From a bacterium (GTDB lineage Bacteria; Patescibacteriota; Minisyncoccia; Phycocordibacterales; UBA6899): 64,000 nt of DNA. Where the stretch lies: contig JAJZQJ010000001.1 of the NCBI GenBank assembly GCA_021851895.1, forward strand, positions 135,338-199,337. The letters are read 5' to 3'. A program made the position numbers and the translations under genes. Numbering within the stretch: position 1 is the stretch's first letter; every line of letters starts with the position of its first letter. The notes under the pieces were generated by a model. The model did not search any database, had not been told where the DNA came from, and was given only the letters and a program-made list of their open reading frames with translations. This document shows, piece after piece, positions 1 through 64,000 of the stretch.

Positions 1-474
1 TTCACTGCAGGTATCCCGAAGGAGAATGCGATCATCCCGGACAACGGATCGATTCTCGAGATCAGAGAGAACGGTACGAAGTTCGTGAAGCTTCCTGTCA
101 TGGCACCTAATGAAATGGTCGCCGTAGATGGATTCAATGTCGGCAATATCCAAGAGGCAGTCGTTCGCGATCGACAGATGCTCGCTTCCGATGGTATCGT
201 CGTGCTTGTTGCGACTGTCGATATGCAAACAGGAAAGATCATGAAGAGCCCCGACATCATCGCACGCGGATTCGTCTACGTGAGAGAGTCACATGAATTG
301 CTCAACCATGCTCGCCTCATCATCAAGAAGACGATCGAGGATGCATGCGGCAAGGATATGAATGGTGTAAACTTTGAATTCCTGAAGGAGGATCTCCGCG
401 ATAAGGTCGGGAAGTTCTTCTTCCAGAAAACGATGAAGCAACCAATGGTCATCCCCGTACTTCTCGGTATGTAA
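1..474 (+). CDS. rnj: Ribonuclease J (beta-CASP family) C-terminal portion; 5' end lies outside the window
   Basis: Frame 1 is open from nt 1 (FTAGIPKENAIIPDNGSILEIRENG...). The IPxxNxxIxxNG(D/S)xxEI motif and the following C-terminal domain resemble RNase J1/J2. Stop at 472-474. Confidence 0.6.
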   Translation, partial: FTAGIPKENAIIPDNGSILEIRENGTKFVKLPVMAPNEMVAVDGFNVGNIQEAVVRDRQMLASDGIVVLVATVDMQTGKIMKSPDIIARGFVYVRESHELLNHARLIIKKTIEDACGKDMNGVNFEFLKEDLRDKVGKFFFQKTMKQPMVIPVLLGM

Positions 475-570
475 AAACAGGCTTTGCCTGTTTTTATTTT
501 GCTGAATGCACTTATACACACCTCGATGACACTACCACTTGTTATATCTATAGTATGCTATTATATAGTC

Positions 571-1827
571 ATGGATCAGCCACAACAATTGGAACCTGAG
601 CATTTCTCCCGCGAGACTATCATGATCGCATCCGTAGGGGCCATCATCATCTTCATTGTTTTTTGGGCAGCGGTCACGATCATCAGAAAACGTCCGGTAC
701 CCGAACCAACGATGAAGACCTATACGATCTACGCGAGTGCTCCACTGCAATATGAGATCGGGAAATTCCCAATAGATGCTGCGCAGCTCGCATTCGACCA
801 AGAACTCAGTATAAAGAGAAACTTCATTCTTCGGTTTGTCCCCCTCGATGATTCATCGCTAGACGGAGGGTGGGATGAGACACGCCTTCGAGACAATCTC
901 AAGACAGCGATAAATGACCCAACGACCATAGCCTTCTTTGGACCGATCCTCAGCACTGCAGCAAAAGTTGCGATACCGATACTCAATGTGGAGGATATTC
1001 CGATGATCTCACCGACGAATTCATGGCCAGGGCTTACGAAACTCGGTTTCTCTATCGATGAGCCTGGGCGCTACTACCCTACTCAAAAAAGAAACTATGT
1101 ACGTTTCTCAACGACAGATGAACTAGAGCTTACCAACGCGGCTACTTGGGCAAAGTCACTCGGCTTTAAGACCGTCTCCATAACCGGCGACAAATCACTC
1201 GACCCCGCAACAACGCTCTTCTTTTCCAAGAGAGCCGAGGAATTGGGTATAAAGGTGAATTCGCGATCTTTCCTCGAAGAGAATACGACCATGAAGATCG
1301 CGCAAATGCTTGTCAAAGAAAAACCTGATCTTGTGTATCATCTCGGGGCGAACAGCACACTCTTCACCAAATTCATAAAAGATCTCCGACAGGCCGGCTA
1401 TCGTGGAAACGTAATGGTCAGCGACTCCGTCCTCAGTCAACAGCTCTTCGATGCGGCCACACCAGAGATGGAAGGCGTATATGTGACGTCAGTAAGTATC
1501 CCGATCGAGAAATTAGGAAATTCGCAATCCGAACGGTTTATTGATGCATACAAAGAACGCTTTAAGGCGGCGCCAGATACCTCCGCAGGAATGTCTTACG
1601 AATCGATGCGCATACTTTTGAGCGCGATCGACCAAAGTGATCAATCAAAGGATGGTGTCTTGCGCGCGCTCTTCGCAACGCACAACTTCCCGACGATGTA
1701 TGGTCCGATAACGATCGATAACAATGGAGATAACGTGAGTGGAAACATCGGCGGAAGCATCATTAGAAACGGTGCCATGGACTATGTCGGTATCATCGGT
1801 CATACACCGAACCTGCTCGAACAATAA
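571..1827 (+). CDS. Membrane-anchored type-I periplasmic-binding-protein fold protein (Leu/Ile/Val-binding LivJ-like, Peripla_BP_6 family); start chosen at internal ATG 571
   Basis: N-terminal TM helix (IMIASVGAIIIFIVFWAAVTII) followed by a PBP type-I-like domain (GPILSTAAKVAIPILN..., WPGLTKLGF, YVRFSTTD...). Paralog of 62300..63496. A TATTATAT -10-like box lies just upstream of 571. Terminator-like hairpin at 1829-1852. Confidence 0.55.
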   Translation: MDQPQQLEPEHFSRETIMIASVGAIIIFIVFWAAVTIIRKRPVPEPTMKTYTIYASAPLQYEIGKFPIDAAQLAFDQELSIKRNFILRFVPLDDSSLDGGWDETRLRDNLKTAINDPTTIAFFGPILSTAAKVAIPILNVEDIPMISPTNSWPGLTKLGFSIDEPGRYYPTQKRNYVRFSTTDELELTNAATWAKSLGFKTVSITGDKSLDPATTLFFSKRAEELGIKVNSRSFLEENTTMKIAQMLVKEKPDLVYHLGANSTLFTKFIKDLRQAGYRGNVMVSDSVLSQQLFDAATPEMEGVYVTSVSIPIEKLGNSQSERFIDAYKERFKAAPDTSAGMSYESMRILLSAIDQSDQSKDGVLRALFATHNFPTMYGPITIDNNGDNVSGNIGGSIIRNGAMDYVGIIGHTPNLLEQ

Positions 1828-1845
1828 AAACGGCCTCAGCCGTTT

Positions 1846-2640
1846 TTATTGTGGGAGATAAAGTGTTACCACTGGCATGCCGATAGCATAAGGACCTACC
1901 TGGTACTGATCGAAATAAAAAGTGATCTGATGCTCATAGGTCGTGAAGGACCTGAAGTTCTCGAGCTTCGGCGCTGCGCCTTCATGTATCCATTTCAGTT
2001 CGTAATCACTGATATCCTGCTGCATCGTCATACGTTTCCTATCCGCGATGAGCTCATCAATAGCTGAACTCGACACCTTATTTAGGTATTCAGGATCACC
2101 GCCATAAAGATCGGAGAGAGTGAGGAGACGGTGCTGCTTCATATCATAATTATAGGTCACGACATGCTCGCTTCCGTGTGCACCACCACTGAATTCATCA
2201 TAGCGAATGAGTAAGCTCATACGATCACCATCGAATTGCGTGATCGACCATGTTGCGTGTAACGGAAACTTTTCTGAGTCACTTGGAAACTGTGCAAACT
2301 CCCCCTTCTTGGACTCCGTCGCGATGCGTGCATTCCAGTTCTCCTTCGAGTTCTTCTCGTGTTGTGCGATCAATTCACCCATCATATTTTCGATCGGCGC
2401 GTTGATGACTGAAAGCTCACCCGTAAAATATGGGTAATCAATGGTTGTCACCGTATATGGTGATGTGCGATGGATCGCTACGTTCGAAACAGAAGGAATA
2501 CGCCCGCCGACATTGAGCGCATGGGCGATCGGAGAAACGGCGGATGTTCGCATCGCTCTTCCGTAAGCAAATGGAAGATAGAGACCAACAAAGGTAACGA
2601 GTATAAGTGAAATATAAACGGGGAGATATTGCTTATGCAT
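1846..2640 (-). CDS. Secreted/membrane-anchored DUF4163 + DUF3298 (RsiV/PdaC C-terminal-like) domain protein
   Basis: N-terminal hydrophobic segment. C-terminal ITFYFDQYQVGPYAIG motif typical of DUF3298. Paralog of the adjacent gene. Confidence 0.5.
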   Translation of the reverse strand: MHKQYLPVYISLILVTFVGLYLPFAYGRAMRTSAVSPIAHALNVGGRIPSVSNVAIHRTSPYTVTTIDYPYFTGELSVINAPIENMMGELIAQHEKNSKENWNARIATESKKGEFAQFPSDSEKFPLHATWSITQFDGDRMSLLIRYDEFSGGAHGSEHVVTYNYDMKQHRLLTLSDLYGGDPEYLNKVSSSAIDELIADRKRMTMQQDISDYELKWIHEGAAPKLENFRSFTTYEHQITFYFDQYQVGPYAIGMPVVTLYLPQ

Positions 2641-2682
2641 AAGATGATTATTCCATACTTTATGTTTTTTGAAAGCGGATCA

Positions 2683-3573
2683 TCATTGTCCAGGCATGAC
2701 ATAGACGACCTCTAGGGTGCCCTGTTCATATGCAGCCACCTGATATTGGCTAAAATAGAGGGTGATTCTCCCGTTGTCGACAGTAAACTCCTTGAAATTT
2801 CGTGGGTCCGGTGAGGTTCCCGCCTTCAGCCAACGCAACGCCGCATCACTCAGTTTCGCATTGAAGGCGCCTGAAAGCTGTTGCTTTAAGCTATCATAAG
2901 AGAATCCGGAGAGTTGATCGAGGTAGTTTGGGTCACCAGGAAACATGTCTGCGATCGCAAGTAAGCGATGTCCTCGAAGATCGTAATTGAATGTCTTCAC
3001 CTCATCGAGATCGTGAACACCGCCAGTCGCCCCATGTATACGCAAGAGCACACTGATACGATCCAGCCCGATCTCCGCGGGCTCCCATCGTATTCTAAGT
3101 AATAATTTCTCAGCTGAACTCGGCGTCCCCTGTGCGCTTGCCGCATTTCCAAGAGCATTCATCTTGGCGCTCCAGCTCTCGGTCGCAGTTCTCTCTTCAT
3201 CCGCAACGGCGCCCAGCACTGCGCCCTCGATCGCATTATTAAGATCGAGCGGTCCACGCACAAACTGCGGATAGGAGACATCACTTTTACTATAGGTGCC
3301 TTCTTTCACCTCAGCAACAATGCGGAGCATTGGGGTCACCGCCTGCCTCTTACTGAACATTGCGCTTGTATATGTCGCACCATTATTCTCATCGATGTAT
3401 GCGAAGTTAAGTGCAATCAGCACCCCAAACACCAATACAGCGACCGCGAACACCGCCTCCGCGATTTTTTGCTTATCCATGAGACAATTATCGCACATAC
3501 TATAATAATATGAAGTAAAGCTATACACAGCCATAATAATAGTTACCCACAGGCTCAAGTTGCAAACGAACAA
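2683..3573 (-). CDS. Paralogous DUF4163 + DUF3298 domain membrane-anchored protein
   Basis: N-terminal TM helix. C-terminal ITLYFSQYQVAAYEQG. Same architecture as 1846..2640. Confidence 0.5.
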   Translation of the reverse strand: MFVCNLSLWVTIIMAVYSFTSYYYSMCDNCLMDKQKIAEAVFAVAVLVFGVLIALNFAYIDENNGATYTSAMFSKRQAVTPMLRIVAEVKEGTYSKSDVSYPQFVRGPLDLNNAIEGAVLGAVADEERTATESWSAKMNALGNAASAQGTPSSAEKLLLRIRWEPAEIGLDRISVLLRIHGATGGVHDLDEVKTFNYDLRGHRLLAIADMFPGDPNYLDQLSGFSYDSLKQQLSGAFNAKLSDAALRWLKAGTSPDPRNFKEFTVDNGRITLYFSQYQVAAYEQGTLEVVYVMPGQ

Positions 3574-3587
3574 TTGTTCGCTATACT
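3567..3587 (+). promoter_or_regulatory. LexA operator (Cheo-type SOS box CGAACAATTGTTCG) abutting a TATACT -10 box upstream of lexA
   Basis: Perfect palindrome CGAACAATTGTTCG at 3567-3580, matching the Gram-positive-type LexA consensus CGAACnnnnGTTCG. It is immediately followed by CTATACT. The lexA ATG is at 3594. Confidence 0.6.
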
Positions 3588-3593
3588 AGAAAC

Positions 3594-4175
3594 ATGAGCA
3601 CACATGACGACGCGAAACATATTGCGCACCTAAAAGATTTTTATAGAAGACATGGGAGACTTCCCGCATATAAAGAACTCCTCTTTATCACAGGGTTCTC
3701 CTCGCGCGCCTCAGTGTTCGGCTTGATCAACCGTCTCTCGAAACAGCAATTCATCGCCAAAGACGACGAGGGACACCTCTCCCCCGGGCCACAATTCTTT
3801 GCGCGCCCAAAACTCGGCATCGTCGAAGCAGGCTTCGGATACGATGCTGACGAAATTCCTGACGATGCACATGCGATCGATGACTATTTGATCCAAAGAC
3901 CAGAGGCGACATTTCTTCTGACGGTAAAAGGTGAATCGATGATCGATGCAGGTATACTCCCCGGAGACATCGTTGTTGCAGAGCGCACAAGAGAGGCAAA
4001 GAATGGGGAGATCGTCGTCGCCGAAGTCGATGGCTCGTGGACGATGAAATACTACCGGAATGAGGCTGGTAAAATATTACTGATTCCCGCGAATCGCACG
4101 ATGAAGCCTTATTCTCCAAAGCAATCACTTTCCATCGCTGCAGTCGTACGTGGAGTAGTAAGAAAATACTCTTGA
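3594..4175 (+). CDS. lexA: LexA repressor (S24 peptidase family)
   Basis: N-terminal winged-helix region. C-terminal S24 autopeptidase with GESM serine motif and catalytic Lys (KGESMIDAGILPGDIVVAERT...GEIVVAEVDG...KYY). Own SOS box upstream. Confidence 0.85.
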   Translation: MSTHDDAKHIAHLKDFYRRHGRLPAYKELLFITGFSSRASVFGLINRLSKQQFIAKDDEGHLSPGPQFFARPKLGIVEAGFGYDADEIPDDAHAIDDYLIQRPEATFLLTVKGESMIDAGILPGDIVVAERTREAKNGEIVVAEVDGSWTMKYYRNEAGKILLIPANRTMKPYSPKQSLSIAAVVRGVVRKYS

Positions 4176-4178
4176 ACC

Positions 4179-4208
4179 GAGTCATGAGTTTAAGTCATGA
4201 GTCATGAG
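4179..4208. repeat. Left inverted-repeat arm (3x GTCATGA(G) heptamer array)
   Basis: Seen directly; exact reverse complement of 4584-4613. Confidence 0.8.
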
Positions 4209-4239
4209 ATAACCACAAAATAGTAATAGCATAAATACT

Positions 4240-4590
4240 ATGGAAAACTACGGCTTTAGAAAACTTATCATTTGGCAAAAATCGATGGATATTATTAGTG
4301 ATATATATAAGATGACAAAGAGTTTTCCAAAAGAAGAAATCTTTGCATTGACTTCCCAAATGCGCAGAGCTGCGGTATCTATACCCTCTAATATCGCCGA
4401 GGGTACAAGCAGAAAAACAAAGAATGACTATCAGCACTTCATGGCAATTACACGAGGGTCTTCACTGGAACTTGAAACGCAAATTGAAATCGCCCTTCGT
4501 TTAAGATATTGCACGGAAGCGCAAAGCTCGCCTTTACTAGAGAAAATTCATGAGATACAAAAGATATTGAATAAGTTATCACTCTCATGA
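4240..4590 (+). CDS. Four-helix-bundle protein of the 23S rRNA intervening-sequence protein family (PF05635/TIGR02436-like)
   Basis: 116 aa. MENYGFRKLIIWQKSMDIISDIYKMTKSFPKEE...SQMRRAAVSIPSNIAEG...LELETQIEIA matches the conserved IVS four-helix-bundle signature. Confidence 0.7.
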   Translation: MENYGFRKLIIWQKSMDIISDIYKMTKSFPKEEIFALTSQMRRAAVSIPSNIAEGTSRKTKNDYQHFMAITRGSSLELETQIEIALRLRYCTEAQSSPLLEKIHEIQKILNKLSLS

Positions 4591-4613
4591 CTCATGACTT
4601 AAACTCATGACTC
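4584..4613. repeat. Right inverted-repeat arm
   Basis: Exact reverse complement of 4179-4208. Confidence 0.8.
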
Positions 4614-5749
4614 GTTATATCCTCCACGGCGATGGCGATAACTTCTTCGCCTCCTGCCTCATCGCAAAGTACCCAAGCCTACGCGGCAAACCGCTCGTTG
4701 TTGGCGCAGAGCGCGGCATGGTGACCGCGCTTTCGATAGAAGCGAAGGCGATCGGGCTTGCTCGAGGAATGCCTATCTTCGAGGTGAGAGCGCGCTTCCC
4801 CGAAGCAGTCATACTCTCTGGAGACTATAAGCTCTTCGCTCAGGTATCGAGACGTATGCATAGCCTTATCGAGCAGACGACTGACGCCATTGAGAAATAT
4901 TCCATAGACGAATCTTTTGCGGATATCACTGAGGCCATAGAAAAACGTCGTTCCAGCCCAGAGATCATCGGCAAGGAGATCAAGGAGCGCACGTTTATAC
5001 AACTTGGAATACCTATATCATTTGGCATTGCTCCAACGAAAACCCTTGCAAAGCTCGTCTCTACATCAAGCAAGCCGAACGGATTTCGCGTCGCGATGAC
5101 CGACAAAGAACTCTCCCCTATCCTCTCTGAGGTTCCGATAGAGAAAGTATGGGGTATCGGCAGGCGCACCGCGATCAAGTTACGTGCGCGTGGTATTCTT
5201 ACTGCACTTGAATTACGCGACGCTCCGGTCGAAATACTCGCACACTTTGCAAGTCCGATCATCGACATCCAAAAGGAATTGCGCGGGACGATAGTGCACC
5301 CGATAAACAAAGAGGGGGCACTACAGCAGTCAATGATCTCGTCACTCTCATTCCCTGCCACCACAGACCGTACATTCATACACAAGGAATTCATTCGCCA
5401 TATCGAGCATGTCTGTGCGCGCCTACGAAAACACGAAGCAGTAGGACGTACATTTACCATTCACATCAAAAACAGTGCTCAGGAGTTGCGTAGTGAAACG
5501 TGTGTACTTCCACAACACGCAAACACACCAGGAACCTATATCGACCATTTTGAGAGACTCTTTACGCGGTTGATCAAAAAAGGTGAACGTGTGCGCACAA
5601 CGGGCATATGCATCAGTGACATCATACCTCAAAGCGCTGCAAATACCTCCCTCTTTGACCATCGCGATGTACGTGAGAACGAGATATACGCAACCCTCGA
5701 TCAACTGCACAAGCGTGGACTTGAAGTGAAAACAGGCACTGGGATTTAA
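4607..5749 (+). CDS. Y-family translesion DNA polymerase (UmuC/DinB-like)
   Basis: ILHGDGDNFFASC, YSIDESFADITE, GIAPTKTLAKL and VWGIGRR motifs match Y-family polymerases. Co-oriented downstream of lexA. The start ATG lies inside the right IR arm. Confidence 0.8.
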   Translation: MTRYILHGDGDNFFASCLIAKYPSLRGKPLVVGAERGMVTALSIEAKAIGLARGMPIFEVRARFPEAVILSGDYKLFAQVSRRMHSLIEQTTDAIEKYSIDESFADITEAIEKRRSSPEIIGKEIKERTFIQLGIPISFGIAPTKTLAKLVSTSSKPNGFRVAMTDKELSPILSEVPIEKVWGIGRRTAIKLRARGILTALELRDAPVEILAHFASPIIDIQKELRGTIVHPINKEGALQQSMISSLSFPATTDRTFIHKEFIRHIEHVCARLRKHEAVGRTFTIHIKNSAQELRSETCVLPQHANTPGTYIDHFERLFTRLIKKGERVRTTGICISDIIPQSAANTSLFDHRDVRENEIYATLDQLHKRGLEVKTGTGI

Positions 5750-5756
5750 AAAACGA

Positions 5757-5783
5757 AAACCCACCATATCATGGTGGGTTTTC
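5757..5783. terminator. Bidirectional rho-independent terminator between the polymerase gene and the giant gene
   Basis: AAAACCCACCATATCATGGTGGGTTTT hairpin with flanking A/T runs. Confidence 0.7.
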
Positions 5784-5789
5784 TATACA

Positions 5790-8700
5790 TCAGTTTGCAG
5801 AAACACTAATGAAGCCGTTATGCGTAAGTGGTTTCGTACCAAATGGGATATAAAGTCCGAAATAGAGATTATTGACCACTGGTGTTGTCGAAACTGGCTT
5901 CGGGAACGTCAAACTGAGTGGTGTTGTGCTTGTCGAGAGCGTCGTACAGAGCGTACAAGATGAGTAATCGAATGTCGATGTTGCAACCTTCTCATTATCA
6001 ACAGGAATCGTACTTCCTGTCGTTGTGAGGTCGGTTCCCGCAATATCGAGACCAAATTGCGCATTACCCGTATTCTGCAACGTCGCTGTCGGATTCGCAT
6101 ATGCTGGGGTCGTACTGCCGATATCGAGACTTCCGAAATCAACGTCCCCCGTAGTAAATGCGAGTGCTTTCAGCGTATTAAGTGTCGCATCCGCAGTTGC
6201 ATTGTCGTAGACATCTGCCATGTTATGCACATGTACTGCTGCAGTCCACATATCGCCTGCATAAGCACCGATATCCGTAGGCTCAGCGAAATACTGAAGG
6301 TCAGCCGTACACGTGAGCGTACACGAGATGCCCGCACAATCACTCAATGAACACTGCGTCTTCCCTCCGGTATAACAATTGTTGTCATTCGCCATACAAG
6401 ATTCACCGAGACTCTTGCGGAAGATCGTTCCTGTCGCAACTGGAGAGATATCCGTATAGCCACTGTAATCGGTCACTGTTCCCGTCGCCATGACGGTCGT
6501 CGTTCCTCCTTCATTGATAAGTGACAATGTCGGAGTAGTCCAATTCCAGTTCGAAATCTTCGGAGGATGTGAGACGGATGCCTCTGCGACCTTCGTATAT
6601 GAAACGAGACGATTTCCGTTGTCTGAGACACGGAAACAGTATGAAGGCTGAATAGCATTCGGAGTGATCTGCAGAGCATACTCAACCTCAGTGAAGAAGT
6701 TCTGGTTGATGTCGAGACCAGTCGTCTTATTCGACGGATCCTCGACGATGCGTCCAGTGACGAAATCAAGACCTTTCGGAGTAGAGAGTAACGGTGTCGT
6801 CGGATCTCCATCCATGAAGTATGTCGACGTCGACATACACACATCCTGTGTCGCACATGAACTTGCCGGGAGTACTGGTGTGTAATTTACGTCAGCCACC
6901 GACTCACAGTTCGGCGCAGCACCCTTGATCGCATAATCAAGTTCAAGCTGCTGATTGGTGAGTGGCGTTCCCGTATTCCTGATACTGAAGCGCAGGCGGA
7001 CCTTCTCTCCAAGAGATGCAGTACCATATGCCGTATTCTCTGGAGTGATCCACGATGCACCTCCATGCTGCTGTGGCGAGAGGACCGTAACTGTTGGCGT
7101 GCCCTTTACGAGCGGCGTTGCGGTCACATTGTCCCATCCACCATGCTGGTACCAATAGGAGAAACCTATACCTGAACCCGGATTGTAACTATCCGTCGCA
7201 GAGATGTTTGCCACTTGATTCCCATTCGGATCATAGAGCCATGCGGTGATCTTGCCTATCGCCTCCCAATCGATGCGCGCACTATACCAACCTGCGGTCG
7301 AAAGCGTAATGTCCTGTGAGGACACCTCCGCAGACGCATTCGGTATATATCCATCCTTCGTCGCATCCTTCACGAGGCGTACATTCTTTGCAGCCTGTTG
7401 TGGCGAGACACAGAATCCCCAGTTCGAGCCACTCGTCGAGTTCGCTCCAAATGTGAGACATGTATCGTCGTTCGATGTTCCATCGATATAGAGATTCTCT
7501 CTTATCGTGACCCCTGTGCCCACGACAGAACCTCGCGATACGCCCGCAGAGAGGTTTGCCATACCGAGCGTCTGACCTGTATCGGTCATCGCACGGAGGT
7601 ACTTCAGTCCGAGCTGTTCTAGTGGTGAGCGTGACGCCATGTCCACAGTCTTAAACGCGCCAGTATCACCGCTCATTCCCGTAAGACCTGATTCGCCATC
7701 GAAGAAGTAGGTGAACACATTCGCACCATTGGATGCCGCGGTGGCTGCCGAATTGCCATAGTAGACGTAGATATCACTTGCCGCATTCGCTGTGATCGTA
7801 GGTACCTTGACCCAGACATTCGCTTCGGCGGTCGTATAGGTATCTATCCAAAAAGGAATACTCGTCACGCCATCAGCTGCAGTAAATCGTATATCACGAT
7901 AATCTGCCTGCATCTGTGAGTGATACGGCAACTTCACAAGAACCGCGACATTTGATGCAGCCGAACTTGTGTTGTTCGTGATACTGACACGCTCGCGGTA
8001 TGGCCAGCTTGATGTCGCACCACCAAACCATTCACTATCGGGCACTGCTTCTGTTCCATCATCATGCCTCCACCTATAATAACGTTGATCGACGAACTGA
8101 CATGATGAATCATCCCATCGGAACGCACCGCAGTCACCTCCACCGTCGTTATCAAACGCCTCACCAGCGAGGTTTCCCGTCGCACTCATGAAGTTAAGTG
8201 CGTTTGTGCTCGTACCGTTAAGGTATGCGTTGACACCACTTGTATGCCCCACACCAAGCGCGAACATATCATTCGAGAGGATCGCACCTGCATTCATGTC
8301 GACGGTTGCACCATCGATCGATAGGATATTACCCGTGTCGACACCTGTTGCGAGATCCGCATCGTCGAGTGCGAGTATATGCGTATTTCCAAGAAGCTGG
8401 ATACCATTACCGGTCGTATTGCGCACCTTTAGGTATCGGCCCTCAAACGTTCCATCGGAAACAGTGAGGTCATAATTACCTGAAATCGACTGAACAGATG
8501 TCGTCGCCACGGACGTACCAACGATATGGAGTTCAGTGCCCGTATTCCACGTTCCAGAACTTCCTGGAGCGAAGCGTACATTCACCGTTCGTGATGCGAT
8601 CGGCGTTCCGTCGAAATTCGTGGTTGCTGACCAATAGTCCGCACCAGTATTTCTCACGTATTGACCATAGATCTGCAGTGCGCCATTTACATTCGCGTAG

Positions 8701-11700
8701 TTCTGCGCGTACAATGCAGCACCAGACCCCGTCGAAACACTCGTCGATGACGCGTTCCAGACAGATACCTGTGCGCTCGGACCAAGGTCGATAGTGCTAT
8801 AGCTCGATGCCGAAGCTGATTTCGTATTTATCGATGAGACACCAGTCTTTTCAAGACGCAACGTACTTCCTGTCCACGTACCGCCCACATTATTTGTAAA
8901 GAGGTCTTGCACGACGAGTCGCGTCGATGGTGACTGCACGAACGCTGCCGCAGTCTTGATCGTCATCGACTTTGTCGTCGTCGCATTGGCTTCAATAGTG
9001 AAGCCACCACCAGCTCCATCGATAATGAGATTAGTGAATGTGGAATTGCCAGGATTGATCAGTTTACCGGTCGTCGTCGCAGTCATTCGTACAGTAGAAG
9101 ATGCACCCGCACTGAATGCACCTGCGATGTTCTTGAATGTTCCTCCGACGGAGAATACCTCTGTTGGAAGCGCGAGGCTTCCGGAATCGATGTACACATC
9201 CCCCGTCGTTGTTGCATTCGCAACATTAGTTGAGAAGTCTCCATTTGCGATTCTCAGGTTTGCGAATGTCGAACCACCCGGAACAAGAAGTCGCGTGCCT
9301 GATCCGCTCAGAGAGAGCGTTCCACCGTTTGCATTGAATCCACCACCGATATTCTGGAAGTCACCCCCAACCGCGAGTGCACCTGCAGGCAATGTTGGTG
9401 TACCTGATGCGATAGTGAAGTTCCCTGTTGTCGTCGCATTATCGAGGAAGCTCCATGCGCCAGTGCCAAGGAAAGTGAGATCCTTGAACGCGCTACCGCT
9501 CGTTCTTATCTGCCTCCCCGTACTCGTCGCAGTCATATAGACAGCACCACCATTTGCACTGAACGTACCCGAATTGAGGAATGAACCTCCGATCGCGAGC
9601 GATGAAGATGGCAATGTCACCGTACCTGTCGTAATGGTCACATCACCAGTAGTCGTCGCGATTCCCGACATCGTCCACGACCCCGCACCATTGAAGGTGA
9701 GATTGGTCATGGTCGACGGAGACGCTGATGTGATCGATCGACCAGCTACAGCAGAAGTGAAGGTAAAGTCACCTGAGGTACCTGCGACATGAGCCCCTGC
9801 ACCAATAGAAAGATCGCCTCCTATTGTATACACGTCTGCTCCATTTGTAGTCCACGTCGAGCCTGGACGCAATTCAAGATCGCCCTCTATAGATGACGTA
9901 TTCGTATTTCCAGGGATCGAGACGTTTCCACCTGGAGCAAACGACTTCGCATCCCATACGAGAAGCTTTGTGTTTGTATCGAGCGTGAGTGCATTCGACA
10001 CGACGCGTGCAGGAATATTTGACGACTGATCCTTATCGAATCCATCGATCAAAGCATTAGTGATCGGATTCGACTGTTCATTTCGAACAATGACCGTATT
10101 CTCATAGAGATCGTAATCGGCAATGTTCGTCAGCGGATCATAAGTATAGGTCACCGCCTTCACGCCACTTGTCGATGTTGCAAACACTGCGAGCACATCA
10201 TTACCTGCTGGAAGAATGTTCGGAATACTGAAGCTTCCATCCGCTGCACTACATGCGGTCGCCACCGTAGTTGACGCGTTTATGACTCTCAAGACAACAT
10301 TTTGACTGACCCCATTACATGCAGAAGATACCGTGACTCCATCACTCTTATAGAAGTGCCCAGAGAGCGTGAATTGTGCAGTCGAATCATCCCAAATGAG
10401 GTAACCAGGATTGCCTGCGGGATCATTATCATAAGCCTCTCCATCGCGACCACCATAGTGATTAACGAATCGCCACGCAGAAGCAGTTGTACCGGTTGCA
10501 GTAACGTTATTTCCACCCGAGGCGATGAAGCCAAGGCGATACATGATCTTCACTGGGTTTGCAGATATCACCGAACCCGCGACCGTCATCATTGACCCTG
10601 TGCCGCTTGGATTTCGGAAGACCACATCATTCATTCCAGCGACCTTCACTGATCCAGTGAGCGATACGCCAGTTGTATTCGCATCTGAGATATCGAGATA
10701 CTGCATCGATGTCGTTGCACCACCTATCGTGAGCCCATATGTTCCTGAAAGTGCTCGCACCGTCGTTGTCGCAGACGGATCACCGACCATCTCGAGGATG
10801 CTCGTACCCGAATAGGTTGCTGTTGCACCCGAAGCGAATCGTACTCTTGCAGCACGTGGTGTTCCAAGTGTTTCGCCATCGAAGTCCTTCGTATAATCCC
10901 AATATTCTGGTGCGCTCGAATTCTTATAGTCACCGAAGATATAGAGATCTCCATTTACCCCTGCATGATTCATCGAGAGCACACCACTTCCCGCGGCCGT
11001 CACCATCTGCGTTGATGATGAATTCCACATCACTGCTTCCGTATTCACGCCGAGCTTCAAGATGTTATACACATCCGCTCCGCTCGTCTTCGTGTTGAGT
11101 GCAACGCGATTTCCTGTATTCAAATACAATGTTGAACCAGTCCATGTTGTCTTTGCACTACCCACAAGATTAAGAAATGCATTATCGATCTCGAGCGTCT
11201 TTCCTGAAGCAAGCGTCCAGCTTGAAACATCTGAGAGCGACACTACCGAAGCGGTTGTATTCCCCGTGAGAGTCCAACTTCCGAGTGGATCGTTGAAGTC
11301 GACTCTTCCGAACGCTGAATTACCCGCTGCGATCGTCTTCACCCCAGAACCGATGAACTGCACAAGTCCAAGCGAGTTCGTAAAGGTTCCTGCATTCGTC
11401 CAATTCCCCTTCACGGTCGTCGTCGCTGCATCGGATGCAATGTAGGTTGCTCCTGACGCGATCGACACATCACCAAGAATGGAAAGGAGTGGATCTCCTG
11501 AAAGCCCAGTCACCGTAGGAGTCGTTATTCCGTCACCAACAGTGAAGTTTCCCTTCACGACGAGCGCAAGACTTGGAAGTGTGTATGTTCCTGAGCCAAG
11601 GAACGTGAGGCCGTTATAGACGATATTCGTCACATTTGTTGCCCCCGCACTTGCATAAGTAACCGTACTACCGGTTGTATCGATCGTTCCATTCACAACG

Positions 11701-14700
11701 AGCGGAGTGCCCGTTGCGGTGAGCGTGAGTGGATGTGTCGCAAGATCAAGATCATGATTCATGCTGACCGTGAGTACTCCCGCAACCGTCGTTGTACCAA
11801 CACCACTCTTCGTGGTTGTACTGTTCGTCGTACCATCACCGAGCGTGAGGTTGAATGCGGTCCAAGGATTCGGACCTCCCCAACTTCCACCGTTCGGCAA
11901 AGCAAATGTACCACCAGTCATCGCGAGCGCACCGGCTCCGGTCGCTCCATTCTGCGTAGTGATATTTCCTGTGCCGAGAAGCGTTCCTGATGCGAGATCG
12001 AAGGTATTCGCAACAGCAATATCAGAAGCGAGCGACCATGACCCCGTACCAGTAAAACTCAAATTCCAGAATGTGAATGGGTTCACTCCCGCGATCGTGC
12101 GCGCATCGGTTGCCGTGAGCTGTACAGTCGATGAGGCCGTATTGAATACTGCTCCGGAATCCGCCTGTAAACGCCCGCCAATGCTGAAGAGTTCAGTACT
12201 CTGCGCATTCAGTGTTGCTCCATTATCGATATGCAATGCACCACCATACACACCAGTACCACCAGTTCCTGTCGTCACATTTCCGCCTGGGGTGAATGTC
12301 TTTCCTGCCCAAATCCAGAGCTCATCATTTGATGGAATGTTCAATGTTCCACTATTTGAGGTGAAGAGCATATCTGGATCATTATCTGCATCGAATCCAG
12401 CAAGTGCCGCATTCGTCATCGCCAGCGTATCTTCGTGGCGTAATATGACACGATCCTGATAAAGCGCTATACCCGAAAGGTTTACCGACGCACCTCGCGT
12501 GACCGTGACTGCCTTCGCATTCGGATTACCCTTCAAATATATAGACATCGTTGTCTCGCCAGAGAAGGTCACACCATTCACTGTGAAGTTTCCACCTGCA
12601 CCACATGTGCCTCCGAACGCCCCACCTCCTGTTACCTGGACTCGTACCACCGCAGTGACACCGTCGCAGACCGTAGCGCCCATTGGAAGGAGGTTTTTAT
12701 CGTAAACCGTACCAGAGACACTGATGATATAGCTCGAGTCGTCCCAACGGACCTCACCTGGATCTCCTGATGGATCGTTATCGAAGTTCTCGCCAGCGAT
12801 ATTCCCTCCATGCTGCTTAAATCGGATGTAATTCGTCGATGCACTCGTCACGCGCACGTTCTTCGTACCGGTAAATCCACCGCTTCTCCACATATCATGC
12901 GCATACTGTTTGCCCGCATTTGCGTCGATGACCTCTTTCGTGAGTGTCATCGCGTATCCCGAGTTGACTCCCGCACTAATATCAACATCATCGAAAGCCG
13001 CCAATGTAGACGAACCAGTGATCGATATTCCCGCGATGCCAAGATTCGAAAGCGTTGCATACTGCGCTGAGAGTGTGCTTGTCGCGAGATTGACTGCATA
13101 CGTCCCCGAAAGCGCACTCACTGTTGTCGTCGCAGACGGAGCGCCAACGATCTCGAGTGCTGTATTCGGCACAAAGTTAAGCGTCGAGCCACCAGCGATC
13201 GCTACCGCTACCGGTCTTGGTGTCGACAATAGCGTACCATCGAAATCGGTTCCATTATTCCAATATGCGGATCCTGAGTTTTGTGAGTATGTACCGTAGA
13301 TACGCAACGCACCACTCACTGCGCCCCAATTCTGTCCATAGAGCGAACTCCCCGCATTCGTCGTAACACTTGTTGCTGTCGAATTCCACATGCGCAACTG
13401 CGTACCATTGTCGAGAATGATCGCACCATAATCATCATCACCTGTATTCTTCGTATTGATCGACATCGTCGCACCAGAGGTGAGACGCAACGTCGAGCCA
13501 GTCCATGTCGTGTTTACATTCGCTGCAGCATTCGTAAAGAATCCATCGACGCGCAATTCGTTTCCAGTCTGCATCGTAAATGATCCCACGGTACCGATCG
13601 TCGTTGTTGCGCTGACGCGTGTATTACCAACGATGGTGAAGTTTCCACCACCGGCGATACCGAGGCCGGAGAGCACCGTTGTCCCCGCTGAGAGTGTTGC
13701 TGCACCAGAGGCGCGATTCATCGACAAGAGCGACGCATTCGCATTCGCCGTGCCATTATTAATGAATGATCCTCCAACGGTCAATGATCCGTTCGTTGGG
13801 AAATTCAACGTCGAACCCGCATTCACGATGATCGAACCCGCCGCAATTACATTAGTGTCGACAAACGTCAGATTCGTACCGCCAGCAGTCACTCCTCCGA
13901 TGGTCTTACCACCGAGAGCGATCGTCTGCGTACCACCATTCATGAAGAGCGTTCCGCCATTGTGTACGATGTTTGCAGTGTTACTGAAGTTTCCACCGAC
14001 AGTGAGTGTTCCCGATGGTAATGTGACCGCACCACCAGAGATCACGAGTTCTCCCGTCGTCGTCGCACTCGAAATAAAGTTCCAAGAACCTGTTCCCGTG
14101 AAGGAAAGCGCCTTGAAGCTTGAAATCGCGCTCATCTGCTTGTTTGCAGATGTACCATTCAAGATCGTCTGATTCGATGCCGTGAATGTACCACCGGTTT
14201 GAGTGAATCCACCACCAACGGTAAGCGTATTCACCGGTAAGGTGTGCGCTCCGCCTGAAACGAGCACATCTCCTGAAGTTGTTGCGGAAGTATCCACCCA
14301 GCTCACCGAACCACTCTGCAGGGTGACGTTATTGAGCACCGCACTTCCCTGCTTGATCGTTGCAGCCGCGACTGGCGCCATGAGCAACTTTCCTGTTCCA
14401 CCATTTACCGTACCATCATTTTCGAAACTTCCCGACAATGATAACGTATTCACTCCAAAGAAGAGTGTGTCCCCAGATGCAATAGTGACGTTTGTCGCAT
14501 GAACCCCCGAACTTAAGCTCAGTGACTTAGGAGATCCGTCGATGAGTATGTTACCGAGATCCTGTCCTCCTGAGGAAAGATCAGACCATGTCGCAACGGG
14601 CACACCAAGGAATGTCGTCGTCGCTGTACCCTTAGTGAACTTACCATTTGCACCAATCGAGAGACTGCTCTCTATTGATAGTGGCTGCGCTCCAGGCGAG

Positions 14701-17700
14701 AGTGTTCCATAATTTATCGCGAGACTACCATTGAGATAGAGCGGCGTCGTCGTCTGCCAGGTTGCTGTCGTCGCACTCTCGCCAAAGGTGACATCATTGA
14801 ATTTATACTGCGAAGCACCAGTATTATCTATCGTATGCACGCTCGATGTCGCATTGAAGACGGTGCGTCCTGTACCGGGAGTAAATATGCCAGAGTTACG
14901 CCAATCCCCAGAGATCTTGATGATGTTTGCATCTGCATTCGTCTCTCCTTCGATCACGTGAGCATACATCGTATTCGTGACACTTCCTGTCGACTGTGGA
15001 CGCCATGTCGTGCCCGAGAGCACGGCAAGCGAAGCATCAGGACATGGAAGTAGCGTACTTGCACACAACGTCAGATTCCCCGACGCATCAACATTATGGA
15101 AGATACTTGTACTCGTTGCGCCGCTCGTCTCATTACGATAATCGATGAGCCCGAGATCTGCGTTCGATATCGTTTCTCCAGTCTGTGTGAGGTCACCGAG
15201 CGTAAGCCAGCGTCTGGAAAGTTCCATATTCGAGAGACTACCCGCACCCATGAATTTCGCGACCGCGACGGCGCGATTTGCCGCACCAGGATTATTGATC
15301 CAAGCAGTCACGACGTCTCCATTACGGTATGAGACGCTCGGAATAGTCCAATGCCCCGTCGCATCAATGCTTCCCGTCTGTGCGCTCGGCACTCCATTTA
15401 CCGCGACGCTCACCGTTCCTGACGTGAGCACAGTTGTACGATCGTGGTCACGAGCGATACCGCCCACTGCAAGACCCTGTGCCCAATCGACGGTCCAATC
15501 ATTGAGTGTTGGACAATTCGTCAGCCCATTACATGCGAGGTCCGCACGCAACCTGATCGTTGTATATGTTCCGACATTCAAGCCCGAAAGATCGATCGGA
15601 CTCGTCGATGTCCCAACGCTGTTGCCCGGAAGATCGTTATCAGGAATACGCGTCCAATTCCCTGTCGGATCGAGATACTCGAGTGAAACGAGTGCGGTCG
15701 AACCTCCAGGAATACTCGTATTGAAGCGTGCCTGACGCCATGCAGGCGCTTGACCGTCTGCAAAGTTGATCGGCGAAGAGTAGATACGGCCCGTCGAAAG
15801 ACCCTCCTGCGTTGCAAGGTCAAATGGCGCACCGTACGGTTTCGTCGAAACAGATGGTGTGGCGATATTTTGCGGCGTCGTCCATGCCGACCCATTCCAT
15901 ATCGAGAACATATAGCGTAGGCTCGGCGAGCGTGAAAGGATCATCGCGAGCACATCGCCAGAGGCTGAGGCTCGTGCGAGCTTTGTCGTCCAAGCCTCTA
16001 CTCCACCCCACTGGTAGGTCGTTCCTGACCATGTCCAGAGCTTATTTGTATTGCTTGTTGAACCTGACTGCCATGTTCCCGCAGCGACATTTCGAGCATC
16101 CCAAATTGTATGATTATTTGTTGCACTTCCATCTGCTATCGCCCAAGACTCGTCGGCGACGACCATGAGGCGCCCAGTACGTCCAGGTTTCGTCTCATAG
16201 ATACAGCTATTGGATTGTGCATGACGCGAATATGGCCAATACTCACCGGGAGCGACACTCACCGGTGCAGTGTTGGTAAAACGGACATAATCGGTATATG
16301 CACCATCATCAGTTGCGGAATACTGGGAGTTTGTACAGAGCTCAAGATCATTGCTTGCGGGATCGCGCACAAGCTTTCCCCATGCGAGTTTGGCAATCGT
16401 CGCACCACCGCCCAAGTTTGTATAAGCAGCTTCTGCTCCAGACCAATTCGAGCCACCCCAAATTCTATAGCGGAATCCCCTTGTCGTATTTGCGCCGACG
16501 ATTGCAACTGCCCTGCCGCTTGTGCGCTCGAATTCGATATCCATTGCATCATGTGCAGGCTCAACGACTCCAGCACTTGCGCTGAAGGTAAACTCGCGTG
16601 ACGCAACCCATTGTGTACCATCCCACTCCTCAGCGGTAAATGAAGAACCGGTATTTCGGAAGAGCGCGAGGATCTGATTCTGGATGGGATTCGATGCCAA
16701 TTTCACAAGCTCACAGTTTGTCGTGAATGGGAGGTTGAGCGACTGCACCGCCCCCCATGTCGAACCATCAAAGACCGCGTACGACGCATCCATACCGTTA
16801 CATGCGACCGCGACTGCACGGCCACTAAGTGCCTCATACGCAACATCGAAACTCTTTCTCGTTGCCGAAGGACCCGATGCAGGCATTGTGAGCATACGCG
16901 ACCATATATCATTCTCGAAGACCTGGAAACTCATCGCACGATCAGCGCCCATCGTACCTAAAATGAATTGATCATATGCGGGCGAAGCCTTTGCGACAGA
17001 CCAAAGCACGGTCGAGTTGATCGAAAGTGCATTACCCTCAGCGCCAAGTGCGCCTGCCTCGTAGAAGCGATACTTTGGATTTGGATTACTGCCACTTCCA
17101 TAGACCATGAGCACACGATCACTGGTCGTTGCAACAGCGACACTATTGCTTGTGTTCGCATAAACACCCGAGAGTGTATCCATCTTGAATTGTCCTGCCA
17201 TCGTCTGAAACCACGTCGTATATGCTGGGGCTGCCGCCTGTGCGGTCACTGCGCGTGTATCAGACCAGAAGGACCAGGCACCACCACCAACACCATATGC
17301 AGCGATACGGTAGTAATATGTCGTTCCGCTCGTAAGCGGCGCACTCGGCACGAACTTGATGGTATGACCCGACGCAAACGGAGCAGTACCACCACTGGTC
17401 ATATCGGTGAATGTACCACACGCAGGTGCCGTCGGTGTCTGCGTATCGCTATAACATGTCGTTGATGCAGCGAAAGTCGGATCCGTAGAATAGGAGAACC
17501 AATAACGAATCGGATATGATTGCGGATCGATAGCAGAAAAGACAAACGGCGTTGATGATGCCACGCTTGCATGACTGAATGGACTCGTGATCGTCGGAGC
17601 AAGCGTCTTATACGCCCACTTTATCGTCCAATCACTGAGGACTGGGGTTGCGGTATTTGTGAAGTTCGCACGAACGCGCAACGATGGATATAGTTGTGGA

Positions 17701-20700
17701 TCAAGTGCTTTCAGTGACGTTGTCACTGAAAGACCCGTCGAATTCCCTGGGATCAAACTGTCGGGAACGAGCGACCATGTACCGCTCAAATCCTTATATT
17801 CGATCTGGAATGTGATTCCCCCGCCTGCATCCTTCGTAAACTCGAGACTTCCCCAAACAGTACCCATCGTCCCCTCACTAAAGATGAGCTCCGGAGAGAC
17901 GATCGTACCTGAGGTTGAAGTCGATGCGAGCCTTACTGCATTTCCGGTCACAGTCAATCCCGTTGACACATCTTGCGCGAACTGCGCATCGGTCGTTTGG
18001 AACCACGCCGAAACATTGAGCGAGGTGTCCACTGTAATTGCCTTTGCTATAGACCAATCACTGTACTGTGTGCTTCCTGTCGGATCCTTCGCACGCACAC
18101 GCCACCAATAGGTCGTATTATTCGTAAGCGCCTTCGCTTGCGGAACAGTGAATTGTACCGTATCCCCCGAGGTATATGGTGCCTTATTCGTCGGATTGTT
18201 CACATTGAGGAAATTCGATGCGGCATTGGTCGTCGAAAGGTCTACAAAAGGCGCACCAAAATTAGGATCGGTGTCTATCTGCACCTCGTAGTGCTCAGTA
18301 TTCGACTCGTCGTCTGCGGCAGAGAATGTGAATGTTGGCGTAGTTGTCGAAATCTTTTCATGATTGAACGGTGTTTTGAGGTCCGGCGCAAACGGAGCAT
18401 TATTTGTGATGAAGCTCGGAAAATTCTGATATGCCCCAAGGATCTTTCCACTATCCTCCACCATACGCAGACAGTACTGCGTCGACGAGGCCAGTGTGGT
18501 ACCTGCTTCAAGTGACCAGTCCCACTCTGCGTTCTCGCCAATACCCGTCGTATTGACGAAGTTCACCGAGCCGCTTGATTCACGATATGCCTGCTCGCGT
18601 CCAGGAGTCGTCGTCGAAAGCAGGGCGGATGGTAGTGCAGCGCCCTCATTAACGAGCGTGTTGTCATAACCCATAAGCGGCGCACCACTTCCTGGAGCAC
18701 CAACATCGTTCCAATTGAGTGCTGAGGCACAATTATTATCTGCTGCATACTGCAGTTTGAGCGGGAAAAGACCCGCGGTCGAGGTAGCATTCTCAACATG
18801 CATACCCATACGCACACGAAATACACTTCCCGGACGGAAACGATAGGTCGCATCCGCGACGGGCATGTCTTCAGTGACATCAACCGCTCCTGCTGGCCAT
18901 GGATCGACTGGCGTTAAGTCATTGACGTTATCATAGAATCGATAATCCGTCTGCGAAAACATCGGAATACCGACTGAACGTTTTGCGAAAACGACCGTGA
19001 TGAACGGTGGAAGATTTGAGGTTGTCGAGAAGGATGCAAGGTCGACCGTATGGGTGTGGTTTGGATCCGCTCCGAACAACGAGCCAGAGGTGACCGTCGC
19101 GCGTGCACTTCCCACTCCAGCATTTGTAGGCAAACCAAGAAGATCAGGATGGTCGTGTGAAGCATGTCCACCCGTCGCCCCTGCAGCTGCAGCAATTTTT
19201 ACGAATCGATTGCTAAGCACTCCGCCATCTGATGAAAGATTGATCCATCCTGCAGCAGGATCGGCGTCCCACATCGTGATAGCATCATTAGGAACAGGAC
19301 CCGCGGCAGTTGATTGTGCCAAACGATAGGTCACATATGGTGGGTCATTTGAAAGCGGTGGTGTCGTCGTGCTGATGAGCGTGTGTGTATGTGTAACCGT
19401 CGATACATATGGATATGTTCCACTCGTTCGACGAGCATACGTCGGACCACCGGTCGGCGCACCTAGCGTTCCCGAGACCGAATGTGCATGCGTTGGAGAG
19501 CCCGTTGCCATACCGACTGAGTTCTCTCCGTATGGATAGTTCCCTTCCATGCTCGTCAAAGCATTCCACCCTGAACTTGGGATGGATTCGAAGAGGACTG
19601 CTGCACCTGCAGGCAGATTCACTTCACCGGCAGTCTGCGATCGAAGGACGCGCAGTGAGAGTGATGGAGGGAGATTACTTCCGTCACCGAAAGTCGGCGT
19701 GAATGCATGCGTATGATCCTTATAGGAGAGGAAGTTCGTCGTACCTGCAGCAGGAACTGCAGTCGTATAAACCGCCGAGCTCACAGATGTAGTAAACGTA
19801 TGCGTATGCGTTGTCGCACCACCGGTAATACCATACGTCGACGAACCCATCGCCCAACGATCAAAGAACGGCCCAGTCGAAGAGGAAACGAGATCCCACC
19901 CCGCAGGAATACTCATGCCGTCAGTCCAATAGATGATCATCTTCCCTGCCGCATCAGATGCGACCTGCCATGTGCGCGGTTCGGTATATGCATTCGCTCC
20001 ATCACCTATCGTCGCAGGACCAAGGAAGAACATGTACGGCGAGATATCCGGTGCATCAAAACGATAGGTGAACTGATACACCTCACCAGGATTCATGTCG
20101 ACATCCCAACTAATGCGCTTCACTGCGTGCGTCTCATCTGTCCAATCGAGCGTCCCTCCACCGCGCTCAACGACGTCAAAATCACCAGGAATGAGATCGG
20201 AGATCTTTCCCTTGTAAGGCTCGCGCGAGAATACGCGCAACGTCATATTATACAAAGCGGTCGGGTTGATACGTGTCGGTCCTGAGCGTTCGATCACATA
20301 GGTCATGTGTGGAACAACAGAGAACGTATCACGAACATCTGCGAGGATGTTTTCTGCGTCATCAAGACGGACAAGGCGCACCATGTATTTACCCGCATCG
20401 ACAGGAGTGTAGCTTGCGGTGTAATCAGGAACATCGGTGATGTTGTTACCATTACAATCATTAGAAGCCGTAACGGGCACTTCGATGGTCGTACTTGCAG
20501 GAGTCGTCACAAAGAGCTTTAAGCGCGCATCACAGATCGTATTTCCTGTATCCGAAAGTGCACCCATGGTGATCTGCGCAGTCTCACCTTGTTCATAGGT
20601 TGCCTTATTGAAGTTCACCGCAAGGAGCGCCCAATAGAAATCATACGAATCCTCATAAGTTGATGAGCCTTCATGAATCTGCATGCGCAAGGTCAACTTT

Positions 20701-23700
20701 CCAGGAGTGATGCGCATGCGCGCGTCCTTCGCGAAACGTACTGTCCATTCATTGTTCGTGCCATACTCCACGCTTGTCTCGATATCGAGCGGTTTACCCG
20801 ACTGCTCGACGACAACATTGTCCACACTGAATGCAGGCATCCCAACAAACTTTCGTAACGACTGTAGGAAAGAATTGCTCTGTGGCTTATACTGGAATTT
20901 GAATGTTGGCACCTCTTCTGCAGAGAATTCTCTCTTCGCGCTCAAGAAACGATTCACGTGCGCGACTTCCTTATCTCCAAGTCTATCGAAGAGACGATGC
21001 TCACCAGGAAGTACGAATTCAGGTTCACCAAAAGCGGCTTGAACACCATATGCATCTGCAGTCCTTGAAACAACGTCACGAGCAACGATCTGTCCATCGG
21101 CATCATTCGAGCCAAAGAAGCGCGCGCCAACGGTTCCGCCGTCCTGATCTCTAAACATACGCACAAGCGTCCCCTCGTCGAACGGACCACTGAGGGTCAC
21201 GCCACAGGTGCTCGTTGCAAGCAAACTTCCGCGTGCATCGTAAGCACCAAATATATGATGACCTTCACAAGCCGCACGCACTGAGCGCTCCTTGTGATCG
21301 AGCACCGCACTCGCGGCAAGCTGCTCAGGAATACTCTTCCCGTTTTCTGCGATGAGTGTCGCCTTCTCTGCATCTTCTGCAACAAACAATGTAGGTACCG
21401 ACGATGTTGCCTTCTGCTCTCCATCGATATCCATGCTCGAAACATTGCCCGGAGTAAGTTCCATCGACTGCTCCCCTGCGGTGACCGTCGTACCCTCATA
21501 AGTACCAGAGATCGCATTGAGTTTACGTGTATATTCAGGAAGCACCGCCGAGAGGCCTGAGAGGCCAAGAGGTGCAGCTACCGCACGTCCGAATACAGAA
21601 TGTGCCTTCGCTGAAATAGGACCGGTCGCACGAATGACCGCATTGTTTGCCACATGTTCAAAAAGCGCCGTCTCACCGTAAAGCAGTGTACGTTCATCAT
21701 GACCATCAACGACCACATGGAGCTGCGGTGCGAGTGCAGTAATGGTGACATCAGCCTCCTCTCCGCCTGGGCTCATGAGCACAGCACGTGGCGTCACAAC
21801 CGAAGTCGTGAAAGGTGCCCATGGCTTACTCGAAGCCTCGGCATCAGGATTTCCCGCATAAACATAGATGCGCGGAATGATTCCACCATTCTGCGGCATG
21901 CGTACCCAGATCATTCCGGTGTGGTCACGAATGTCAAAATCAGCGATCCAATATGGCAACTCATTCAATCCATCCTCATCGGAGAATCGAATGTCAGAGC
22001 CGTCGTTCTTCACGTGGTTCCAGAACTCAAGCGGCATCTTATTGAGCGCTATCGGCACAGCAACCTCATTTGAACTCTCCGCATAAGGCAGTGTGACATC
22101 GATCGGCATACGCCAGTTCCATGATCCATCGAATTCGGTATGACCGAGTCCATATGCGCCACTTGCAGCAACCGCCTCGACATAGATATCGCCTCGGGTA
22201 TTCAGTTGCGTATCGTAATTGAAACGGAAATACTGTGTAGCGCCCGGCTCGATGTCGAATGGATTGGTATAGGACACCTCATGTACCGAGGTAGGAAGGA
22301 TATCGCTCGGCATCTCCGAGAGTAATGCATCCATCGCTCGCCCGAAAATATTCTGATCGTCCCTAAAGGAACCAGAATAGATGGCATCCGGCACAAAATC
22401 CCTGCGATAGACCGTATCTTCCTGTTGACCAACTGCGGTCACTTCAGAAAGACAGCTCGTCTTGTCGTCGCTCAATGATGCACATACATGTGTCTCATTC
22501 GAATCGGCACAAGAGTAGCCGTTCGTTTGTGCAAGCACATCCGAGCTCGTTGCGGAAACCCAACCTGAAGAACACACATAAGCGATCGGTGCAGTGCGTG
22601 CTTCGACCACCTTGTGCGGAACGTTATGGGAATACTGTGCGATATCGGTCACTCGCCCACCATTTTCAGGAAAATGGAACGAGAGTCTCACGTGTTCTGG
22701 GTTCTTCCCAACATTAGTGACGGAAACATAATCCTCACCACTACCAAGTACCGCATGACGATCCTTTGTCATCGCGACACGCAATTTTGCACCTGGAGTC
22801 TCTGCGACAAGATCATTGAAGTCGATCGTCGTCCCATCCTCAAGTTTCAAATGATCGCGCTCCTTGATTCGTCGCTCAGCATCACGCGCGAGCAAAGCAC
22901 TCTTCACGTTAGGTGAAAGCAAAGCGAGGTCGTCTGGCGCTTCATCCGCAGCAAACCCAACATCGACCCAAGCTGCATCAAGAAGTACCGATGCATCAGC
23001 CTCTCCATCGCGAACGTATTCGACGGAAATCGTCATGTTCGCGAGCTCAGACCAAGAACTTATACCAAGTGGGAAAGTCAAGAATCCTCCACGAGAACTA
23101 TTATCGAATTCTCCAGTAACTTGCTGCTCTCCAAGATAAACCCACTTACCATTACGATAAGCACGGAAGATCACTCGATCAGGATCATCTTGCGGCGCAG
23201 CCCGACCTGCGATCGAAACCATGAGCTGTGCATTGCGTACAGGATATTTCGAAAGCTCTGGTCCAACACCAAAGCCTTCCATGACAAGAAGATGACACTG
23301 CTTTCCAAAAAGCGTACATGAAGCAACCTTATATGGATCGCGATCATCAGGAGTATCAACCTGACTTGCACCATCAGCGACAGAACCCGCATCTGTACCA
23401 ACATCCGCCGCGGAAGTCGAACTTTCATTTGAAGTAGGAGCGGAAACACTTTCTACGGGAGCAGGAGCTGCCGTTGCGCTTGCATCTTCCGTTGTGACCA
23501 CGGTTGACGGAGCAGGTGCAGGAACTGGAGCTGATACTGTCGCGCTCGAAGGCGCAGCTGCCCCACCATCAGATGTTGCGGCTGGCGCAGAAGATTCCGC
23601 AGGGGCCGCAGCAGTGGTCGCTTGTGTCTGATCGCCGCTAGAAGAAGGCACGTCTTGAGCAAGCGCAGTATGAGGAGTGAAATAGCGTGCAAGTATATGA

Positions 23701-24683
23701 CCAATGCGTGCAGATGCTGATGTAGTGGTCGACGTATCTGCTGCAGGCGTAACAGTAGATTGCGCTGCTGGCTCCTCTGGCATCGTTGCCGTAGCAGGTG
23801 CGACGTTTACCGTATCGGACTCTGGCGCGGGAACGATTGCGGGGAGCACATTGTGAATCACTGTCTGTATCGAGTCGATGATCGAAGGTGCCGATGTCGC
23901 GGTCACGACAGGAGCCGATGGAACAGCAGTATCAACTGCAGATGATGTGCTGCTCGTTGCAGCAGAAGCCTCAGTAGAAGTGCTCGTGCTTGAAACTACA
24001 TCAATCGCTGGCGACGATGTCGATACAGAATCGACGGCAGTAGTCGATGCGGCGGATGACGTTGCATCGAGTGTCGTTGAAGCATCGATCATCGGTGCGC
24101 GCTCGGTCACTGCGTATGAGCCAAATGCAAATCGAGCACTGTAGCTGAGATCGAAATCAGCAACACGCGCATCGATCGAGAGATCCTGTACTGCTGCCGC
24201 TGTAGGATTTTCGACACCTTCTCCTGAGACAAAGGAAGGTGAAATATATGCATGCACTTCTTTTTCCGCACGCGCTGAATAGGAGAAGAAGATCGACGTT
24301 GCGAAGAAGACAACCATCAATAGGGATGCCGAAAGTACCGTAACGCGACGATGCTTGCGATAAAACGCAAAGGAGCGCTTTGTGATATATGTAAAAACCT
24401 CAATGAGAAAAACGAGAACCAGATTTTCGCGCAAAGCCTCAAAAAACGCACGTAGTTTTTCCACAACTGCGAGGAATCCGTGGATCAAGGGCTTCAGGGT
24501 ACGCCCATGACGCTTGTAGGTCTCAGAAAATGCATGTGCAAAAAAAGATAAAACGAAAGAAGTCACCTCCAGGATAAATGCAAAAAATCCACGCAATGCA
24601 AAAGCGACCGTGCGTGTGCAGTGTGAAAACCATTTCCTCCAAGAGGGCGTGGTCATTACATTGATTTTACCATTTTTAGCCAT
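5790..24683 (-). CDS. Giant (6,297 aa) membrane-anchored surface protein: N-terminal TM helices, S/T/A/P-rich linker, two DUF2341-like modules, FN3-like modules, long Gly-rich beta-helix-type repeats, three tandem ~780-aa repeat units
   Basis: Single uninterrupted ORF of 18,894 nt. N-terminal hydrophobic helices; about 270 aa of Ser/Thr/Ala/Pro low complexity. DUF2341-like segments (WNWRMPIDVTLPYAESS...IRFSDEDG near nt 21850-22140; WPYRERVSITNNTSS...DIRFTAADG near 7700-7960). FN3-like ...TTYWWRVRAKDPTGSTQYSDWS. Triple repeat ...NDP(S/A)GxPGxxxWDDS at nt about 12760, 10390, 8110. Confidence 0.8.
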   Translation of the reverse strand: MAKNGKINVMTTPSWRKWFSHCTRTVAFALRGFFAFILEVTSFVLSFFAHAFSETYKRHGRTLKPLIHGFLAVVEKLRAFFEALRENLVLVFLIEVFTYITKRSFAFYRKHRRVTVLSASLLMVVFFATSIFFSYSARAEKEVHAYISPSFVSGEGVENPTAAAVQDLSIDARVADFDLSYSARFAFGSYAVTERAPMIDASTTLDATSSAASTTAVDSVSTSSPAIDVVSSTSTSTEASAATSSTSSAVDTAVPSAPVVTATSAPSIIDSIQTVIHNVLPAIVPAPESDTVNVAPATATMPEEPAAQSTVTPAADTSTTTSASARIGHILARYFTPHTALAQDVPSSSGDQTQATTAAAPAESSAPAATSDGGAAAPSSATVSAPVPAPAPSTVVTTEDASATAAPAPVESVSAPTSNESSTSAADVGTDAGSVADGASQVDTPDDRDPYKVASCTLFGKQCHLLVMEGFGVGPELSKYPVRNAQLMVSIAGRAAPQDDPDRVIFRAYRNGKWVYLGEQQVTGEFDNSSRGGFLTFPLGISSWSELANMTISVEYVRDGEADASVLLDAAWVDVGFAADEAPDDLALLSPNVKSALLARDAERRIKERDHLKLEDGTTIDFNDLVAETPGAKLRVAMTKDRHAVLGSGEDYVSVTNVGKNPEHVRLSFHFPENGGRVTDIAQYSHNVPHKVVEARTAPIAYVCSSGWVSATSSDVLAQTNGYSCADSNETHVCASLSDDKTSCLSEVTAVGQQEDTVYRRDFVPDAIYSGSFRDDQNIFGRAMDALLSEMPSDILPTSVHEVSYTNPFDIEPGATQYFRFNYDTQLNTRGDIYVEAVAASGAYGLGHTEFDGSWNWRMPIDVTLPYAESSNEVAVPIALNKMPLEFWNHVKNDGSDIRFSDEDGLNELPYWIADFDIRDHTGMIWVRMPQNGGIIPRIYVYAGNPDAEASSKPWAPFTTSVVTPRAVLMSPGGEEADVTITALAPQLHVVVDGHDERTLLYGETALFEHVANNAVIRATGPISAKAHSVFGRAVAAPLGLSGLSAVLPEYTRKLNAISGTYEGTTVTAGEQSMELTPGNVSSMDIDGEQKATSSVPTLFVAEDAEKATLIAENGKSIPEQLAASAVLDHKERSVRAACEGHHIFGAYDARGSLLATSTCGVTLSGPFDEGTLVRMFRDQDGGTVGARFFGSNDADGQIVARDVVSRTADAYGVQAAFGEPEFVLPGEHRLFDRLGDKEVAHVNRFLSAKREFSAEEVPTFKFQYKPQSNSFLQSLRKFVGMPAFSVDNVVVEQSGKPLDIETSVEYGTNNEWTVRFAKDARMRITPGKLTLRMQIHEGSSTYEDSYDFYWALLAVNFNKATYEQGETAQITMGALSDTGNTICDARLKLFVTTPASTTIEVPVTASNDCNGNNITDVPDYTASYTPVDAGKYMVRLVRLDDAENILADVRDTFSVVPHMTYVIERSGPTRINPTALYNMTLRVFSREPYKGKISDLIPGDFDVVERGGGTLDWTDETHAVKRISWDVDMNPGEVYQFTYRFDAPDISPYMFFLGPATIGDGANAYTEPRTWQVASDAAGKMIIYWTDGMSIPAGWDLVSSSTGPFFDRWAMGSSTYGITGGATTHTHTFTTSVSSAVYTTAVPAAGTTNFLSYKDHTHAFTPTFGDGSNLPPSLSLRVLRSQTAGEVNLPAGAAVLFESIPSSGWNALTSMEGNYPYGENSVGMATGSPTHAHSVSGTLGAPTGGPTYARRTSGTYPYVSTVTHTHTLISTTTPPLSNDPPYVTYRLAQSTAAGPVPNDAITMWDADPAAGWINLSSDGGVLSNRFVKIAAAAGATGGHASHDHPDLLGLPTNAGVGSARATVTSGSLFGADPNHTHTVDLASFSTTSNLPPFITVVFAKRSVGIPMFSQTDYRFYDNVNDLTPVDPWPAGAVDVTEDMPVADATYRFRPGSVFRVRMGMHVENATSTAGLFPLKLQYAADNNCASALNWNDVGAPGSGAPLMGYDNTLVNEGAALPSALLSTTTPGREQAYRESSGSVNFVNTTGIGENAEWDWSLEAGTTLASSTQYCLRMVEDSGKILGAYQNFPSFITNNAPFAPDLKTPFNHEKISTTTPTFTFSAADDESNTEHYEVQIDTDPNFGAPFVDLSTTNAASNFLNVNNPTNKAPYTSGDTVQFTVPQAKALTNNTTYWWRVRAKDPTGSTQYSDWSIAKAITVDTSLNVSAWFQTTDAQFAQDVSTGLTVTGNAVRLASTSTSGTIVSPELIFSEGTMGTVWGSLEFTKDAGGGITFQIEYKDLSGTWSLVPDSLIPGNSTGLSVTTSLKALDPQLYPSLRVRANFTNTATPVLSDWTIKWAYKTLAPTITSPFSHASVASSTPFVFSAIDPQSYPIRYWFSYSTDPTFAASTTCYSDTQTPTAPACGTFTDMTSGGTAPFASGHTIKFVPSAPLTSGTTYYYRIAAYGVGGGAWSFWSDTRAVTAQAAAPAYTTWFQTMAGQFKMDTLSGVYANTSNSVAVATTSDRVLMVYGSGSNPNPKYRFYEAGALGAEGNALSINSTVLWSVAKASPAYDQFILGTMGADRAMSFQVFENDIWSRMLTMPASGPSATRKSFDVAYEALSGRAVAVACNGMDASYAVFDGSTWGAVQSLNLPFTTNCELVKLASNPIQNQILALFRNTGSSFTAEEWDGTQWVASREFTFSASAGVVEPAHDAMDIEFERTSGRAVAIVGANTTRGFRYRIWGGSNWSGAEAAYTNLGGGATIAKLAWGKLVRDPASNDLELCTNSQYSATDDGAYTDYVRFTNTAPVSVAPGEYWPYSRHAQSNSCIYETKPGRTGRLMVVADESWAIADGSATNNHTIWDARNVAAGTWQSGSTSNTNKLWTWSGTTYQWGGVEAWTTKLARASASGDVLAMILSRSPSLRYMFSIWNGSAWTTPQNIATPSVSTKPYGAPFDLATQEGLSTGRIYSSPINFADGQAPAWRQARFNTSIPGGSTALVSLEYLDPTGNWTRIPDNDLPGNSVGTSTSPIDLSGLNVGTYTTIRLRADLACNGLTNCPTLNDWTVDWAQGLAVGGIARDHDRTTVLTSGTVSVAVNGVPSAQTGSIDATGHWTIPSVSYRNGDVVTAWINNPGAANRAVAVAKFMGAGSLSNMELSRRWLTLGDLTQTGETISNADLGLIDYRNETSGATSTSIFHNVDASGNLTLCASTLLPCPDASLAVLSGTTWRPQSTGSVTNTMYAHVIEGETNADANIIKISGDWRNSGIFTPGTGRTVFNATSSVHTIDNTGASQYKFNDVTFGESATTATWQTTTPLYLNGSLAINYGTLSPGAQPLSIESSLSIGANGKFTKGTATTTFLGVPVATWSDLSSGGQDLGNILIDGSPKSLSLSSGVHATNVTIASGDTLFFGVNTLSLSGSFENDGTVNGGTGKLLMAPVAAATIKQGSAVLNNVTLQSGSVSWVDTSATTSGDVLVSGGAHTLPVNTLTVGGGFTQTGGTFTASNQTILNGTSANKQMSAISSFKALSFTGTGSWNFISSATTTGELVISGGAVTLPSGTLTVGGNFSNTANIVHNGGTLFMNGGTQTIALGGKTIGGVTAGGTNLTFVDTNVIAAGSIIVNAGSTLNFPTNGSLTVGGSFINNGTANANASLLSMNRASGAATLSAGTTVLSGLGIAGGGNFTIVGNTRVSATTTIGTVGSFTMQTGNELRVDGFFTNAAANVNTTWTGSTLRLTSGATMSINTKNTGDDDYGAIILDNGTQLRMWNSTATSVTTNAGSSLYGQNWGAVSGALRIYGTYSQNSGSAYWNNGTDFDGTLLSTPRPVAVAIAGGSTLNFVPNTALEIVGAPSATTTVSALSGTYAVNLATSTLSAQYATLSNLGIAGISITGSSTLAAFDDVDISAGVNSGYAMTLTKEVIDANAGKQYAHDMWRSGGFTGTKNVRVTSASTNYIRFKQHGGNIAGENFDNDPSGDPGEVRWDDSSYIISVSGTVYDKNLLPMGATVCDGVTAVVRVQVTGGGAFGGTCGAGGNFTVNGVTFSGETTMSIYLKGNPNAKAVTVTRGASVNLSGIALYQDRVILRHEDTLAMTNAALAGFDADNDPDMLFTSNSGTLNIPSNDELWIWAGKTFTPGGNVTTGTGGTGVYGGALHIDNGATLNAQSTELFSIGGRLQADSGAVFNTASSTVQLTATDARTIAGVNPFTFWNLSFTGTGSWSLASDIAVANTFDLASGTLLGTGNITTQNGATGAGALAMTGGTFALPNGGSWGGPNPWTAFNLTLGDGTTNSTTTKSGVGTTTVAGVLTVSMNHDLDLATHPLTLTATGTPLVVNGTIDTTGSTVTYASAGATNVTNIVYNGLTFLGSGTYTLPSLALVVKGNFTVGDGITTPTVTGLSGDPLLSILGDVSIASGATYIASDAATTTVKGNWTNAGTFTNSLGLVQFIGSGVKTIAAGNSAFGRVDFNDPLGSWTLTGNTTASVVSLSDVSSWTLASGKTLEIDNAFLNLVGSAKTTWTGSTLYLNTGNRVALNTKTSGADVYNILKLGVNTEAVMWNSSSTQMVTAAGSGVLSMNHAGVNGDLYIFGDYKNSSAPEYWDYTKDFDGETLGTPRAARVRFASGATATYSGTSILEMVGDPSATTTVRALSGTYGLTIGGATTSMQYLDISDANTTGVSLTGSVKVAGMNDVVFRNPSGTGSMMTVAGSVISANPVKIMYRLGFIASGGNNVTATGTTASAWRFVNHYGGRDGEAYDNDPAGNPGYLIWDDSTAQFTLSGHFYKSDGVTVSSACNGVSQNVVLRVINASTTVATACSAADGSFSIPNILPAGNDVLAVFATSTSGVKAVTYTYDPLTNIADYDLYENTVIVRNEQSNPITNALIDGFDKDQSSNIPARVVSNALTLDTNTKLLVWDAKSFAPGGNVSIPGNTNTSSIEGDLELRPGSTWTTNGADVYTIGGDLSIGAGAHVAGTSGDFTFTSAVAGRSITSASPSTMTNLTFNGAGSWTMSGIATTTGDVTITTGTVTLPSSSLAIGGSFLNSGTFSANGGAVYMTATSTGRQIRTSGSAFKDLTFLGTGAWSFLDNATTTGNFTIASGTPTLPAGALAVGGDFQNIGGGFNANGGTLSLSGSGTRLLVPGGSTFANLRIANGDFSTNVANATTTGDVYIDSGSLALPTEVFSVGGTFKNIAGAFSAGASSTVRMTATTTGKLINPGNSTFTNLIIDGAGGGFTIEANATTTKSMTIKTAAAFVQSPSTRLVVQDLFTNNVGGTWTGSTLRLEKTGVSSINTKSASASSYSTIDLGPSAQVSVWNASSTSVSTGSGAALYAQNYANVNGALQIYGQYVRNTGADYWSATTNFDGTPIASRTVNVRFAPGSSGTWNTGTELHIVGTSVATTSVQSISGNYDLTVSDGTFEGRYLKVRNTTGNGIQLLGNTHILALDDADLATGVDTGNILSIDGATVDMNAGAILSNDMFALGVGHTSGVNAYLNGTSTNALNFMSATGNLAGEAFDNDGGGDCGAFRWDDSSCQFVDQRYYRWRHDDGTEAVPDSEWFGGATSSWPYRERVSITNNTSSAASNVAVLVKLPYHSQMQADYRDIRFTAADGVTSIPFWIDTYTTAEANVWVKVPTITANAASDIYVYYGNSAATAASNGANVFTYFFDGESGLTGMSGDTGAFKTVDMASRSPLEQLGLKYLRAMTDTGQTLGMANLSAGVSRGSVVGTGVTIRENLYIDGTSNDDTCLTFGANSTSGSNWGFCVSPQQAAKNVRLVKDATKDGYIPNASAEVSSQDITLSTAGWYSARIDWEAIGKITAWLYDPNGNQVANISATDSYNPGSGIGFSYWYQHGGWDNVTATPLVKGTPTVTVLSPQQHGGASWITPENTAYGTASLGEKVRLRFSIRNTGTPLTNQQLELDYAIKGAAPNCESVADVNYTPVLPASSCATQDVCMSTSTYFMDGDPTTPLLSTPKGLDFVTGRIVEDPSNKTTGLDINQNFFTEVEYALQITPNAIQPSYCFRVSDNGNRLVSYTKVAEASVSHPPKISNWNWTTPTLSLINEGGTTTVMATGTVTDYSGYTDISPVATGTIFRKSLGESCMANDNNCYTGGKTQCSLSDCAGISCTLTCTADLQYFAEPTDIGAYAGDMWTAAVHVHNMADVYDNATADATLNTLKALAFTTGDVDFGSLDIGSTTPAYANPTATLQNTGNAQFGLDIAGTDLTTTGSTIPVDNEKVATSTFDYSSCTLCTTLSTSTTPLSLTFPKPVSTTPVVNNLYFGLYIPFGTKPLTHNGFISVSAN

Positions 24684-24840
24684 TTTTTGCGCCTTTCCTT
24701 ATGGCACAAAAATTTCTATAGTATGGCTAAGTTGAGCCATATTTATTTGTCTATTCACCATATCCACAGGAAGTAAATGTAAGTGAGTAACATATGCATG
24801 AAATAGTCGGAACCAACTACACTCATATGCGCAAAAAAAT

Positions 24841-24868
24841 AAAAACAAGACGATCAGTCGTCTTGTTT
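24841..24868 (-). terminator. Rho-independent terminator after the cohesin-like gene
   Basis: AACAAGACGATCAGTCGTCTTGTT hairpin directly after the stop at 24869, with a T-run on the minus strand. Confidence 0.7.
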
Positions 24869-26371
24869 TTATCGCGAGAGCATCTTGCGAACGTCCTCTG
24901 CCTCTTTTGCGAGAAGCTCTTCAGAGAGATCCATCGCCTCGTGAATACGGCGCGTAACCTCCCTATCCTCCGCTGACGGATTCGGTTTCTGATACAGCCT
25001 ATTCAACTGTTCATCAACCTCCTCACGCAACGCAGAGAATACTGATGCAATGCGGTCACGTACTTCATCAGCCTCTCGCTTGGTAAGGAATTTCTCTTGT
25101 CTAAAGGCATTACGCTCATACCAGATGACACCAATAAGACCGCCAATTGCTGCAAAGAGTGCGGCGATTCCGATCATCGGCCAAACTGAATTCGTCTGCT
25201 GATCTGCAGCGGGTGCATCAGCCTTCACTGGTGCATTGACCATGAATGCTGTTTCCGCTGAGGTGGTATTTCCACCAACATCGTAGGCGATGATCTTGAC
25301 GCTATGACTACCATTAGGGACTGCGAGCAATGGATACTTACCATCGCGCACCTCTGCGAGGGAGATCTTCTTAGCCTGTCCCCCATCGAGAACGATCTCA
25401 TAGTTTGCAAGACCCGAAAGTTCGTCAGTCGTCGAAAAGGCGAGTGTAACATTGTTCTCCTTTTCGGGAACTGTTGCCGTCACTGTGAACTCCTTTGGGG
25501 GAACACGATCAACAAGGAACCTTCTGTGCGCCGTTGGACCCCAACCGGATGCATTCTTATATCTTATATGAAAATAATTCTCCCCATCCTTAAAATCCCT
25601 AAATTCCTTTTCTGCGATTGCGGGATCATATGACTGCTTCGGTATAGTGGTGCTCGACTGATCGACTTCGAGTCGAACGACAGAGACATCAAGCGGAAGC
25701 TCCCAAGAGAACTTCGCGGTGTCCCCACCGTAATAGACATCCTCTTTTGGATGTGTAGTTGACGTGATGATCGGGAGTTCAGGAAGGTCAGACGCAACAT
25801 TACTGCCTGAGCTCGAAGTATTATCAGAGGATGAAGGTGCCGATGGACCTGGATCAACATAGCCGCCTGGCCCAACACTAACACTAAGCGCACTCCCTGC
25901 CTGGTACATATCAGCACCAGAGCCATCACCCGCGAGAATCGATCCCTTATCTACAGTGATACTTGTCGTACCTTCTTTCTTTGCAGTAAACGTGACCTGG
26001 ATGATCTTCTTTTCTCCAGAGATCGGCGCAGTATGTCCACCCTCAAAAGTCACCGTGCCTTGACTCGCCGATATCGCTGGCTCAACCGCCCAAATAGAAA
26101 ACGCTGAACCATCCTTTACGATCTTCGAGGCACTCAATGCTGCAGGATCGAATTTTATTGTCGCGCTGCCAGCGTTGTAAACTTTATCACTCGTCACATC
26201 GACGGAAACCGTGAATGGTTTTCCGACGACAGTCGAAACCGCGGGTGGTACGAATTGATAGGTGGCCGCTTCGGCACGCAATGCCAAAGCTGGCGCATAG
26301 AGAAATGCGCCAGCGATGACCGCGACTATTTGTAAACGTACGCGAGAAAACATGATACTATTCTGAATCAA
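24869..26371 (-). CDS. Cohesin-like domain surface protein with C-terminal TM anchor and cytoplasmic coiled-coil tail
   Basis: Signal peptide; N-terminal beta-sandwich resembling the cohesin fold (FTVSVDVTSDKVYNAGSATIKFDPAAL...TVTFEGG...IQVTFTAKKEGTTSITV); Ig-like middle region; TM helix PMIGIAALFAAIGGLIGVIWY near the C-terminus. Start overlaps the hsp20 stop by 14 nt. Confidence 0.5.
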   Translation of the reverse strand: MIQNSIMFSRVRLQIVAVIAGAFLYAPALALRAEAATYQFVPPAVSTVVGKPFTVSVDVTSDKVYNAGSATIKFDPAALSASKIVKDGSAFSIWAVEPAISASQGTVTFEGGHTAPISGEKKIIQVTFTAKKEGTTSITVDKGSILAGDGSGADMYQAGSALSVSVGPGGYVDPGPSAPSSSDNTSSSGSNVASDLPELPIITSTTHPKEDVYYGGDTAKFSWELPLDVSVVRLEVDQSSTTIPKQSYDPAIAEKEFRDFKDGENYFHIRYKNASGWGPTAHRRFLVDRVPPKEFTVTATVPEKENNVTLAFSTTDELSGLANYEIVLDGGQAKKISLAEVRDGKYPLLAVPNGSHSVKIIAYDVGGNTTSAETAFMVNAPVKADAPAADQQTNSVWPMIGIAALFAAIGGLIGVIWYERNAFRQEKFLTKREADEVRDRIASVFSALREEVDEQLNRLYQKPNPSAEDREVTRRIHEAMDLSEELLAKEAEDVRKMLSR

Positions 26372-26864
26372 CCTTGGTGATATTCATGCGCAACTTATTC
26401 GTCTGCTGACCCTTCAAAGGGAGATGCAAAACAAGCACGCCATCCTTTATCTTTGCTTGTGCAGCCTGAGCATCGACTTCCTGAGGAAGAATGATCTGAC
26501 GGAAGAACTTTCCCCAAACACACTCTTCGAGGACGTAATCGAGTTGCTCATCTTCATCGCGTCGACGACCTACCTTTATACGCACATCATTATCCGAATG
26601 CTGTATGAGATCCTGTGGACGCATCGAAGCACCCTGGATCGTCACAATATCATTATCGCCCTCGATAGAGACATCGAGGTCCTTAATATCCGTACCCGCG
26701 ACCTGCGCGAATATAGTGATCTCGGTATCGGTCTGACAGACGTCCACAGGAAGCTGCGCGACTCCGATAGGAGCAGCAGTCTTCGTGTGTTCGATCGACT
26801 CGATCTCGTGCGTGTCTGATACTCCGACACCACGTCCTTTTAATTTCTGTAAGAAAGAACTCAT
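26358..26864 (-). CDS. Hsp20/alpha-crystallin family small heat-shock protein
   Basis: Alpha-crystallin domain motifs (VDVCQTDTEITIFAQVAG..., GKFFRQIILPQEVD..., IKDGVLVLHLPL). Confidence 0.8.
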   Translation of the reverse strand: MSSFLQKLKGRGVGVSDTHEIESIEHTKTAAPIGVAQLPVDVCQTDTEITIFAQVAGTDIKDLDVSIEGDNDIVTIQGASMRPQDLIQHSDNDVRIKVGRRRDEDEQLDYVLEECVWGKFFRQIILPQEVDAQAAQAKIKDGVLVLHLPLKGQQTNKLRMNITKVDSE

Positions 26865-27253
26865 ATAAATTTATTGGTTTGGTTGTACGTTTTCCAACAA
26901 CGTTTAACGATGACTCTATTGTACCGCTCACGAGTGATAGGTGCAAGTAATTTGCTGTCGTATGATGTGTACAACATGTGTGTAATTCCATCTGCAAATA
27001 CATATTCGATACGGATACAAATATTATTTTTTCAAATCCTCACGCCATTTTCGAGAAACAAAAGTTTCTAAATGCAAATGATGAATTTTTTTGACATATA
27101 GTATTTTTATCATCAAGGTAATTGCATCCATTAAAGCAAACGGTGGGTAGATATGAGCGATACGAATGAGCACGATATGAAAAAGCCACAGAGAGATGTG
27201 AAATGCTTATGCATGCATACACCCTCTCCGTGGCCTTCAGTCATATTTTCACA

Positions 27254-28939
27254 CTAGCCCGTCCATGCAGAAAGCAAGATCGAGAAGTCTGTCATATTTA
27301 CGATACCATCGTTATTGATATCTGCAGTAGGAGATGATTTCTTCCAATTGAATAGCAACATAGAAAGGTCTGCGAGATTGACCTTTCCATCACCGTTGAT
27401 GTCCGCGCGTTTTCTCATGTCTCCTTGCGGCTTCTCTCCAACACCGAGGAGAAACGCATTCGAGAAAAGAGAATTACCCTGTCCACTGATGAGCGATTGC
27501 GCACGCAAACTATATGTCCCCTTTCGCAATCCGTCAGTTGGCAGATTGAGTGACCATGCACCAGCTGAATTCGCTGTTGTCGTTGCAATGACAAGCGGCA
27601 TCTGTAATGGATCCTGCTCAGTAAGCACAACAACCTGAACTGCCGCTGACGGTATCGCGAGACCCGAGACGAGCGTTTGCTGTCCTGGTTCGATACGCTG
27701 AGCAGGTGCGGTGATCGTCGGGGAAAGAAATACAGGACCTATGTTATTTTGCGTCTGCGCAGAAATGTAAAGCGTCGTACTGTACGTCGCCGAACGAAGC
27801 CCATTCGCATCGACAGCAGAGATCGTAAATCCATAGGTACCACGGTCGAGATTATTCTCCGAGGTACTAAAATTACCTTGCGTGTCCGCTGAAAGAACCC
27901 TGAATTCCTGTCCGTCTTTGAGAATGCTTACCTGTGCCCCCGGGAATGTTCTACCTGATATATACATTCCACTTTGCGGCAAACTGATACCACCTCCAGT
28001 ATGATCTCCCTCCTGTGTACCTGGCGGTGGTGGTGGCAAACGATGCTCCTTCGGTACAACACCGACATCGAATGTGATCGGATAATCAACATTATTCGCG
28101 GTCAAGCCATACTTTGTGAAACAGCGTATGTAATAGGCGTACGATGTGTCATCCACAGTGTCGACGATGAGACTTTGATTACGATAAAAATTCGTAGACA
28201 GAAAACGCTGGAGTATCGGCATGTCCTCATACGCCACATTTGGTGTCATCGAATAGCGACAAAATGCAGGCAAGTCAGTTTGAAATGAAAGCATGACCTT
28301 CTTCGTTCCTCCAGGCAAAAGCCCTGTAGGCAAACCATCACTTAAGACCGCGGCCATCCCCTGTCCGATCGCACCGACTCCTATCGGATCCATGATATTG
28401 ATGAGGCCGATCGCCATATCGATCACCTTTCCACCGGCACCAAATGTAGCGATCGTATATCGCTGTGGCCCCACAGAGGCACTATTTGTGATCGCATTTG
28501 CTACGGCTCCCGCGCCGATACGCACGCGCACACGCGCACCACTCGGGATAGCAAACTCGGGGTCGCTCGCAAGATGGACCCTTACGTCACCGTCACCCAT
28601 CGGGAGCAAGCTTACCGTCGACGTCGCGGGACCTGCAACCGATTCGAGGACATAAGGCACAAAGTCACTCGATGTCGCAACAGCAAAATCGACGTTCGTG
28701 TAATCGAAGCCATCTGGGAATGTAAAGGGAAGACCTTTCGCATCGAAGCGAATTGAGATCTCACCGTCTGCAGGTATTGGATTAGTTGGAATGAAGGTGA
28801 TGTCATGTGTCGCAGGTACCCCAGGAGCAGATGACGAAACAACATCGGTTGCGAGCTTCAGTTGCGCAGCATCAACAAAAAACGGCATACTCAAAAACAT
28901 GCCAAACAAAAAGAACGTTGTGTGCCATGTGCGTCGCAT
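27254..28939 (-). CDS. Secreted protein with C-terminal type-I dockerin module
   Basis: Signal peptide; Ig-like/CarboxypepD_reg-like middle. C-terminal duplicated Ca-binding dockerin repeat DINGDGKVNLADLSMLL ... DINNDGIVNMTDFSILLSAW. Confidence 0.7.
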   Translation of the reverse strand: MRRTWHTTFFLFGMFLSMPFFVDAAQLKLATDVVSSSAPGVPATHDITFIPTNPIPADGEISIRFDAKGLPFTFPDGFDYTNVDFAVATSSDFVPYVLESVAGPATSTVSLLPMGDGDVRVHLASDPEFAIPSGARVRVRIGAGAVANAITNSASVGPQRYTIATFGAGGKVIDMAIGLINIMDPIGVGAIGQGMAAVLSDGLPTGLLPGGTKKVMLSFQTDLPAFCRYSMTPNVAYEDMPILQRFLSTNFYRNQSLIVDTVDDTSYAYYIRCFTKYGLTANNVDYPITFDVGVVPKEHRLPPPPPGTQEGDHTGGGISLPQSGMYISGRTFPGAQVSILKDGQEFRVLSADTQGNFSTSENNLDRGTYGFTISAVDANGLRSATYSTTLYISAQTQNNIGPVFLSPTITAPAQRIEPGQQTLVSGLAIPSAAVQVVVLTEQDPLQMPLVIATTTANSAGAWSLNLPTDGLRKGTYSLRAQSLISGQGNSLFSNAFLLGVGEKPQGDMRKRADINGDGKVNLADLSMLLFNWKKSSPTADINNDGIVNMTDFSILLSAWTG

Positions 28940-28979
28940 GTGATGGTTTCATTTTATCACATTATGGTATAATGTCGCC

Positions 28980-29450
28980 ATGCGACTGCAGCACACATAT
29001 CACAGCTTGCTCGCGCTTTTTGCGTTCACTACGCTCGCTGTTTTTGTATTCGTGCCTGTCTCCAAAGAACTCCGCGTGATCGGAGCCGAACAAGTAGCCT
29101 CGGTCTCTCAGGTCGGCGCTGGCGTTGCGCCGAGTCCGAGCAATACACTTGCCCTCGCACTCAAGCAACGTGCACAAGAGCTCGACAACAAAGAAAAAGA
29201 TCTCATCCAGAGAGAAGATACATTACGTCTTGAAAAAGAAGCCGCAGCGACTGCACAGAGAAATATGTTGCTTGGAAGCATCGCCTTCGCACTCTTACTT
29301 CTCGCAAGCCTGAATACCTATGCCCATCACAGGGATATGACAAGCGATAAAAAGAAGGCTCGAGATATCATAGATATGGGAACACCGACGACACTACACA
29401 TCCCCCACAGGCCCTACGTCACCGATCTCCACCACGCGAATCGCACATGA
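28980..29450 (+). CDS. Hypothetical membrane protein (N- and C-terminal hydrophobic segments, central coiled coil)
   Basis: TATAAT box 6 nt upstream of the ATG (possibly leaderless). Its own rho-independent terminator at 29451-29474. Confidence 0.4.
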   Translation: MRLQHTYHSLLALFAFTTLAVFVFVPVSKELRVIGAEQVASVSQVGAGVAPSPSNTLALALKQRAQELDNKEKDLIQREDTLRLEKEAAATAQRNMLLGSIAFALLLLASLNTYAHHRDMTSDKKKARDIIDMGTPTTLHIPHRPYVTDLHHANRT

Positions 29451-29474
29451 AAACTCCGCGAACGGAGTTTTTTC
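29451..29474 (+). terminator. Rho-independent terminator
   Basis: AACTCCGCGAACGGAGTT hairpin followed by TTTTTT. Confidence 0.7.
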
Positions 29475-29504
29475 GTAACGAAGAAAGTATGTGCGAAGCG
29501 AAAT

Positions 29505-29532
29505 AAAACACTGACCTCCGGGTCAGTGTTTT
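29505..29532. terminator. Rho-independent terminator (serves minus gene 29549..30592)
   Basis: AAAACACTGACCTCCGGGTCAGTGTTTT. Confidence 0.7.
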
Positions 29533-29548
29533 ACGAAGTAGCGATCGA

Positions 29549-30592
29549 TCAACCGAAATAGAAGAAGATGACGAGGAATGCGATGATGATCGAGAGCAAT
29601 ATACCTATCAGGACAGAAGTGAAGACAGACAATCCCTCTGCGGCATTCGTTGTCCTCCCTCTCTTCACCGCACCGATCTGTCTGCGCACATAGATACGCA
29701 AGAGGATGTATGAAACGAGAAGGAATGCACCAAATCCAAAGAACGTAGGCAAGATGATGTTCGTCGGCAGAACCCAGAATTCAACCTGTCTCGTGAGCGT
29801 CTCTGTCCCCTGCTCAGTCTCTATCGCCAAGGCGACAAGCGCAGTGAACTTACCGAAAACGATCTCATTTGGTGACCATGCAGCCTTCCACTCTCTTGTT
29901 GTCTTTGGGAAAACGCCAGCGCCAGTATCATTTACAGGGATACTCGCAACCTTACGTCCCATCATGTTCGTGATATCGATGAGGCCTATCGGACGCACGA
30001 GCGTGTTCCCCTCATTTTCGATAGCGACAGAGAAATCGACTGGTGGCTTCCCGTAAATTGAATGATCTGTCGAAAAGTGTCGAATATTCGCCTTTGTGAC
30101 AGAATCTCCCGTGACCTGGAAATGAATGATCGCGCCCACGTCGAAACCAACTGATGCGCCGAGAATATTTGTTTGGGTGATCGGCTTGTCACTAAAGAAG
30201 AAACCTGCGATATGTGAACCTGGAGATGCATCCTTAGGAATATCTGCCGTCACTATGAGTGATGCGGTCTTCCCCGGAGCGACGGTAATAGGAGAATCGT
30301 CAAACTTGAGCCAAAGTGAGAGATCGTGCGGTTCCCCTGATCCATCCTTCTCGAACAAAGGCTGGTTCTGCTCATTGACACCGGTGACATTACGAACAAC
30401 AGGATAGTAGACCTGCTGCGCCATGTCATTATTGGTGACTGACATCGTGAATGTCTTTGTCGTACCAGGATCGATCTTTTGCTCGACCTGCGCCGGTTTG
30501 ACTGCTACCGCGAAACTCGAAAGCGGTATGACGAGGAATGTAGCGATGAATAAGAGAAGACTATGGCGAAATTGGCGCATAAATTTTTGCAA
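29549..30592 (-). CDS. Secreted beta-sandwich surface protein with C-terminal TM anchor (DUF916/DUF3324-like architecture)
   Basis: Signal peptide, two Ig-like regions, C-terminal TM helix LSVFTSVLIGILLSIIIAFLVIFFYFG. Family assignment is tentative. Confidence 0.4.
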   Translation of the reverse strand: MQKFMRQFRHSLLLFIATFLVIPLSSFAVAVKPAQVEQKIDPGTTKTFTMSVTNNDMAQQVYYPVVRNVTGVNEQNQPLFEKDGSGEPHDLSLWLKFDDSPITVAPGKTASLIVTADIPKDASPGSHIAGFFFSDKPITQTNILGASVGFDVGAIIHFQVTGDSVTKANIRHFSTDHSIYGKPPVDFSVAIENEGNTLVRPIGLIDITNMMGRKVASIPVNDTGAGVFPKTTREWKAAWSPNEIVFGKFTALVALAIETEQGTETLTRQVEFWVLPTNIILPTFFGFGAFLLVSYILLRIYVRRQIGAVKRGRTTNAAEGLSVFTSVLIGILLSIIIAFLVIFFYFG

Positions 30593-30673
30593 ATGAGTTA
30601 CAATTAGCTTTGCTAGTATACCATACTGTGCGTCGCCGTATATCCACAGCAGACGAAAAGCACACTTGTATGT

Positions 30674-31663
30674 TTGTCACCGTCATCAAGCCCACTGCGA
30701 CGATATGTTATACTAGGTTTCTTGAAAAGCATCATATTGAAAACCCTCATCTCCTTGTTTTCACTCGCGATTTTTGCCGTACTCGGATATGCTGGATATC
30801 AGTATCAGCAGATCTCAAACGAACTTGCGCGCGTGAACGCGGAGAATGACTCCAATTCCAGACTTGGCGCAAAACAAACCGTGGAATATCAGGGCAACAT
30901 AAAACAACTCGAAGATAGCATCAAACAAAAAGATGCCTATATTACTTTCCTTGAGGGAGAGAATGCCGACCTTACGCGTTCACTTGCAGATGAGCGAGGA
31001 AAGACACAAGGCTTTGAAGAACAGGTTAGTATCATCGGAAAGACGATTGCGGAAATACAGAAGATCCAAAATACCGATGCTGAATTACTAAAAAAGTATT
31101 CGAAGGTCTATTTCCTGAACGAGAACTATAAACCTGCTGCACTTACCACAATCCCGAGTGATGAGCTCGTCGAGAAGAAACGGATCATCGAGATTCACGC
31201 AAAAGTCGCACCCTTTTTGAATGCAATGGTTGCCGCATCCAATGCAACAGGAACACCAATTCGGATCATCTCTGGATTCCGCTCCTACGAAGAGCAGCGC
31301 GCACTTAAGACAACGTATCAAGTCACCTATGGTGCTGGCGCAAATAAATTCTCCGCAGACCAGGGCTATTCTGAACACCAACTCGGCACCACAGTCGACC
31401 TCTCAACCGAGAAACTTGGGTTAGCGTACACACAATTTGCTGAAACGAAAGCGTATCAATGGATGCTCAATAACGCCTATCAGTATGGCTTCATCATCTC
31501 TTACCCGAAAGGAAATAAGAGCTATCAGTACGAACCATGGCATTGGCGATTCGTTGGCATCGCTTTGGCGACATATCTCCATGACAACAACATGTACTTC
31601 TATGACCTCGACCAGCGTACGATCGATACATACCTCGGCAAACTCTTCGATGATCACATATAA
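30674..31663 (+). CDS. D-alanyl-D-alanine carboxypeptidase, VanY/peptidase M15B family, membrane-anchored (start uncertain)
   Basis: SGFRSYEEQ, SEHQLGTTVDL and EPWHWRFVG zinc-peptidase motifs. N-terminal TM helix and coiled coil. An in-frame TTG/ATT start further downstream is possible. Confidence 0.75.
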   Translation: MSPSSSPLRRYVILGFLKSIILKTLISLFSLAIFAVLGYAGYQYQQISNELARVNAENDSNSRLGAKQTVEYQGNIKQLEDSIKQKDAYITFLEGENADLTRSLADERGKTQGFEEQVSIIGKTIAEIQKIQNTDAELLKKYSKVYFLNENYKPAALTTIPSDELVEKKRIIEIHAKVAPFLNAMVAASNATGTPIRIISGFRSYEEQRALKTTYQVTYGAGANKFSADQGYSEHQLGTTVDLSTEKLGLAYTQFAETKAYQWMLNNAYQYGFIISYPKGNKSYQYEPWHWRFVGIALATYLHDNNMYFYDLDQRTIDTYLGKLFDDHI

Positions 31664-31687
31664 AAACAGCCCCTGTGGCTGTTTTTC
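31663..31687. terminator. Bidirectional terminator
   Basis: AAAAACAGCCCCTGTGGCTGTTTTT. Confidence 0.7.
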
Positions 31688-32123
31688 ATGAACCGATTTC
31701 GTGATAGACGTCGAATGGGACCAAGGCGGGGTCGGATTCCAACTCCGGCGGTGCGACGTCCTGATCATCAACACTTCGCTCCTTTTGCATGATCGCTTCT
31801 TCGATCTCTGTCGCAAAGGCTTCACGCACGACAGGTATACGTGCAGAAAGTTCCATAGGACCCTCCGCAAAAGCATTCGTTTCGAGCGCGCCTGCCGTCG
31901 TACCCATAACGACAAGGAGGAATGCAAAGGTGAACGCAAAACGCTGTGCGGAACGAGAGAATAGTGAGAGGTATGGTGACGGCAATGCAGTGCGCTCGGC
32001 TGTACTCAAGATCCTTCCGAGAAGCAGCTCATCGGGAAGCACATCCATGTGACGAGCTTCAGAAAAATATGCATTGAGCAATTCATCAAGCTCCGACTCG
32101 CTGATTGTATTATGATTTTTCAT
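31686..32123 (-). CDS. Putative anti-sigma factor (single TM) paired with the ECF sigma factor
   Basis: Overlaps the sigma gene stop by 14 nt. Central hydrophobic helix FAFTFAFLLVVMGTTAGA. Typical position for an anti-sigma partner. Confidence 0.5.
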   Translation of the reverse strand: MKNHNTISESELDELLNAYFSEARHMDVLPDELLLGRILSTAERTALPSPYLSLFSRSAQRFAFTFAFLLVVMGTTAGALETNAFAEGPMELSARIPVVREAFATEIEEAIMQKERSVDDQDVAPPELESDPALVPFDVYHEIGS

Positions 32124-32655
32124 ATTTCTCCAAAATACCCCTTAGCTGCCGCTGACCGCGCGATTTTATCTGACGCACGGCCTCTTCAGACTTCCCTATC
32201 ACCCCCGCCACCTCACTGATGCTCATTTCCTTCATATAGATCAGCGTGATCACCGTCCGCTGCTCTTCACTGATCGAAAGGAGTGCATCGCTCACACGAG
32301 CACTCATCTCGCTGTCGAGTGTATACGTGTCCGCGCGTAGACCACCATCTACTTGCTCGATATCCTCGTAGTGCATGAAGAGATCCTTATGCTTACGATA
32401 GTGATCGATCAGTGTATTACGAGTGATCGTATAGAGATACGGCAATATGGTCTCATCGTTCCTCTTCAAAACGATACCCTTGTAAGCTTTCATAAAGACA
32501 TCTTGGATGATATCACTCACACTATCGGTATTACGCAAGCGCGCAAAGAGAAAACGATAAATCTGCGCATAATACATGCGATATATGTGCGCGAAATATT
32601 GCTCATCGCTTTTTCCTGCTCGTGGCTCCGGTTCGTCTTCCATCGTGAACTTCAC
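32110..32655 (-). CDS. ECF-type RNA polymerase sigma-70 factor
   Basis: Sigma region 2 (IIQDVFMKAYKG...YLYTITRNTLIDHYRK) and region 4 HTH (LIYMKEMSISEVAGVIGKSEEAVRQIKSRGQRQLR). Confidence 0.8.
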   Translation of the reverse strand: MKFTMEDEPEPRAGKSDEQYFAHIYRMYYAQIYRFLFARLRNTDSVSDIIQDVFMKAYKGIVLKRNDETILPYLYTITRNTLIDHYRKHKDLFMHYEDIEQVDGGLRADTYTLDSEMSARVSDALLSISEEQRTVITLIYMKEMSISEVAGVIGKSEEAVRQIKSRGQRQLRGILEKYEKS

Positions 32656-32747
32656 TCTGTTTCGCCGCCTACTTTTATATACGGATGATCACGTGGTTTG
32701 TGACACTGTCACAAAGCGTGTGCACGCACGTATGATTTGTTGCGGCC

Positions 32748-33299
32748 GTGAAATATTTATTCATTATGAACGAGCCGAAGAAAAACACAATGACAACTAA
32801 ACAAATCGGTACTGCGACGGTACTTATCGGAGTGCTTCTAAGCCCTATACTCGCGCTGGCACAGACTGCGGATTCCGCATCAACAACGCCAAATGGAGCT
32901 GGTTCAACCTCGTGGCAGCAGCGCCATGCTGACTTGCTTGCAAAGCAAGCAGCAAAAAAGGCTGCACGAGAGGCCATGAATGAAGCGAATCTCCAGTGTG
33001 TCCAGGCAGCGACCGATAAGCGCGAGGACGCGATTGCGAGCGACTGGTCAACTTATGAAACAGCAATAAGCGCTGCACTCTCGGCGCGCAAGAGCGCGCT
33101 CCATGACGCATGGGGTATCACTGACACAAAAACAAGAATCGCCGCACGTAACACCGCATGGAACACCTATCGCACTGCAGCGAAGTCTGCATCGAGTGCT
33201 TTGCGCTCTGCACGTCTTAGCGACTGGTCGGCATTTGCATCTGCTTCGAAGGCATGTAAGGTACCTGTCGTCGAAAAGAGCGCGAATGATGGCATCTAA
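32748..33299 (+). CDS. Secreted hypothetical protein (signal peptide, Ala/Ser-rich helical); divergent from the ECF sigma operon
   Basis: Signal peptide TATVLIGVLLSPILALAQT. Terminator at 33306-33336. Start may be the internal ATG (MTTKQ...). Confidence 0.4.
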   Translation: MKYLFIMNEPKKNTMTTKQIGTATVLIGVLLSPILALAQTADSASTTPNGAGSTSWQQRHADLLAKQAAKKAAREAMNEANLQCVQAATDKREDAIASDWSTYETAISAALSARKSALHDAWGITDTKTRIAARNTAWNTYRTAAKSASSALRSARLSDWSAFASASKACKVPVVEKSANDGI

Positions 33300-33305
33300 T
33301 ATGAC

Positions 33306-33336
33306 AAAAAGAATGTACGAAAGTACATTCTTTTTT
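33306..33336. terminator. Bidirectional terminator
   Basis: AAAAAGAATGTACGAAAGTACATTCTTTTTT. Confidence 0.7.
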
Positions 33337-34072
33337 ATTTCTCTTTCTTTGATGCTGCTTGCGTTTTTTCGAGCTGTCCCTTTCTCCACTCCTCGATGAG
33401 ACGATGGTTTCCCGTCTTCAAAACCGGAGGGACTTTATATTTCTTCTTTTTCCAAACGAGCACATCCGGTCGTGTATATACGTCAGGAGAAGCAACACGC
33501 TCCTCTTCAAGACTCGTAAAGTCCCCCAATACTCCTGGTATCTGTCGCGTCATCGCATCAATACAAATCATCGATGGCAACTCTCCTCCCGTAAGTACAT
33601 AAGGACCCACAGTCACGACTTCGGGGCGCAAGATCTTCTTCACGCGGGCGTCAATACCCTCATAACGGCCGCTAATGAATATGAATTCGTCGTACTTCTT
33701 CACCCATTCGCGTGCGAGCTCATTCGTGAACTGTTTTCCTTCAGGTGCAAAAAAGATGACCTTCGTCTTTGCTACCCGCTTACCCTTCGCTTTTTCTATC
33801 GCCTTGAGGTATGGCTCCGCCTGAAGTACCATCCCTGGCCCACCACCATACGGACGGAGATCGACCCGTGCAAACTTATCCTTCGTGAAAGTGCGCGGAT
33901 TTTGATAGTCTATTTTGATGAGCTTCTTCTCCTGAGCTCGCCCTATGATCGAGTCATTCAAATACCCCTGCATAGTTTCAGGGAAAAGTGAGATGATGTG
34001 GAAGCGCTTCGCAGTAATTTTCTTGCGTGCTGGTTTTTTTAGTGCCGGTAGAGCTGTAGACGATCTTTTCAT
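33335..34072 (-). CDS. trmD: tRNA (guanine37-N1)-methyltransferase TrmD
   Basis: RPYGGGPGMVL, SGRYEGIDARV and YVLTGGELPSM motifs. The N-terminal roughly 20 aa may be an over-extension (the real start may be at MKRFHIISLFPE). Confidence 0.85.
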   Translation of the reverse strand: MKRSSTALPALKKPARKKITAKRFHIISLFPETMQGYLNDSIIGRAQEKKLIKIDYQNPRTFTKDKFARVDLRPYGGGPGMVLQAEPYLKAIEKAKGKRVAKTKVIFFAPEGKQFTNELAREWVKKYDEFIFISGRYEGIDARVKKILRPEVVTVGPYVLTGGELPSMICIDAMTRQIPGVLGDFTSLEEERVASPDVYTRPDVLVWKKKKYKVPPVLKTGNHRLIEEWRKGQLEKTQAASKKEK

Positions 34073-34292
34073 CTTGACAGGATAGCAGAATGTAGGGCCG
34101 ATGGGAATAGTACGAGCGCATGAGTTCGGTAGCTGTAATGCCCATATTCATAGCCACAGGCTAAAGTACTCTGTCCACTGTTATCCTCATTACTAAGCAT
34201 TCATATACTTGCGTTATCGAGGTGATACCCTATAATTACTCCATAGCGTAACTTTTATCTACGCGATTAATTGCTAGCACATCAGAAATCAT

Positions 34293-34631
34293 ATGTCTGA
34301 AGCACATAACGATAAGGAGTTTCTCGAATTTATAGTCCAGTCGATCGTCACAAATCCCGCAGGAGTCAAGGTCACTCGCGTCGTGGATGAGATGGGTGTT
34401 CTCCTTACACTCGATGTCGATCCCGCAGATATGAGCCGTGTCATCGGTCGCATGGGTAATACCGCAAAGGCGATCCGTACGCTTCTCCGCGTCGTCGGAA
34501 TGAAGCACAATGCTCGCGTTAATCTCAAGATCAACGAACCAGCAGGTGGCCGACCAATGCAGTCAGCAGGCGCAAGCGCAGCGGATGCGGATGCGGTTGA
34601 TGATGTCATCAACGATTTGAAGGCGGAATAG
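34293..34631 (+). CDS. khpA: KH-domain RNA-binding protein KhpA (YlqC/UPF0109)
   Basis: VIGRMGNTAKAIRTLL KH motif; small, about 110 aa, with an acidic tail. Confidence 0.7.
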   Translation: MSEAHNDKEFLEFIVQSIVTNPAGVKVTRVVDEMGVLLTLDVDPADMSRVIGRMGNTAKAIRTLLRVVGMKHNARVNLKINEPAGGRPMQSAGASAADADAVDDVINDLKAE

Positions 34632-34632
34632 A

Positions 34633-34709
34633 AGTAATCAGCAAGCGGTAATCAGTAATCAGGTTAATACCTGCATTTCCTGTTTACTGTTTACTGATCA
34701 CTGTTTACT
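34633..34709. repeat. Heptamer-array imperfect inverted repeat in the khpA 3' UTR (3x GTAATCA ... 3x TGTTTAC)
   Basis: AGTAATCAGCAAGCGGTAATCAGTAATCAGG - 17 nt spacer - TGTTTACTGTTTACTGATCACTGTTTACT. Lies between the khpA stop (34631) and its terminator (34730-34751). Confidence 0.6.
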
Positions 34710-34729
34710 TTCAAAAACATACAATCATC

Positions 34730-34751
34730 AAACACCCGAGGGGTGTTTTTT
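34730..34751 (+). terminator. Rho-independent terminator for khpA
   Basis: AAACACCCGAGGGGTGTTTTTT. Confidence 0.7.
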
Positions 34752-34811
34752 GTTTTTGTAAATTTCTAAATGCGAATTACTAACATCTGCATTTTGTTAT
34801 ATAATGCAGGC

Positions 34812-35807
34812 ATGAGCCGCGAATCATTCACACACGAAACACAACATTTCGATCCTGAACACAAGGAAGCAAATCAGCAACCTGCATCGATCGAGGTCGC
34901 AGAGGAAGTATATATACAGAAAGAATCCTCTCCCCTAGCACCGAATTATGAATCGACGCGCTGTAAGCTCACGACGGACCTCGATGACTATATCGACTGC
35001 ATGCGCATCGAAGAGATCACAAAAGATAAAGCAGAAACAGAACGTGCGCGAATGAATAACCTCAAAAAAGAGGCAAGTCTCTCCCCTGAGGAACTTGAGG
35101 GTAGTAAGGAGGGCAAGAAAGTCGCTACGATGCTCGAAGAGATCACCGTCAATCTTGGTAATAGTCCCGCATGGATACCAAATGCACGCTTCATCAAAGC
35201 GTCTGAATATGACGACCTCTGTAAGGGAACCGATCTCATCATCGACATAAAGCAACCAAAAACAGGACGGCCGATCATCGTTGCCGTCGATGTCACCACG
35301 GGGCGCAATGAGGTCGGGAAGAAGTTGCGTTCGATCATCAGCCCAGGAGATATGATCTTCGAAAAACCATCATTGAAATATCATCCTGGTCTCAAATATA
35401 TGCATGAGCAGCGCCAAAAGGGCGAGGAAGTGAAACCCGTCGCTGTTGCAAAGCTCGTGCTTGGTGCATCAAGTGAAGTGGTCAAAGAGACATACACGGC
35501 AATGCGTGCGGCTGCGAATGCGAATGATCGACTCGCAGCACGAAATATGAATCGTCTGAAATATGTCATCCTTGAGGGAGGACTCGTGCAAGCTCGTGGT
35601 CTACGAGACCACGCACTCTCCATCAACCAAGGACAAACTGCGAAGATATATGACCATATCGCGCAAGTCTTCCAGAAAGCGCTTGAAGTACACGATCATA
35701 TCTTTGGAGCATTCCCCGCAGAGTACGCAGAAAAAGGCGATGCGGTGCTCGACGAGATAAGGACGATCGAGTCGAGTCGATATACTCCAGTAAAAAGAAC
35801 GGCATAG
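34812..35807 (+). CDS. Hypothetical protein (no recognisable family; possible PD-(D/E)xK-like DLIIDIK motif)
   Basis: ORF 34770..35807; the ATG at 34812 (MSRESF...) is preferred because a TATAAT box lies just upstream. Bidirectional terminator at 35808-35834. Confidence 0.4.
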   Translation: MSRESFTHETQHFDPEHKEANQQPASIEVAEEVYIQKESSPLAPNYESTRCKLTTDLDDYIDCMRIEEITKDKAETERARMNNLKKEASLSPEELEGSKEGKKVATMLEEITVNLGNSPAWIPNARFIKASEYDDLCKGTDLIIDIKQPKTGRPIIVAVDVTTGRNEVGKKLRSIISPGDMIFEKPSLKYHPGLKYMHEQRQKGEEVKPVAVAKLVLGASSEVVKETYTAMRAAANANDRLAARNMNRLKYVILEGGLVQARGLRDHALSINQGQTAKIYDHIAQVFQKALEVHDHIFGAFPAEYAEKGDAVLDEIRTIESSRYTPVKRTA

Positions 35808-35834
35808 AAAAAGAGAGGCTCAGCCTCTCTTTTG
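35808..35834. terminator. Bidirectional terminator
   Basis: AAAAAGAGAGGCTCAGCCTCTCTTTT. Confidence 0.7.
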
Positions 35835-35850
35835 ATTTTCCTTTTGAGTT

Positions 35851-36264
35851 CTAGGAAAGGAACTCCCGCAGACCTTCGAACATCGCGTGCGCAGCGTAGG
35901 TGGCATCACCATCGTACAGCGGGAGGATGTAATCCTCCTTCGCCACCGCACCAAGGAGCCCACGAAGTCCATTTCCTCGAACTGCGATCGCGCCCAAGAC
36001 AGGACCATGAAAACCTGACGGCGTACCATTAGGAAAACAATTATGGAGAAAACATTTCCCCACGAAGTTCTCCGTGACACCGAGAAATTCTATCTCTGCA
36101 TGCTCTGCGAAGTGAAGCCTCAGCTTCTCCGTTTCATCATGCGCGAGCGCGAGCGCTGACAACATGATGATCGCCTTTTCCTTGTAACGAAGTCTTCCTC
36201 TGGAAAACTCCATGATATTCGATGCGGGAGATATCTCTCCACTGGTGGGAATTTTCCCTTCCAT
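35851..36264 (-). CDS. Hypothetical protein
   Basis: 137-aa ORF ending at the bidirectional terminator; no family recognised. Confidence 0.35.
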   Translation of the reverse strand: MEGKIPTSGEISPASNIMEFSRGRLRYKEKAIIMLSALALAHDETEKLRLHFAEHAEIEFLGVTENFVGKCFLHNCFPNGTPSGFHGPVLGAIAVRGNGLRGLLGAVAKEDYILPLYDGDATYAAHAMFEGLREFLS

Positions 36265-36351
36265 CGGACGTCCTTAAAAGTAAAAGTGCATGATTGAAAA
36301 GTGCTGCGTCTCTTTTTAAGCGACTCTCAATATACCATATTATATCAAAAA

Positions 36352-36419
36352 GTCAAGTCATGGGTCATGTGTATTGAATTCAAAGCCACTCACCTGTTAA
36401 TTCAGTCATGAGTCATGAG
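36352..36419. repeat. Relic of a GTCATG(A/G)-heptamer element (two arms in direct orientation, 30-bp spacer, no enclosed gene)
   Basis: AGTCAAGTCATGGGTCATGTG ... 30 nt ... CAGTCATGAGTCATGAG; the same heptamer as the IRs flanking the four-helix-bundle cassette at 4179/4584. Confidence 0.5.
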
Positions 36420-36462
36420 AATTAAATTCGAGGATTCCTACCCAAGATATATGAAACCGCTC

Positions 36463-36548
36463 GGATTTTCGCGTGCGGTTGCCTCGCTGGAGCCCGACGA
36501 CGTACAAGGGTACGGCGAGGGCGAAGCGTGAGGCAACCCCGCGCGAAA
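36463..36548. repeat. Long imperfect hairpin / inverted repeat (about 20-bp arms around a roughly 45-nt GC-rich core); possible structured RNA or element boundary
   Basis: TTTCGCGTGCGGTTGCCTCGC ... GCGTGAGGCAACCCCGCGCGAAA with an internal CGTAC-AAGG-GTACG sub-hairpin. Noncoding, downstream of the rpsP terminator. Confidence 0.45.
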
Positions 36549-36588
36549 AGACAGCGGCCGTGATTCTCACCACGACACCCAGAAAAAG

Positions 36589-36624
36589 GAGGTCAAAAAA
36601 AATAAAACGCCGATAGGCGTTTTA
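36589..36624 (-). terminator. Rho-independent terminator of rpsP
   Basis: Minus strand: AACGCCTATCGGCGTT followed by TTATTTTTTTTG immediately after the rpsP stop. Confidence 0.75.
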
Positions 36625-36921
36625 TTCCTTAACCTCCTTTTTCTGAGGAGTTTTTTTGTTGAGCGCATTGACCTTCTTCCCCTCGACGATCTTGAGATCT
36701 GCGAAGATATTGAATACGGTCTCAGATGGCTGTGCACCCTGGCTAAGCCAGTACTTTGCACGCTCTGCGTTTACCTGCGGCTTGCCCTTGCGAGCGTCGT
36801 AGGAACCGAGGTATTCAACGATACCCTGCGTCTTCTTAGGCGAGCGGCGGCTTTCCTGCACGATGACGCGGAAAGATGGGTCATTCTTACGACCAACACG
36901 CTTTAAACGGATTGCTAACAT
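36622..36921 (-). CDS. rpsP: 30S ribosomal protein S16
   Basis: MLAIRLKRVGRKNDPSFRVIV...GIVEYLGSYD...AKYWLSQGAQPSETV. The longer predicted ORF (to 37089) is an upstream over-extension. Confidence 0.85.
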   Translation of the reverse strand: MLAIRLKRVGRKNDPSFRVIVQESRRSPKKTQGIVEYLGSYDARKGKPQVNAERAKYWLSQGAQPSETVFNIFADLKIVEGKKVNALNKKTPQKKEVKE

Positions 36922-36977
36922 GGGTCTCAGTTTAACAGAAAACATGAAATCGTCAAGCAGTAAAAGGCTCTTCTGGT

Positions 36978-37016
36978 CAAGGGAAATCAAAACGCAACCC
37001 AAATATGAGGGTTGCG
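36978..37016 (-). terminator. Rho-independent terminator ending the island operon
   Basis: Minus strand: CGCAACCCTCATATTTGGGTTGCG followed by TTTTGATTT. Confidence 0.65.
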
Positions 37017-37028
37017 GGTGAAAAAGTC

Positions 37029-37310
37029 CTACGAATCGCAGGTGCAGCGCAGCGGGAGGCCATTGAGATGCGCCCAGGGGTCTCCGCACGAAGAGGCGGG
37101 AATGATCGGCTCCTCAGCCTCAGCAACCTCAGGATTCTGGGTGTCGTCGGCAAGGACGAGCGGATCAACGAGCGGGCCCTTGCTGAGACCACAGCCCTTG
37201 CACTCATCGACGAGATCGGCACGGTCAACACCGTCCCACGCTTCAGGATTGGACGGAAGCTGGAGAGGCCTCCGCACGGAACCGACACGCTCAGTATTGC
37301 TACACATCAT
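37029..37310 (-). CDS. Hypothetical acidic 93-aa protein (island gene A)
   Basis: GGAGGAATG-ATG strong SD. MMCSNTERVGSVRRPLQLPSNPEAWDG...ECKGCGL...CGDPWAHLNGLPLRCTCDS. Chosen over the overlapping shadow ORF 36977..37288. Confidence 0.45.
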   Translation of the reverse strand: MMCSNTERVGSVRRPLQLPSNPEAWDGVDRADLVDECKGCGLSKGPLVDPLVLADDTQNPEVAEAEEPIIPASSCGDPWAHLNGLPLRCTCDS

Positions 37311-37444
37311 TCCTCCAGAAAAGGGAGTTTTAGGAGAGAGAACACGCTTTTTTCATCATATGCCTCTCTCTAAACCTGTCAACATTACACGAAATGAAAA
37401 ACCGCGTCCACAAGGTGGACGCGGGAATTGAAGGCGTTGCACGC

Positions 37445-37594
37445 TACTGCTTGAAGAGGTTACTGATGATCTCCTTGGCGGTCCCTCCGCTGATGTTCTT
37501 GGGAGTCGGGAGCTTGGCGAGCTCAGGAGCGAGCACACCATGCTTCTTTTCATGATCACCCGGCTTCTGGGTGTAGGACACGGAACGGTCCATA
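37445..37594 (-). CDS. Small 49-aa protein (island gene B), absent from the ORF track because under 60 aa
   Basis: Minus-strand ORF MDRSVSYTQKPGDHEKKHGVLAPELAKLPTPKNISGGTAKEIISNLFKQ preceded by AAGGAGG 5 nt upstream of the ATG. Begins about 20 nt after the gene C stop. Confidence 0.4.
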
Positions 37595-37614
37595 GGACCT
37601 CCTTGTGGAAATGC

Positions 37615-38505
37615 TCAGTGCTGAAAGAACAGCAGAGCAGCGTGATTGAAACAGTCGAGAAGACCTTGCCTGGTCTCTAGGTCCTCACCGAAGTAAGCAC
37701 CGTCGAGCTCAGCGAAGTAATCTTCCTTGCGACGCGCTTCGAGCACTTCCTCTTGCTGCAGATCCTCGAGTCCCTTGAAGGAGCTCGAATTCTGGATCAT
37801 ACGCGACGAGGCGACGAACTTGGCCGAGGACGCAACGAGCGACGGGAAGTTCCGCATGAGAAGCTCAGCACGCTTCGTGGGATGCAGCCTCACGCACTCC
37901 TCGGGATAGAACCCATCGAAGTAGCGCAGGTCCTGCTGGATCCAGAACTCGCGATCGTTCTCTTCCTCGCGAGCGAGGATCTGGCCGATGCGCTCACGAT
38001 CGCGACGCGACTTCAGGAAGGGCTTCTTGCGCTTTTCGTTCGCGAGTGAGCGGCGATAGCGCAACATCGCGCCCTCGTTCTCACACACCCTGCCCCACCG
38101 CACGATCTGCTCATGCCGCGACGTACGCGTGCGCTTGTTCACGCGCACACGAGGCTCGGGCACATCATCGAAAGCGACTGCGCCGTCCGCGATGAAGTTG
38201 CCGGAGAAGTCGTAACGCTTGTAGGAGTCATCCCCCCACTGCACGCAACACTCCGACCTCCCGGTCCTGCACCAGAAACACATGCAGGGGTAATCCTCGA
38301 TGTCATCGAAGGGATCGGGGTCTTCCCGGCGATCGAAGTCGGGAAACTCATCCAGCTCGCCGAGATCAGGCATCGGGAGAATGCACTCGCACTCTTCCGG
38401 CCGACCGATCTTGTGCCAGTAGCAGTGGCACTCTTCTTCCTTGATGTTCTCCGCGGCGATGTGCTGCAGAGCGGAACCAGTGATGAGCTTCGGAAAACCA
38501 GACAT
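37615..38505 (-). CDS. Cys-rich 296-aa protein with two C-x-C...C-x-C clusters and a basic region (island gene C); function unknown
   Basis: CHCYWHKIGRPEECEC and CMCFWCRTGRSECC clusters; Arg/Lys-rich segment KRTRTSRHEQ...KRKKPFLKSRRDRER. AGGAG SD; driven by consensus promoter 38561-38588. Confidence 0.5.
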   Translation of the reverse strand: MSGFPKLITGSALQHIAAENIKEEECHCYWHKIGRPEECECILPMPDLGELDEFPDFDRREDPDPFDDIEDYPCMCFWCRTGRSECCVQWGDDSYKRYDFSGNFIADGAVAFDDVPEPRVRVNKRTRTSRHEQIVRWGRVCENEGAMLRYRRSLANEKRKKPFLKSRRDRERIGQILAREEENDREFWIQQDLRYFDGFYPEECVRLHPTKRAELLMRNFPSLVASSAKFVASSRMIQNSSSFKGLEDLQQEEVLEARRKEDYFAELDGAYFGEDLETRQGLLDCFNHAALLFFQH

Positions 38506-38560
38506 GGATGCTCCTAGAAAGGAGGTTATTGGGGATGGAAAGGATCAAAAGTTCGTTGTA

Positions 38561-38588
38561 ATTATACCATAAAATATGTATATGTCAA
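38561..38588 (-). promoter_or_regulatory. Near-consensus sigma-70 promoter (TTGACA-N16-TATAAT) for island genes C-B-A
   Basis: Minus-strand TTGACATATACATATTTTATGGTATAAT read directly. Confidence 0.6.
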
Positions 38589-38620
38589 TGAAATACCGCA
38601 CTACTCGGGGAGTAGTGCGG
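38586..38620 (-). terminator. Rho-independent terminator after island gene D
   Basis: Minus strand: CCGCACTACTCCCCGAGTAGTGCGG (11-bp perfect stem) followed by TATTTCATT. Confidence 0.6.
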
Positions 38621-38640
38621 TAGAGGTTGACGAGGAACTG

Positions 38641-38952
38641 CTAGGCCACCTGGGCCAGCAGGAGTGTGCGCTTGGGGGCACGACGATCATGCCGACGCCC
38701 GTGGCGGCGATGGTTGCACTCCTTGCAGGAGCTCGGCCGCGTGTAGCGGCTGAACTTCTCGGAGATGCGCACCTCGCCGTCCCCGAAGCGCTCGTCGCAC
38801 TTGCGCTTGCGCACCTTCGGCACCACCGCGTCGATGTGGTGTTCCGGGTGGTCGAAGTGCTCGAGGTGCTCGCAGCACTCTTTGCCGTCATCCATCATGA
38901 TGAGCGTGAGGCCAGCGAGCAGGGGGTGGACGTGCGCGGAAGAGATCGACAT
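38641..38952 (-). CDS. Cys/His-rich small protein with HNH-like motif (island gene D); start at the ATG giving MSISSAHVH
   Basis: CCEHLEHFDHPEHHIDAV ... SCKECNHRRH resembles an HNH/treble-clef zinc finger. GGAGA SD. Own consensus promoter at 39004-39031. Confidence 0.4.
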   Translation of the reverse strand: MSISSAHVHPLLAGLTLIMMDDGKECCEHLEHFDHPEHHIDAVVPKVRKRKCDERFGDGEVRISEKFSRYTRPSSCKECNHRRHGRRHDRRAPKRTLLLAQVA

Positions 38953-39003
38953 GATGTCTCCAAGAGGAGGGTTATAGTGGAAAGCCAAAGATCTGACAAA
39001 ATT

Positions 39004-39031
39004 ATTATATCACAGATATCATATTTGTCAA
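39004..39031 (-). promoter_or_regulatory. Near-consensus sigma-70 promoter (TTGACA-N16-TATAAT) for island gene D
   Basis: Minus-strand TTGACAAATATGATATCTGTGATATAAT. Confidence 0.6.
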
Positions 39032-39102
39032 TAACTCAAATGTTCTTGAATTTTAAGCATTTCATGCTGTATGGTCTTCCCTATTCCTGCTATACTAGTC
39101 TT

Positions 39103-39381
39103 ATGCAGGATTATGCACCAACAGGCTTACCGACGCTTTCAATACCAGACTTCGGTCTACCGAACCTCGGGATGGGGATTTCGAGCGAAATGCTCTCCAT
39201 CTTCTTTTTCATCGTTATCGTCTTTACCCTCATCTATACGATTCTTCTTTTCAATCAATGGAGGAAGTACTCCCCTAGCCCGCTACGTGCCTTCAAATAC
39301 GCCGCGATCTATCTGATCGGCACCATCGGAATCATCCTCGCACTACTTTCACTTCTTCCTCTCTATGCGGGGAGCCTCTGA
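39103..39381 (+). CDS. Small (92 aa) two-TM membrane protein
   Basis: ATG at 39103 preceded by a TATACT -10-like box. Two hydrophobic helices. The upstream part of predicted ORF 38689..39381 is antisense shadow of the GC-rich island. Confidence 0.4.
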   Translation: MQDYAPTGLPTLSIPDFGLPNLGMGISSEMLSIFFFIVIVFTLIYTILLFNQWRKYSPSPLRAFKYAAIYLIGTIGIILALLSLLPLYAGSL

Positions 39382-39408
39382 TGAAATTATCCTCTTCTCA
39401 CAATCATC

Positions 39409-39948
39409 ATGTCCATCGTTGAACTCACACCGGACGAAACCATTCTCCGTATCGTCCATAGGCACATTTATTCATTTGTCGACGACATGTTCGGCATATT
39501 GCTCTTTTTCGCTCTACCGCTCATCTTTGCGGTGCTTATGATCTATTTCGTGCCGACATCGATTCAGCAATCGATATTCCAAGGCAATCCGAATATCGGC
39601 ATCATCTTCATCGCACTCACTGGAGCACTCGTCGCTTGGATGTACGCTTGGTGGCGGTGGACGGACTATTTCCTCAATGTCATCGTCATTAGCAACGAGC
39701 GTATATACGAGATCAAGCAACGCGGATTCTTCCGTCGTGAAGTTGGCTCATTTGGACTCGACCGAATCCAAAACATAACGACGACACAAAAAGGCGTCAT
39801 CGCAACCATGTTCAATTTCGGTGATCTCTATATTGAGACTGCGGGAGAGAACGAAAACCTCAATATGCTCACCATTCCAAATCCAAGCGAACTCAAACAA
39901 TTCATCAATGAACTTCAAGACCACTTCAAAGCGACACGGAAACTCTAA
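39409..39948 (+). CDS. Membrane protein with bacterial PH domain (YdbS/YdbT-like, DUF304/bPH_2)
   Basis: Two N-terminal TM helices followed by VISNERIYEIKQRGFFRREVGSFGLDRIQNITTTQKGVIATMFNFGDLYIET, typical of DUF304. Confidence 0.55.
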   Translation: MSIVELTPDETILRIVHRHIYSFVDDMFGILLFFALPLIFAVLMIYFVPTSIQQSIFQGNPNIGIIFIALTGALVAWMYAWWRWTDYFLNVIVISNERIYEIKQRGFFRREVGSFGLDRIQNITTTQKGVIATMFNFGDLYIETAGENENLNMLTIPNPSELKQFINELQDHFKATRKL

Positions 39949-42088
39949 GCCAACGCATGCACCTCGAAAAGGTGCTCTGCATGATCAAGAAGATGCGAAA
40001 AGAAATCGCCCTTCCAAAGAGCGCAGAGCGCAGGCAAAACTGAGCCCAAGCAAAAAATTTCCCCCGAACCATCGCGTCGAGGGCACTCTTCGTATAACCG
40101 GAAAAGGTCTCGGTCTCGTTGCCGTCGATGGAATGGAAGATATGATCGAGATCGATCAGAATGATCTACATACTGCACTCGACGGAGATCGCGTCGAGGT
40201 ACTGCTCTATGGTAAGGCCGCGGGAAGGCGACCGACAGGAACGATAACGAATATCCTCCTACGACTGAAGCTAAGTTTCGCAGGTACGATCGACATCCTC
40301 GGAAGGGCACATTTTCTCATTCCTGATGACACAAGGATGTATAAACCCATCTTCATTCCAGAAGAGTCTCTTGCAGGAGCAAAAAAGGGAGACAAGGTAT
40401 TCGGAGAGATCACGAGGTGGACCGACGCAATAAAAGACCCTCTCGGTAAAGTATTACGCATACTCGGCAAACCAGGAGAGAACGATGCGGAAATGTATGC
40501 GATCATCCTCGAAAAGGGATTCTCCCCCGACCATCCGAAGGAAGTCATTGAGGCCGCGGAAGCATTCGATGGGGTCATCTCCAGCGAAGAGATCGCAAAG
40601 CGCAGAGATTTTAGAGGTGTACTCACGATGACCATCGATCCATGGGATGCAAAGGACTTCGATGATGCACTTTCCATAAGGATGCTTCCCGATGGAAATG
40701 TGGAAGTGGGCATACACATCGCAGATGTCTCGCACTATGTCACCCCAGGGAGCACGATCGACCAGGAGGCGATCGCAAGAGCAACGAGTATATATCTCGT
40801 TGACAGAACCATCCCTATGCTCCCCGAGCGCCTCAGCAATGATCTTTGCTCGCTCGTCCCAAATAAGGATCGACTCACGATGAGCGCAGTATTTGTTCTC
40901 GATAAGCATGCGTCCATCGTCTCTGAATGGTTTGGAAAGACGATCGTCCACAGCAAACGACGATTCTCCTACGAGGAGGCGCAGGAGGTCATTGATTCCG
41001 GAAATGGTGACCATGCTGCAGAACTTGCCGTACTGAATCAACTCGCAATCATCCTTCGAGAGGAGCGCACCAGAGATGGATCCATCGCTTTCGAAGCAGA
41101 GGAAGTCAAATTCAAACTCGATGATGCAGGGAGACCATTGTCGGTTTACGTAAAGGAGATGCGTGATGCGAATAAGCTCATTGAGGAGTTCATGCTCCTT
41201 GCAAACAAGCGTGTTGCGACATATCTCGCACAAAAGGATCCGCGCACGGAAAAGGCCTTCATTTACCGTGTGCACGATGTCCCGAATGAAGAGCGCATGC
41301 AAGATCTCTCTGAGTTCTTGCAATCACTTGGTATCCCTTTCAACCGCTCGCGCAAGACGGGAAACTGGGACTCTCGCGATATCAACAAGATGCTCCTTTC
41401 GATAAAAGGACGCGCGGAATCCGCGATGATACAAATGGCGACCGTTCGTGCTATGGCAAAAGCGATCTACACTACGAAGAATATCGGCCATTATGGTCTC
41501 GGTTTCGAATACTATACCCATTTCACCTCACCCATAAGACGTTACCCCGACCTCATGGTGCATCGTCTCCTCCATGCGGAACTTAATGGACGCACCATCA
41601 AAGATGCTGACCTAAAACGCCAAGAGGAACTTGCGCGCTATTGTTCCCAAATGGAGAAGGATGCAACAGATGCCGAACGATCATCGATACGACTGAAGCA
41701 GTGTGAATATTTCGCCGTGCGCATCGGAACAGCGATCGAGGGTACGATAAGTGGTGTAACCGAATGGGGCCTCTACGTCGAAGATAACCTCACGAAAGCG
41801 GAAGGAATGATACACATCCGAGACCTCCCTAATGATTTCTTCTTCTTTGAAGAGAAGAAATACAGACTCGTCGGTAAGAATAGTGGTGTGGCCTTCAGGC
41901 TTGGCGATCACGTACGCGCAGAGATCACCGCAGTCGACATGAAACGTAAACAATTGTCCATGAAACTACTTGGGCAACCTACGGCCTCGCGCGTAGAGCA
42001 GCGAGTGACACAGAGAGACCGCACAAAGACTGCACGAAACAAAAACCCGACACACAAGGAATTCCCGCAAAGAAAAAAGAGGCGCTAG
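39908..42088 (+). CDS. rnr: Ribonuclease R (RNB-family 3'-5' exoribonuclease); start uncertain (ORF opens at 39821 and overlaps the previous gene)
   Basis: N-terminal cold-shock-like regions; RNB catalytic domain (WDAKDFDDALSI, IADVSHYV, LVDRTIPMLPERLSNDLCSLVP, GHYGLGFEYYTHFTSPIRRYPDLMVHR); C-terminal S1 domain and basic tail. Confidence 0.8.
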   Translation: MNFKTTSKRHGNSKPTHAPRKGALHDQEDAKRNRPSKERRAQAKLSPSKKFPPNHRVEGTLRITGKGLGLVAVDGMEDMIEIDQNDLHTALDGDRVEVLLYGKAAGRRPTGTITNILLRLKLSFAGTIDILGRAHFLIPDDTRMYKPIFIPEESLAGAKKGDKVFGEITRWTDAIKDPLGKVLRILGKPGENDAEMYAIILEKGFSPDHPKEVIEAAEAFDGVISSEEIAKRRDFRGVLTMTIDPWDAKDFDDALSIRMLPDGNVEVGIHIADVSHYVTPGSTIDQEAIARATSIYLVDRTIPMLPERLSNDLCSLVPNKDRLTMSAVFVLDKHASIVSEWFGKTIVHSKRRFSYEEAQEVIDSGNGDHAAELAVLNQLAIILREERTRDGSIAFEAEEVKFKLDDAGRPLSVYVKEMRDANKLIEEFMLLANKRVATYLAQKDPRTEKAFIYRVHDVPNEERMQDLSEFLQSLGIPFNRSRKTGNWDSRDINKMLLSIKGRAESAMIQMATVRAMAKAIYTTKNIGHYGLGFEYYTHFTSPIRRYPDLMVHRLLHAELNGRTIKDADLKRQEELARYCSQMEKDATDAERSSIRLKQCEYFAVRIGTAIEGTISGVTEWGLYVEDNLTKAEGMIHIRDLPNDFFFFEEKKYRLVGKNSGVAFRLGDHVRAEITAVDMKRKQLSMKLLGQPTASRVEQRVTQRDRTKTARNKNPTHKEFPQRKKRR

Positions 42089-42098
42089 CCTCTTTTTT
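42074..42098. terminator. Bidirectional terminator
   Basis: AAAAAGAGGCGCTAGCCTCTTTTTT. Confidence 0.7.
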
Positions 42099-42477
42099 AT
42101 TTCATCTCATGACCCGTGCAATTTGGAGTACATGCAACACAATGATCGCATACCATTGCCATCTTTTCATCCTTCTCATGACCGGTGCAACCACCTGCCA
42201 TACATTTATCGCAGTGATCACACTCGCTCTCACCACGTGCAAACATGCACTTACCGCAAGGACAACCAAAGAGCTTATAAAGGGCAGCGATACCAACGAT
42301 GAGATACACGGTCGCAGGAAGCATTGGCCATGCCCCCAAGAACAGCATCACCGGATCAAGCTCAAGACCCATGAAAATGCCGAGACCACGAAGACCGTGC
42401 ACTAGGGCGCCGATAATGATGAGCCACCAGGCGATCTTGCCGCCGAGGCAACCCTCCCCCTTCTTTTTGTCGTACAT
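42097..42477 (-). CDS. DUF378-family membrane protein fused to a Cys/His-rich (putative metal-binding) C-terminal tail
   Basis: N-terminal IAWWLIIIGALVHGLRGLGIF... matches the DUF378 pattern; C-terminal 50 aa contains 13 Cys and 5 His (CPCGKC...CDHCDKC...GCTGHEK...CDHCVACTPNCTGHE). Confidence 0.55.
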   Translation of the reverse strand: MYDKKKGEGCLGGKIAWWLIIIGALVHGLRGLGIFMGLELDPVMLFLGAWPMLPATVYLIVGIAALYKLFGCPCGKCMFARGESECDHCDKCMAGGCTGHEKDEKMAMVCDHCVACTPNCTGHEMK

Positions 42478-42610
42478 AATTGCTTATAGTTACTATTATA
42501 TATATAGTATAACACGCGATAGTGCACTTTTGTGTGTACTATGCACAACACGGATTTATCCACAGGTAACCCTTTACCGATCTTCATTATGGGTATATAT
42601 TCATAATATG

Positions 42611-42883
42611 GTACGACCAAAATGTGAAAAAATCGTCAAGTTCAAGGGCTCTATCCATTCCCTTCTCCCCTCTTGTCCGATACGACAGAAAGAGCCATTC
42701 ATTGAACTTCTCCCAGAAGAACTCGAGGCATTGCGCCTTGCCGATAGCCAAGGACTCACTCAGGTCGTATCAGCAAAACATATGGGCATCTCTCAAAGCA
42801 CGTTTCAACGGTTGCTCGAGAATGCTCGTAAAAAGACCGCGACCGCTCTTGTCGAGGGCCGAGGTATTAATCTTTTAACTTAA
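42611..42883 (+). CDS. DUF134/UPF0251-family putative DNA-binding protein
   Basis: MVRPKCEKIVKF...ELLPEELEALRLADSQGLTQVVSAKHMGISQSTFQRLLENARKKTATALVEG matches the DUF134 consensus (N-terminal Cys pair plus sigma-70 region-4-like HTH). An ATG at 42611 with a TATAAT-like box upstream is preferred over the long ORF 42299..42883. Confidence 0.6.
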   Translation, partial: VRPKCEKIVKFKGSIHSLLPSCPIRQKEPFIELLPEELEALRLADSQGLTQVVSAKHMGISQSTFQRLLENARKKTATALVEGRGINLLT

Positions 42884-42887
42884 AATC

Positions 42888-43508
42888 ATGTCATTTCTTA
42901 CACAACTCGAACGTCGTTATGCGACGAAGAAGTTTGACCCAAAGAATCCCATCTCAAAAGAACAGTTCGATGAGGTGCTTCGTGCGATCCGCATGGCACC
43001 GACCTCACTCGGCTTACAGCCATTCCATGTAACTGTAGTAACAAACATGGATACAAGGCAGAAGCTCGCGGAAAACGGATGGAATCAGCCACAGTTCACT
43101 ACTGCAGATTACGTACTCGTTTTTTCTGCGCGCACTGATGTACTTGAGCGCGGCAAGAAGTTCACAACGGACATGCTCGCACACGGCGCACCATCGGAAA
43201 AGATGACTGCATTTACAAACATGGTGACCGGTCTCGACGGAGGTTTTACTTCCGCTGAGCAGCGCATTGCATGGGCAAAATACCAAGCATATATCGCCCT
43301 CGGCTTTGGACTCGCAGCAGCTGCAGAGCTCGGCATAGACTCTTGCCCCATGGAAGGATTCGATCGTGACGCTTTCAAGAAAATACTCGGTCTTCCTGAA
43401 CACTTCTACCCTGCAGCGGTTCTCGCGCTTGGAAACCACGCAGCGGACGATGTTGCATATCCAAAATATCGCTTCGAAGAATCAGATCTCTTCGACGCCA
43501 TCGCATAA
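42888..43508 (+). CDS. Nitroreductase-family NAD(P)H-flavin oxidoreductase
   Basis: RYATKKFDP...LRAIRMAPTSLGLQPFHVTVV and C-terminal LALGN... are typical of the nitroreductase fold. Confidence 0.7.
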   Translation: MSFLTQLERRYATKKFDPKNPISKEQFDEVLRAIRMAPTSLGLQPFHVTVVTNMDTRQKLAENGWNQPQFTTADYVLVFSARTDVLERGKKFTTDMLAHGAPSEKMTAFTNMVTGLDGGFTSAEQRIAWAKYQAYIALGFGLAAAAELGIDSCPMEGFDRDAFKKILGLPEHFYPAAVLALGNHAADDVAYPKYRFEESDLFDAIA

Positions 43509-43531
43509 AAACGCCACTTCCTGGCGTTTTT
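43507..43531. terminator. Bidirectional terminator
   Basis: AAAACGCCACTTCCTGGCGTTTT. Confidence 0.7.
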
Positions 43532-44084
43532 ATAATGTATGCGTGTGTGTATGTAATGCTGCACGGAGTCGCGCATAATCGGGGATCTGCTGTGCGACGA
43601 GACTCCAGAAACGGGCGGAGTGATTGAACTCTCCAAGGTGGCAGAGCTCGTGAACGATCACATAATCTGCGATCTCGGGAGGCAATAAAATAATACGATA
43701 ATTGAAATTCAGATTTCCTTTTCGTGAACATGATCCCCAGCGCGTATGTTGATCGCGAACACTGACACGATGGAAAACATATCCATAGTGTCGATTAAAA
43801 TACTCGACGCGTTCTTTCACAAAAGATAATGCTTTTTCCTTATTGGCGATAAATCGATCTCTTCCTTCTTTTTTTGAAAGTTTTCTCGGTACATGCTCCA
43901 TGCGCTCGATCTCATGGGCAACCCAAACACGCTTCTCTCGCAAAAATCGCTCGATCAGATAAACCGGGAGTAATTTCGGTGCACTCACGCGAACAATTCC
44001 ACCCGGATACACAGAAATTCGAATATGCCGTGCATTTTTGCGACGGAAGAGACGATAAGGAAACGGTATCGAGGGATTGACCAT
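43530..44084 (-). CDS. YgjP-like metal-dependent hydrolase (DUF45/M48-like; HExxH)
   Basis: RWGSCSRKGNLNFNYRIILLPPEIADYVIVHELCHLGEFNHSARFW. Confidence 0.7.
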   Translation of the reverse strand: MVNPSIPFPYRLFRRKNARHIRISVYPGGIVRVSAPKLLPVYLIERFLREKRVWVAHEIERMEHVPRKLSKKEGRDRFIANKEKALSFVKERVEYFNRHYGYVFHRVSVRDQHTRWGSCSRKGNLNFNYRIILLPPEIADYVIVHELCHLGEFNHSARFWSLVAQQIPDYARLRAALHTHTHTL

Positions 44085-44123
44085 ATCAAAATCATAGCAT
44101 GAGAAAACTCGCCGAAGCGAGTT

Positions 44124-44648
44124 TTATTGAATTACGGTAGTTGCGGTTCCGGAAGCAGCTACAGGAACGACATCTTGCACACCAACAGTAGACGATGATA
44201 CAACAGGAGCCGGAGCAGTAGACGTAGTCGTCACCGTCTGTTCTACTGGCCCGGGAGAAACTGGAAGGGTCTCGCTCGAAGTTGCCAAAACAGGCTTCAC
44301 TGATGCCGATGGCGCAGAGAGTGAGGGCATGAGAAAACGCACGTAAAGGAATATCGCTGCAGCGGCCACGACAATAATACCGAAAATTAAAGCAATGATC
44401 GTACCTATGGGTGCGTGCTTTGTTATTTCTGGTTGTGTAACGGGTCCAGCCTGCCCCTTTCCATCCGGCTTTATGACGACCTCTGGTTCCTTCTTCGGAG
44501 ATGGGACCATCTTCTCGGTCAACTTCATTCCCTTTTCTACATCAACCTCTTCCCATCCTGCATGAAGCAAAGCATTCCTTATATTTGCGGTGCTCGCACC
44601 ATGAACGCGCTGATGCATAATATAATCGATCAATTCTTGTTGTGCCAT
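44124..44648 (-). CDS. Membrane protein with conserved N-terminal ELIDYI..QR..GAS domain, TM helix and Ser/Thr/Val-rich extracellular tail (paralog 1)
   Basis: MAQQELIDYIMHQRVHGASTANIRNALLHAGWEEVDVEKG is about 60% identical to the N-terminus of 44751..45710. Palindrome CGTCGAA-GT-TTCGACG in the 5' leader. Confidence 0.45.
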   Translation of the reverse strand: MAQQELIDYIMHQRVHGASTANIRNALLHAGWEEVDVEKGMKLTEKMVPSPKKEPEVVIKPDGKGQAGPVTQPEITKHAPIGTIIALIFGIIVVAAAAIFLYVRFLMPSLSAPSASVKPVLATSSETLPVSPGPVEQTVTTTSTAPAPVVSSSTVGVQDVVPVAASGTATTVIQ

Positions 44649-44750
44649 ATATTGAGATGCTTCTTATCGTCGAAACTTCGACGTACATGTATATAAGTAT
44701 ATCAGGAGAGCGCATGGACGGCAAAAAAAGACCAGCAAAGGTCTTTTTTC

Positions 44751-45710
44751 TTATTGTGTCACCGCTGACGTCGTCCCCATATCAGATGTCGAAGAAGCAG
44801 CTTCGGTAGTGGACGTTGCTTCTGACGAAGATGCTGCTGTATCTTGCTGCGGCATCGACGATGGGAAGACGATAGGTACCATCGTATTATCAGACGTTGT
44901 CGCCGTGTCTGGACTTACTCCGGTCGATACATTATCAGGCACAACGATCACATCGTTCACGACGGGAACATCGGCTGCGGGAACAGGAGCTGGAACTGCG
45001 GCACTTTTTACATATTTCCAATACGCATATGCACCCCCTCCTACAACCAAAAGTAAACCAAGTATGATAAATATGATCTTCAGTGATGAGCCATGCTCTT
45101 TCTTTTCGATTGGCATAGCTGCTGGCGCAGCAGTGGACATTGTCTGCATAGGCTCCGGTTGCGCACTTTGCATCGTCGAGATAGGCGAAGCTGGCATTGG
45201 GGCCACCACAGAAGATGCCTTCATGTCGTTGATATTCGGCATAACCATCGATACTGGTGGATGCACAATTCCAAGAGGTGTGGTTCCCTGATTCACAACA
45301 GGAGTTTTCCCTAATGCTGCTGCAGCAGAAAAGACAGGGGCCTGCAAAGATGCTGCGGGAGTATTTTCACTTTGAGCTACTGCGGGCATGTCCATCTTCG
45401 TAACAAAAGCCTCATTCGTCGTCATTGTGGCTTGAGGAGCGACAGCCTCCATCTGCTTCACTTCAGGTGACGCCTGAGGAGCAACTTGTGCTACAGGCGT
45501 AGCGGGAATCTCTTGCGACTGTACATTTGAAAATACCGGTGCGGTGGGCACATACTCAGCGACCTCTGGAGCTGGGGCAGTCGCCGCAATACCCTGTTCA
45601 ACGTCCTGTGCATCCCAACCTGCCTTCAATAAGGCTTCCTTTATATTCTCTCCACTTGCACCAAATGCACGCTGACGATTTATATAATCTATGAGTTCTT
45701 GATTTGCCAT
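44751..45710 (-). CDS. Paralog 2 of the ELIDYI-domain membrane protein family (longer low-complexity region)
   Basis: MANQELIDYINRQRAFGASGENIKEALLKAGWDAQDVEQG; TM helix LKIIFIILGLLLVVGGGAYAYW. Upstream pair of CGATCG palindromes. Confidence 0.45.
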   Translation of the reverse strand: MANQELIDYINRQRAFGASGENIKEALLKAGWDAQDVEQGIAATAPAPEVAEYVPTAPVFSNVQSQEIPATPVAQVAPQASPEVKQMEAVAPQATMTTNEAFVTKMDMPAVAQSENTPAASLQAPVFSAAAALGKTPVVNQGTTPLGIVHPPVSMVMPNINDMKASSVVAPMPASPISTMQSAQPEPMQTMSTAAPAAMPIEKKEHGSSLKIIFIILGLLLVVGGGAYAYWKYVKSAAVPAPVPAADVPVVNDVIVVPDNVSTGVSPDTATTSDNTMVPIVFPSSMPQQDTAASSSEATSTTEAASSTSDMGTTSAVTQ

Positions 45711-45822
45711 AATGAGTGTCCGTCGATCGCGTGATAATGACGATCGATTTCAATATAATTAGTATAGCAGAGAAAACAGTCAGGCATAGTGAGTTATGAA
45801 CAAAAACCGGCAATGCCGGTTT

Positions 45823-48093
45823 TTATTTCGCAGTAAGCGCAGCTTCATCAAACGAAATCGAGAGGGTCTTCGATACTGCATCAGATCCCATCGTCACTCC
45901 GTAGAGAGTTGTCGCACGCGACATCGTCTCGCGATTATGTGTGATGACCATCAACTGCGAATGTCGTGCGAGCTGCTCGATCATATCGCCGTATTTCCTA
46001 CTATTCGCCTCGTCGAGTGCCGCATCGGTCTCGTCGAGCACCATAAATGGAGGTGGATTTACCTGCGAGATGGCAAAAAGCAACGCAATTGATGTGAGCG
46101 CGCGCTCTCCGCCAGAGAGCATCTGCAAGCCCTTGATCTTCTTGTGTGGAAGAGATACGGAGACATCAACGCCCTCTTCGTCCTCACCCTCCTCCTCATC
46201 AGTAACTGCACCACCAGGAATATCAGAAAGATCGATGTCTGTATCCTTTCTCCTGCGTTTCTCGATCTTCACGACCATAAGCTCAGCAACACCGCCACCA
46301 AACATCAATCGGAAGAAGTCACTGAATTGCTTGTTGATACGCGATACTCCATCACGGAACTCGGTATTGAGCTTTTCATTAAGCTCATCGATGAGCGCAC
46401 GCAAAGACTCTTGCGTCTTGATGAGATCCTCTGTTTCGCGCGCAAGGAACGCATCGCGTTCGAGTGTCTCGTTGAATTCTTTCTCGACGTCGTCACCACC
46501 GGCGCCACCGAGATCTTCGAGGCGAAGCTTTCCTCGCTCGATATCCCTTCGACGCGACTCCTGACGAGTACGATCCTCACCCATGACCTCTTCGATCGAG
46601 ACGACGACCGAGGAGTGGTCGAGCACAGCTCTTCCAAGCAACACTCCCGCCTCGCTGAGTTCTTCGTCGAGGCGCTGCGTCTCTCTCGTGATGCGCTCCT
46701 CGTCGCCATGTATTCTCTCTACAGTATGCTGCAACTCTCCGCGCTCTTGCATCATCGAAAAGAGTGCACGCTCTGTATCGCGAGATCGCTCTTTCTCAGC
46801 ATCGATCGAAGACTTCACCTTTGCGTAGCTCTCCTCGAATATCGTGTACTCTGCATCGATGCGATGAAGCTCTTCTTCGTGCACAATGCGTTCTGCGCGC
46901 AAACCCTCAAGCTCACGTCGATCCTCATCGGTGATCGCCTGTTGGCCTGCCGACTGTTTCTTCATGCCAATGAACTCACGAACGAGATCGCGAGCGCGAT
47001 AAGCGATCCATCGCCATCGATCGAGCTCGTTGTTCCCTTCCATGCCATCGAAAAGCGCATCGAGCTCACGAGATACGTGCTCGACTTCACCGAGATGCAT
47101 AGCAATATCTTCCTGACGTGCGAGCTGCTCTTCACGCTTCTTCAATCTGCGCTCTTCGAACTCGATCATACCATCAACCTTACCGAGTGCACGAGCCGCA
47201 CCATCTCTACGAGTACGTGCATCACGCAATTTCGCTTCTACTGCCAAGAGTTCGTGACTCATTGAATCACCTGCGCTCTCCGCTGCGAGCTGCTCGCGCG
47301 CATGCTCTATCTTTATATTGAGATCTGCAAGTTTTGCTGCAGGCTCGCTCAATTTGCCCGCGAGTAATGCGCGAGACTCCGTAAGATAGATCTCTTCACG
47401 TTTCAAGTATTCCCTATAGAGACCGACGAGTCTGTCACGGAGTGTCTTTGCCTCCTCCATCTTCTCCATCTGCTTCTTGAGAAAACGCAAATGTGGCGCG
47501 ATCTCTCTACGCAAACTCTCCACCTCGCGCATATTCTCTTCCGTCTTTGTTAGTCTCCGCTCGCTCTCTTCGCGCTTATATTGATATGCCTTGAGTCCAA
47601 GCGCATCCTCGAGCATTGAACGACGCTCCTTTGGATTTGCAGAGAGGATGCGATCCGCTTCGCCCTGAGAGATCATATGATGACCCGACGCACCGATGTG
47701 CACCGAGGCGAGCAACTCAAAGATGTCACGCAATCTTGCGGTTGAGCCGTTGATGAAATATTGATTGCTTCCATCACGAAATACCTCACGAGTCATGGAA
47801 ACCTCATCGAAATCAAGTGGGAATTCACGCTTCGTGTTATCGAAGACAATCGTAACACTCGCACGATTCGCGCGAGCCGCGGATTGCGATCCGTTGAAGA
47901 TCATGTCTTCTCCTCGCTTACCGCGCATAGACTTCATCGATTGTTCACCAAGCACAAAACGTATCGCTTCCGCGACATTCGACTTACCGGATCCATTGGG
48001 ACCAACAACAGCGGTGATCTGTGAGATAAAATCGAGAGTTACCTTTCGGCCAAATGACTTGAAGCCAAATATCTCCAATCGTTTCAGACGCAT
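45823..48093 (-). CDS. smc: SMC-family chromosome segregation ATPase (short, 756 aa)
   Basis: N-terminal Walker A (FKSFGRKVTLDF...VVGPNGSGKSNVAEAIRFVLGEQS), long coiled coils, C-terminal signature LSGGERALTSIALLFAI and Walker B PFMVLDETDAALDEAN. Divergent from rnc. Confidence 0.7.
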   Translation of the reverse strand: MRLKRLEIFGFKSFGRKVTLDFISQITAVVGPNGSGKSNVAEAIRFVLGEQSMKSMRGKRGEDMIFNGSQSAARANRASVTIVFDNTKREFPLDFDEVSMTREVFRDGSNQYFINGSTARLRDIFELLASVHIGASGHHMISQGEADRILSANPKERRSMLEDALGLKAYQYKREESERRLTKTEENMREVESLRREIAPHLRFLKKQMEKMEEAKTLRDRLVGLYREYLKREEIYLTESRALLAGKLSEPAAKLADLNIKIEHAREQLAAESAGDSMSHELLAVEAKLRDARTRRDGAARALGKVDGMIEFEERRLKKREEQLARQEDIAMHLGEVEHVSRELDALFDGMEGNNELDRWRWIAYRARDLVREFIGMKKQSAGQQAITDEDRRELEGLRAERIVHEEELHRIDAEYTIFEESYAKVKSSIDAEKERSRDTERALFSMMQERGELQHTVERIHGDEERITRETQRLDEELSEAGVLLGRAVLDHSSVVVSIEEVMGEDRTRQESRRRDIERGKLRLEDLGGAGGDDVEKEFNETLERDAFLARETEDLIKTQESLRALIDELNEKLNTEFRDGVSRINKQFSDFFRLMFGGGVAELMVVKIEKRRRKDTDIDLSDIPGGAVTDEEEGEDEEGVDVSVSLPHKKIKGLQMLSGGERALTSIALLFAISQVNPPPFMVLDETDAALDEANSRKYGDMIEQLARHSQLMVITHNRETMSRATTLYGVTMGSDAVSKTLSISFDEAALTAK

Positions 48094-48111
48094 ATGGTGG
48101 AATTATATCAT

Positions 48112-48209
48112 AAGTGAGAAGTAAGAAGCGAGAAGTAAGAAGGATCATTCATGGAAATATACATCTATCTTTCACTCCTTCTTCTTACTTCTTACTGTTT
48201 ACTTCTCAC
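48112..48209. repeat. Heptamer-array inverted repeat in the smc/rnc divergent intergenic region (GAAGTAA arrays), spacer encoding a possible 24-aa hydrophobic peptide
   Basis: AGTGAGAAGTAAGAAGCGAGAAGTAAGAAGGA - 31 nt - TCCTTCTTCTTACTTCTTACTGTTTACTTCTCACT. ATG at about 48151 (MEIYIYLSLLLLTSYCLLLTISIV) with AAGGA upstream. Confidence 0.55.
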
Positions 48210-48232
48210 TATTTCTATAGTATAGTGCGCAA

Positions 48233-48931
48233 ATGATGGCGCTTCCTGATTTTCAGGCTTTTGCAGAAAGCATTGGCTACCCATTCAAAAATATAGAGTT
48301 TCTTCGCGAAGCCTTCACGCACCGTTCTTATCTGAATGAACATCGTGGAGTACAGTGGAGTCACAATGAACGCATCGAATTCCTTGGCGATGCGGTTCTT
48401 GAATTGGTGATCACTGAATATCTCTTCAAAAAATTCCCTAAGGAGAACGAGGGCAGGATGACTGCATACCGATCTGCCCTTGTGAACACGAATTCGATCG
48501 CAGAGGTCGCCGCTGAACTCAACATGGGTGAATATCTTCTACTCAGTAAAGGTGAAGCAAAGGATGTTGGACGTGCACGCCTTGCCATCCTCGCAAATAC
48601 CTTTGAATCTGTCGTTGGCGCGATCTTTCTCGACCAGGGCCACGAAGCTGCAAAGAGCTTCATCCTAAAAGTGCTTGCACCAAAGATCGACAAGATCATA
48701 GAGGCGCGCCTGTGGCAAGATGCGAAGAGCAACTTCCAGGAGCTCGCCCAAGAGCATGTAGCGATCACCCCTTCCTATAAGACGATCAGAGAGATAGGCC
48801 CCGATCATGAGAAGATATTTGAAATCGGACTCTACCTCGGCGATGAACTCGTTGCGACCGGGCAAGGAAAATCGAAGCAGGATGCGGAGCAAGCAGCTGC
48901 ACGTGCGGCCATTGAACGCAAAGGCTGGTAA
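48233..48931 (+). CDS. rnc: Ribonuclease III
   Basis: RNase III signature ERIEFLGDAVLELVITEYLF; C-terminal dsRBD (FEIGLYLGDELVATGQGKSKQDAEQAAARAAIE). Confidence 0.9.
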   Translation: MMALPDFQAFAESIGYPFKNIEFLREAFTHRSYLNEHRGVQWSHNERIEFLGDAVLELVITEYLFKKFPKENEGRMTAYRSALVNTNSIAEVAAELNMGEYLLLSKGEAKDVGRARLAILANTFESVVGAIFLDQGHEAAKSFILKVLAPKIDKIIEARLWQDAKSNFQELAQEHVAITPSYKTIREIGPDHEKIFEIGLYLGDELVATGQGKSKQDAEQAAARAAIERKGW

Positions 48932-48933
48932 GG

Positions 48934-48956
48934 AACGCCTCAACGGGGCGTTTTTT
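48934..48956 (+). terminator. Rho-independent terminator for rnc
   Basis: AACGCCTCAACGGGGCGTTTTTT. Confidence 0.75.
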
Positions 48957-49036
48957 CATTTCCTCTCCGAAGAAGTAATACACACAACGTGTGCAGCACA
49001 CATACTTCCATCGAGGTATCGTGTTACAATACACCT

Positions 49037-49615
49037 ATGGAACAAACACCAAACACACTAAAAGGGCCTCGCTGTGCGGAGATGCTTTTTAACGACAAGC
49101 GTCTCTCCTTTCTATGGCTCATCCTTCGTGTCTACGTAGGATATGAGTGGATAACCGCAGGTTGGGCAAAGATCGTAAGCGGCGTCTGGATCGGCGCGAA
49201 CGCAGGCGGAGCACTCCAGGGTTTTCTTAATGGTTCCCTTGCAAAGACTGCGGGCGCGCATCCCGATGTTTCTGGATGGTATGCATATTTCATCTCGCAT
49301 GTCGCGCTTCCGCACGCATTCTTCTTTTCACATCTCGTTGCGATCGGTGAGGTCCTCGTTGGAGCGGCACTCATTCTCGGCGTCTTCACTGGTGTTGCAG
49401 CATTCTTCGGTGCATTCATGAATCTGAATTTCATGCTCGCCGGAACAGTGAGCACAAATCCCGTTCTTTTTGTCATCGAAGTCTTCCTCGTGCTCGCATG
49501 GCGCATCGCGGGATATATTGGCCTCGATAAGTGGGTACTCCCAATGCTCGGCACACCATGGCAGCACGGTAAATGCTGTAAAGGTGCAGCAGAACAAGCT
49601 CCTACACAACAATAA
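49037..49615 (+). CDS. DoxX-family membrane protein
   Basis: LRVYVGYEWITAGWAKI is typical of the DoxX first helix; four predicted TM helices. Internal ATG at 49037 preferred over 48989. Confidence 0.6.
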   Translation: MEQTPNTLKGPRCAEMLFNDKRLSFLWLILRVYVGYEWITAGWAKIVSGVWIGANAGGALQGFLNGSLAKTAGAHPDVSGWYAYFISHVALPHAFFFSHLVAIGEVLVGAALILGVFTGVAAFFGAFMNLNFMLAGTVSTNPVLFVIEVFLVLAWRIAGYIGLDKWVLPMLGTPWQHGKCCKGAAEQAPTQQ

Positions 49616-49638
49616 AAAACGACCAATGGTCGTTTTTT
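49615..49638. terminator. Bidirectional terminator
   Basis: AAAAACGACCAATGGTCGTTTTTT. Confidence 0.7.
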
Positions 49639-49649
49639 ATTTCTACGTT

Positions 49650-50558
49650 CTATGCCTGCTCAGCAAGCAGTATGTTGATCGCCTTCGTGATCAACGGAAG
49701 AATATCATCATAAAGATTGAGGCTCGTGATCTCTGCCGCTTTGAACCAGCGCGCATCGTCGAGACCACCCTTCTCTTCCTCAAGCTGCAATGCCTCAAAT
49801 GGACACTCTGCGAGGAAATAGACGACATGCTTACGGATCTTACCCTTTTGTGGATGCGAGGCGATGTACTCATTCTCTCCGAGCTTCTCTTTGATCGTGA
49901 TATTTGCGTTGATCTCTTCCTTGATCTCTCTTATCGTACCCTCTTCGACAGTCTCTCCTTCTTCGACATGACCCTTTGAAAGCGTCCAATGCCCGAAGAT
50001 ATCATGAACGAGTGCAAGATAGATCTCCCCGTTGTCTCGTGCGTAAACGACCGCTCCACCAAGCTGCTCCAGAGGGAATGTTGATGGGTCCTGAGATTGA
50101 TTGCGTTTCACTCTCGTCGCCTGCTCGTCCTTACCCGGCTCTCCGATCTCCTTATAGACTGCACCAAGCACACCATTAACGAACTTACCACTGTTGTCAC
50201 CACCGAATGCTTTTGCAAGTTCGATAGCCTCATTGATCGCGACCTTTGGAGGGACCTGCGCACGGTCACCAAAAAGCAGCTCCGCGAGTCCGATGCGAAG
50301 CACGTTGCGATCGACGACTGAGATCTTATCGATCGGCCATGCAGGCGCAGCCTTCTCGATAATGAGATCGAGATCGCGCTGCTTTGCGAGAACGGTATTC
50401 AAAAGCTCTATCGTAAAGAGATCATCTTCCAATCCTGGACCAAACTCAGCAACATCTCTATTCAAGATCTCTTCAACGACCGGATTTGTCCGTCCATTAA
50501 AGTCCCACTCGTAGAGTGCCTGTAAAACAATACTTCGTGCGAGGTGCCTGTTTGCCAT
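49650..50558 (-). CDS. nusB: NusB (transcription antitermination factor) fused to a C-terminal NUDIX hydrolase domain
   Basis: N-terminal MANRHLARSIVLQALYEWDF...AINEAIELAKAFGGDNSGKFVNGVLGAV (NusB). C-terminal GGAVVYARDNGEIYLALVHD...GHVEEGETVEEGTIREIKEEINA (Nudix box GX5EX7REUXEEXGU). Confidence 0.75.
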   Translation of the reverse strand: MANRHLARSIVLQALYEWDFNGRTNPVVEEILNRDVAEFGPGLEDDLFTIELLNTVLAKQRDLDLIIEKAAPAWPIDKISVVDRNVLRIGLAELLFGDRAQVPPKVAINEAIELAKAFGGDNSGKFVNGVLGAVYKEIGEPGKDEQATRVKRNQSQDPSTFPLEQLGGAVVYARDNGEIYLALVHDIFGHWTLSKGHVEEGETVEEGTIREIKEEINANITIKEKLGENEYIASHPQKGKIRKHVVYFLAECPFEALQLEEEKGGLDDARWFKAAEITSLNLYDDILPLITKAINILLAEQA

Positions 50559-50618
50559 AGATTTGCGATGTACGAGAGTAATCAGACTTATTGTAAGGCA
50601 TTTGCGCGAACAGTCAAG

Positions 50619-50646
50619 AAAAAACCTCGCGGACTGCGCGAGGTTT
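50619..50646 (-). terminator. Rho-independent terminator
   Basis: AAAAAACCTCGCGGACTGCGCGAGGTTT. Confidence 0.65.
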
Positions 50647-50650
50647 GGGC

Positions 50651-51340
50651 TCAATTGAGCATAATTTGCTTGATTTTTGCTGCGTCAATGCCCTGCCCAT
50701 CCCAGTTTCCGGCATAGAAACCGAACGAGGGGCAGCAATCGCTGCGGAGACATCCGACCGCTGCACCATCGATGATCGTTGCCGTCTCGTGGATACCTTC
50801 ACTCTCCGCACCATAAAGCGCAATACCATCCCCAGGGAGGATCGACTGACCACAAAGACAACAGTGGATCGCGCCTTTCCGTGCTTTTTCAAAATGGCAT
50901 CTTGGGCAAAGGAACTCCTCGTTGGCGGTTTTCCTCATGAAACCCGAAATGAAGTTCGCGGGAAGCTCGAAGCCGAGCTTCTCCCTGCCCCAAAGTAATA
51001 TTTCGAATTTTAGCGGCCCGAAGTGGCCACATTTAGGAAAGAAGATGTCATCACGCCCCGAAAGCGAGGTGAACACGGATTCACCTTCTTCCTCGAAATG
51101 CTTCGTGCGCACGAGCTTCGCTCCACCGACGGAGCAAACGACTCCGAAACCATCAGATGAAACGATACCTTTTGCGTGTTCGGTGTTATCGACGACGGCT
51201 ACACTGATATCCCCCTTCTCCGCCTTCGTTGCATTGGTTACCACCTTCCGAGACCAACCAAACAGCATGTTCCACGAAAAAATCGAGAATATGCTCATAA
51301 ACGCCCCCATGTACAAGCACTCGCAACAAACTAACACCAA
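50651..51340 (-). CDS. Hypothetical Cys-rich protein (start uncertain)
   Basis: Several Cys pairs (CPRCHFEKARKGAIHCCLCGQ, CLRSDCCPSFG). Terminated by the hairpin at 50619-50646. No family recognised. Confidence 0.35.
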   Translation of the reverse strand: MVLVCCECLYMGAFMSIFSIFSWNMLFGWSRKVVTNATKAEKGDISVAVVDNTEHAKGIVSSDGFGVVCSVGGAKLVRTKHFEEEGESVFTSLSGRDDIFFPKCGHFGPLKFEILLWGREKLGFELPANFISGFMRKTANEEFLCPRCHFEKARKGAIHCCLCGQSILPGDGIALYGAESEGIHETATIIDGAAVGCLRSDCCPSFGFYAGNWDGQGIDAAKIKQIMLN

Positions 51341-51397
51341 GGAAGACTGAAAGCAAATGAAAAACCTCGCAATTGCGAGGCGCTACTGAAAGAACAC

Positions 51398-51529
51398 TCA
51401 GTCTTCAGAAGAATGCCCATCGGACTGCGGCACAGGACCACCACCCTCCAACGGATCGGGCGTCGCGGGAGGATTTCCCTCCTCGATTTGGTCCTGGATG
51501 GACCTAAGGTACATACCCAGTGCACACAT
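51398..51529 (-). CDS. Small acidic 43-aa protein (MCALGMYLRSIQDQIEEGNPPATPDPLEGGGPVPQSDGHSSED)
   Basis: AAGGAGG SD 5 nt upstream of the internal ATG of ORF 51398..51583; own terminator hairpin (AAAACCTCGCAATTGCGAGG, about 51358-51382). Coordinates are plus or minus 1 nt. Confidence 0.35.
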   Translation of the reverse strand: MCALGMYLRSIQDQIEEGNPPATPDPLEGGGPVPQSDGHSSED

Positions 51530-51617
51530 GGTGCCTCCTTGAAAGAGTTCTGAACGATACCATAGAAAAAGGCTATAACGCAAGTGCCTGAATGAACTTT
51601 CGATGAAGCATCCCTAC

Positions 51618-51646
51618 TTGCCAAAATATGGGTTTCCTGCTATATT
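51618..51646 (+). promoter_or_regulatory. Sigma-70-type promoter for rpmF (TTGCCA-N17-TATATT)
   Basis: Read directly upstream of the rpmF ATG at 51656. Confidence 0.5.
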
Positions 51647-51655
51647 ATCCCCACT

Positions 51656-51820
51656 ATGGTAACCCACATGCGACATACGCGCGGTCACACGAACAATCGT
51701 CGTTCACACCACGCGCTCAAGGAGGCACGTTTTGTGACGTGCGAGTGTGGTGCGCAGCAACTCATGCACCGTGCGTGCGGAAAGTGTGGCACCTACCGCG
51801 GCAAGAAGGTCACGGCCTAA
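51656..51820 (+). CDS. rpmF: 50S ribosomal protein L32 (54 aa; under the 60-aa ORF-track cutoff)
   Basis: MVTHMRHTRGHTNNRRSHHALKEARFVTCECGAQQLMHRACGKCGTYRGKKVTA: basic N-terminus plus CxC...CxxC zinc ribbon ending ...YRGKKV. Frame 2; stop TAA at 51818-51820. Confidence 0.75.
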   Translation: MVTHMRHTRGHTNNRRSHHALKEARFVTCECGAQQLMHRACGKCGTYRGKKVTA

Positions 51821-52076
51821 AGCCCAACTCCAAGACAAACACCCCTAACGGGTGTTTGTTTTTAGCACCGTGCGTGCGGAAAGTGTGTCACGCATATATT
51901 TACTTGGCGGCAAGAAGGTCACGGCCTAAAGCCCAACTCCAAGACAAACACCCCTAACGGGTGTTTGTTTTTAGCACCGTGCGTGCGGAAAGTGTGTCAC
52001 GCATATATTTACTTGGCGGCAAGAAGGTCACGGCCTAAAGCCCAACTCCAAGACAAACACCCCTAACGGGTGTTTT
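51766..52076 (+). repeat. Tandem triplication (about 99/109/104 bp) of the rpmF 3' end plus its intrinsic terminator
   Basis: CACCGTGCGTGCGGAAAGTGTG...GGCAAGAAGGTCACGGCCTAAAGCCCAACTCCAAGACAAACACCCCTAACGGGTGTTTGTTTTT occurs three times in tandem. Copies 2 and 3 are identical to each other; they differ from copy 1 by a 10-bp insertion/substitution (TGGCACCTACCGC to TGTCACGCATATATTTACTTGGC) that breaks the L32 frame. Confidence 0.85.
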
Positions 52077-52334
52077 TCTTATCCGGCCTCACGGCCTGGT
52101 TTTGGCGCAAGAGCGCCTCGACTACTCCTGTTGCGTCACGGAATATAGGTATTCATTCTTTAGATATTGTCACGTAGAAAAGCGCCGATGGATCGGCGCT
52201 TTTACGATACGAGATCTACGACATTACATAACCACACTTAGTAACTTTTGACGTTGAGATTGCACACGTAAATGTGTGAAACGCAAGGTCTTTATCCCCT
52301 ATACCCCCCACCCCATACCTTGTATAATAGCCCC

Positions 52335-55300
52335 ATGGAAGGATCTTCACGAGCACCTTTTGTGCATCTCCACACGCATACCCATTACTCCCTACTCGAT
52401 GGTTTGAGTAAGCCTCATCAGATCGTGAAAATCGCAAAGGAAGACGGTCAGCCCGCAGCAGCGATCACCGATCACGGAGCGATGTACGGAGCGATCGACT
52501 TCTACATGGAATGCAAGAAGGAAGGAATCAAACCGATCATCGGCGTCGAAGCATACATTGCAAATCGCACACGCTTCGACAAGGAGCCCGGAATCGACAA
52601 CAAGCGCTACCACTGCACTCTTCTCGCAAAAAATGACACGGGATATCGCAACCTCATCAAGCTGACGAGCCTCGCTTATACCGAAGGATATTATTACAAA
52701 CCTCGCATGGACAAGGATCTTTTGCGGGTACACTCCGAAGGCATCATCGCACTCTCGGGATGCCCTGCAGGGGAGCTTGGACGCTGTATCTTGAATACGG
52801 GAGACAAGGAACGCTGCAAGGAGATCATCAAGGAGTATCAGGATATCTTCGGGCCAGAGAACTACTACATCGAGATCATGCACCATCCCGATGTCGAGGA
52901 CTTCGAGCGCTGGAGAAGTACACTCATAGAACTCGCGCGCGAACTCGATATACCACTGGTCGCAACACAAGACTCGCACTACCCACATGCTGATGATGCA
53001 CGTGCGCACAAGACGCTGATCGCTATTTCGACTGCATCGGACATCACCGATACGGGTATCTTTGGAGGCGAAGGACATTATCACTTCATCACCACTGATG
53101 AGGCATATAAACTCTTCCACGACATCCCGGATGCAGTGGAAAACACAAGCAAGATCGCGGAGCGCTGTAACGTCGAGATCACATTGGGTAAATTCATCTT
53201 CCCGAAGTTTCCACTTCCCGAAGGAAAGACCGATGACGAGGTGCTACAGGAACTCTGTTATGCGGGCCTCAAACGTCGCGGTCTCGAGAATGATAGCAAG
53301 GCGAAGGAGCGTCTCGATTACGAGCTCGGCATCATCAAATTCAAGGGCTATGCATCTTACTTCCTTGTCGTTGAAGATCTCATCCGTTTCGCGTACGAAA
53401 ATGACATCTATACGAACATCCGTGGTTCGGTCGCCGGTTCGATGACGACCTATACCCTCGGAATCACCAAGGTCAATCCGCTCGAATATCATATCCCCTT
53501 CGAACGCTTTCTCAATCCAGAGCGCCCTTCCGCACCTGATATCGATATGGACTTCGGTGATACTCGCCGCGAAGAAGTACTTGAATACGCGAAACGTAAA
53601 TATGGTGCAGACAAGGTCGCACAGATCGGTACGTTCGGTACCATGCTCGCAAAGGGTGCCGTACGCGATGTTGCACGTGCGCTCGGAAAGAGCTATGACT
53701 TCGGTGATCGTATCTGTAAGATCATTCCCGATGGTGCACAGGGGGCACCGATGACGCTCGATCATGCGATGGAACTCGAACCCGAGCTCAAGCGTATGTA
53801 TGATACCGACGCCGAGACGAGAGAAGTGCTGAACATCGCGAAGAAACTCGAGGGTACCGTGCGCCACGTTTCGGTCCACGCTGCGGGAGTCGTTATCTCA
53901 CCGATGCCGATGACCGACATGACACCCGTGCAGTTCGACCCTAAGGGAGGAAAGCTGATCACACAGTACGACATGTACACTGTCGGAGAAGACGGTGTCG
54001 GACTGACGAAGTTCGACTTCCTTGGTATTCGCAACCTCACCATCTTGGGAGATGCAGTGAAGCTCATCAAAAAACATCGCGGCATCGATCTCGATATCGA
54101 AAAGATCCCACTCGACGACAAGAAGACCTTCGCAATGCTCTCCCGGGGCGAGACGGTGGGGCTCTTCCAGCTGAACGGTGCAGGTATGACCAAATGGCTC
54201 ATGGAGCTCCACCCGACGAGCATCCACGATATCAACGCTATGGTCGCGCTCTATCGCCCAGGACCACTGCAGTTCATTCCAGATTACATCGCGAGAAAAA
54301 AGAACCCCGCACTCATCAAGTACCCTCACCCTGCGGTGAAACCACTTCTCGAGCGAACATATGGTGTGCTCGTCTATCAAGACGACCTCCTCTTCATGGC
54401 GCACGATCTCGCAGGATTCTCGTGGGGAGAAGTCGATAAGTTCCGAAAGGCGGTCGGAAAGAAGGTCGCCTCGCTGATGGCGGAGCAAAAAGAGAAATTC
54501 ATCAAGGGTATCGTCAAGCACTCGAATTTCTCACAAAAGGATGCTGATGAGATTTGGGCATGGATCGAGCCTTTCGCGTCTTATGGATTCAATAAAGCGC
54601 ACTCCGTTTCTTACGGATATGTCGCCTACCAGACTGCATACCTCAAGGCGAACTATCCTGCTGAGTATATGACCGCGGTCCTTACGAACGAAGCGGGAGA
54701 TACCGATATGATCGCCGAGATCATTCATGAGTGTAAACGCATGAAGATACCCGTGCTTCAGCCTGATATCAATCTCTCCTACTCTCCATTCACGACAGTG
54801 AAAGGTGCAACCGAAGCAGAAGATCAGATCCGATTCGGACTCTTCACCATCAAAGGACTCGGTGGCGCGATCGCGCAGGCTATCATCGACGAAAGAGAGA
54901 AGAATGGACCATATAAAAGTTTCGTCGATCTCCTTGAGCGTGTGCAACACAAAGATTTGAATAAGAAATCCCTCGAGGCGCTCATTCGCACAGGAGCATT
55001 CGACTCTCTCGGAGAGGAGCGCGGTGTTCTCCTCCATAATATCGATGATGCGCTTGAATACCACAAACTGCATCGCCAAGAACAAGAGAGCGACCAGGTC
55101 TCACTATTCTCACTGATGACAGACAAGAAGGACCTCCCTAAATTACGTATTCGTCCCGCAAAGCACTCAACTGCGGACGAACGACTAAAATGGGAAAGAG
55201 AGCTTCTCGGACTCTACGTGACAGGACATCCACTCGAGAAATACCGTTCGAAGCTCGACAAGGCGATGCCGATCAAGCAGCTTATCGAACATGGTAAGGA

Positions 55301-55601
55301 AAATTCTGTCATTGTCGTCGCGGGACTCGTCGAGGAATACAAAGACATCCTCACGAAGAAGAACGAGCACATGGCTTTCATAAAGATCGCCGATTTCACG
55401 GGAACCATCGAGGCAGTGGTCTTCCCTCGCACACTCGCAGAGTTCAAAGACCTACTCTCGCTCGATAAGTGTATCGCAGTCAAAGCGAAATTCAGTCGTC
55501 GCAACGACCAGCCGAGTATACTCATCGAAAAAGTGAAATCTTTGGATGATAATACAGCACCAGCGACAAGTGAAAGCGTTCGAGATGGCGCACCATACTA
55601 A
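52335..55601 (+). CDS. dnaE: DNA polymerase III alpha subunit
   Basis: N-terminal PHP domain FVHLHTHTHYSLLDG; polymerase core and C-terminal OB fold. The ATG at 52335 is preferred (TATAAT box immediately upstream); the ORF opens at 52272. Confidence 0.9.
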   Translation: MEGSSRAPFVHLHTHTHYSLLDGLSKPHQIVKIAKEDGQPAAAITDHGAMYGAIDFYMECKKEGIKPIIGVEAYIANRTRFDKEPGIDNKRYHCTLLAKNDTGYRNLIKLTSLAYTEGYYYKPRMDKDLLRVHSEGIIALSGCPAGELGRCILNTGDKERCKEIIKEYQDIFGPENYYIEIMHHPDVEDFERWRSTLIELARELDIPLVATQDSHYPHADDARAHKTLIAISTASDITDTGIFGGEGHYHFITTDEAYKLFHDIPDAVENTSKIAERCNVEITLGKFIFPKFPLPEGKTDDEVLQELCYAGLKRRGLENDSKAKERLDYELGIIKFKGYASYFLVVEDLIRFAYENDIYTNIRGSVAGSMTTYTLGITKVNPLEYHIPFERFLNPERPSAPDIDMDFGDTRREEVLEYAKRKYGADKVAQIGTFGTMLAKGAVRDVARALGKSYDFGDRICKIIPDGAQGAPMTLDHAMELEPELKRMYDTDAETREVLNIAKKLEGTVRHVSVHAAGVVISPMPMTDMTPVQFDPKGGKLITQYDMYTVGEDGVGLTKFDFLGIRNLTILGDAVKLIKKHRGIDLDIEKIPLDDKKTFAMLSRGETVGLFQLNGAGMTKWLMELHPTSIHDINAMVALYRPGPLQFIPDYIARKKNPALIKYPHPAVKPLLERTYGVLVYQDDLLFMAHDLAGFSWGEVDKFRKAVGKKVASLMAEQKEKFIKGIVKHSNFSQKDADEIWAWIEPFASYGFNKAHSVSYGYVAYQTAYLKANYPAEYMTAVLTNEAGDTDMIAEIIHECKRMKIPVLQPDINLSYSPFTTVKGATEAEDQIRFGLFTIKGLGGAIAQAIIDEREKNGPYKSFVDLLERVQHKDLNKKSLEALIRTGAFDSLGEERGVLLHNIDDALEYHKLHRQEQESDQVSLFSLMTDKKDLPKLRIRPAKHSTADERLKWERELLGLYVTGHPLEKYRSKLDKAMPIKQLIEHGKENSVIVVAGLVEEYKDILTKKNEHMAFIKIADFTGTIEAVVFPRTLAEFKDLLSLDKCIAVKAKFSRRNDQPSILIEKVKSLDDNTAPATSESVRDGAPY

Positions 55602-55626
55602 AAACGGGGTCATCCCCGTTTTTTGC
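55601..55626 (+). terminator. Rho-independent terminator for dnaE
   Basis: AAAACGGGGTCATCCCCGTTTTTT. Confidence 0.75.
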
Positions 55627-55686
55627 TCGACAGAACTCATATTTGTGTTAAAAAATGTTAAGCAAGCACCTACACATGGAGGCATT

Positions 55687-56169
55687 ATGCGACTCCACAA
55701 TCTCCCCGTCTCCGACCTCGTGCACATCGCCAAGCATGGCATGACCGAGGAAGTTGCGACCTTCGCCGTCCGCGAGTTCATCAAACGACCCGAGGGGACG
55801 ATCCTGATGTGTTACCACATCATCCATAGCGCGCGCTACATGCCGGTAAAGATCATCGCAGAGGCTGCGCTGCTCAATCGAAAGGATGCCACACACAGAG
55901 ACATCGTATGGATCGCGCTCCATGCGCACCAGAGAACGCTTCAACTCGAGGCATTGTGGAAACTCTCCTCGATCGAGAATGTCTCAGCACTTCATTGGAG
56001 TGCGCTAGCGCGAGACGCAGAGGACAAGACGATCTCGCTCCGAGCACAAGAGCATCTCGTCATGCACGAAAAAGCAAATGCCGACGACCTCCTCTTTCTT
56101 GATGAAAACGGCCTCACGGACGATATCAGGAAGAAAGCACAAGAGCGCCTCCGTGACATCTTCGAATAA
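55687..56169 (+). CDS. Hypothetical alpha-helical protein
   Basis: ATG at 55687 preceded by GGAGG; 160 aa; no family recognised. Confidence 0.4.
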   Translation: MRLHNLPVSDLVHIAKHGMTEEVATFAVREFIKRPEGTILMCYHIIHSARYMPVKIIAEAALLNRKDATHRDIVWIALHAHQRTLQLEALWKLSSIENVSALHWSALARDAEDKTISLRAQEHLVMHEKANADDLLFLDENGLTDDIRKKAQERLRDIFE

Positions 56170-56184
56170 CGCATTCCTTGAAAC

Positions 56185-56211
56185 AAAAACACAACCGAGG
56201 TTGTGTTTTTT
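56185..56211. terminator. Bidirectional terminator
   Basis: AAAAACACAACCGAGGTTGTGTTTTTT. Confidence 0.7.
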
Positions 56212-56771
56212 CACTCGCCGATCTCTATTTGCGCACCCTTTGAGAGCGTAGGTGCTGCTTCTGTCGATGAAACCGGTGCGGCGTCCTCAATTACGTTCGG
56301 CGCAGACGCAGGTTCATCCTTCGGGGCGACTGGCCCATCCTTCGGGAGTACAGCACCGATCACTGCGGACGCATGCTCATCCTCGCTCGGCATGGGAGCA
56401 ACAGACTGCACGACCTCTGCTGCAACAGCATGATCATTTATATCTTTTACGCTCGGGAGCACCATAAGTATGAAGAGCCAGATCCAACCGATCATCGGTA
56501 TGAATCCGACAAGTGCCCACCAGCCACTATGACCTGAGTCATGAAGGCGGCGCACGGTGAGTGTTAATGAGGGGAGGAATACTGCGAGCAGGTAGACCAT
56601 CGACAAAAACATGAAGACATTCACGTGCGTAAGGAGCGCGAGGAGTCCGCCGATAAATTGCATGAGCAAAAACACGAAGAAATTGAACAACGTGAACATC
56701 CAAAATTCGGTCCTACTTGCTCTTCCCGCAAATTGCGTGTACCTCTTCAACACATCGACATAGTAATGCAT
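56211..56771 (-). CDS. DUF805-family membrane protein with Pro/Ala-rich C-terminal tail
   Basis: YTQFAGRASRTEFWMFTLFNFFVFLL matches the DUF805 N-terminal signature; three TM helices. Confidence 0.55.
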   Translation of the reverse strand: MHYYVDVLKRYTQFAGRASRTEFWMFTLFNFFVFLLMQFIGGLLALLTHVNVFMFLSMVYLLAVFLPSLTLTVRRLHDSGHSGWWALVGFIPMIGWIWLFILMVLPSVKDINDHAVAAEVVQSVAPMPSEDEHASAVIGAVLPKDGPVAPKDEPASAPNVIEDAAPVSSTEAAPTLSKGAQIEIGE

Positions 56772-56832
56772 ACATATTGATTACTCGAATAAATGCATCG
56801 CACTTTACGATTATAACACGAATGGAAACTGC

Positions 56833-57831
56833 CTACTTACGAATCGCAGACATGATCGTGGCTGCTACCTTGTGCGGATCGTGACGCAGGAGGCTTCTTC
56901 GTGATACATCTCCCTTCTCTTCGATCACCGGCTCACTGCGCAAGAGGTCTGCACGTATGATATGTGACGCTTTTGGAAGGTCGTCGAAAAATGGAAACTC
57001 GTGTTCTCCTGCATAATGTTCAAGAAGCTCCTTTGGGAATGCTGTCGAATTGAGCAAAATGAGGTCTGCACTCCTCCCAGAATAACGCTCCAATTCCTTG
57101 AGCTGCGCAGAGAGTGTCATCTTCGATGTCTGTGCTGCTTTTGTCATAAGGCTCGGTATGACAACGATCGAGGCATCAGAGAGCTCTAGTGCCTCCCTAA
57201 TTCCTGGCACGACGAGGTTCGCGATCGTGCTCGTATAAAGATCACCGGGACCCAGTATGATATGTGTCGCTTCATGGATCGCCTCACGCGCGAAACGACT
57301 TGCAGGTACTTCAGGCTCTATCCATATACGCTCTATTCTCGTCGTCGGAGGGAGATGCAGGCCATTCATATCGATGATCGACTCACCCTCAGCAATGACC
57401 CCACCTTCATAACGTGCGAGAAGATTCAATTTTTCCCCAGCGACAGGGATGACATTTCCACAAACATGCAATAATTTTCCTGCGGCGAGCAATGCTTGCT
57501 CCTCACTACCCAGGAGATCGGTAAGCGCCGTCAAGAAAAGGTTACCGAAATTATGCCCTGCGAGCCCGTCCCCTTTTTCGAATCGATACTGAAAAAGATC
57601 GCGAAGTAATGACTCAGAATCATTATCTGCTGAAAGTGCGGTAAGCGCCATGCGAGAATCACCGACGGGGAGAAACCCGAAAGCATCACGGAGTCTCCCT
57701 GTACTTCCACCAGTATCTGCGACAGTGACGACGGCAGAGAGTTCCACCTCCGGAACATATTTCTTTAAACCAGAGAGAAGCATGTGCGTGCCCGTTCCTC
57801 CGCCGATCGTGACGATGCGTAATTGCTTCAT
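56833..57831 (-). CDS. YvcK/CofD-like gluconeogenesis-factor family protein (UPF0052)
   Basis: IVTIGGGTGTHMLLSGLKKY N-terminal signature. Start ambiguous (TTG at 57846 or ATG at 57831). Confidence 0.7.
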   Translation of the reverse strand: MKQLRIVTIGGGTGTHMLLSGLKKYVPEVELSAVVTVADTGGSTGRLRDAFGFLPVGDSRMALTALSADNDSESLLRDLFQYRFEKGDGLAGHNFGNLFLTALTDLLGSEEQALLAAGKLLHVCGNVIPVAGEKLNLLARYEGGVIAEGESIIDMNGLHLPPTTRIERIWIEPEVPASRFAREAIHEATHIILGPGDLYTSTIANLVVPGIREALELSDASIVVIPSLMTKAAQTSKMTLSAQLKELERYSGRSADLILLNSTAFPKELLEHYAGEHEFPFFDDLPKASHIIRADLLRSEPVIEEKGDVSRRSLLRHDPHKVAATIMSAIRK

Positions 57832-57912
57832 ATATATTGATAACAATCATAATCGGACCGAAGTGACACCACAAGTCTTCACGAAATAGAAATATATGCC
57901 CTACTCAACATC

Positions 57913-57939
57913 AAAAAACGCCCGACGTGATCGGGCGTC
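57913..57939 (-). terminator. Rho-independent terminator
   Basis: AAAAAACGCCCGACGTGATCGGGCGT; stem plus T-run on the minus strand. Confidence 0.65.
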
Positions 57940-57944
57940 ATCGC

Positions 57945-58514
57945 TTATCCCCAACAGCTGATCGACAATCGCATCCACTGCTTTCGCCAATACGCCTTCG
58001 GGAAAATGAGCGGCTGTGCATTATAGAACGACATGAGTTCCTGGAAGTACACGAAATACTCACCCTCAAAACACCCCACTTCTTCCACGATATCCATTCT
58101 TCCCGTATTCATTGCCCAAACGCGCAGCAACGAGACACGGCTCTCGATCTCACAAAGCAAGTGTGTGAGCAGTCGGTGAGGATCTCCAGAAGCTGGCGTC
58201 CCCCAGAGACCAAAGGCCGCAGAAAGAGCGAACCGCGGACGAATTTCTCCGTCGCCGAGCGCGCAGATGGGATACCTCGGCCACTCCGATGAATCACGCG
58301 GGAAGATCCGGAGCAACAGAGGATCATTCATATACTGACCGAGGTAGAACTCGGAACTGAGATTCACTTGGATCTTATTCGGTCCGTAAGAGAAGAACAC
58401 GGTCTGCGCGAACGGGCACGTGAGCAAATCAGAAAGTTTCACCCAGAAACGCTCAGAGAGCAAGGAATCGAAAGACTGCACTGCGTTTTCGAAAATCGAA
58501 CGCTCAGGCTTCAT
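57945..58514 (-). CDS. Hypothetical protein
   Basis: 189-aa ORF with downstream terminator; no family recognised. Confidence 0.35.
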   Translation of the reverse strand: MKPERSIFENAVQSFDSLLSERFWVKLSDLLTCPFAQTVFFSYGPNKIQVNLSSEFYLGQYMNDPLLLRIFPRDSSEWPRYPICALGDGEIRPRFALSAAFGLWGTPASGDPHRLLTHLLCEIESRVSLLRVWAMNTGRMDIVEEVGCFEGEYFVYFQELMSFYNAQPLIFPKAYWRKQWMRLSISCWG

Positions 58515-58635
58515 CTCTTCCTCCTGGTTACATCTATGATAACCCTACAACACATATTTAGGGAGCGCAAGTGCCTACACAAGAAAAGGCGTCTCACTGT
58601 TCCCCGTTACTGCTTTGTGCTAATATGAGTGAACC

Positions 58636-60375
58636 ATGGATAAGCTACACAATATTCGCCATACGCTCGCCCACCTACTTGCCTCGGCGGCAAAGGAATT
58701 CGATCCCGGAGTACAATTCGGAATCGGACCGGTGACTGATGATGGCTTCTATTACGACCTCCTCTTCTCCGAGAACAAAACACCCACACCCGATGACTTG
58801 AAGACCCTCCAGCGATCGATGCAGAGGCTCATCAACAAAAAACTCCCGATGGAAGGGAAAGAACTCTCTCATAAAGAGGGTCTCGAATTCTTCAAAGATC
58901 AGCCGATGAAACTCGAACTCATCAACGAATTTTCGAGTGATGGCAAGACCATGACGACATATTCTGTCGGCGATTTCACCGATCTTTGCAAAGGAGGTCA
59001 TGTCTCGAATACAAGCGAAATAGATCCAGAGGCATTCAAACTCACAAAGATCGCTGGTGCCTATTGGCGCGGAGACCAGAACAATCGCATGCTTACGCGC
59101 ATCTATGGCGTTGCTTTCGAGACGAAAGACGAACTCAATGACCACCTCACGATGCTCGAAGAGGCAAAAAAGCGTGACCACCGCAAGCTCGGTAAAGAGC
59201 TCGGCCTCTTCACCTTTTCAGATCTTGTCGGGCCAGGATTGCCTCTCTGGACTCCAAAAGGTACCCTTCTTCGCGAGTCACTCAATGATTATGTCTGGAA
59301 ACTCCGCGGTGCAAAGGGATATGAGCGCGTAGCGATACCGCATATCACAAAATCAGATCTCTATAAGACATCAGGACATTGGGCAAAATATGCAGATGAC
59401 CTCTTCAAGATAAACACTCGCGAAGGACATCAGTACTGCATGAAGCCAATGAACTGCCCACACCACACGCAGATCTTCGATGCAGAGCCACGAAGCTATC
59501 GCGACATGCCACAGCGTTACGCAGAGACGACGATGGTCTATCGCGACGAACAATCCGGAGAAGTCTCTGGTCTCACTCGAGTACTCTCGATCACTCAAGA
59601 TGATGCTCACGTCTTCTGCAGAGAGAATCAGCTCAAAGATGAGGTGAATGCGATCTGGGACATCATTACGACGTTCTATGGCACATTCGGTTTCAAGCTT
59701 GTACCACGTTTCTCAAGGAGAGATATGTCCACTCCAGAAAAATACATGGGTGGTACCGATACTTGGGACAGAGCAGAAGGTGCGATCAAAGACATCCTTG
59801 AGGCGCATCACGCAGAATGGATCGATGGCCCTGGTGAGGCAGCATTCTACGGCCCAAAGATAGATTTCATGGCAAAGGACTCTATCGGAAGGACGCACCA
59901 GGTTGCGACCATCCAAGTAGACTTCATACAGCCGACCAACTTTGGGCTCGTCTGTACGAACGAGAAGGGAGAGAAAGAACCAGTGGTCATGATCCACTGT
60001 GCGATCATGGGTTCCATTGAACGCTTTCTTGCTGTCTATATCGAGCACTCTGCAGGAAACTTCCCTCTCTGGCTCGCCCCAACGCAACTCGCAATTCTTC
60101 CGGTTAGTGAGAAACACAAGGATGCTGCAGCGCATCTCACAAAGATCCTTCGAGAGCACGGCATCAGAGTACTCGAAGAATCAAGTGACGACTCTCTTGG
60201 AAAGCGCATGCGCAAGGCGAAGACAGATAAGATCCCCGCATGGATCGTCATCGGTGACAACGAAGTCACAACGGAGACCTTTGCGCTCGAATGGAGAGAA
60301 GGCGGCAAAGAACCTCACGTCAGCGAAAAGGAATTGATCTATATGCTCAAGGATCGTATAGATCAAAAGAAATAA
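58636..60375 (+). CDS. thrS: Threonyl-tRNA synthetase lacking the N-terminal TGS domain
   Basis: Begins at the N2 editing domain (RHTLAHLLASAA...GIGPVTDDGFYYDL); class II core (MKPMNCPHHTQIF...); anticodon-binding domain. 579 aa against about 640 for canonical ThrRS. Confidence 0.85.
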   Translation: MDKLHNIRHTLAHLLASAAKEFDPGVQFGIGPVTDDGFYYDLLFSENKTPTPDDLKTLQRSMQRLINKKLPMEGKELSHKEGLEFFKDQPMKLELINEFSSDGKTMTTYSVGDFTDLCKGGHVSNTSEIDPEAFKLTKIAGAYWRGDQNNRMLTRIYGVAFETKDELNDHLTMLEEAKKRDHRKLGKELGLFTFSDLVGPGLPLWTPKGTLLRESLNDYVWKLRGAKGYERVAIPHITKSDLYKTSGHWAKYADDLFKINTREGHQYCMKPMNCPHHTQIFDAEPRSYRDMPQRYAETTMVYRDEQSGEVSGLTRVLSITQDDAHVFCRENQLKDEVNAIWDIITTFYGTFGFKLVPRFSRRDMSTPEKYMGGTDTWDRAEGAIKDILEAHHAEWIDGPGEAAFYGPKIDFMAKDSIGRTHQVATIQVDFIQPTNFGLVCTNEKGEKEPVVMIHCAIMGSIERFLAVYIEHSAGNFPLWLAPTQLAILPVSEKHKDAAAHLTKILREHGIRVLEESSDDSLGKRMRKAKTDKIPAWIVIGDNEVTTETFALEWREGGKEPHVSEKELIYMLKDRIDQKK

Positions 60376-60405
60376 AAACAACAGCACTATTGTGCTGTTG
60401 TTTTT
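60375..60405. terminator. Bidirectional terminator
   Basis: AAAAACAACAGCACTATTGTGCTGTTGTTTTT. Confidence 0.7.
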
Positions 60406-60986
60406 CTCGCCTCCAGATACTCACGGACCACAGGGACGAATGAAATGATGATGATCACTATGACTATCGGATAGAGAAAACGCTCTGGATTCGGAATAAC
60501 ACTCCCCAGGCCAAAACCAAAGAGAAAGATCGAGAGTGTCCATGCAACTCCCCCAATGACGTTATATGAAAAGAAATCACGATAGGGCATCTTGCCGATA
60601 CCCGCGACTATAGGAACGAATGTGCGTATGATCGGAAGAAAACGAGCGAGCACAAGTGCTTTTTTACCGTGCTTCACGAAGAAGTGGTGTGCATCAACTG
60701 CATACCTTGGCTTAAAGAAGCGAGACTCTGGGCGAGAAAATAACGTCGGACCGACCTTTTTCCCAAACCAGTAGCCAACAGAATCACCAAGCACTGCCGC
60801 AAAAGGAAGGGTCAGCAATAATAACCAAAATGGAAGAACCCCCGTCGAGGAGAGCAATCCCGCGGTAAAGAGCAGACTGTCGCCAGGAAGGAAAAAACCG
60901 AAGAAAAGCCCCGACTCAGCAAAAATGATACTAAGGACGCCGAGTGTACCTACCGCGCTGATAAGCGCGATCAAATCAATATGCAT
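60387..60986 (-). CDS. DedA/SNARE-associated (VTT domain) membrane protein
   Basis: FFLPGDSLLFTAG...LARFLPIIRTFVPIVAGIGKMPY are typical DedA motifs. Confidence 0.75.
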   Translation of the reverse strand: MHIDLIALISAVGTLGVLSIIFAESGLFFGFFLPGDSLLFTAGLLSSTGVLPFWLLLLTLPFAAVLGDSVGYWFGKKVGPTLFSRPESRFFKPRYAVDAHHFFVKHGKKALVLARFLPIIRTFVPIVAGIGKMPYRDFFSYNVIGGVAWTLSIFLFGFGLGSVIPNPERFLYPIVIVIIIISFVPVVREYLEARKTTAQ

Positions 60987-61031
60987 GGGAACAATATACA
61001 GGGAAATATGCGCTCCGTAAACAACATTTCA

Positions 61032-62303
61032 TCAATGTACACCGCCGTCGTCTTCTTTAGTACCATTTTCCTTCATACGCAACTCCTCCTCAAGATGGTG
61101 TACGCGCTCCTTAAGCTCACGCATGCGTAACTCTCTATTCACCATGAAGGCGTTCAAACGCTCCGCCTCCTCTGTCTTTGCTGCAAGATGCTCCGTGCGC
61201 TCCGCGATCCGCTCCTCGAGTCCTAGCCTTAACATGCGGACATGATGTGCCATTGCATTCATCGTCTCGCCAACCGTGTCGAACTCATTATTCGCGCTCG
61301 TATTCACCCATGAATTTTGTTCACCTTTTGCGATACGTTGTGCATTCTCACTCAGAGAGCGTAAGGGCGCGAATATCTTTGTCCTCACAATGATCACTTC
61401 GTTCACAAAAAGGAAGATAATGATGAAAAAGATAAACCCTATGAATGCGTACATGGCATCGAGCTGTCCATAGAGTGCTGCGAGAGGCTCCTCAACGACG
61501 ATAGCCCACCCCGACAAACGTATCGGTGACCATGCACTCGACATCGCAACGCCGTCCTCCTCCTTGTATTCACTCACGACACGCTTCTTCTCGACAAAGT
61601 TGCGCACCCCAGGCACCGAAGCGATCGTTGTCGTGCTCTCCCCATCGGTCTTACGTGAGAGCAGTACATCTCCTGTCTTGTCGATGATATAGGCATCACC
61701 GAATTGGTAATCTGCCAAAATCTCCCAGTAGACACTGATGTCATAAGTCACCATGAGCACGCCGATCTGTTCTCCTGATTTTCCATACACTGGAAAATGG
61801 ACGGTTTCTTGCATATATCCACTGCTCCCCATCTCCGCATCATCAAAGCGCACTGTTGTTGGTAGCGCGAGCATCTGCATCTCTTTCATGGGATAAGATG
61901 AAGCGGTCTTTATCTCCCACACCATTTGCAAACTTGCGTCAACGAAAGACACCGAGAGAATGGCTCGATCACTGTCGATCAGGGTATGGATCACTTCAAG
62001 ATTCTTCGCGTCGATCTGTGCACTCGATAAACGCGCAATGATACTCCCTATGGCGACACTGTGTTCAAGCCCCTGCTCCACCCTCAGCGCGATCCCATCT
62101 GCATGTGATTGTGGAATGACCTGAGTCGAGGCACTCGCACGATCTTGTACAATGTAGGTTGCGACAAGCAGCAAGAAAATGACCGCAACAACGAAGATAC
62201 CAAAAGGAAGCCCAAGCTGCACCGAAAGTCGCTTGCGTGTTCTTTGAGCAAGGGTCACATTTTCAGTCGACTTTTTTTCACTTGAATTGAACTGCATACT
62301 CAA
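61032..62303 (-). CDS. Membrane sensor protein: extracellular Cache-like domain - TM - HAMP - coiled coil, with no output domain
   Basis: N-terminal TM, roughly 230-aa extracellular region, second TM (FIGFIFFIIIFLFVNEVIIV), HAMP-like IFAPLRSLSENAQRIAKGE...FDTVGETMNAM, then coiled coil ending MVNRELRMRELKERVHHLEEELR. Confidence 0.55.
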   Translation of the reverse strand: MSMQFNSSEKKSTENVTLAQRTRKRLSVQLGLPFGIFVVAVIFLLLVATYIVQDRASASTQVIPQSHADGIALRVEQGLEHSVAIGSIIARLSSAQIDAKNLEVIHTLIDSDRAILSVSFVDASLQMVWEIKTASSYPMKEMQMLALPTTVRFDDAEMGSSGYMQETVHFPVYGKSGEQIGVLMVTYDISVYWEILADYQFGDAYIIDKTGDVLLSRKTDGESTTTIASVPGVRNFVEKKRVVSEYKEEDGVAMSSAWSPIRLSGWAIVVEEPLAALYGQLDAMYAFIGFIFFIIIFLFVNEVIIVRTKIFAPLRSLSENAQRIAKGEQNSWVNTSANNEFDTVGETMNAMAHHVRMLRLGLEERIAERTEHLAAKTEEAERLNAFMVNRELRMRELKERVHHLEEELRMKENGTKEDDGGVH

Positions 62304-63496
62304 AGATTATTTTCTATCACACGCATAAAGTCCCATGTGTTCTTATTGAAATGAAACACACTGGTCATATTATTTTCGATATCTCCCCTCGAATCGAAAT
62401 TAGCGAGACCGAAAATCGTATCGAAGTCCTTTATGTTTCGAAATGCAGACAATACGCCCGCACGCGACCCATCACTCGTTCTTATGGAGTCCAAGATCAT
62501 ACGCATGGCCTCATAAGCGAACCCCGCATACGCATCGGGCTCCTCGTTATATACACGCATGTATTCTTGCAAGAAATGTAAGGCTTGTATGTTCTTTTGA
62601 TCCCTCGCAGCGACCCCTGGTGCAGTGGTATATACGCTATTGTCATTCGGTAGGATCACTTTCTCAAAATCAGCACCCTTGAACTCTGCGCCTATGAATA
62701 CCCCTTTATAGCCACCCTTTCTCAGCTCCAAGTAGACTTGTTGTAGCCCTTTATTGTCGTCCGAGCCCACATAAACCGCATCGGGATCTTCTGTTATGAT
62801 CTTTGTGACAAGATCCTTCGACACCGTTTCACTGTGTATAACGTCCTGGAAGAGCACATTCATACCTATGTCTCGCGCACGCGTGCTGAAAAGTTTTGCA
62901 GCTCCGGCACCAAACACCCCTTCATCACTCAATACAACAACCGTCTGCTTCTTGAGCCCCCGAAGAAACAATGCAGCAGATGGACCCTGTATTGCATCAG
63001 TCGGCGTCAGGCGAAAGAAATGCCTATTACCCGTCGGATAGAATTTTGCTGGTTCGCCCACCGCGAAACCGGGCTTCGTGAGCCCTGGCCAAGTCACCGT
63101 CCCAGAGACCTGCAACAAATGAGCCCTATTGAGTATAGGTAAAGACACTTTTGCAGCACCACTATTAAATGGTCCATAGTATGCAACAACATCTTGCCTT
63201 TTCGCGGCATTCTTCGCATTCTCGGTCTCTTTCGTTGCACTCCATGTATCTCCCTCTCCATCATCCCAATCGAGGAGCACGACATTAAGATCGCCGACTT
63301 TATTCCCCACTTCCTTGAGAGCAAGTCGTAATCCCTTTAATTGACCTGCGGAGCGATGTACGTTGTGTGGAAGTGAAGAAACGATACTGACTGTTCTCAC
63401 CTCTACGGGAAGCAAAAGGTACCAGGACAGTGCCCCGAGAAATACACACACGAGAATGATGATCGATAGATTACGCATATCAAACTGAAGTTCCAC
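62300..63496 (-). CDS. Membrane-anchored type-I periplasmic-binding-protein fold protein (paralog of 571..1827)
   Basis: N-terminal TM then PBP-I-like domain (GPFNSGAAKVSLPILN, WPGLTKPGF, HFFRLTPTD...). Start overlaps the upstream PAS gene; stop overlaps the downstream Cache-HAMP gene (4 nt). Confidence 0.55.
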   Translation of the reverse strand: MELQFDMRNLSIIILVCVFLGALSWYLLLPVEVRTVSIVSSLPHNVHRSAGQLKGLRLALKEVGNKVGDLNVVLLDWDDGEGDTWSATKETENAKNAAKRQDVVAYYGPFNSGAAKVSLPILNRAHLLQVSGTVTWPGLTKPGFAVGEPAKFYPTGNRHFFRLTPTDAIQGPSAALFLRGLKKQTVVVLSDEGVFGAGAAKLFSTRARDIGMNVLFQDVIHSETVSKDLVTKIITEDPDAVYVGSDDNKGLQQVYLELRKGGYKGVFIGAEFKGADFEKVILPNDNSVYTTAPGVAARDQKNIQALHFLQEYMRVYNEEPDAYAGFAYEAMRMILDSIRTSDGSRAGVLSAFRNIKDFDTIFGLANFDSRGDIENNMTSVFHFNKNTWDFMRVIENNL

Positions 63497-64000
63497 TTAC
63501 CAATTGCTTTTTGAGCTCTATGATACGCAATTCTCGATTTACCATGAGTTGATTGAGCTTCTCGACCTCCTCAACATGAGAACGCTCGCGCGCACTACGC
63601 ACTCGATCTTCGGTGATATCACGACCGATGACAACATACACCATTCCACCAGCATCATCCTCAAAACGCGAGAGCGAGAGAGAAAATGCACGTTCGTTAC
63701 CTGCCTTGTCCCGATGCACAAAAGAGCCATGGAATGCACCTTGCTGTGAGATCTCAGCATCGAACTCAGGAGAAAAGAGCTTCGATTGGCGCTCGAGAGG
63801 AATGAGCTGTAAGAATTCAAGCGTCTTTTTCCCAATGACCTGTTCTCTCTCATATCCGGTGAGCTGCTCCCACAAAGCATTCACGAAGATGAATCGATGA
63901 CTTGCGGAATCGAGTAGTGCGACGAGCATATCGGCACGTTCGATGACGAGCCGAAATTTCTTTGCATCGAAAAGCGCATCGAGGAGCGTGCGTGTCCTAT
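63480..64000 (-). CDS. PAS-domain protein with C-terminal coiled coil; 5' end outside the window
   Basis: Frame stays open to nt 64000 upstream of the first ATG (63929). PAS-like ...FIFVNALWEQLTGYEREQVIGKK...VVIGRDITE. C-terminal LNQLMVNRELRIIELKKQL, a motif shared with 61032..62303. Confidence 0.5.
   Translation of the reverse strand, partial: RTRTLLDALFDAKKFRLVIERADMLVALLDSASHRFIFVNALWEQLTGYEREQVIGKKTLEFLQLIPLERQSKLFSPEFDAEISQQGAFHGSFVHRDKAGNERAFSLSLSRFEDDAGGMVYVVIGRDITEDRVRSARERSHVEEVEKLNQLMVNRELRIIELKKQLVSGTSV

Follow-up and report, generated by a model that had tools for sequence, protein, structure and literature searches.

Tandem copies of the rpmF 3' end and its terminator-type hairpin between rpmF and dnaE in a patescibacterium, compared with the orthologous locus of its relatives

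The stretch of DNA analysed here, referred to below as the window, comes from a bacterium of the Patescibacteria/Paceibacteria type and comprises 64,000 nt of contig JAJZQJ010000001.1 (positions 135,338 to 199,337, forward strand). The locus of interest carries two genes on the plus strand, rpmF (51656..51820) and dnaE (52335..55601), separated by a spacer of 514 nt. The product of rpmF is a ribosomal protein L32 of 54 amino acids and of the zinc-ribbon type (Pfam PF01783, E = 5e-12). Other Patescibacteria have an L32 with a long tail at the C-terminus, which is missing here, and a protein identical to that of the window carries the L32 annotation in a Paceibacterota MAG. Upstream of the gene lies a promoter-like site of the sigma-70 type (51618..51646, plus strand), made of TTGCCA, a 17-nt spacer and TG-n-TATATT, that is, 10 of 12 matches with the TG present; the site is kept in the relatives that we designate L001, L136, L002 and L140 and that are introduced below. 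Since the ATG of rpmF comes only 9 nt past the -10 hexamer, its mRNA is probably leaderless or nearly so.

The second gene, dnaE, encodes the alpha subunit of DNA polymerase III (Pfam PHP, DNA_pol3_alpha, finger, HHH_6 and OB). Its start was fixed by alignment at 52335 and not at the ATG at 52272. A TATAAT hexamer (52323..52328, plus strand) lies 6 nt upstream of this ATG, and the same layout recurs in L001, L136, L138 and L140-L142; the dnaE transcript is therefore probably leaderless as well.

The spacer between the two genes contains three repeat hairpins, to which we return below, two small G+C-rich hairpins and one perfect palindromic hairpin. The small hairpins (52083..52117, plus strand), which come from a fold of 52076-52215, are CCGGCC..GGCCTGG, with TTTT after it, and GGCGC-AAGA-GCGCC. 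The stretch that holds them belongs to the window alone and has no similarity elsewhere. The palindromic hairpin (52178..52203, no strand assigned) has a perfect 12-bp stem, AAAAGCGCCGAT/ATCGGCGCTTTT, of the bidirectional terminator type. The same hairpin closes a convergent gene of 171 amino acids in L001 and L136; the window keeps the hairpin without the gene. The spacer was also considered as a replication origin on account of TCCAC-rich and TTATCCACA motifs in relatives. For the window this was rejected, as its GC skew is monotonic and the spacer holds no DnaA box.

Directly at the end of rpmF begins a tandem array. Tandem Repeats Finder reports a single array at 51798-52075, with a period of 109, 2.6 copies, 100% matches and a score of 556, and this is the sole long-period tandem repeat within the 64-kb window. 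Aligned in register, the array consists of three units on the plus strand. In copy 1 (51766..51864, 99 nt) the terminal 55 nt of rpmF, stop codon included, are followed by a 19-nt spacer, the hairpin and GTTTTTA. It is followed by a non-coding unit 2 of 109 nt (51865..51973), which we call pseudo-copy 1, and by a terminal unit 3, pseudo-copy 2 (51974..52080, the end being approximate), with its own T-rich tail TTCTTAT. The initial annotation of this DNA had described roughly the last 55 nt of the L32 coding sequence together with the terminator hairpin as occurring three times head-to-tail, and both the repeat search and the alignment confirm this description.

Its further statement that copies 2 and 3 are identical to each other is borne out up to position 52075; beyond that point the tails differ, pseudo-copy 2 having TTCTTATCC in place of GTTTTTAGC. 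Relative to copy 1, both pseudo-copies show a single G-to-T change, and a block of 21 nt, TCACGCATATATTTACTTGGC, stands where copy 1 has the 11 nt of GCACCTACCGC, so that the reported 10-bp insertion or substitution is indeed a net gain of 10 nt, with the single substitution in addition. The 21-nt block, which we shall call the insert, lies at 51888..51908 in pseudo-copy 1 and, identically, at 51997..52017 in pseudo-copy 2 (both plus strand); it is homologous to the inserts of L136 and L002/L137. Within the 64-kb window the insert occurs twice and a 21-mer of the hairpin three times, the chance expectation being 0 for either. The net +10 nt shifts the L32 frame. The only open reading frames across units 2 and 3 are an alternative-frame ORF of 109 amino acids (51628-51957) and one of 33 amino acids; the former is interrupted in L001, L136, L002 and L140, and for this reason a coding role of the units was rejected. 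No conserved start codon was found in the units in any frame, nor any ORF conserved across them. The downstream copies are thus broken in frame and noncoding, as had been claimed.

Two further candidates were discarded at this stage. A fourth, degenerate unit was sought in 52076-52335, but no local score there exceeded 18; the null was 15.3 +/- 2.1, and 14% of shuffles score as high. A dispersed repeat family of the REP/BIME, MITE or MIRU-like kind does not fit either, as the hairpin and the insert are found at one locus only in the 64-kb window.

Each unit carries a hairpin, and the three terminator-type hairpins proposed to lie in series between rpmF and dnaE are present in the sequence. Hairpin 1 (51832..51862, plus strand) begins 12 nt beyond the rpmF stop codon. 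It has a 13-bp stem, AAGACAAACACCC/GGGTGTTTGTTTT, a CTAAC loop and a T-rich 3' arm and tail, with the T-tract lying after the stem and partly within it. Hairpin 2 (51941..51971, plus strand) is identical to it, and hairpin 3 (52050..52080, plus strand) has its stem at 52055-52075, followed by TTCTTATC. The predicted stability is -17.5 kcal/mol (z = -5.0). A simple terminator scan flags hairpin 3 alone among the three. As the structure is symmetric and its 5' arm is A-rich, it reads as a terminator on both strands and is potentially bidirectional.

Comparison of ten units from the window and its relatives shows 92% of the stem cells paired, against 50-67% in controls in which the register was slid. 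At three stem pairs both partners have changed, as in the L136 pseudo-copy, where the innermost C-G is G-C, and none of 500 shuffles reached the covariation score; this score reflects few independent events, since four independent lineages contribute to it and three array-bearing lineages are known. The hairpin has the sequence traits of an intrinsic terminator, namely a stable, G+C-containing stem-loop with a T-tract after a stop codon on the coding strand, and compensatory change in the stem. Judged by these comparisons, it is the one feature of the units that is clearly maintained.

The relatives were collected in two ways. Protein-guided scans of genome and metagenome collections gave 134 rpmF loci, of which only L002 falls inside the array-bearing clade; the closer relatives were reached via DnaE. 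L001 (GCA_035583355.1) has an L32 protein identical to that of the window, with one rpmF end and one hairpin. L136 is a 193-kb groundwater metagenome contig whose DnaE is 94% identical to that of the window; it carries copy 1 and one pseudo-copy, the latter being 82% identical to its own copy 1. In L002 (CAYLUP010000020.1; L32 89% identical) a diverged second unit abuts the first, and the contig breaks off precisely where that unit ends. L137, which is the dnaE contig of this genome, starts inside the hairpin and holds two more units with a period of 109; SNPs set these two apart and also separate them from the unit of L002. This genome therefore has copy 1 and at least three pseudo-copies. 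L140, whose DnaE is 81% identical to that of the window, has a single unit.

The total number of units at the orthologous locus is thus one in L001 and in L140, two in L136, three in the window and at least four in L002/L137. Head-to-tail units of 109 bp whose number varies among relatives are what is called a minisatellite or VNTR. A scripted self-similarity check detected no such duplication at 50 further genome loci and about 65 metagenome loci of rpmF from more distant Patescibacteria, and a species-specific DNA pattern gave 0 matches against the JGI metagenomes. The initial annotation had suggested comparing orthologous rpmF-dnaE regions and had held that a single-copy arrangement in relatives would speak against the duplication. 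Indeed two such relatives exist, but the array is not refuted by them, as L136 and L002/L137 carry homologous units.

The same comparison bears on the suspicion, raised in the initial annotation, that the array is an assembly artefact, i.e. that an assembler loop or chained strain variants multiplied one true rpmF 3' end. We understand this concern: along 102 nt units 2 and 3 match at 100%, and a short-read assembler could therefore miscount them; the break of the L002 contig, moreover, falls precisely on the end of a unit, a sign that assemblers struggle at this place. However, a unit bearing the frame-destroying insert is no allelic variant of rpmF. Further, homologous but diverged pseudo-copies occur in separate assemblies from other samples (L136, and the SNP-distinct units of L002/L137), with the same breakpoint and the homologous frame-breaking insert, and the L136 unit, at 82% identity to its copy 1, is easily resolved by any k-mer assembler. 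An artefact is thus ruled out for the repeat unit, which by the agreement of independent assemblies is real; it could at most touch the count in the window, two pseudo-copies or one. As an account of the whole array we regard it as extremely improbable.

How did the array arise? All six pseudo-copies of the three genomes begin at the same GCAC of rpmF, and all six carry a homologous insert at the same position, CACGC(A/G)(T/G)ATAT...CTTGG(C/T)GGCAA. Between genomes, the inserts of the pseudo-copies share 56-81% identity, but this region has only 6-27% in common with any copy 1. Beyond the insert the relationship is the reverse: the window pseudo-copies are 97-99% identical to the copy 1 of the window, versus 53-55% to the pseudo-copies of L002/L137. 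In addition, the copy-1 spacer of the window, CAACTCCAAGAC, is of the L136 pseudo-copy type and not of the copy-1 type of L136 and L001, which means that sequence has been exchanged between units. The DnaE tree groups the window with L001 and L136 as (window,(L001,L136)), followed by L137 and then the rest. Array-bearing lineages therefore bracket L001, so the array predates the split and L001 lost it, and the L001 sequence is the leftover expected of a homologous deletion between units. Taken together, this pattern speaks for a single, old duplication, after which gene conversion and unequal crossing-over were at work.

We envisage the following course of events. In the ancestor of the lineages of the window, L136, L001 and L002/L137, a stretch of about 100 bp would have been duplicated in tandem, bounded on the left by the GCAC that precedes the rpmF stop by 55 nt and on the right by the end of the terminator T-tract. 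Slipped or illegitimate pairing probably brought this about, at a microhomology, TGCA, beside the hairpin (TTTTGCAG after the L001 hairpin may have paired with CATGCACC in rpmF). The downstream copy then gained the block of net +10 nt and became the ancestor of every pseudo-copy in the three genomes, a step shown by the derived characters that these copies share. Subsequently, unequal crossing-over and gene conversion would have altered the number of units and homogenised their flanks with the rpmF of the same genome. The homogenised pattern is observed; the mechanism is the one that we consider to fit it. In the window, copy 1 and pseudo-copy 1 both end in a junction tail, and pseudo-copy 2 ends in the terminal tail. 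A single unequal crossover between two chromosomes of two units each, placed in the segment from insert to hairpin, would give exactly this order. The heterology of the insert may retard collapse of the array. The insert is also somewhat better conserved than expected of free DNA, 16 of 21 positions being shared between the window and L002, where 4-fold sites in the 3' half of rpmF agree at 1 of 10. A terminator model leaves this conservation without explanation.

A displaced and dead gene end lying downstream as a direct repeat is likewise what attL/attR duplications at the 3' ends of tRNA and protein genes look like. It was thus considered whether the array is the footprint of foreign DNA integration, either with the rpmF end as attachment site or by homology-facilitated illegitimate recombination that used the highly conserved 5' half of rpmF as its anchor and displaced the resident 3' end, which then stayed behind as a pseudo-copy. 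The mosaic conservation of rpmF against L002 and L140 (81-84 of 87 nt in the 5' half, a saturated 3' half) would fit recombination between lineages, the content of the rpmF-dnaE spacer varies, as seen from the presence or absence of the 171-aa gene, and there is the TGCA microhomology at the junction. However, unlike att sites, the copies here abut directly and are multiplied, with zero element DNA between them. Neither an integrase nor a recombinase domain is found in the neighbouring ORFs, 2.9 million viral contigs contain no match to the hairpin or to the insert motif, and a functional donor allele cannot supply a frame-breaking insert. In our opinion, integration is quite unlikely.

A near-copy of about 100 nt of a gene 3' end, with a hairpin after the gene and in a phylum rich in such elements, also resembles the template and variable repeats of diversity-generating retroelements. 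This candidate was rejected as well, since the mismatches are not confined to template adenines. The array has one block indel and one G-to-T change rather than adenine-specific substitutions, the target would be a ribosomal protein, and the immediate neighbours include no gene for a reverse transcriptase.

The conserved insert raises another possibility, which the initial annotation put forward as a repeated small-RNA-like unit. According to it, each pseudo-copy would be a small-RNA gene or decoy, in which the TATATT of the insert serves as promoter and the hairpin as terminator, and the resulting RNA of about 65 nt, identical to the 3' end of the rpmF mRNA, could titrate some factor that acts on this mRNA. 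Indeed, TATATT is also the hexamer of the rpmF -10, the insert shows 62-81% conservation between genomes, and RNAalifold gives a weak second helix across it. The proposed promoter, however, is without a -35 and without the TG extension, and a promoter scan finds nothing there. The hexamer itself is not kept in relatives: L136 has GATATC in its place and one unit of L137 has GATATA, and the critical last T is lost in both. The second helix is poorly supported, with a covariation term of -1.5 kcal/mol and several pairs broken in the window. With E values up to 1 admitted, covariance models of Rfam 15 gave no match between 51.6 and 52.3 kb. The small-RNA proposal thus finds no support, and we consider it very unlikely.

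What the array most likely does, to judge from its structure, is to work as a stack of bidirectional intrinsic terminators between rpmF and dnaE. Transcripts from rpmF would meet three terminators in series, and then the further hairpins, before the dnaE promoter is reached; the symmetric hairpins could also stop antisense transcription. A strongly expressed and nearly leaderless rpmF would be the source of the transcripts entering the array. If dnaE is leaderless, read-through RNA would remain untranslated, but the polymerase itself would cross the dnaE promoter, and herein lies a plausible benefit of extra terminators, which probably lower read-through and promoter occlusion at dnaE. Tandem intrinsic terminators after a highly expressed operon are known from E. 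coli rrnB T1-T2. The array is similar in having hairpins of the Rho-independent type with T-tracts, in series, after a strongly expressed gene and before the next promoter. The classical tandem terminators, in contrast, are unrelated in sequence, while the putative terminators here are duplicates that carry sequence derived from a coding region.

Among the readings of the initial annotation, a fixed slippage duplication that reinforces termination ahead of dnaE came closest. It does not hold as a recent event private to this genome: the array is old and common to several lineages, it numbers one, two, three or at least four units depending on the relative, and it evolves in concert with rpmF.

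It may be argued that the array is neutral, i.e. a junk minisatellite in which conversion from copy 1 drags the hairpins along and the extra units leave expression unaffected. The array is missing in L001 and L140, the copy number drifts, and homogenisation of the flanks by conversion needs no selection. These relatives manage with one unit, so that in certain contexts at least the extra ones can be dispensed with; the spacers of L001 and L136 hold instead the convergent 171-aa gene with its own bidirectional hairpin. On the contrary, the hairpin of the L136 pseudo-copy differs in its stem from that of its copy 1 and is nevertheless fully paired via double changes. Direct repeats of 100 bp are prone to deletion, and the return to single copy is irreversible, so that long persistence in three lineages with very small genomes hints at some benefit. 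Moreover, a hairpin with a T-tract in the path of a transcript would terminate it, selected or not. We therefore find strict neutrality somewhat unlikely, if by no means far-fetched. The array may be kept by a benefit in termination, or it may be a tolerated by-product.

At the other extreme, the array and the rpmF transcription unit, which hardly varies in its nucleotides from -35 to stop, could form one selected module. The pseudo-copies, with their conserved frame-breaking insert, would then be kept for an action at the RNA level, either as obligatory terminators, stacked and bidirectional, that shield a leaderless dnaE promoter or as mimics of the 3' end of the rpmF mRNA, buffering some factor by which L32 synthesis is controlled in these bacteria of minimal genome. 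We consider this improbable. The explanation that we prefer, and regard as likely as a whole, is that of a minisatellite of variable copy number, whose unit is a dead rpmF 3' end with its terminator, and which arose through the duplication, the gain of the insert and the exchange between units described above, with a probable stack of terminators as the outcome.

Close to this array are known bacterial intergenic minisatellites, such as the mycobacterial MIRU-type repeats of 40-100 bp. There, too, units of about 100 bp lie head-to-tail between genes in variable number, are homogenised within the genome and change via slippage or unequal recombination. The present array differs in two respects: it stands at a single locus in the window rather than being dispersed, and its unit is a dead copy of the adjacent gene end with a terminator, matched by conversion to the live gene.

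A separate observation concerns rpmF itself. The rpmF of the window is identical at 164 of 165 nt to that of L001 (29 of 29 4-fold sites) and at 163 of 165 nt to that of L136, and this island of nearly 100% identity extends from exactly the -35 of the rpmF promoter to the stop codon. At 4-fold sites of dnaE the window is 43-48% identical to L136 and L001 and 30-35% identical to L137 and L140, which is near saturation. Against L002 and L140, the first 87 nt of rpmF are identical at 81-84 of 87 positions (12-14 of 15-16 4-fold sites), and the last 78 nt are saturated (1 of 9-10 4-fold sites). Either the rpmF mRNA is under strong constraint at the nucleotide level, or the locus was exchanged more recently than its neighbours diverged. 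In the latter case the array may have spread along with the gene. Because the rpmF locus is abnormally conserved, the age of the array is not readable from the divergence of flanking genes, and given the possible exchange of the locus we claim no specific age.

The array is a fresh example of phenomena that are known as such: intergenic minisatellites, tandem terminators and concerted evolution. A full-text literature search returned no description of an rpmF-terminator array like this one. Its practical effect would be to place a putative stack of terminators before the gene of the replicative polymerase. For those who work with these genomes, the array is a predictable point of fragmentation in short-read assemblies, as the contig ends of L002 and L137 illustrate, and a copy-number marker usable for strain typing in the clade. 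The unchanged rpmF island is, in our opinion, the more intriguing lead, pointing to recent exchange of the locus between lineages or else to constraint, at the RNA level, on a ribosomal-protein mRNA that has no leader. As for the biology of the Patescibacteria, the array indicates that even in their very compact genomes a dead gene end can last across species, follow its live parent by conversion, and expand and contract.

The spacer between rpmF, encoding ribosomal protein L32, and dnaE, encoding the alpha subunit of DNA polymerase III, is prone to repeats across the clade. Several independent assemblies of clade members are broken a short way upstream of dnaE: contigs L138, L139, L140, L141 and L142, together with one Logan contig, all start 60-350 nt upstream of this gene, and a CACTAAT/CACTAAC heptamer microsatellite lies at the break in two of them (L141 1-30, L142 91-190). 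In the genome that carries at least three pseudo-copies of the rpmF end (L002, with its dnaE on contig L137), the spacer upstream of dnaE contains additional direct repeats at L137 380-900, a stretch in which no gene was called. There, a 43-nt repeat occurs at 580 and 848, one of 36 nt at 507 and 804 and one of 15 nt at 492 and 723, while a 20-nt unit is present three times.

Gene content of the spacer differs between relatives as well. A 171-aa gene without a Pfam match lies on the minus strand between rpmF and dnaE in the relatives L001 (5248-5763) and L136 (2360-2875), and is missing from the window (interval 52076-52334) as well as from L137. What the window retains of it is only the palindromic terminator hairpin at 52178-52203, preceded by a unique stretch of some 100 nt that is rich in hairpins (52076-52177). 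The other flank of rpmF is variable too, since the minus-strand ORF of 229 aa that separates rpmF from the NusB-NUDIX fusion gene in the window (50651-51340; no Pfam match) is replaced by an unrelated-looking gene of 139 aa in L136, and in L001 its place is empty of genes.

Between these flanks, the rpmF transcription unit itself, from promoter to stop (51617-51820), is nearly invariant in nucleotides when compared with L001, L136, L002 and L140, with the conservation towards L002 and L140 limited to the first 87 nt of the gene and ending at a sharp mid-gene boundary. Window and L001 share 164 of 165 nt of rpmF, including all 29 of 29 4-fold sites, as against only 30-48% identity at the 4-fold sites of dnaE in the same genome pairs. 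Either an RNA-level constraint or recent recombination between lineages accounts for this near-invariance.

The product is also short: L32 has only 54 aa and ends in YRGKKV(T/A)A throughout the small clade (the window, L001, L136, L002 and L140). At nearly all of the approximately 115 other Patescibacteria loci with a readable L32 (among L003-L135), the protein has 66-129 aa and its C-terminal tail is rich in lysine; at one locus, L085, the reading gave just 51 aa. The lineage that lost this tail is the one that carries the rpmF 3'-end duplication.

Two further ORFs of the minus strand deserve mention. Divergent from rpmF is an ORF of 43 aa, whose Shine-Dalgarno and start region (51523-51542) reads TCAAGGAGGCACCATGTGTG on its own strand; this is closely similar to TCAAGGAGGCACGTTTTGTG inside rpmF (51717-51736), a likeness that is probably a by-product of LKEARF codons. 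Far larger is a single ORF of 6297 aa (5790-24683), probably for one of the giant surface proteins that are often found in Patescibacteria.

In front of rpmF as well as dnaE, a -10 hexamer lies 6-9 nt before the ATG and there is no Shine-Dalgarno sequence (51641-51658 and 52323-52337), which suggests that their mRNAs are leaderless or nearly so; relatives share this arrangement. The window's rpmF-dnaE spacer contains neither the DnaA-box-like TTATCCACA nor TCCAC-type motifs, and GC skew gives no sign of a replication origin there. In relatives, the interval from the rpmF terminator to dnaE carries either a perfect TTATCCACA or several TCCAC-type motifs (L140 ~243-251, L141 ~32-40, L142 ~179-187, L137 240-280 and 845-862). 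It is possible that dnaE is under DnaA control.
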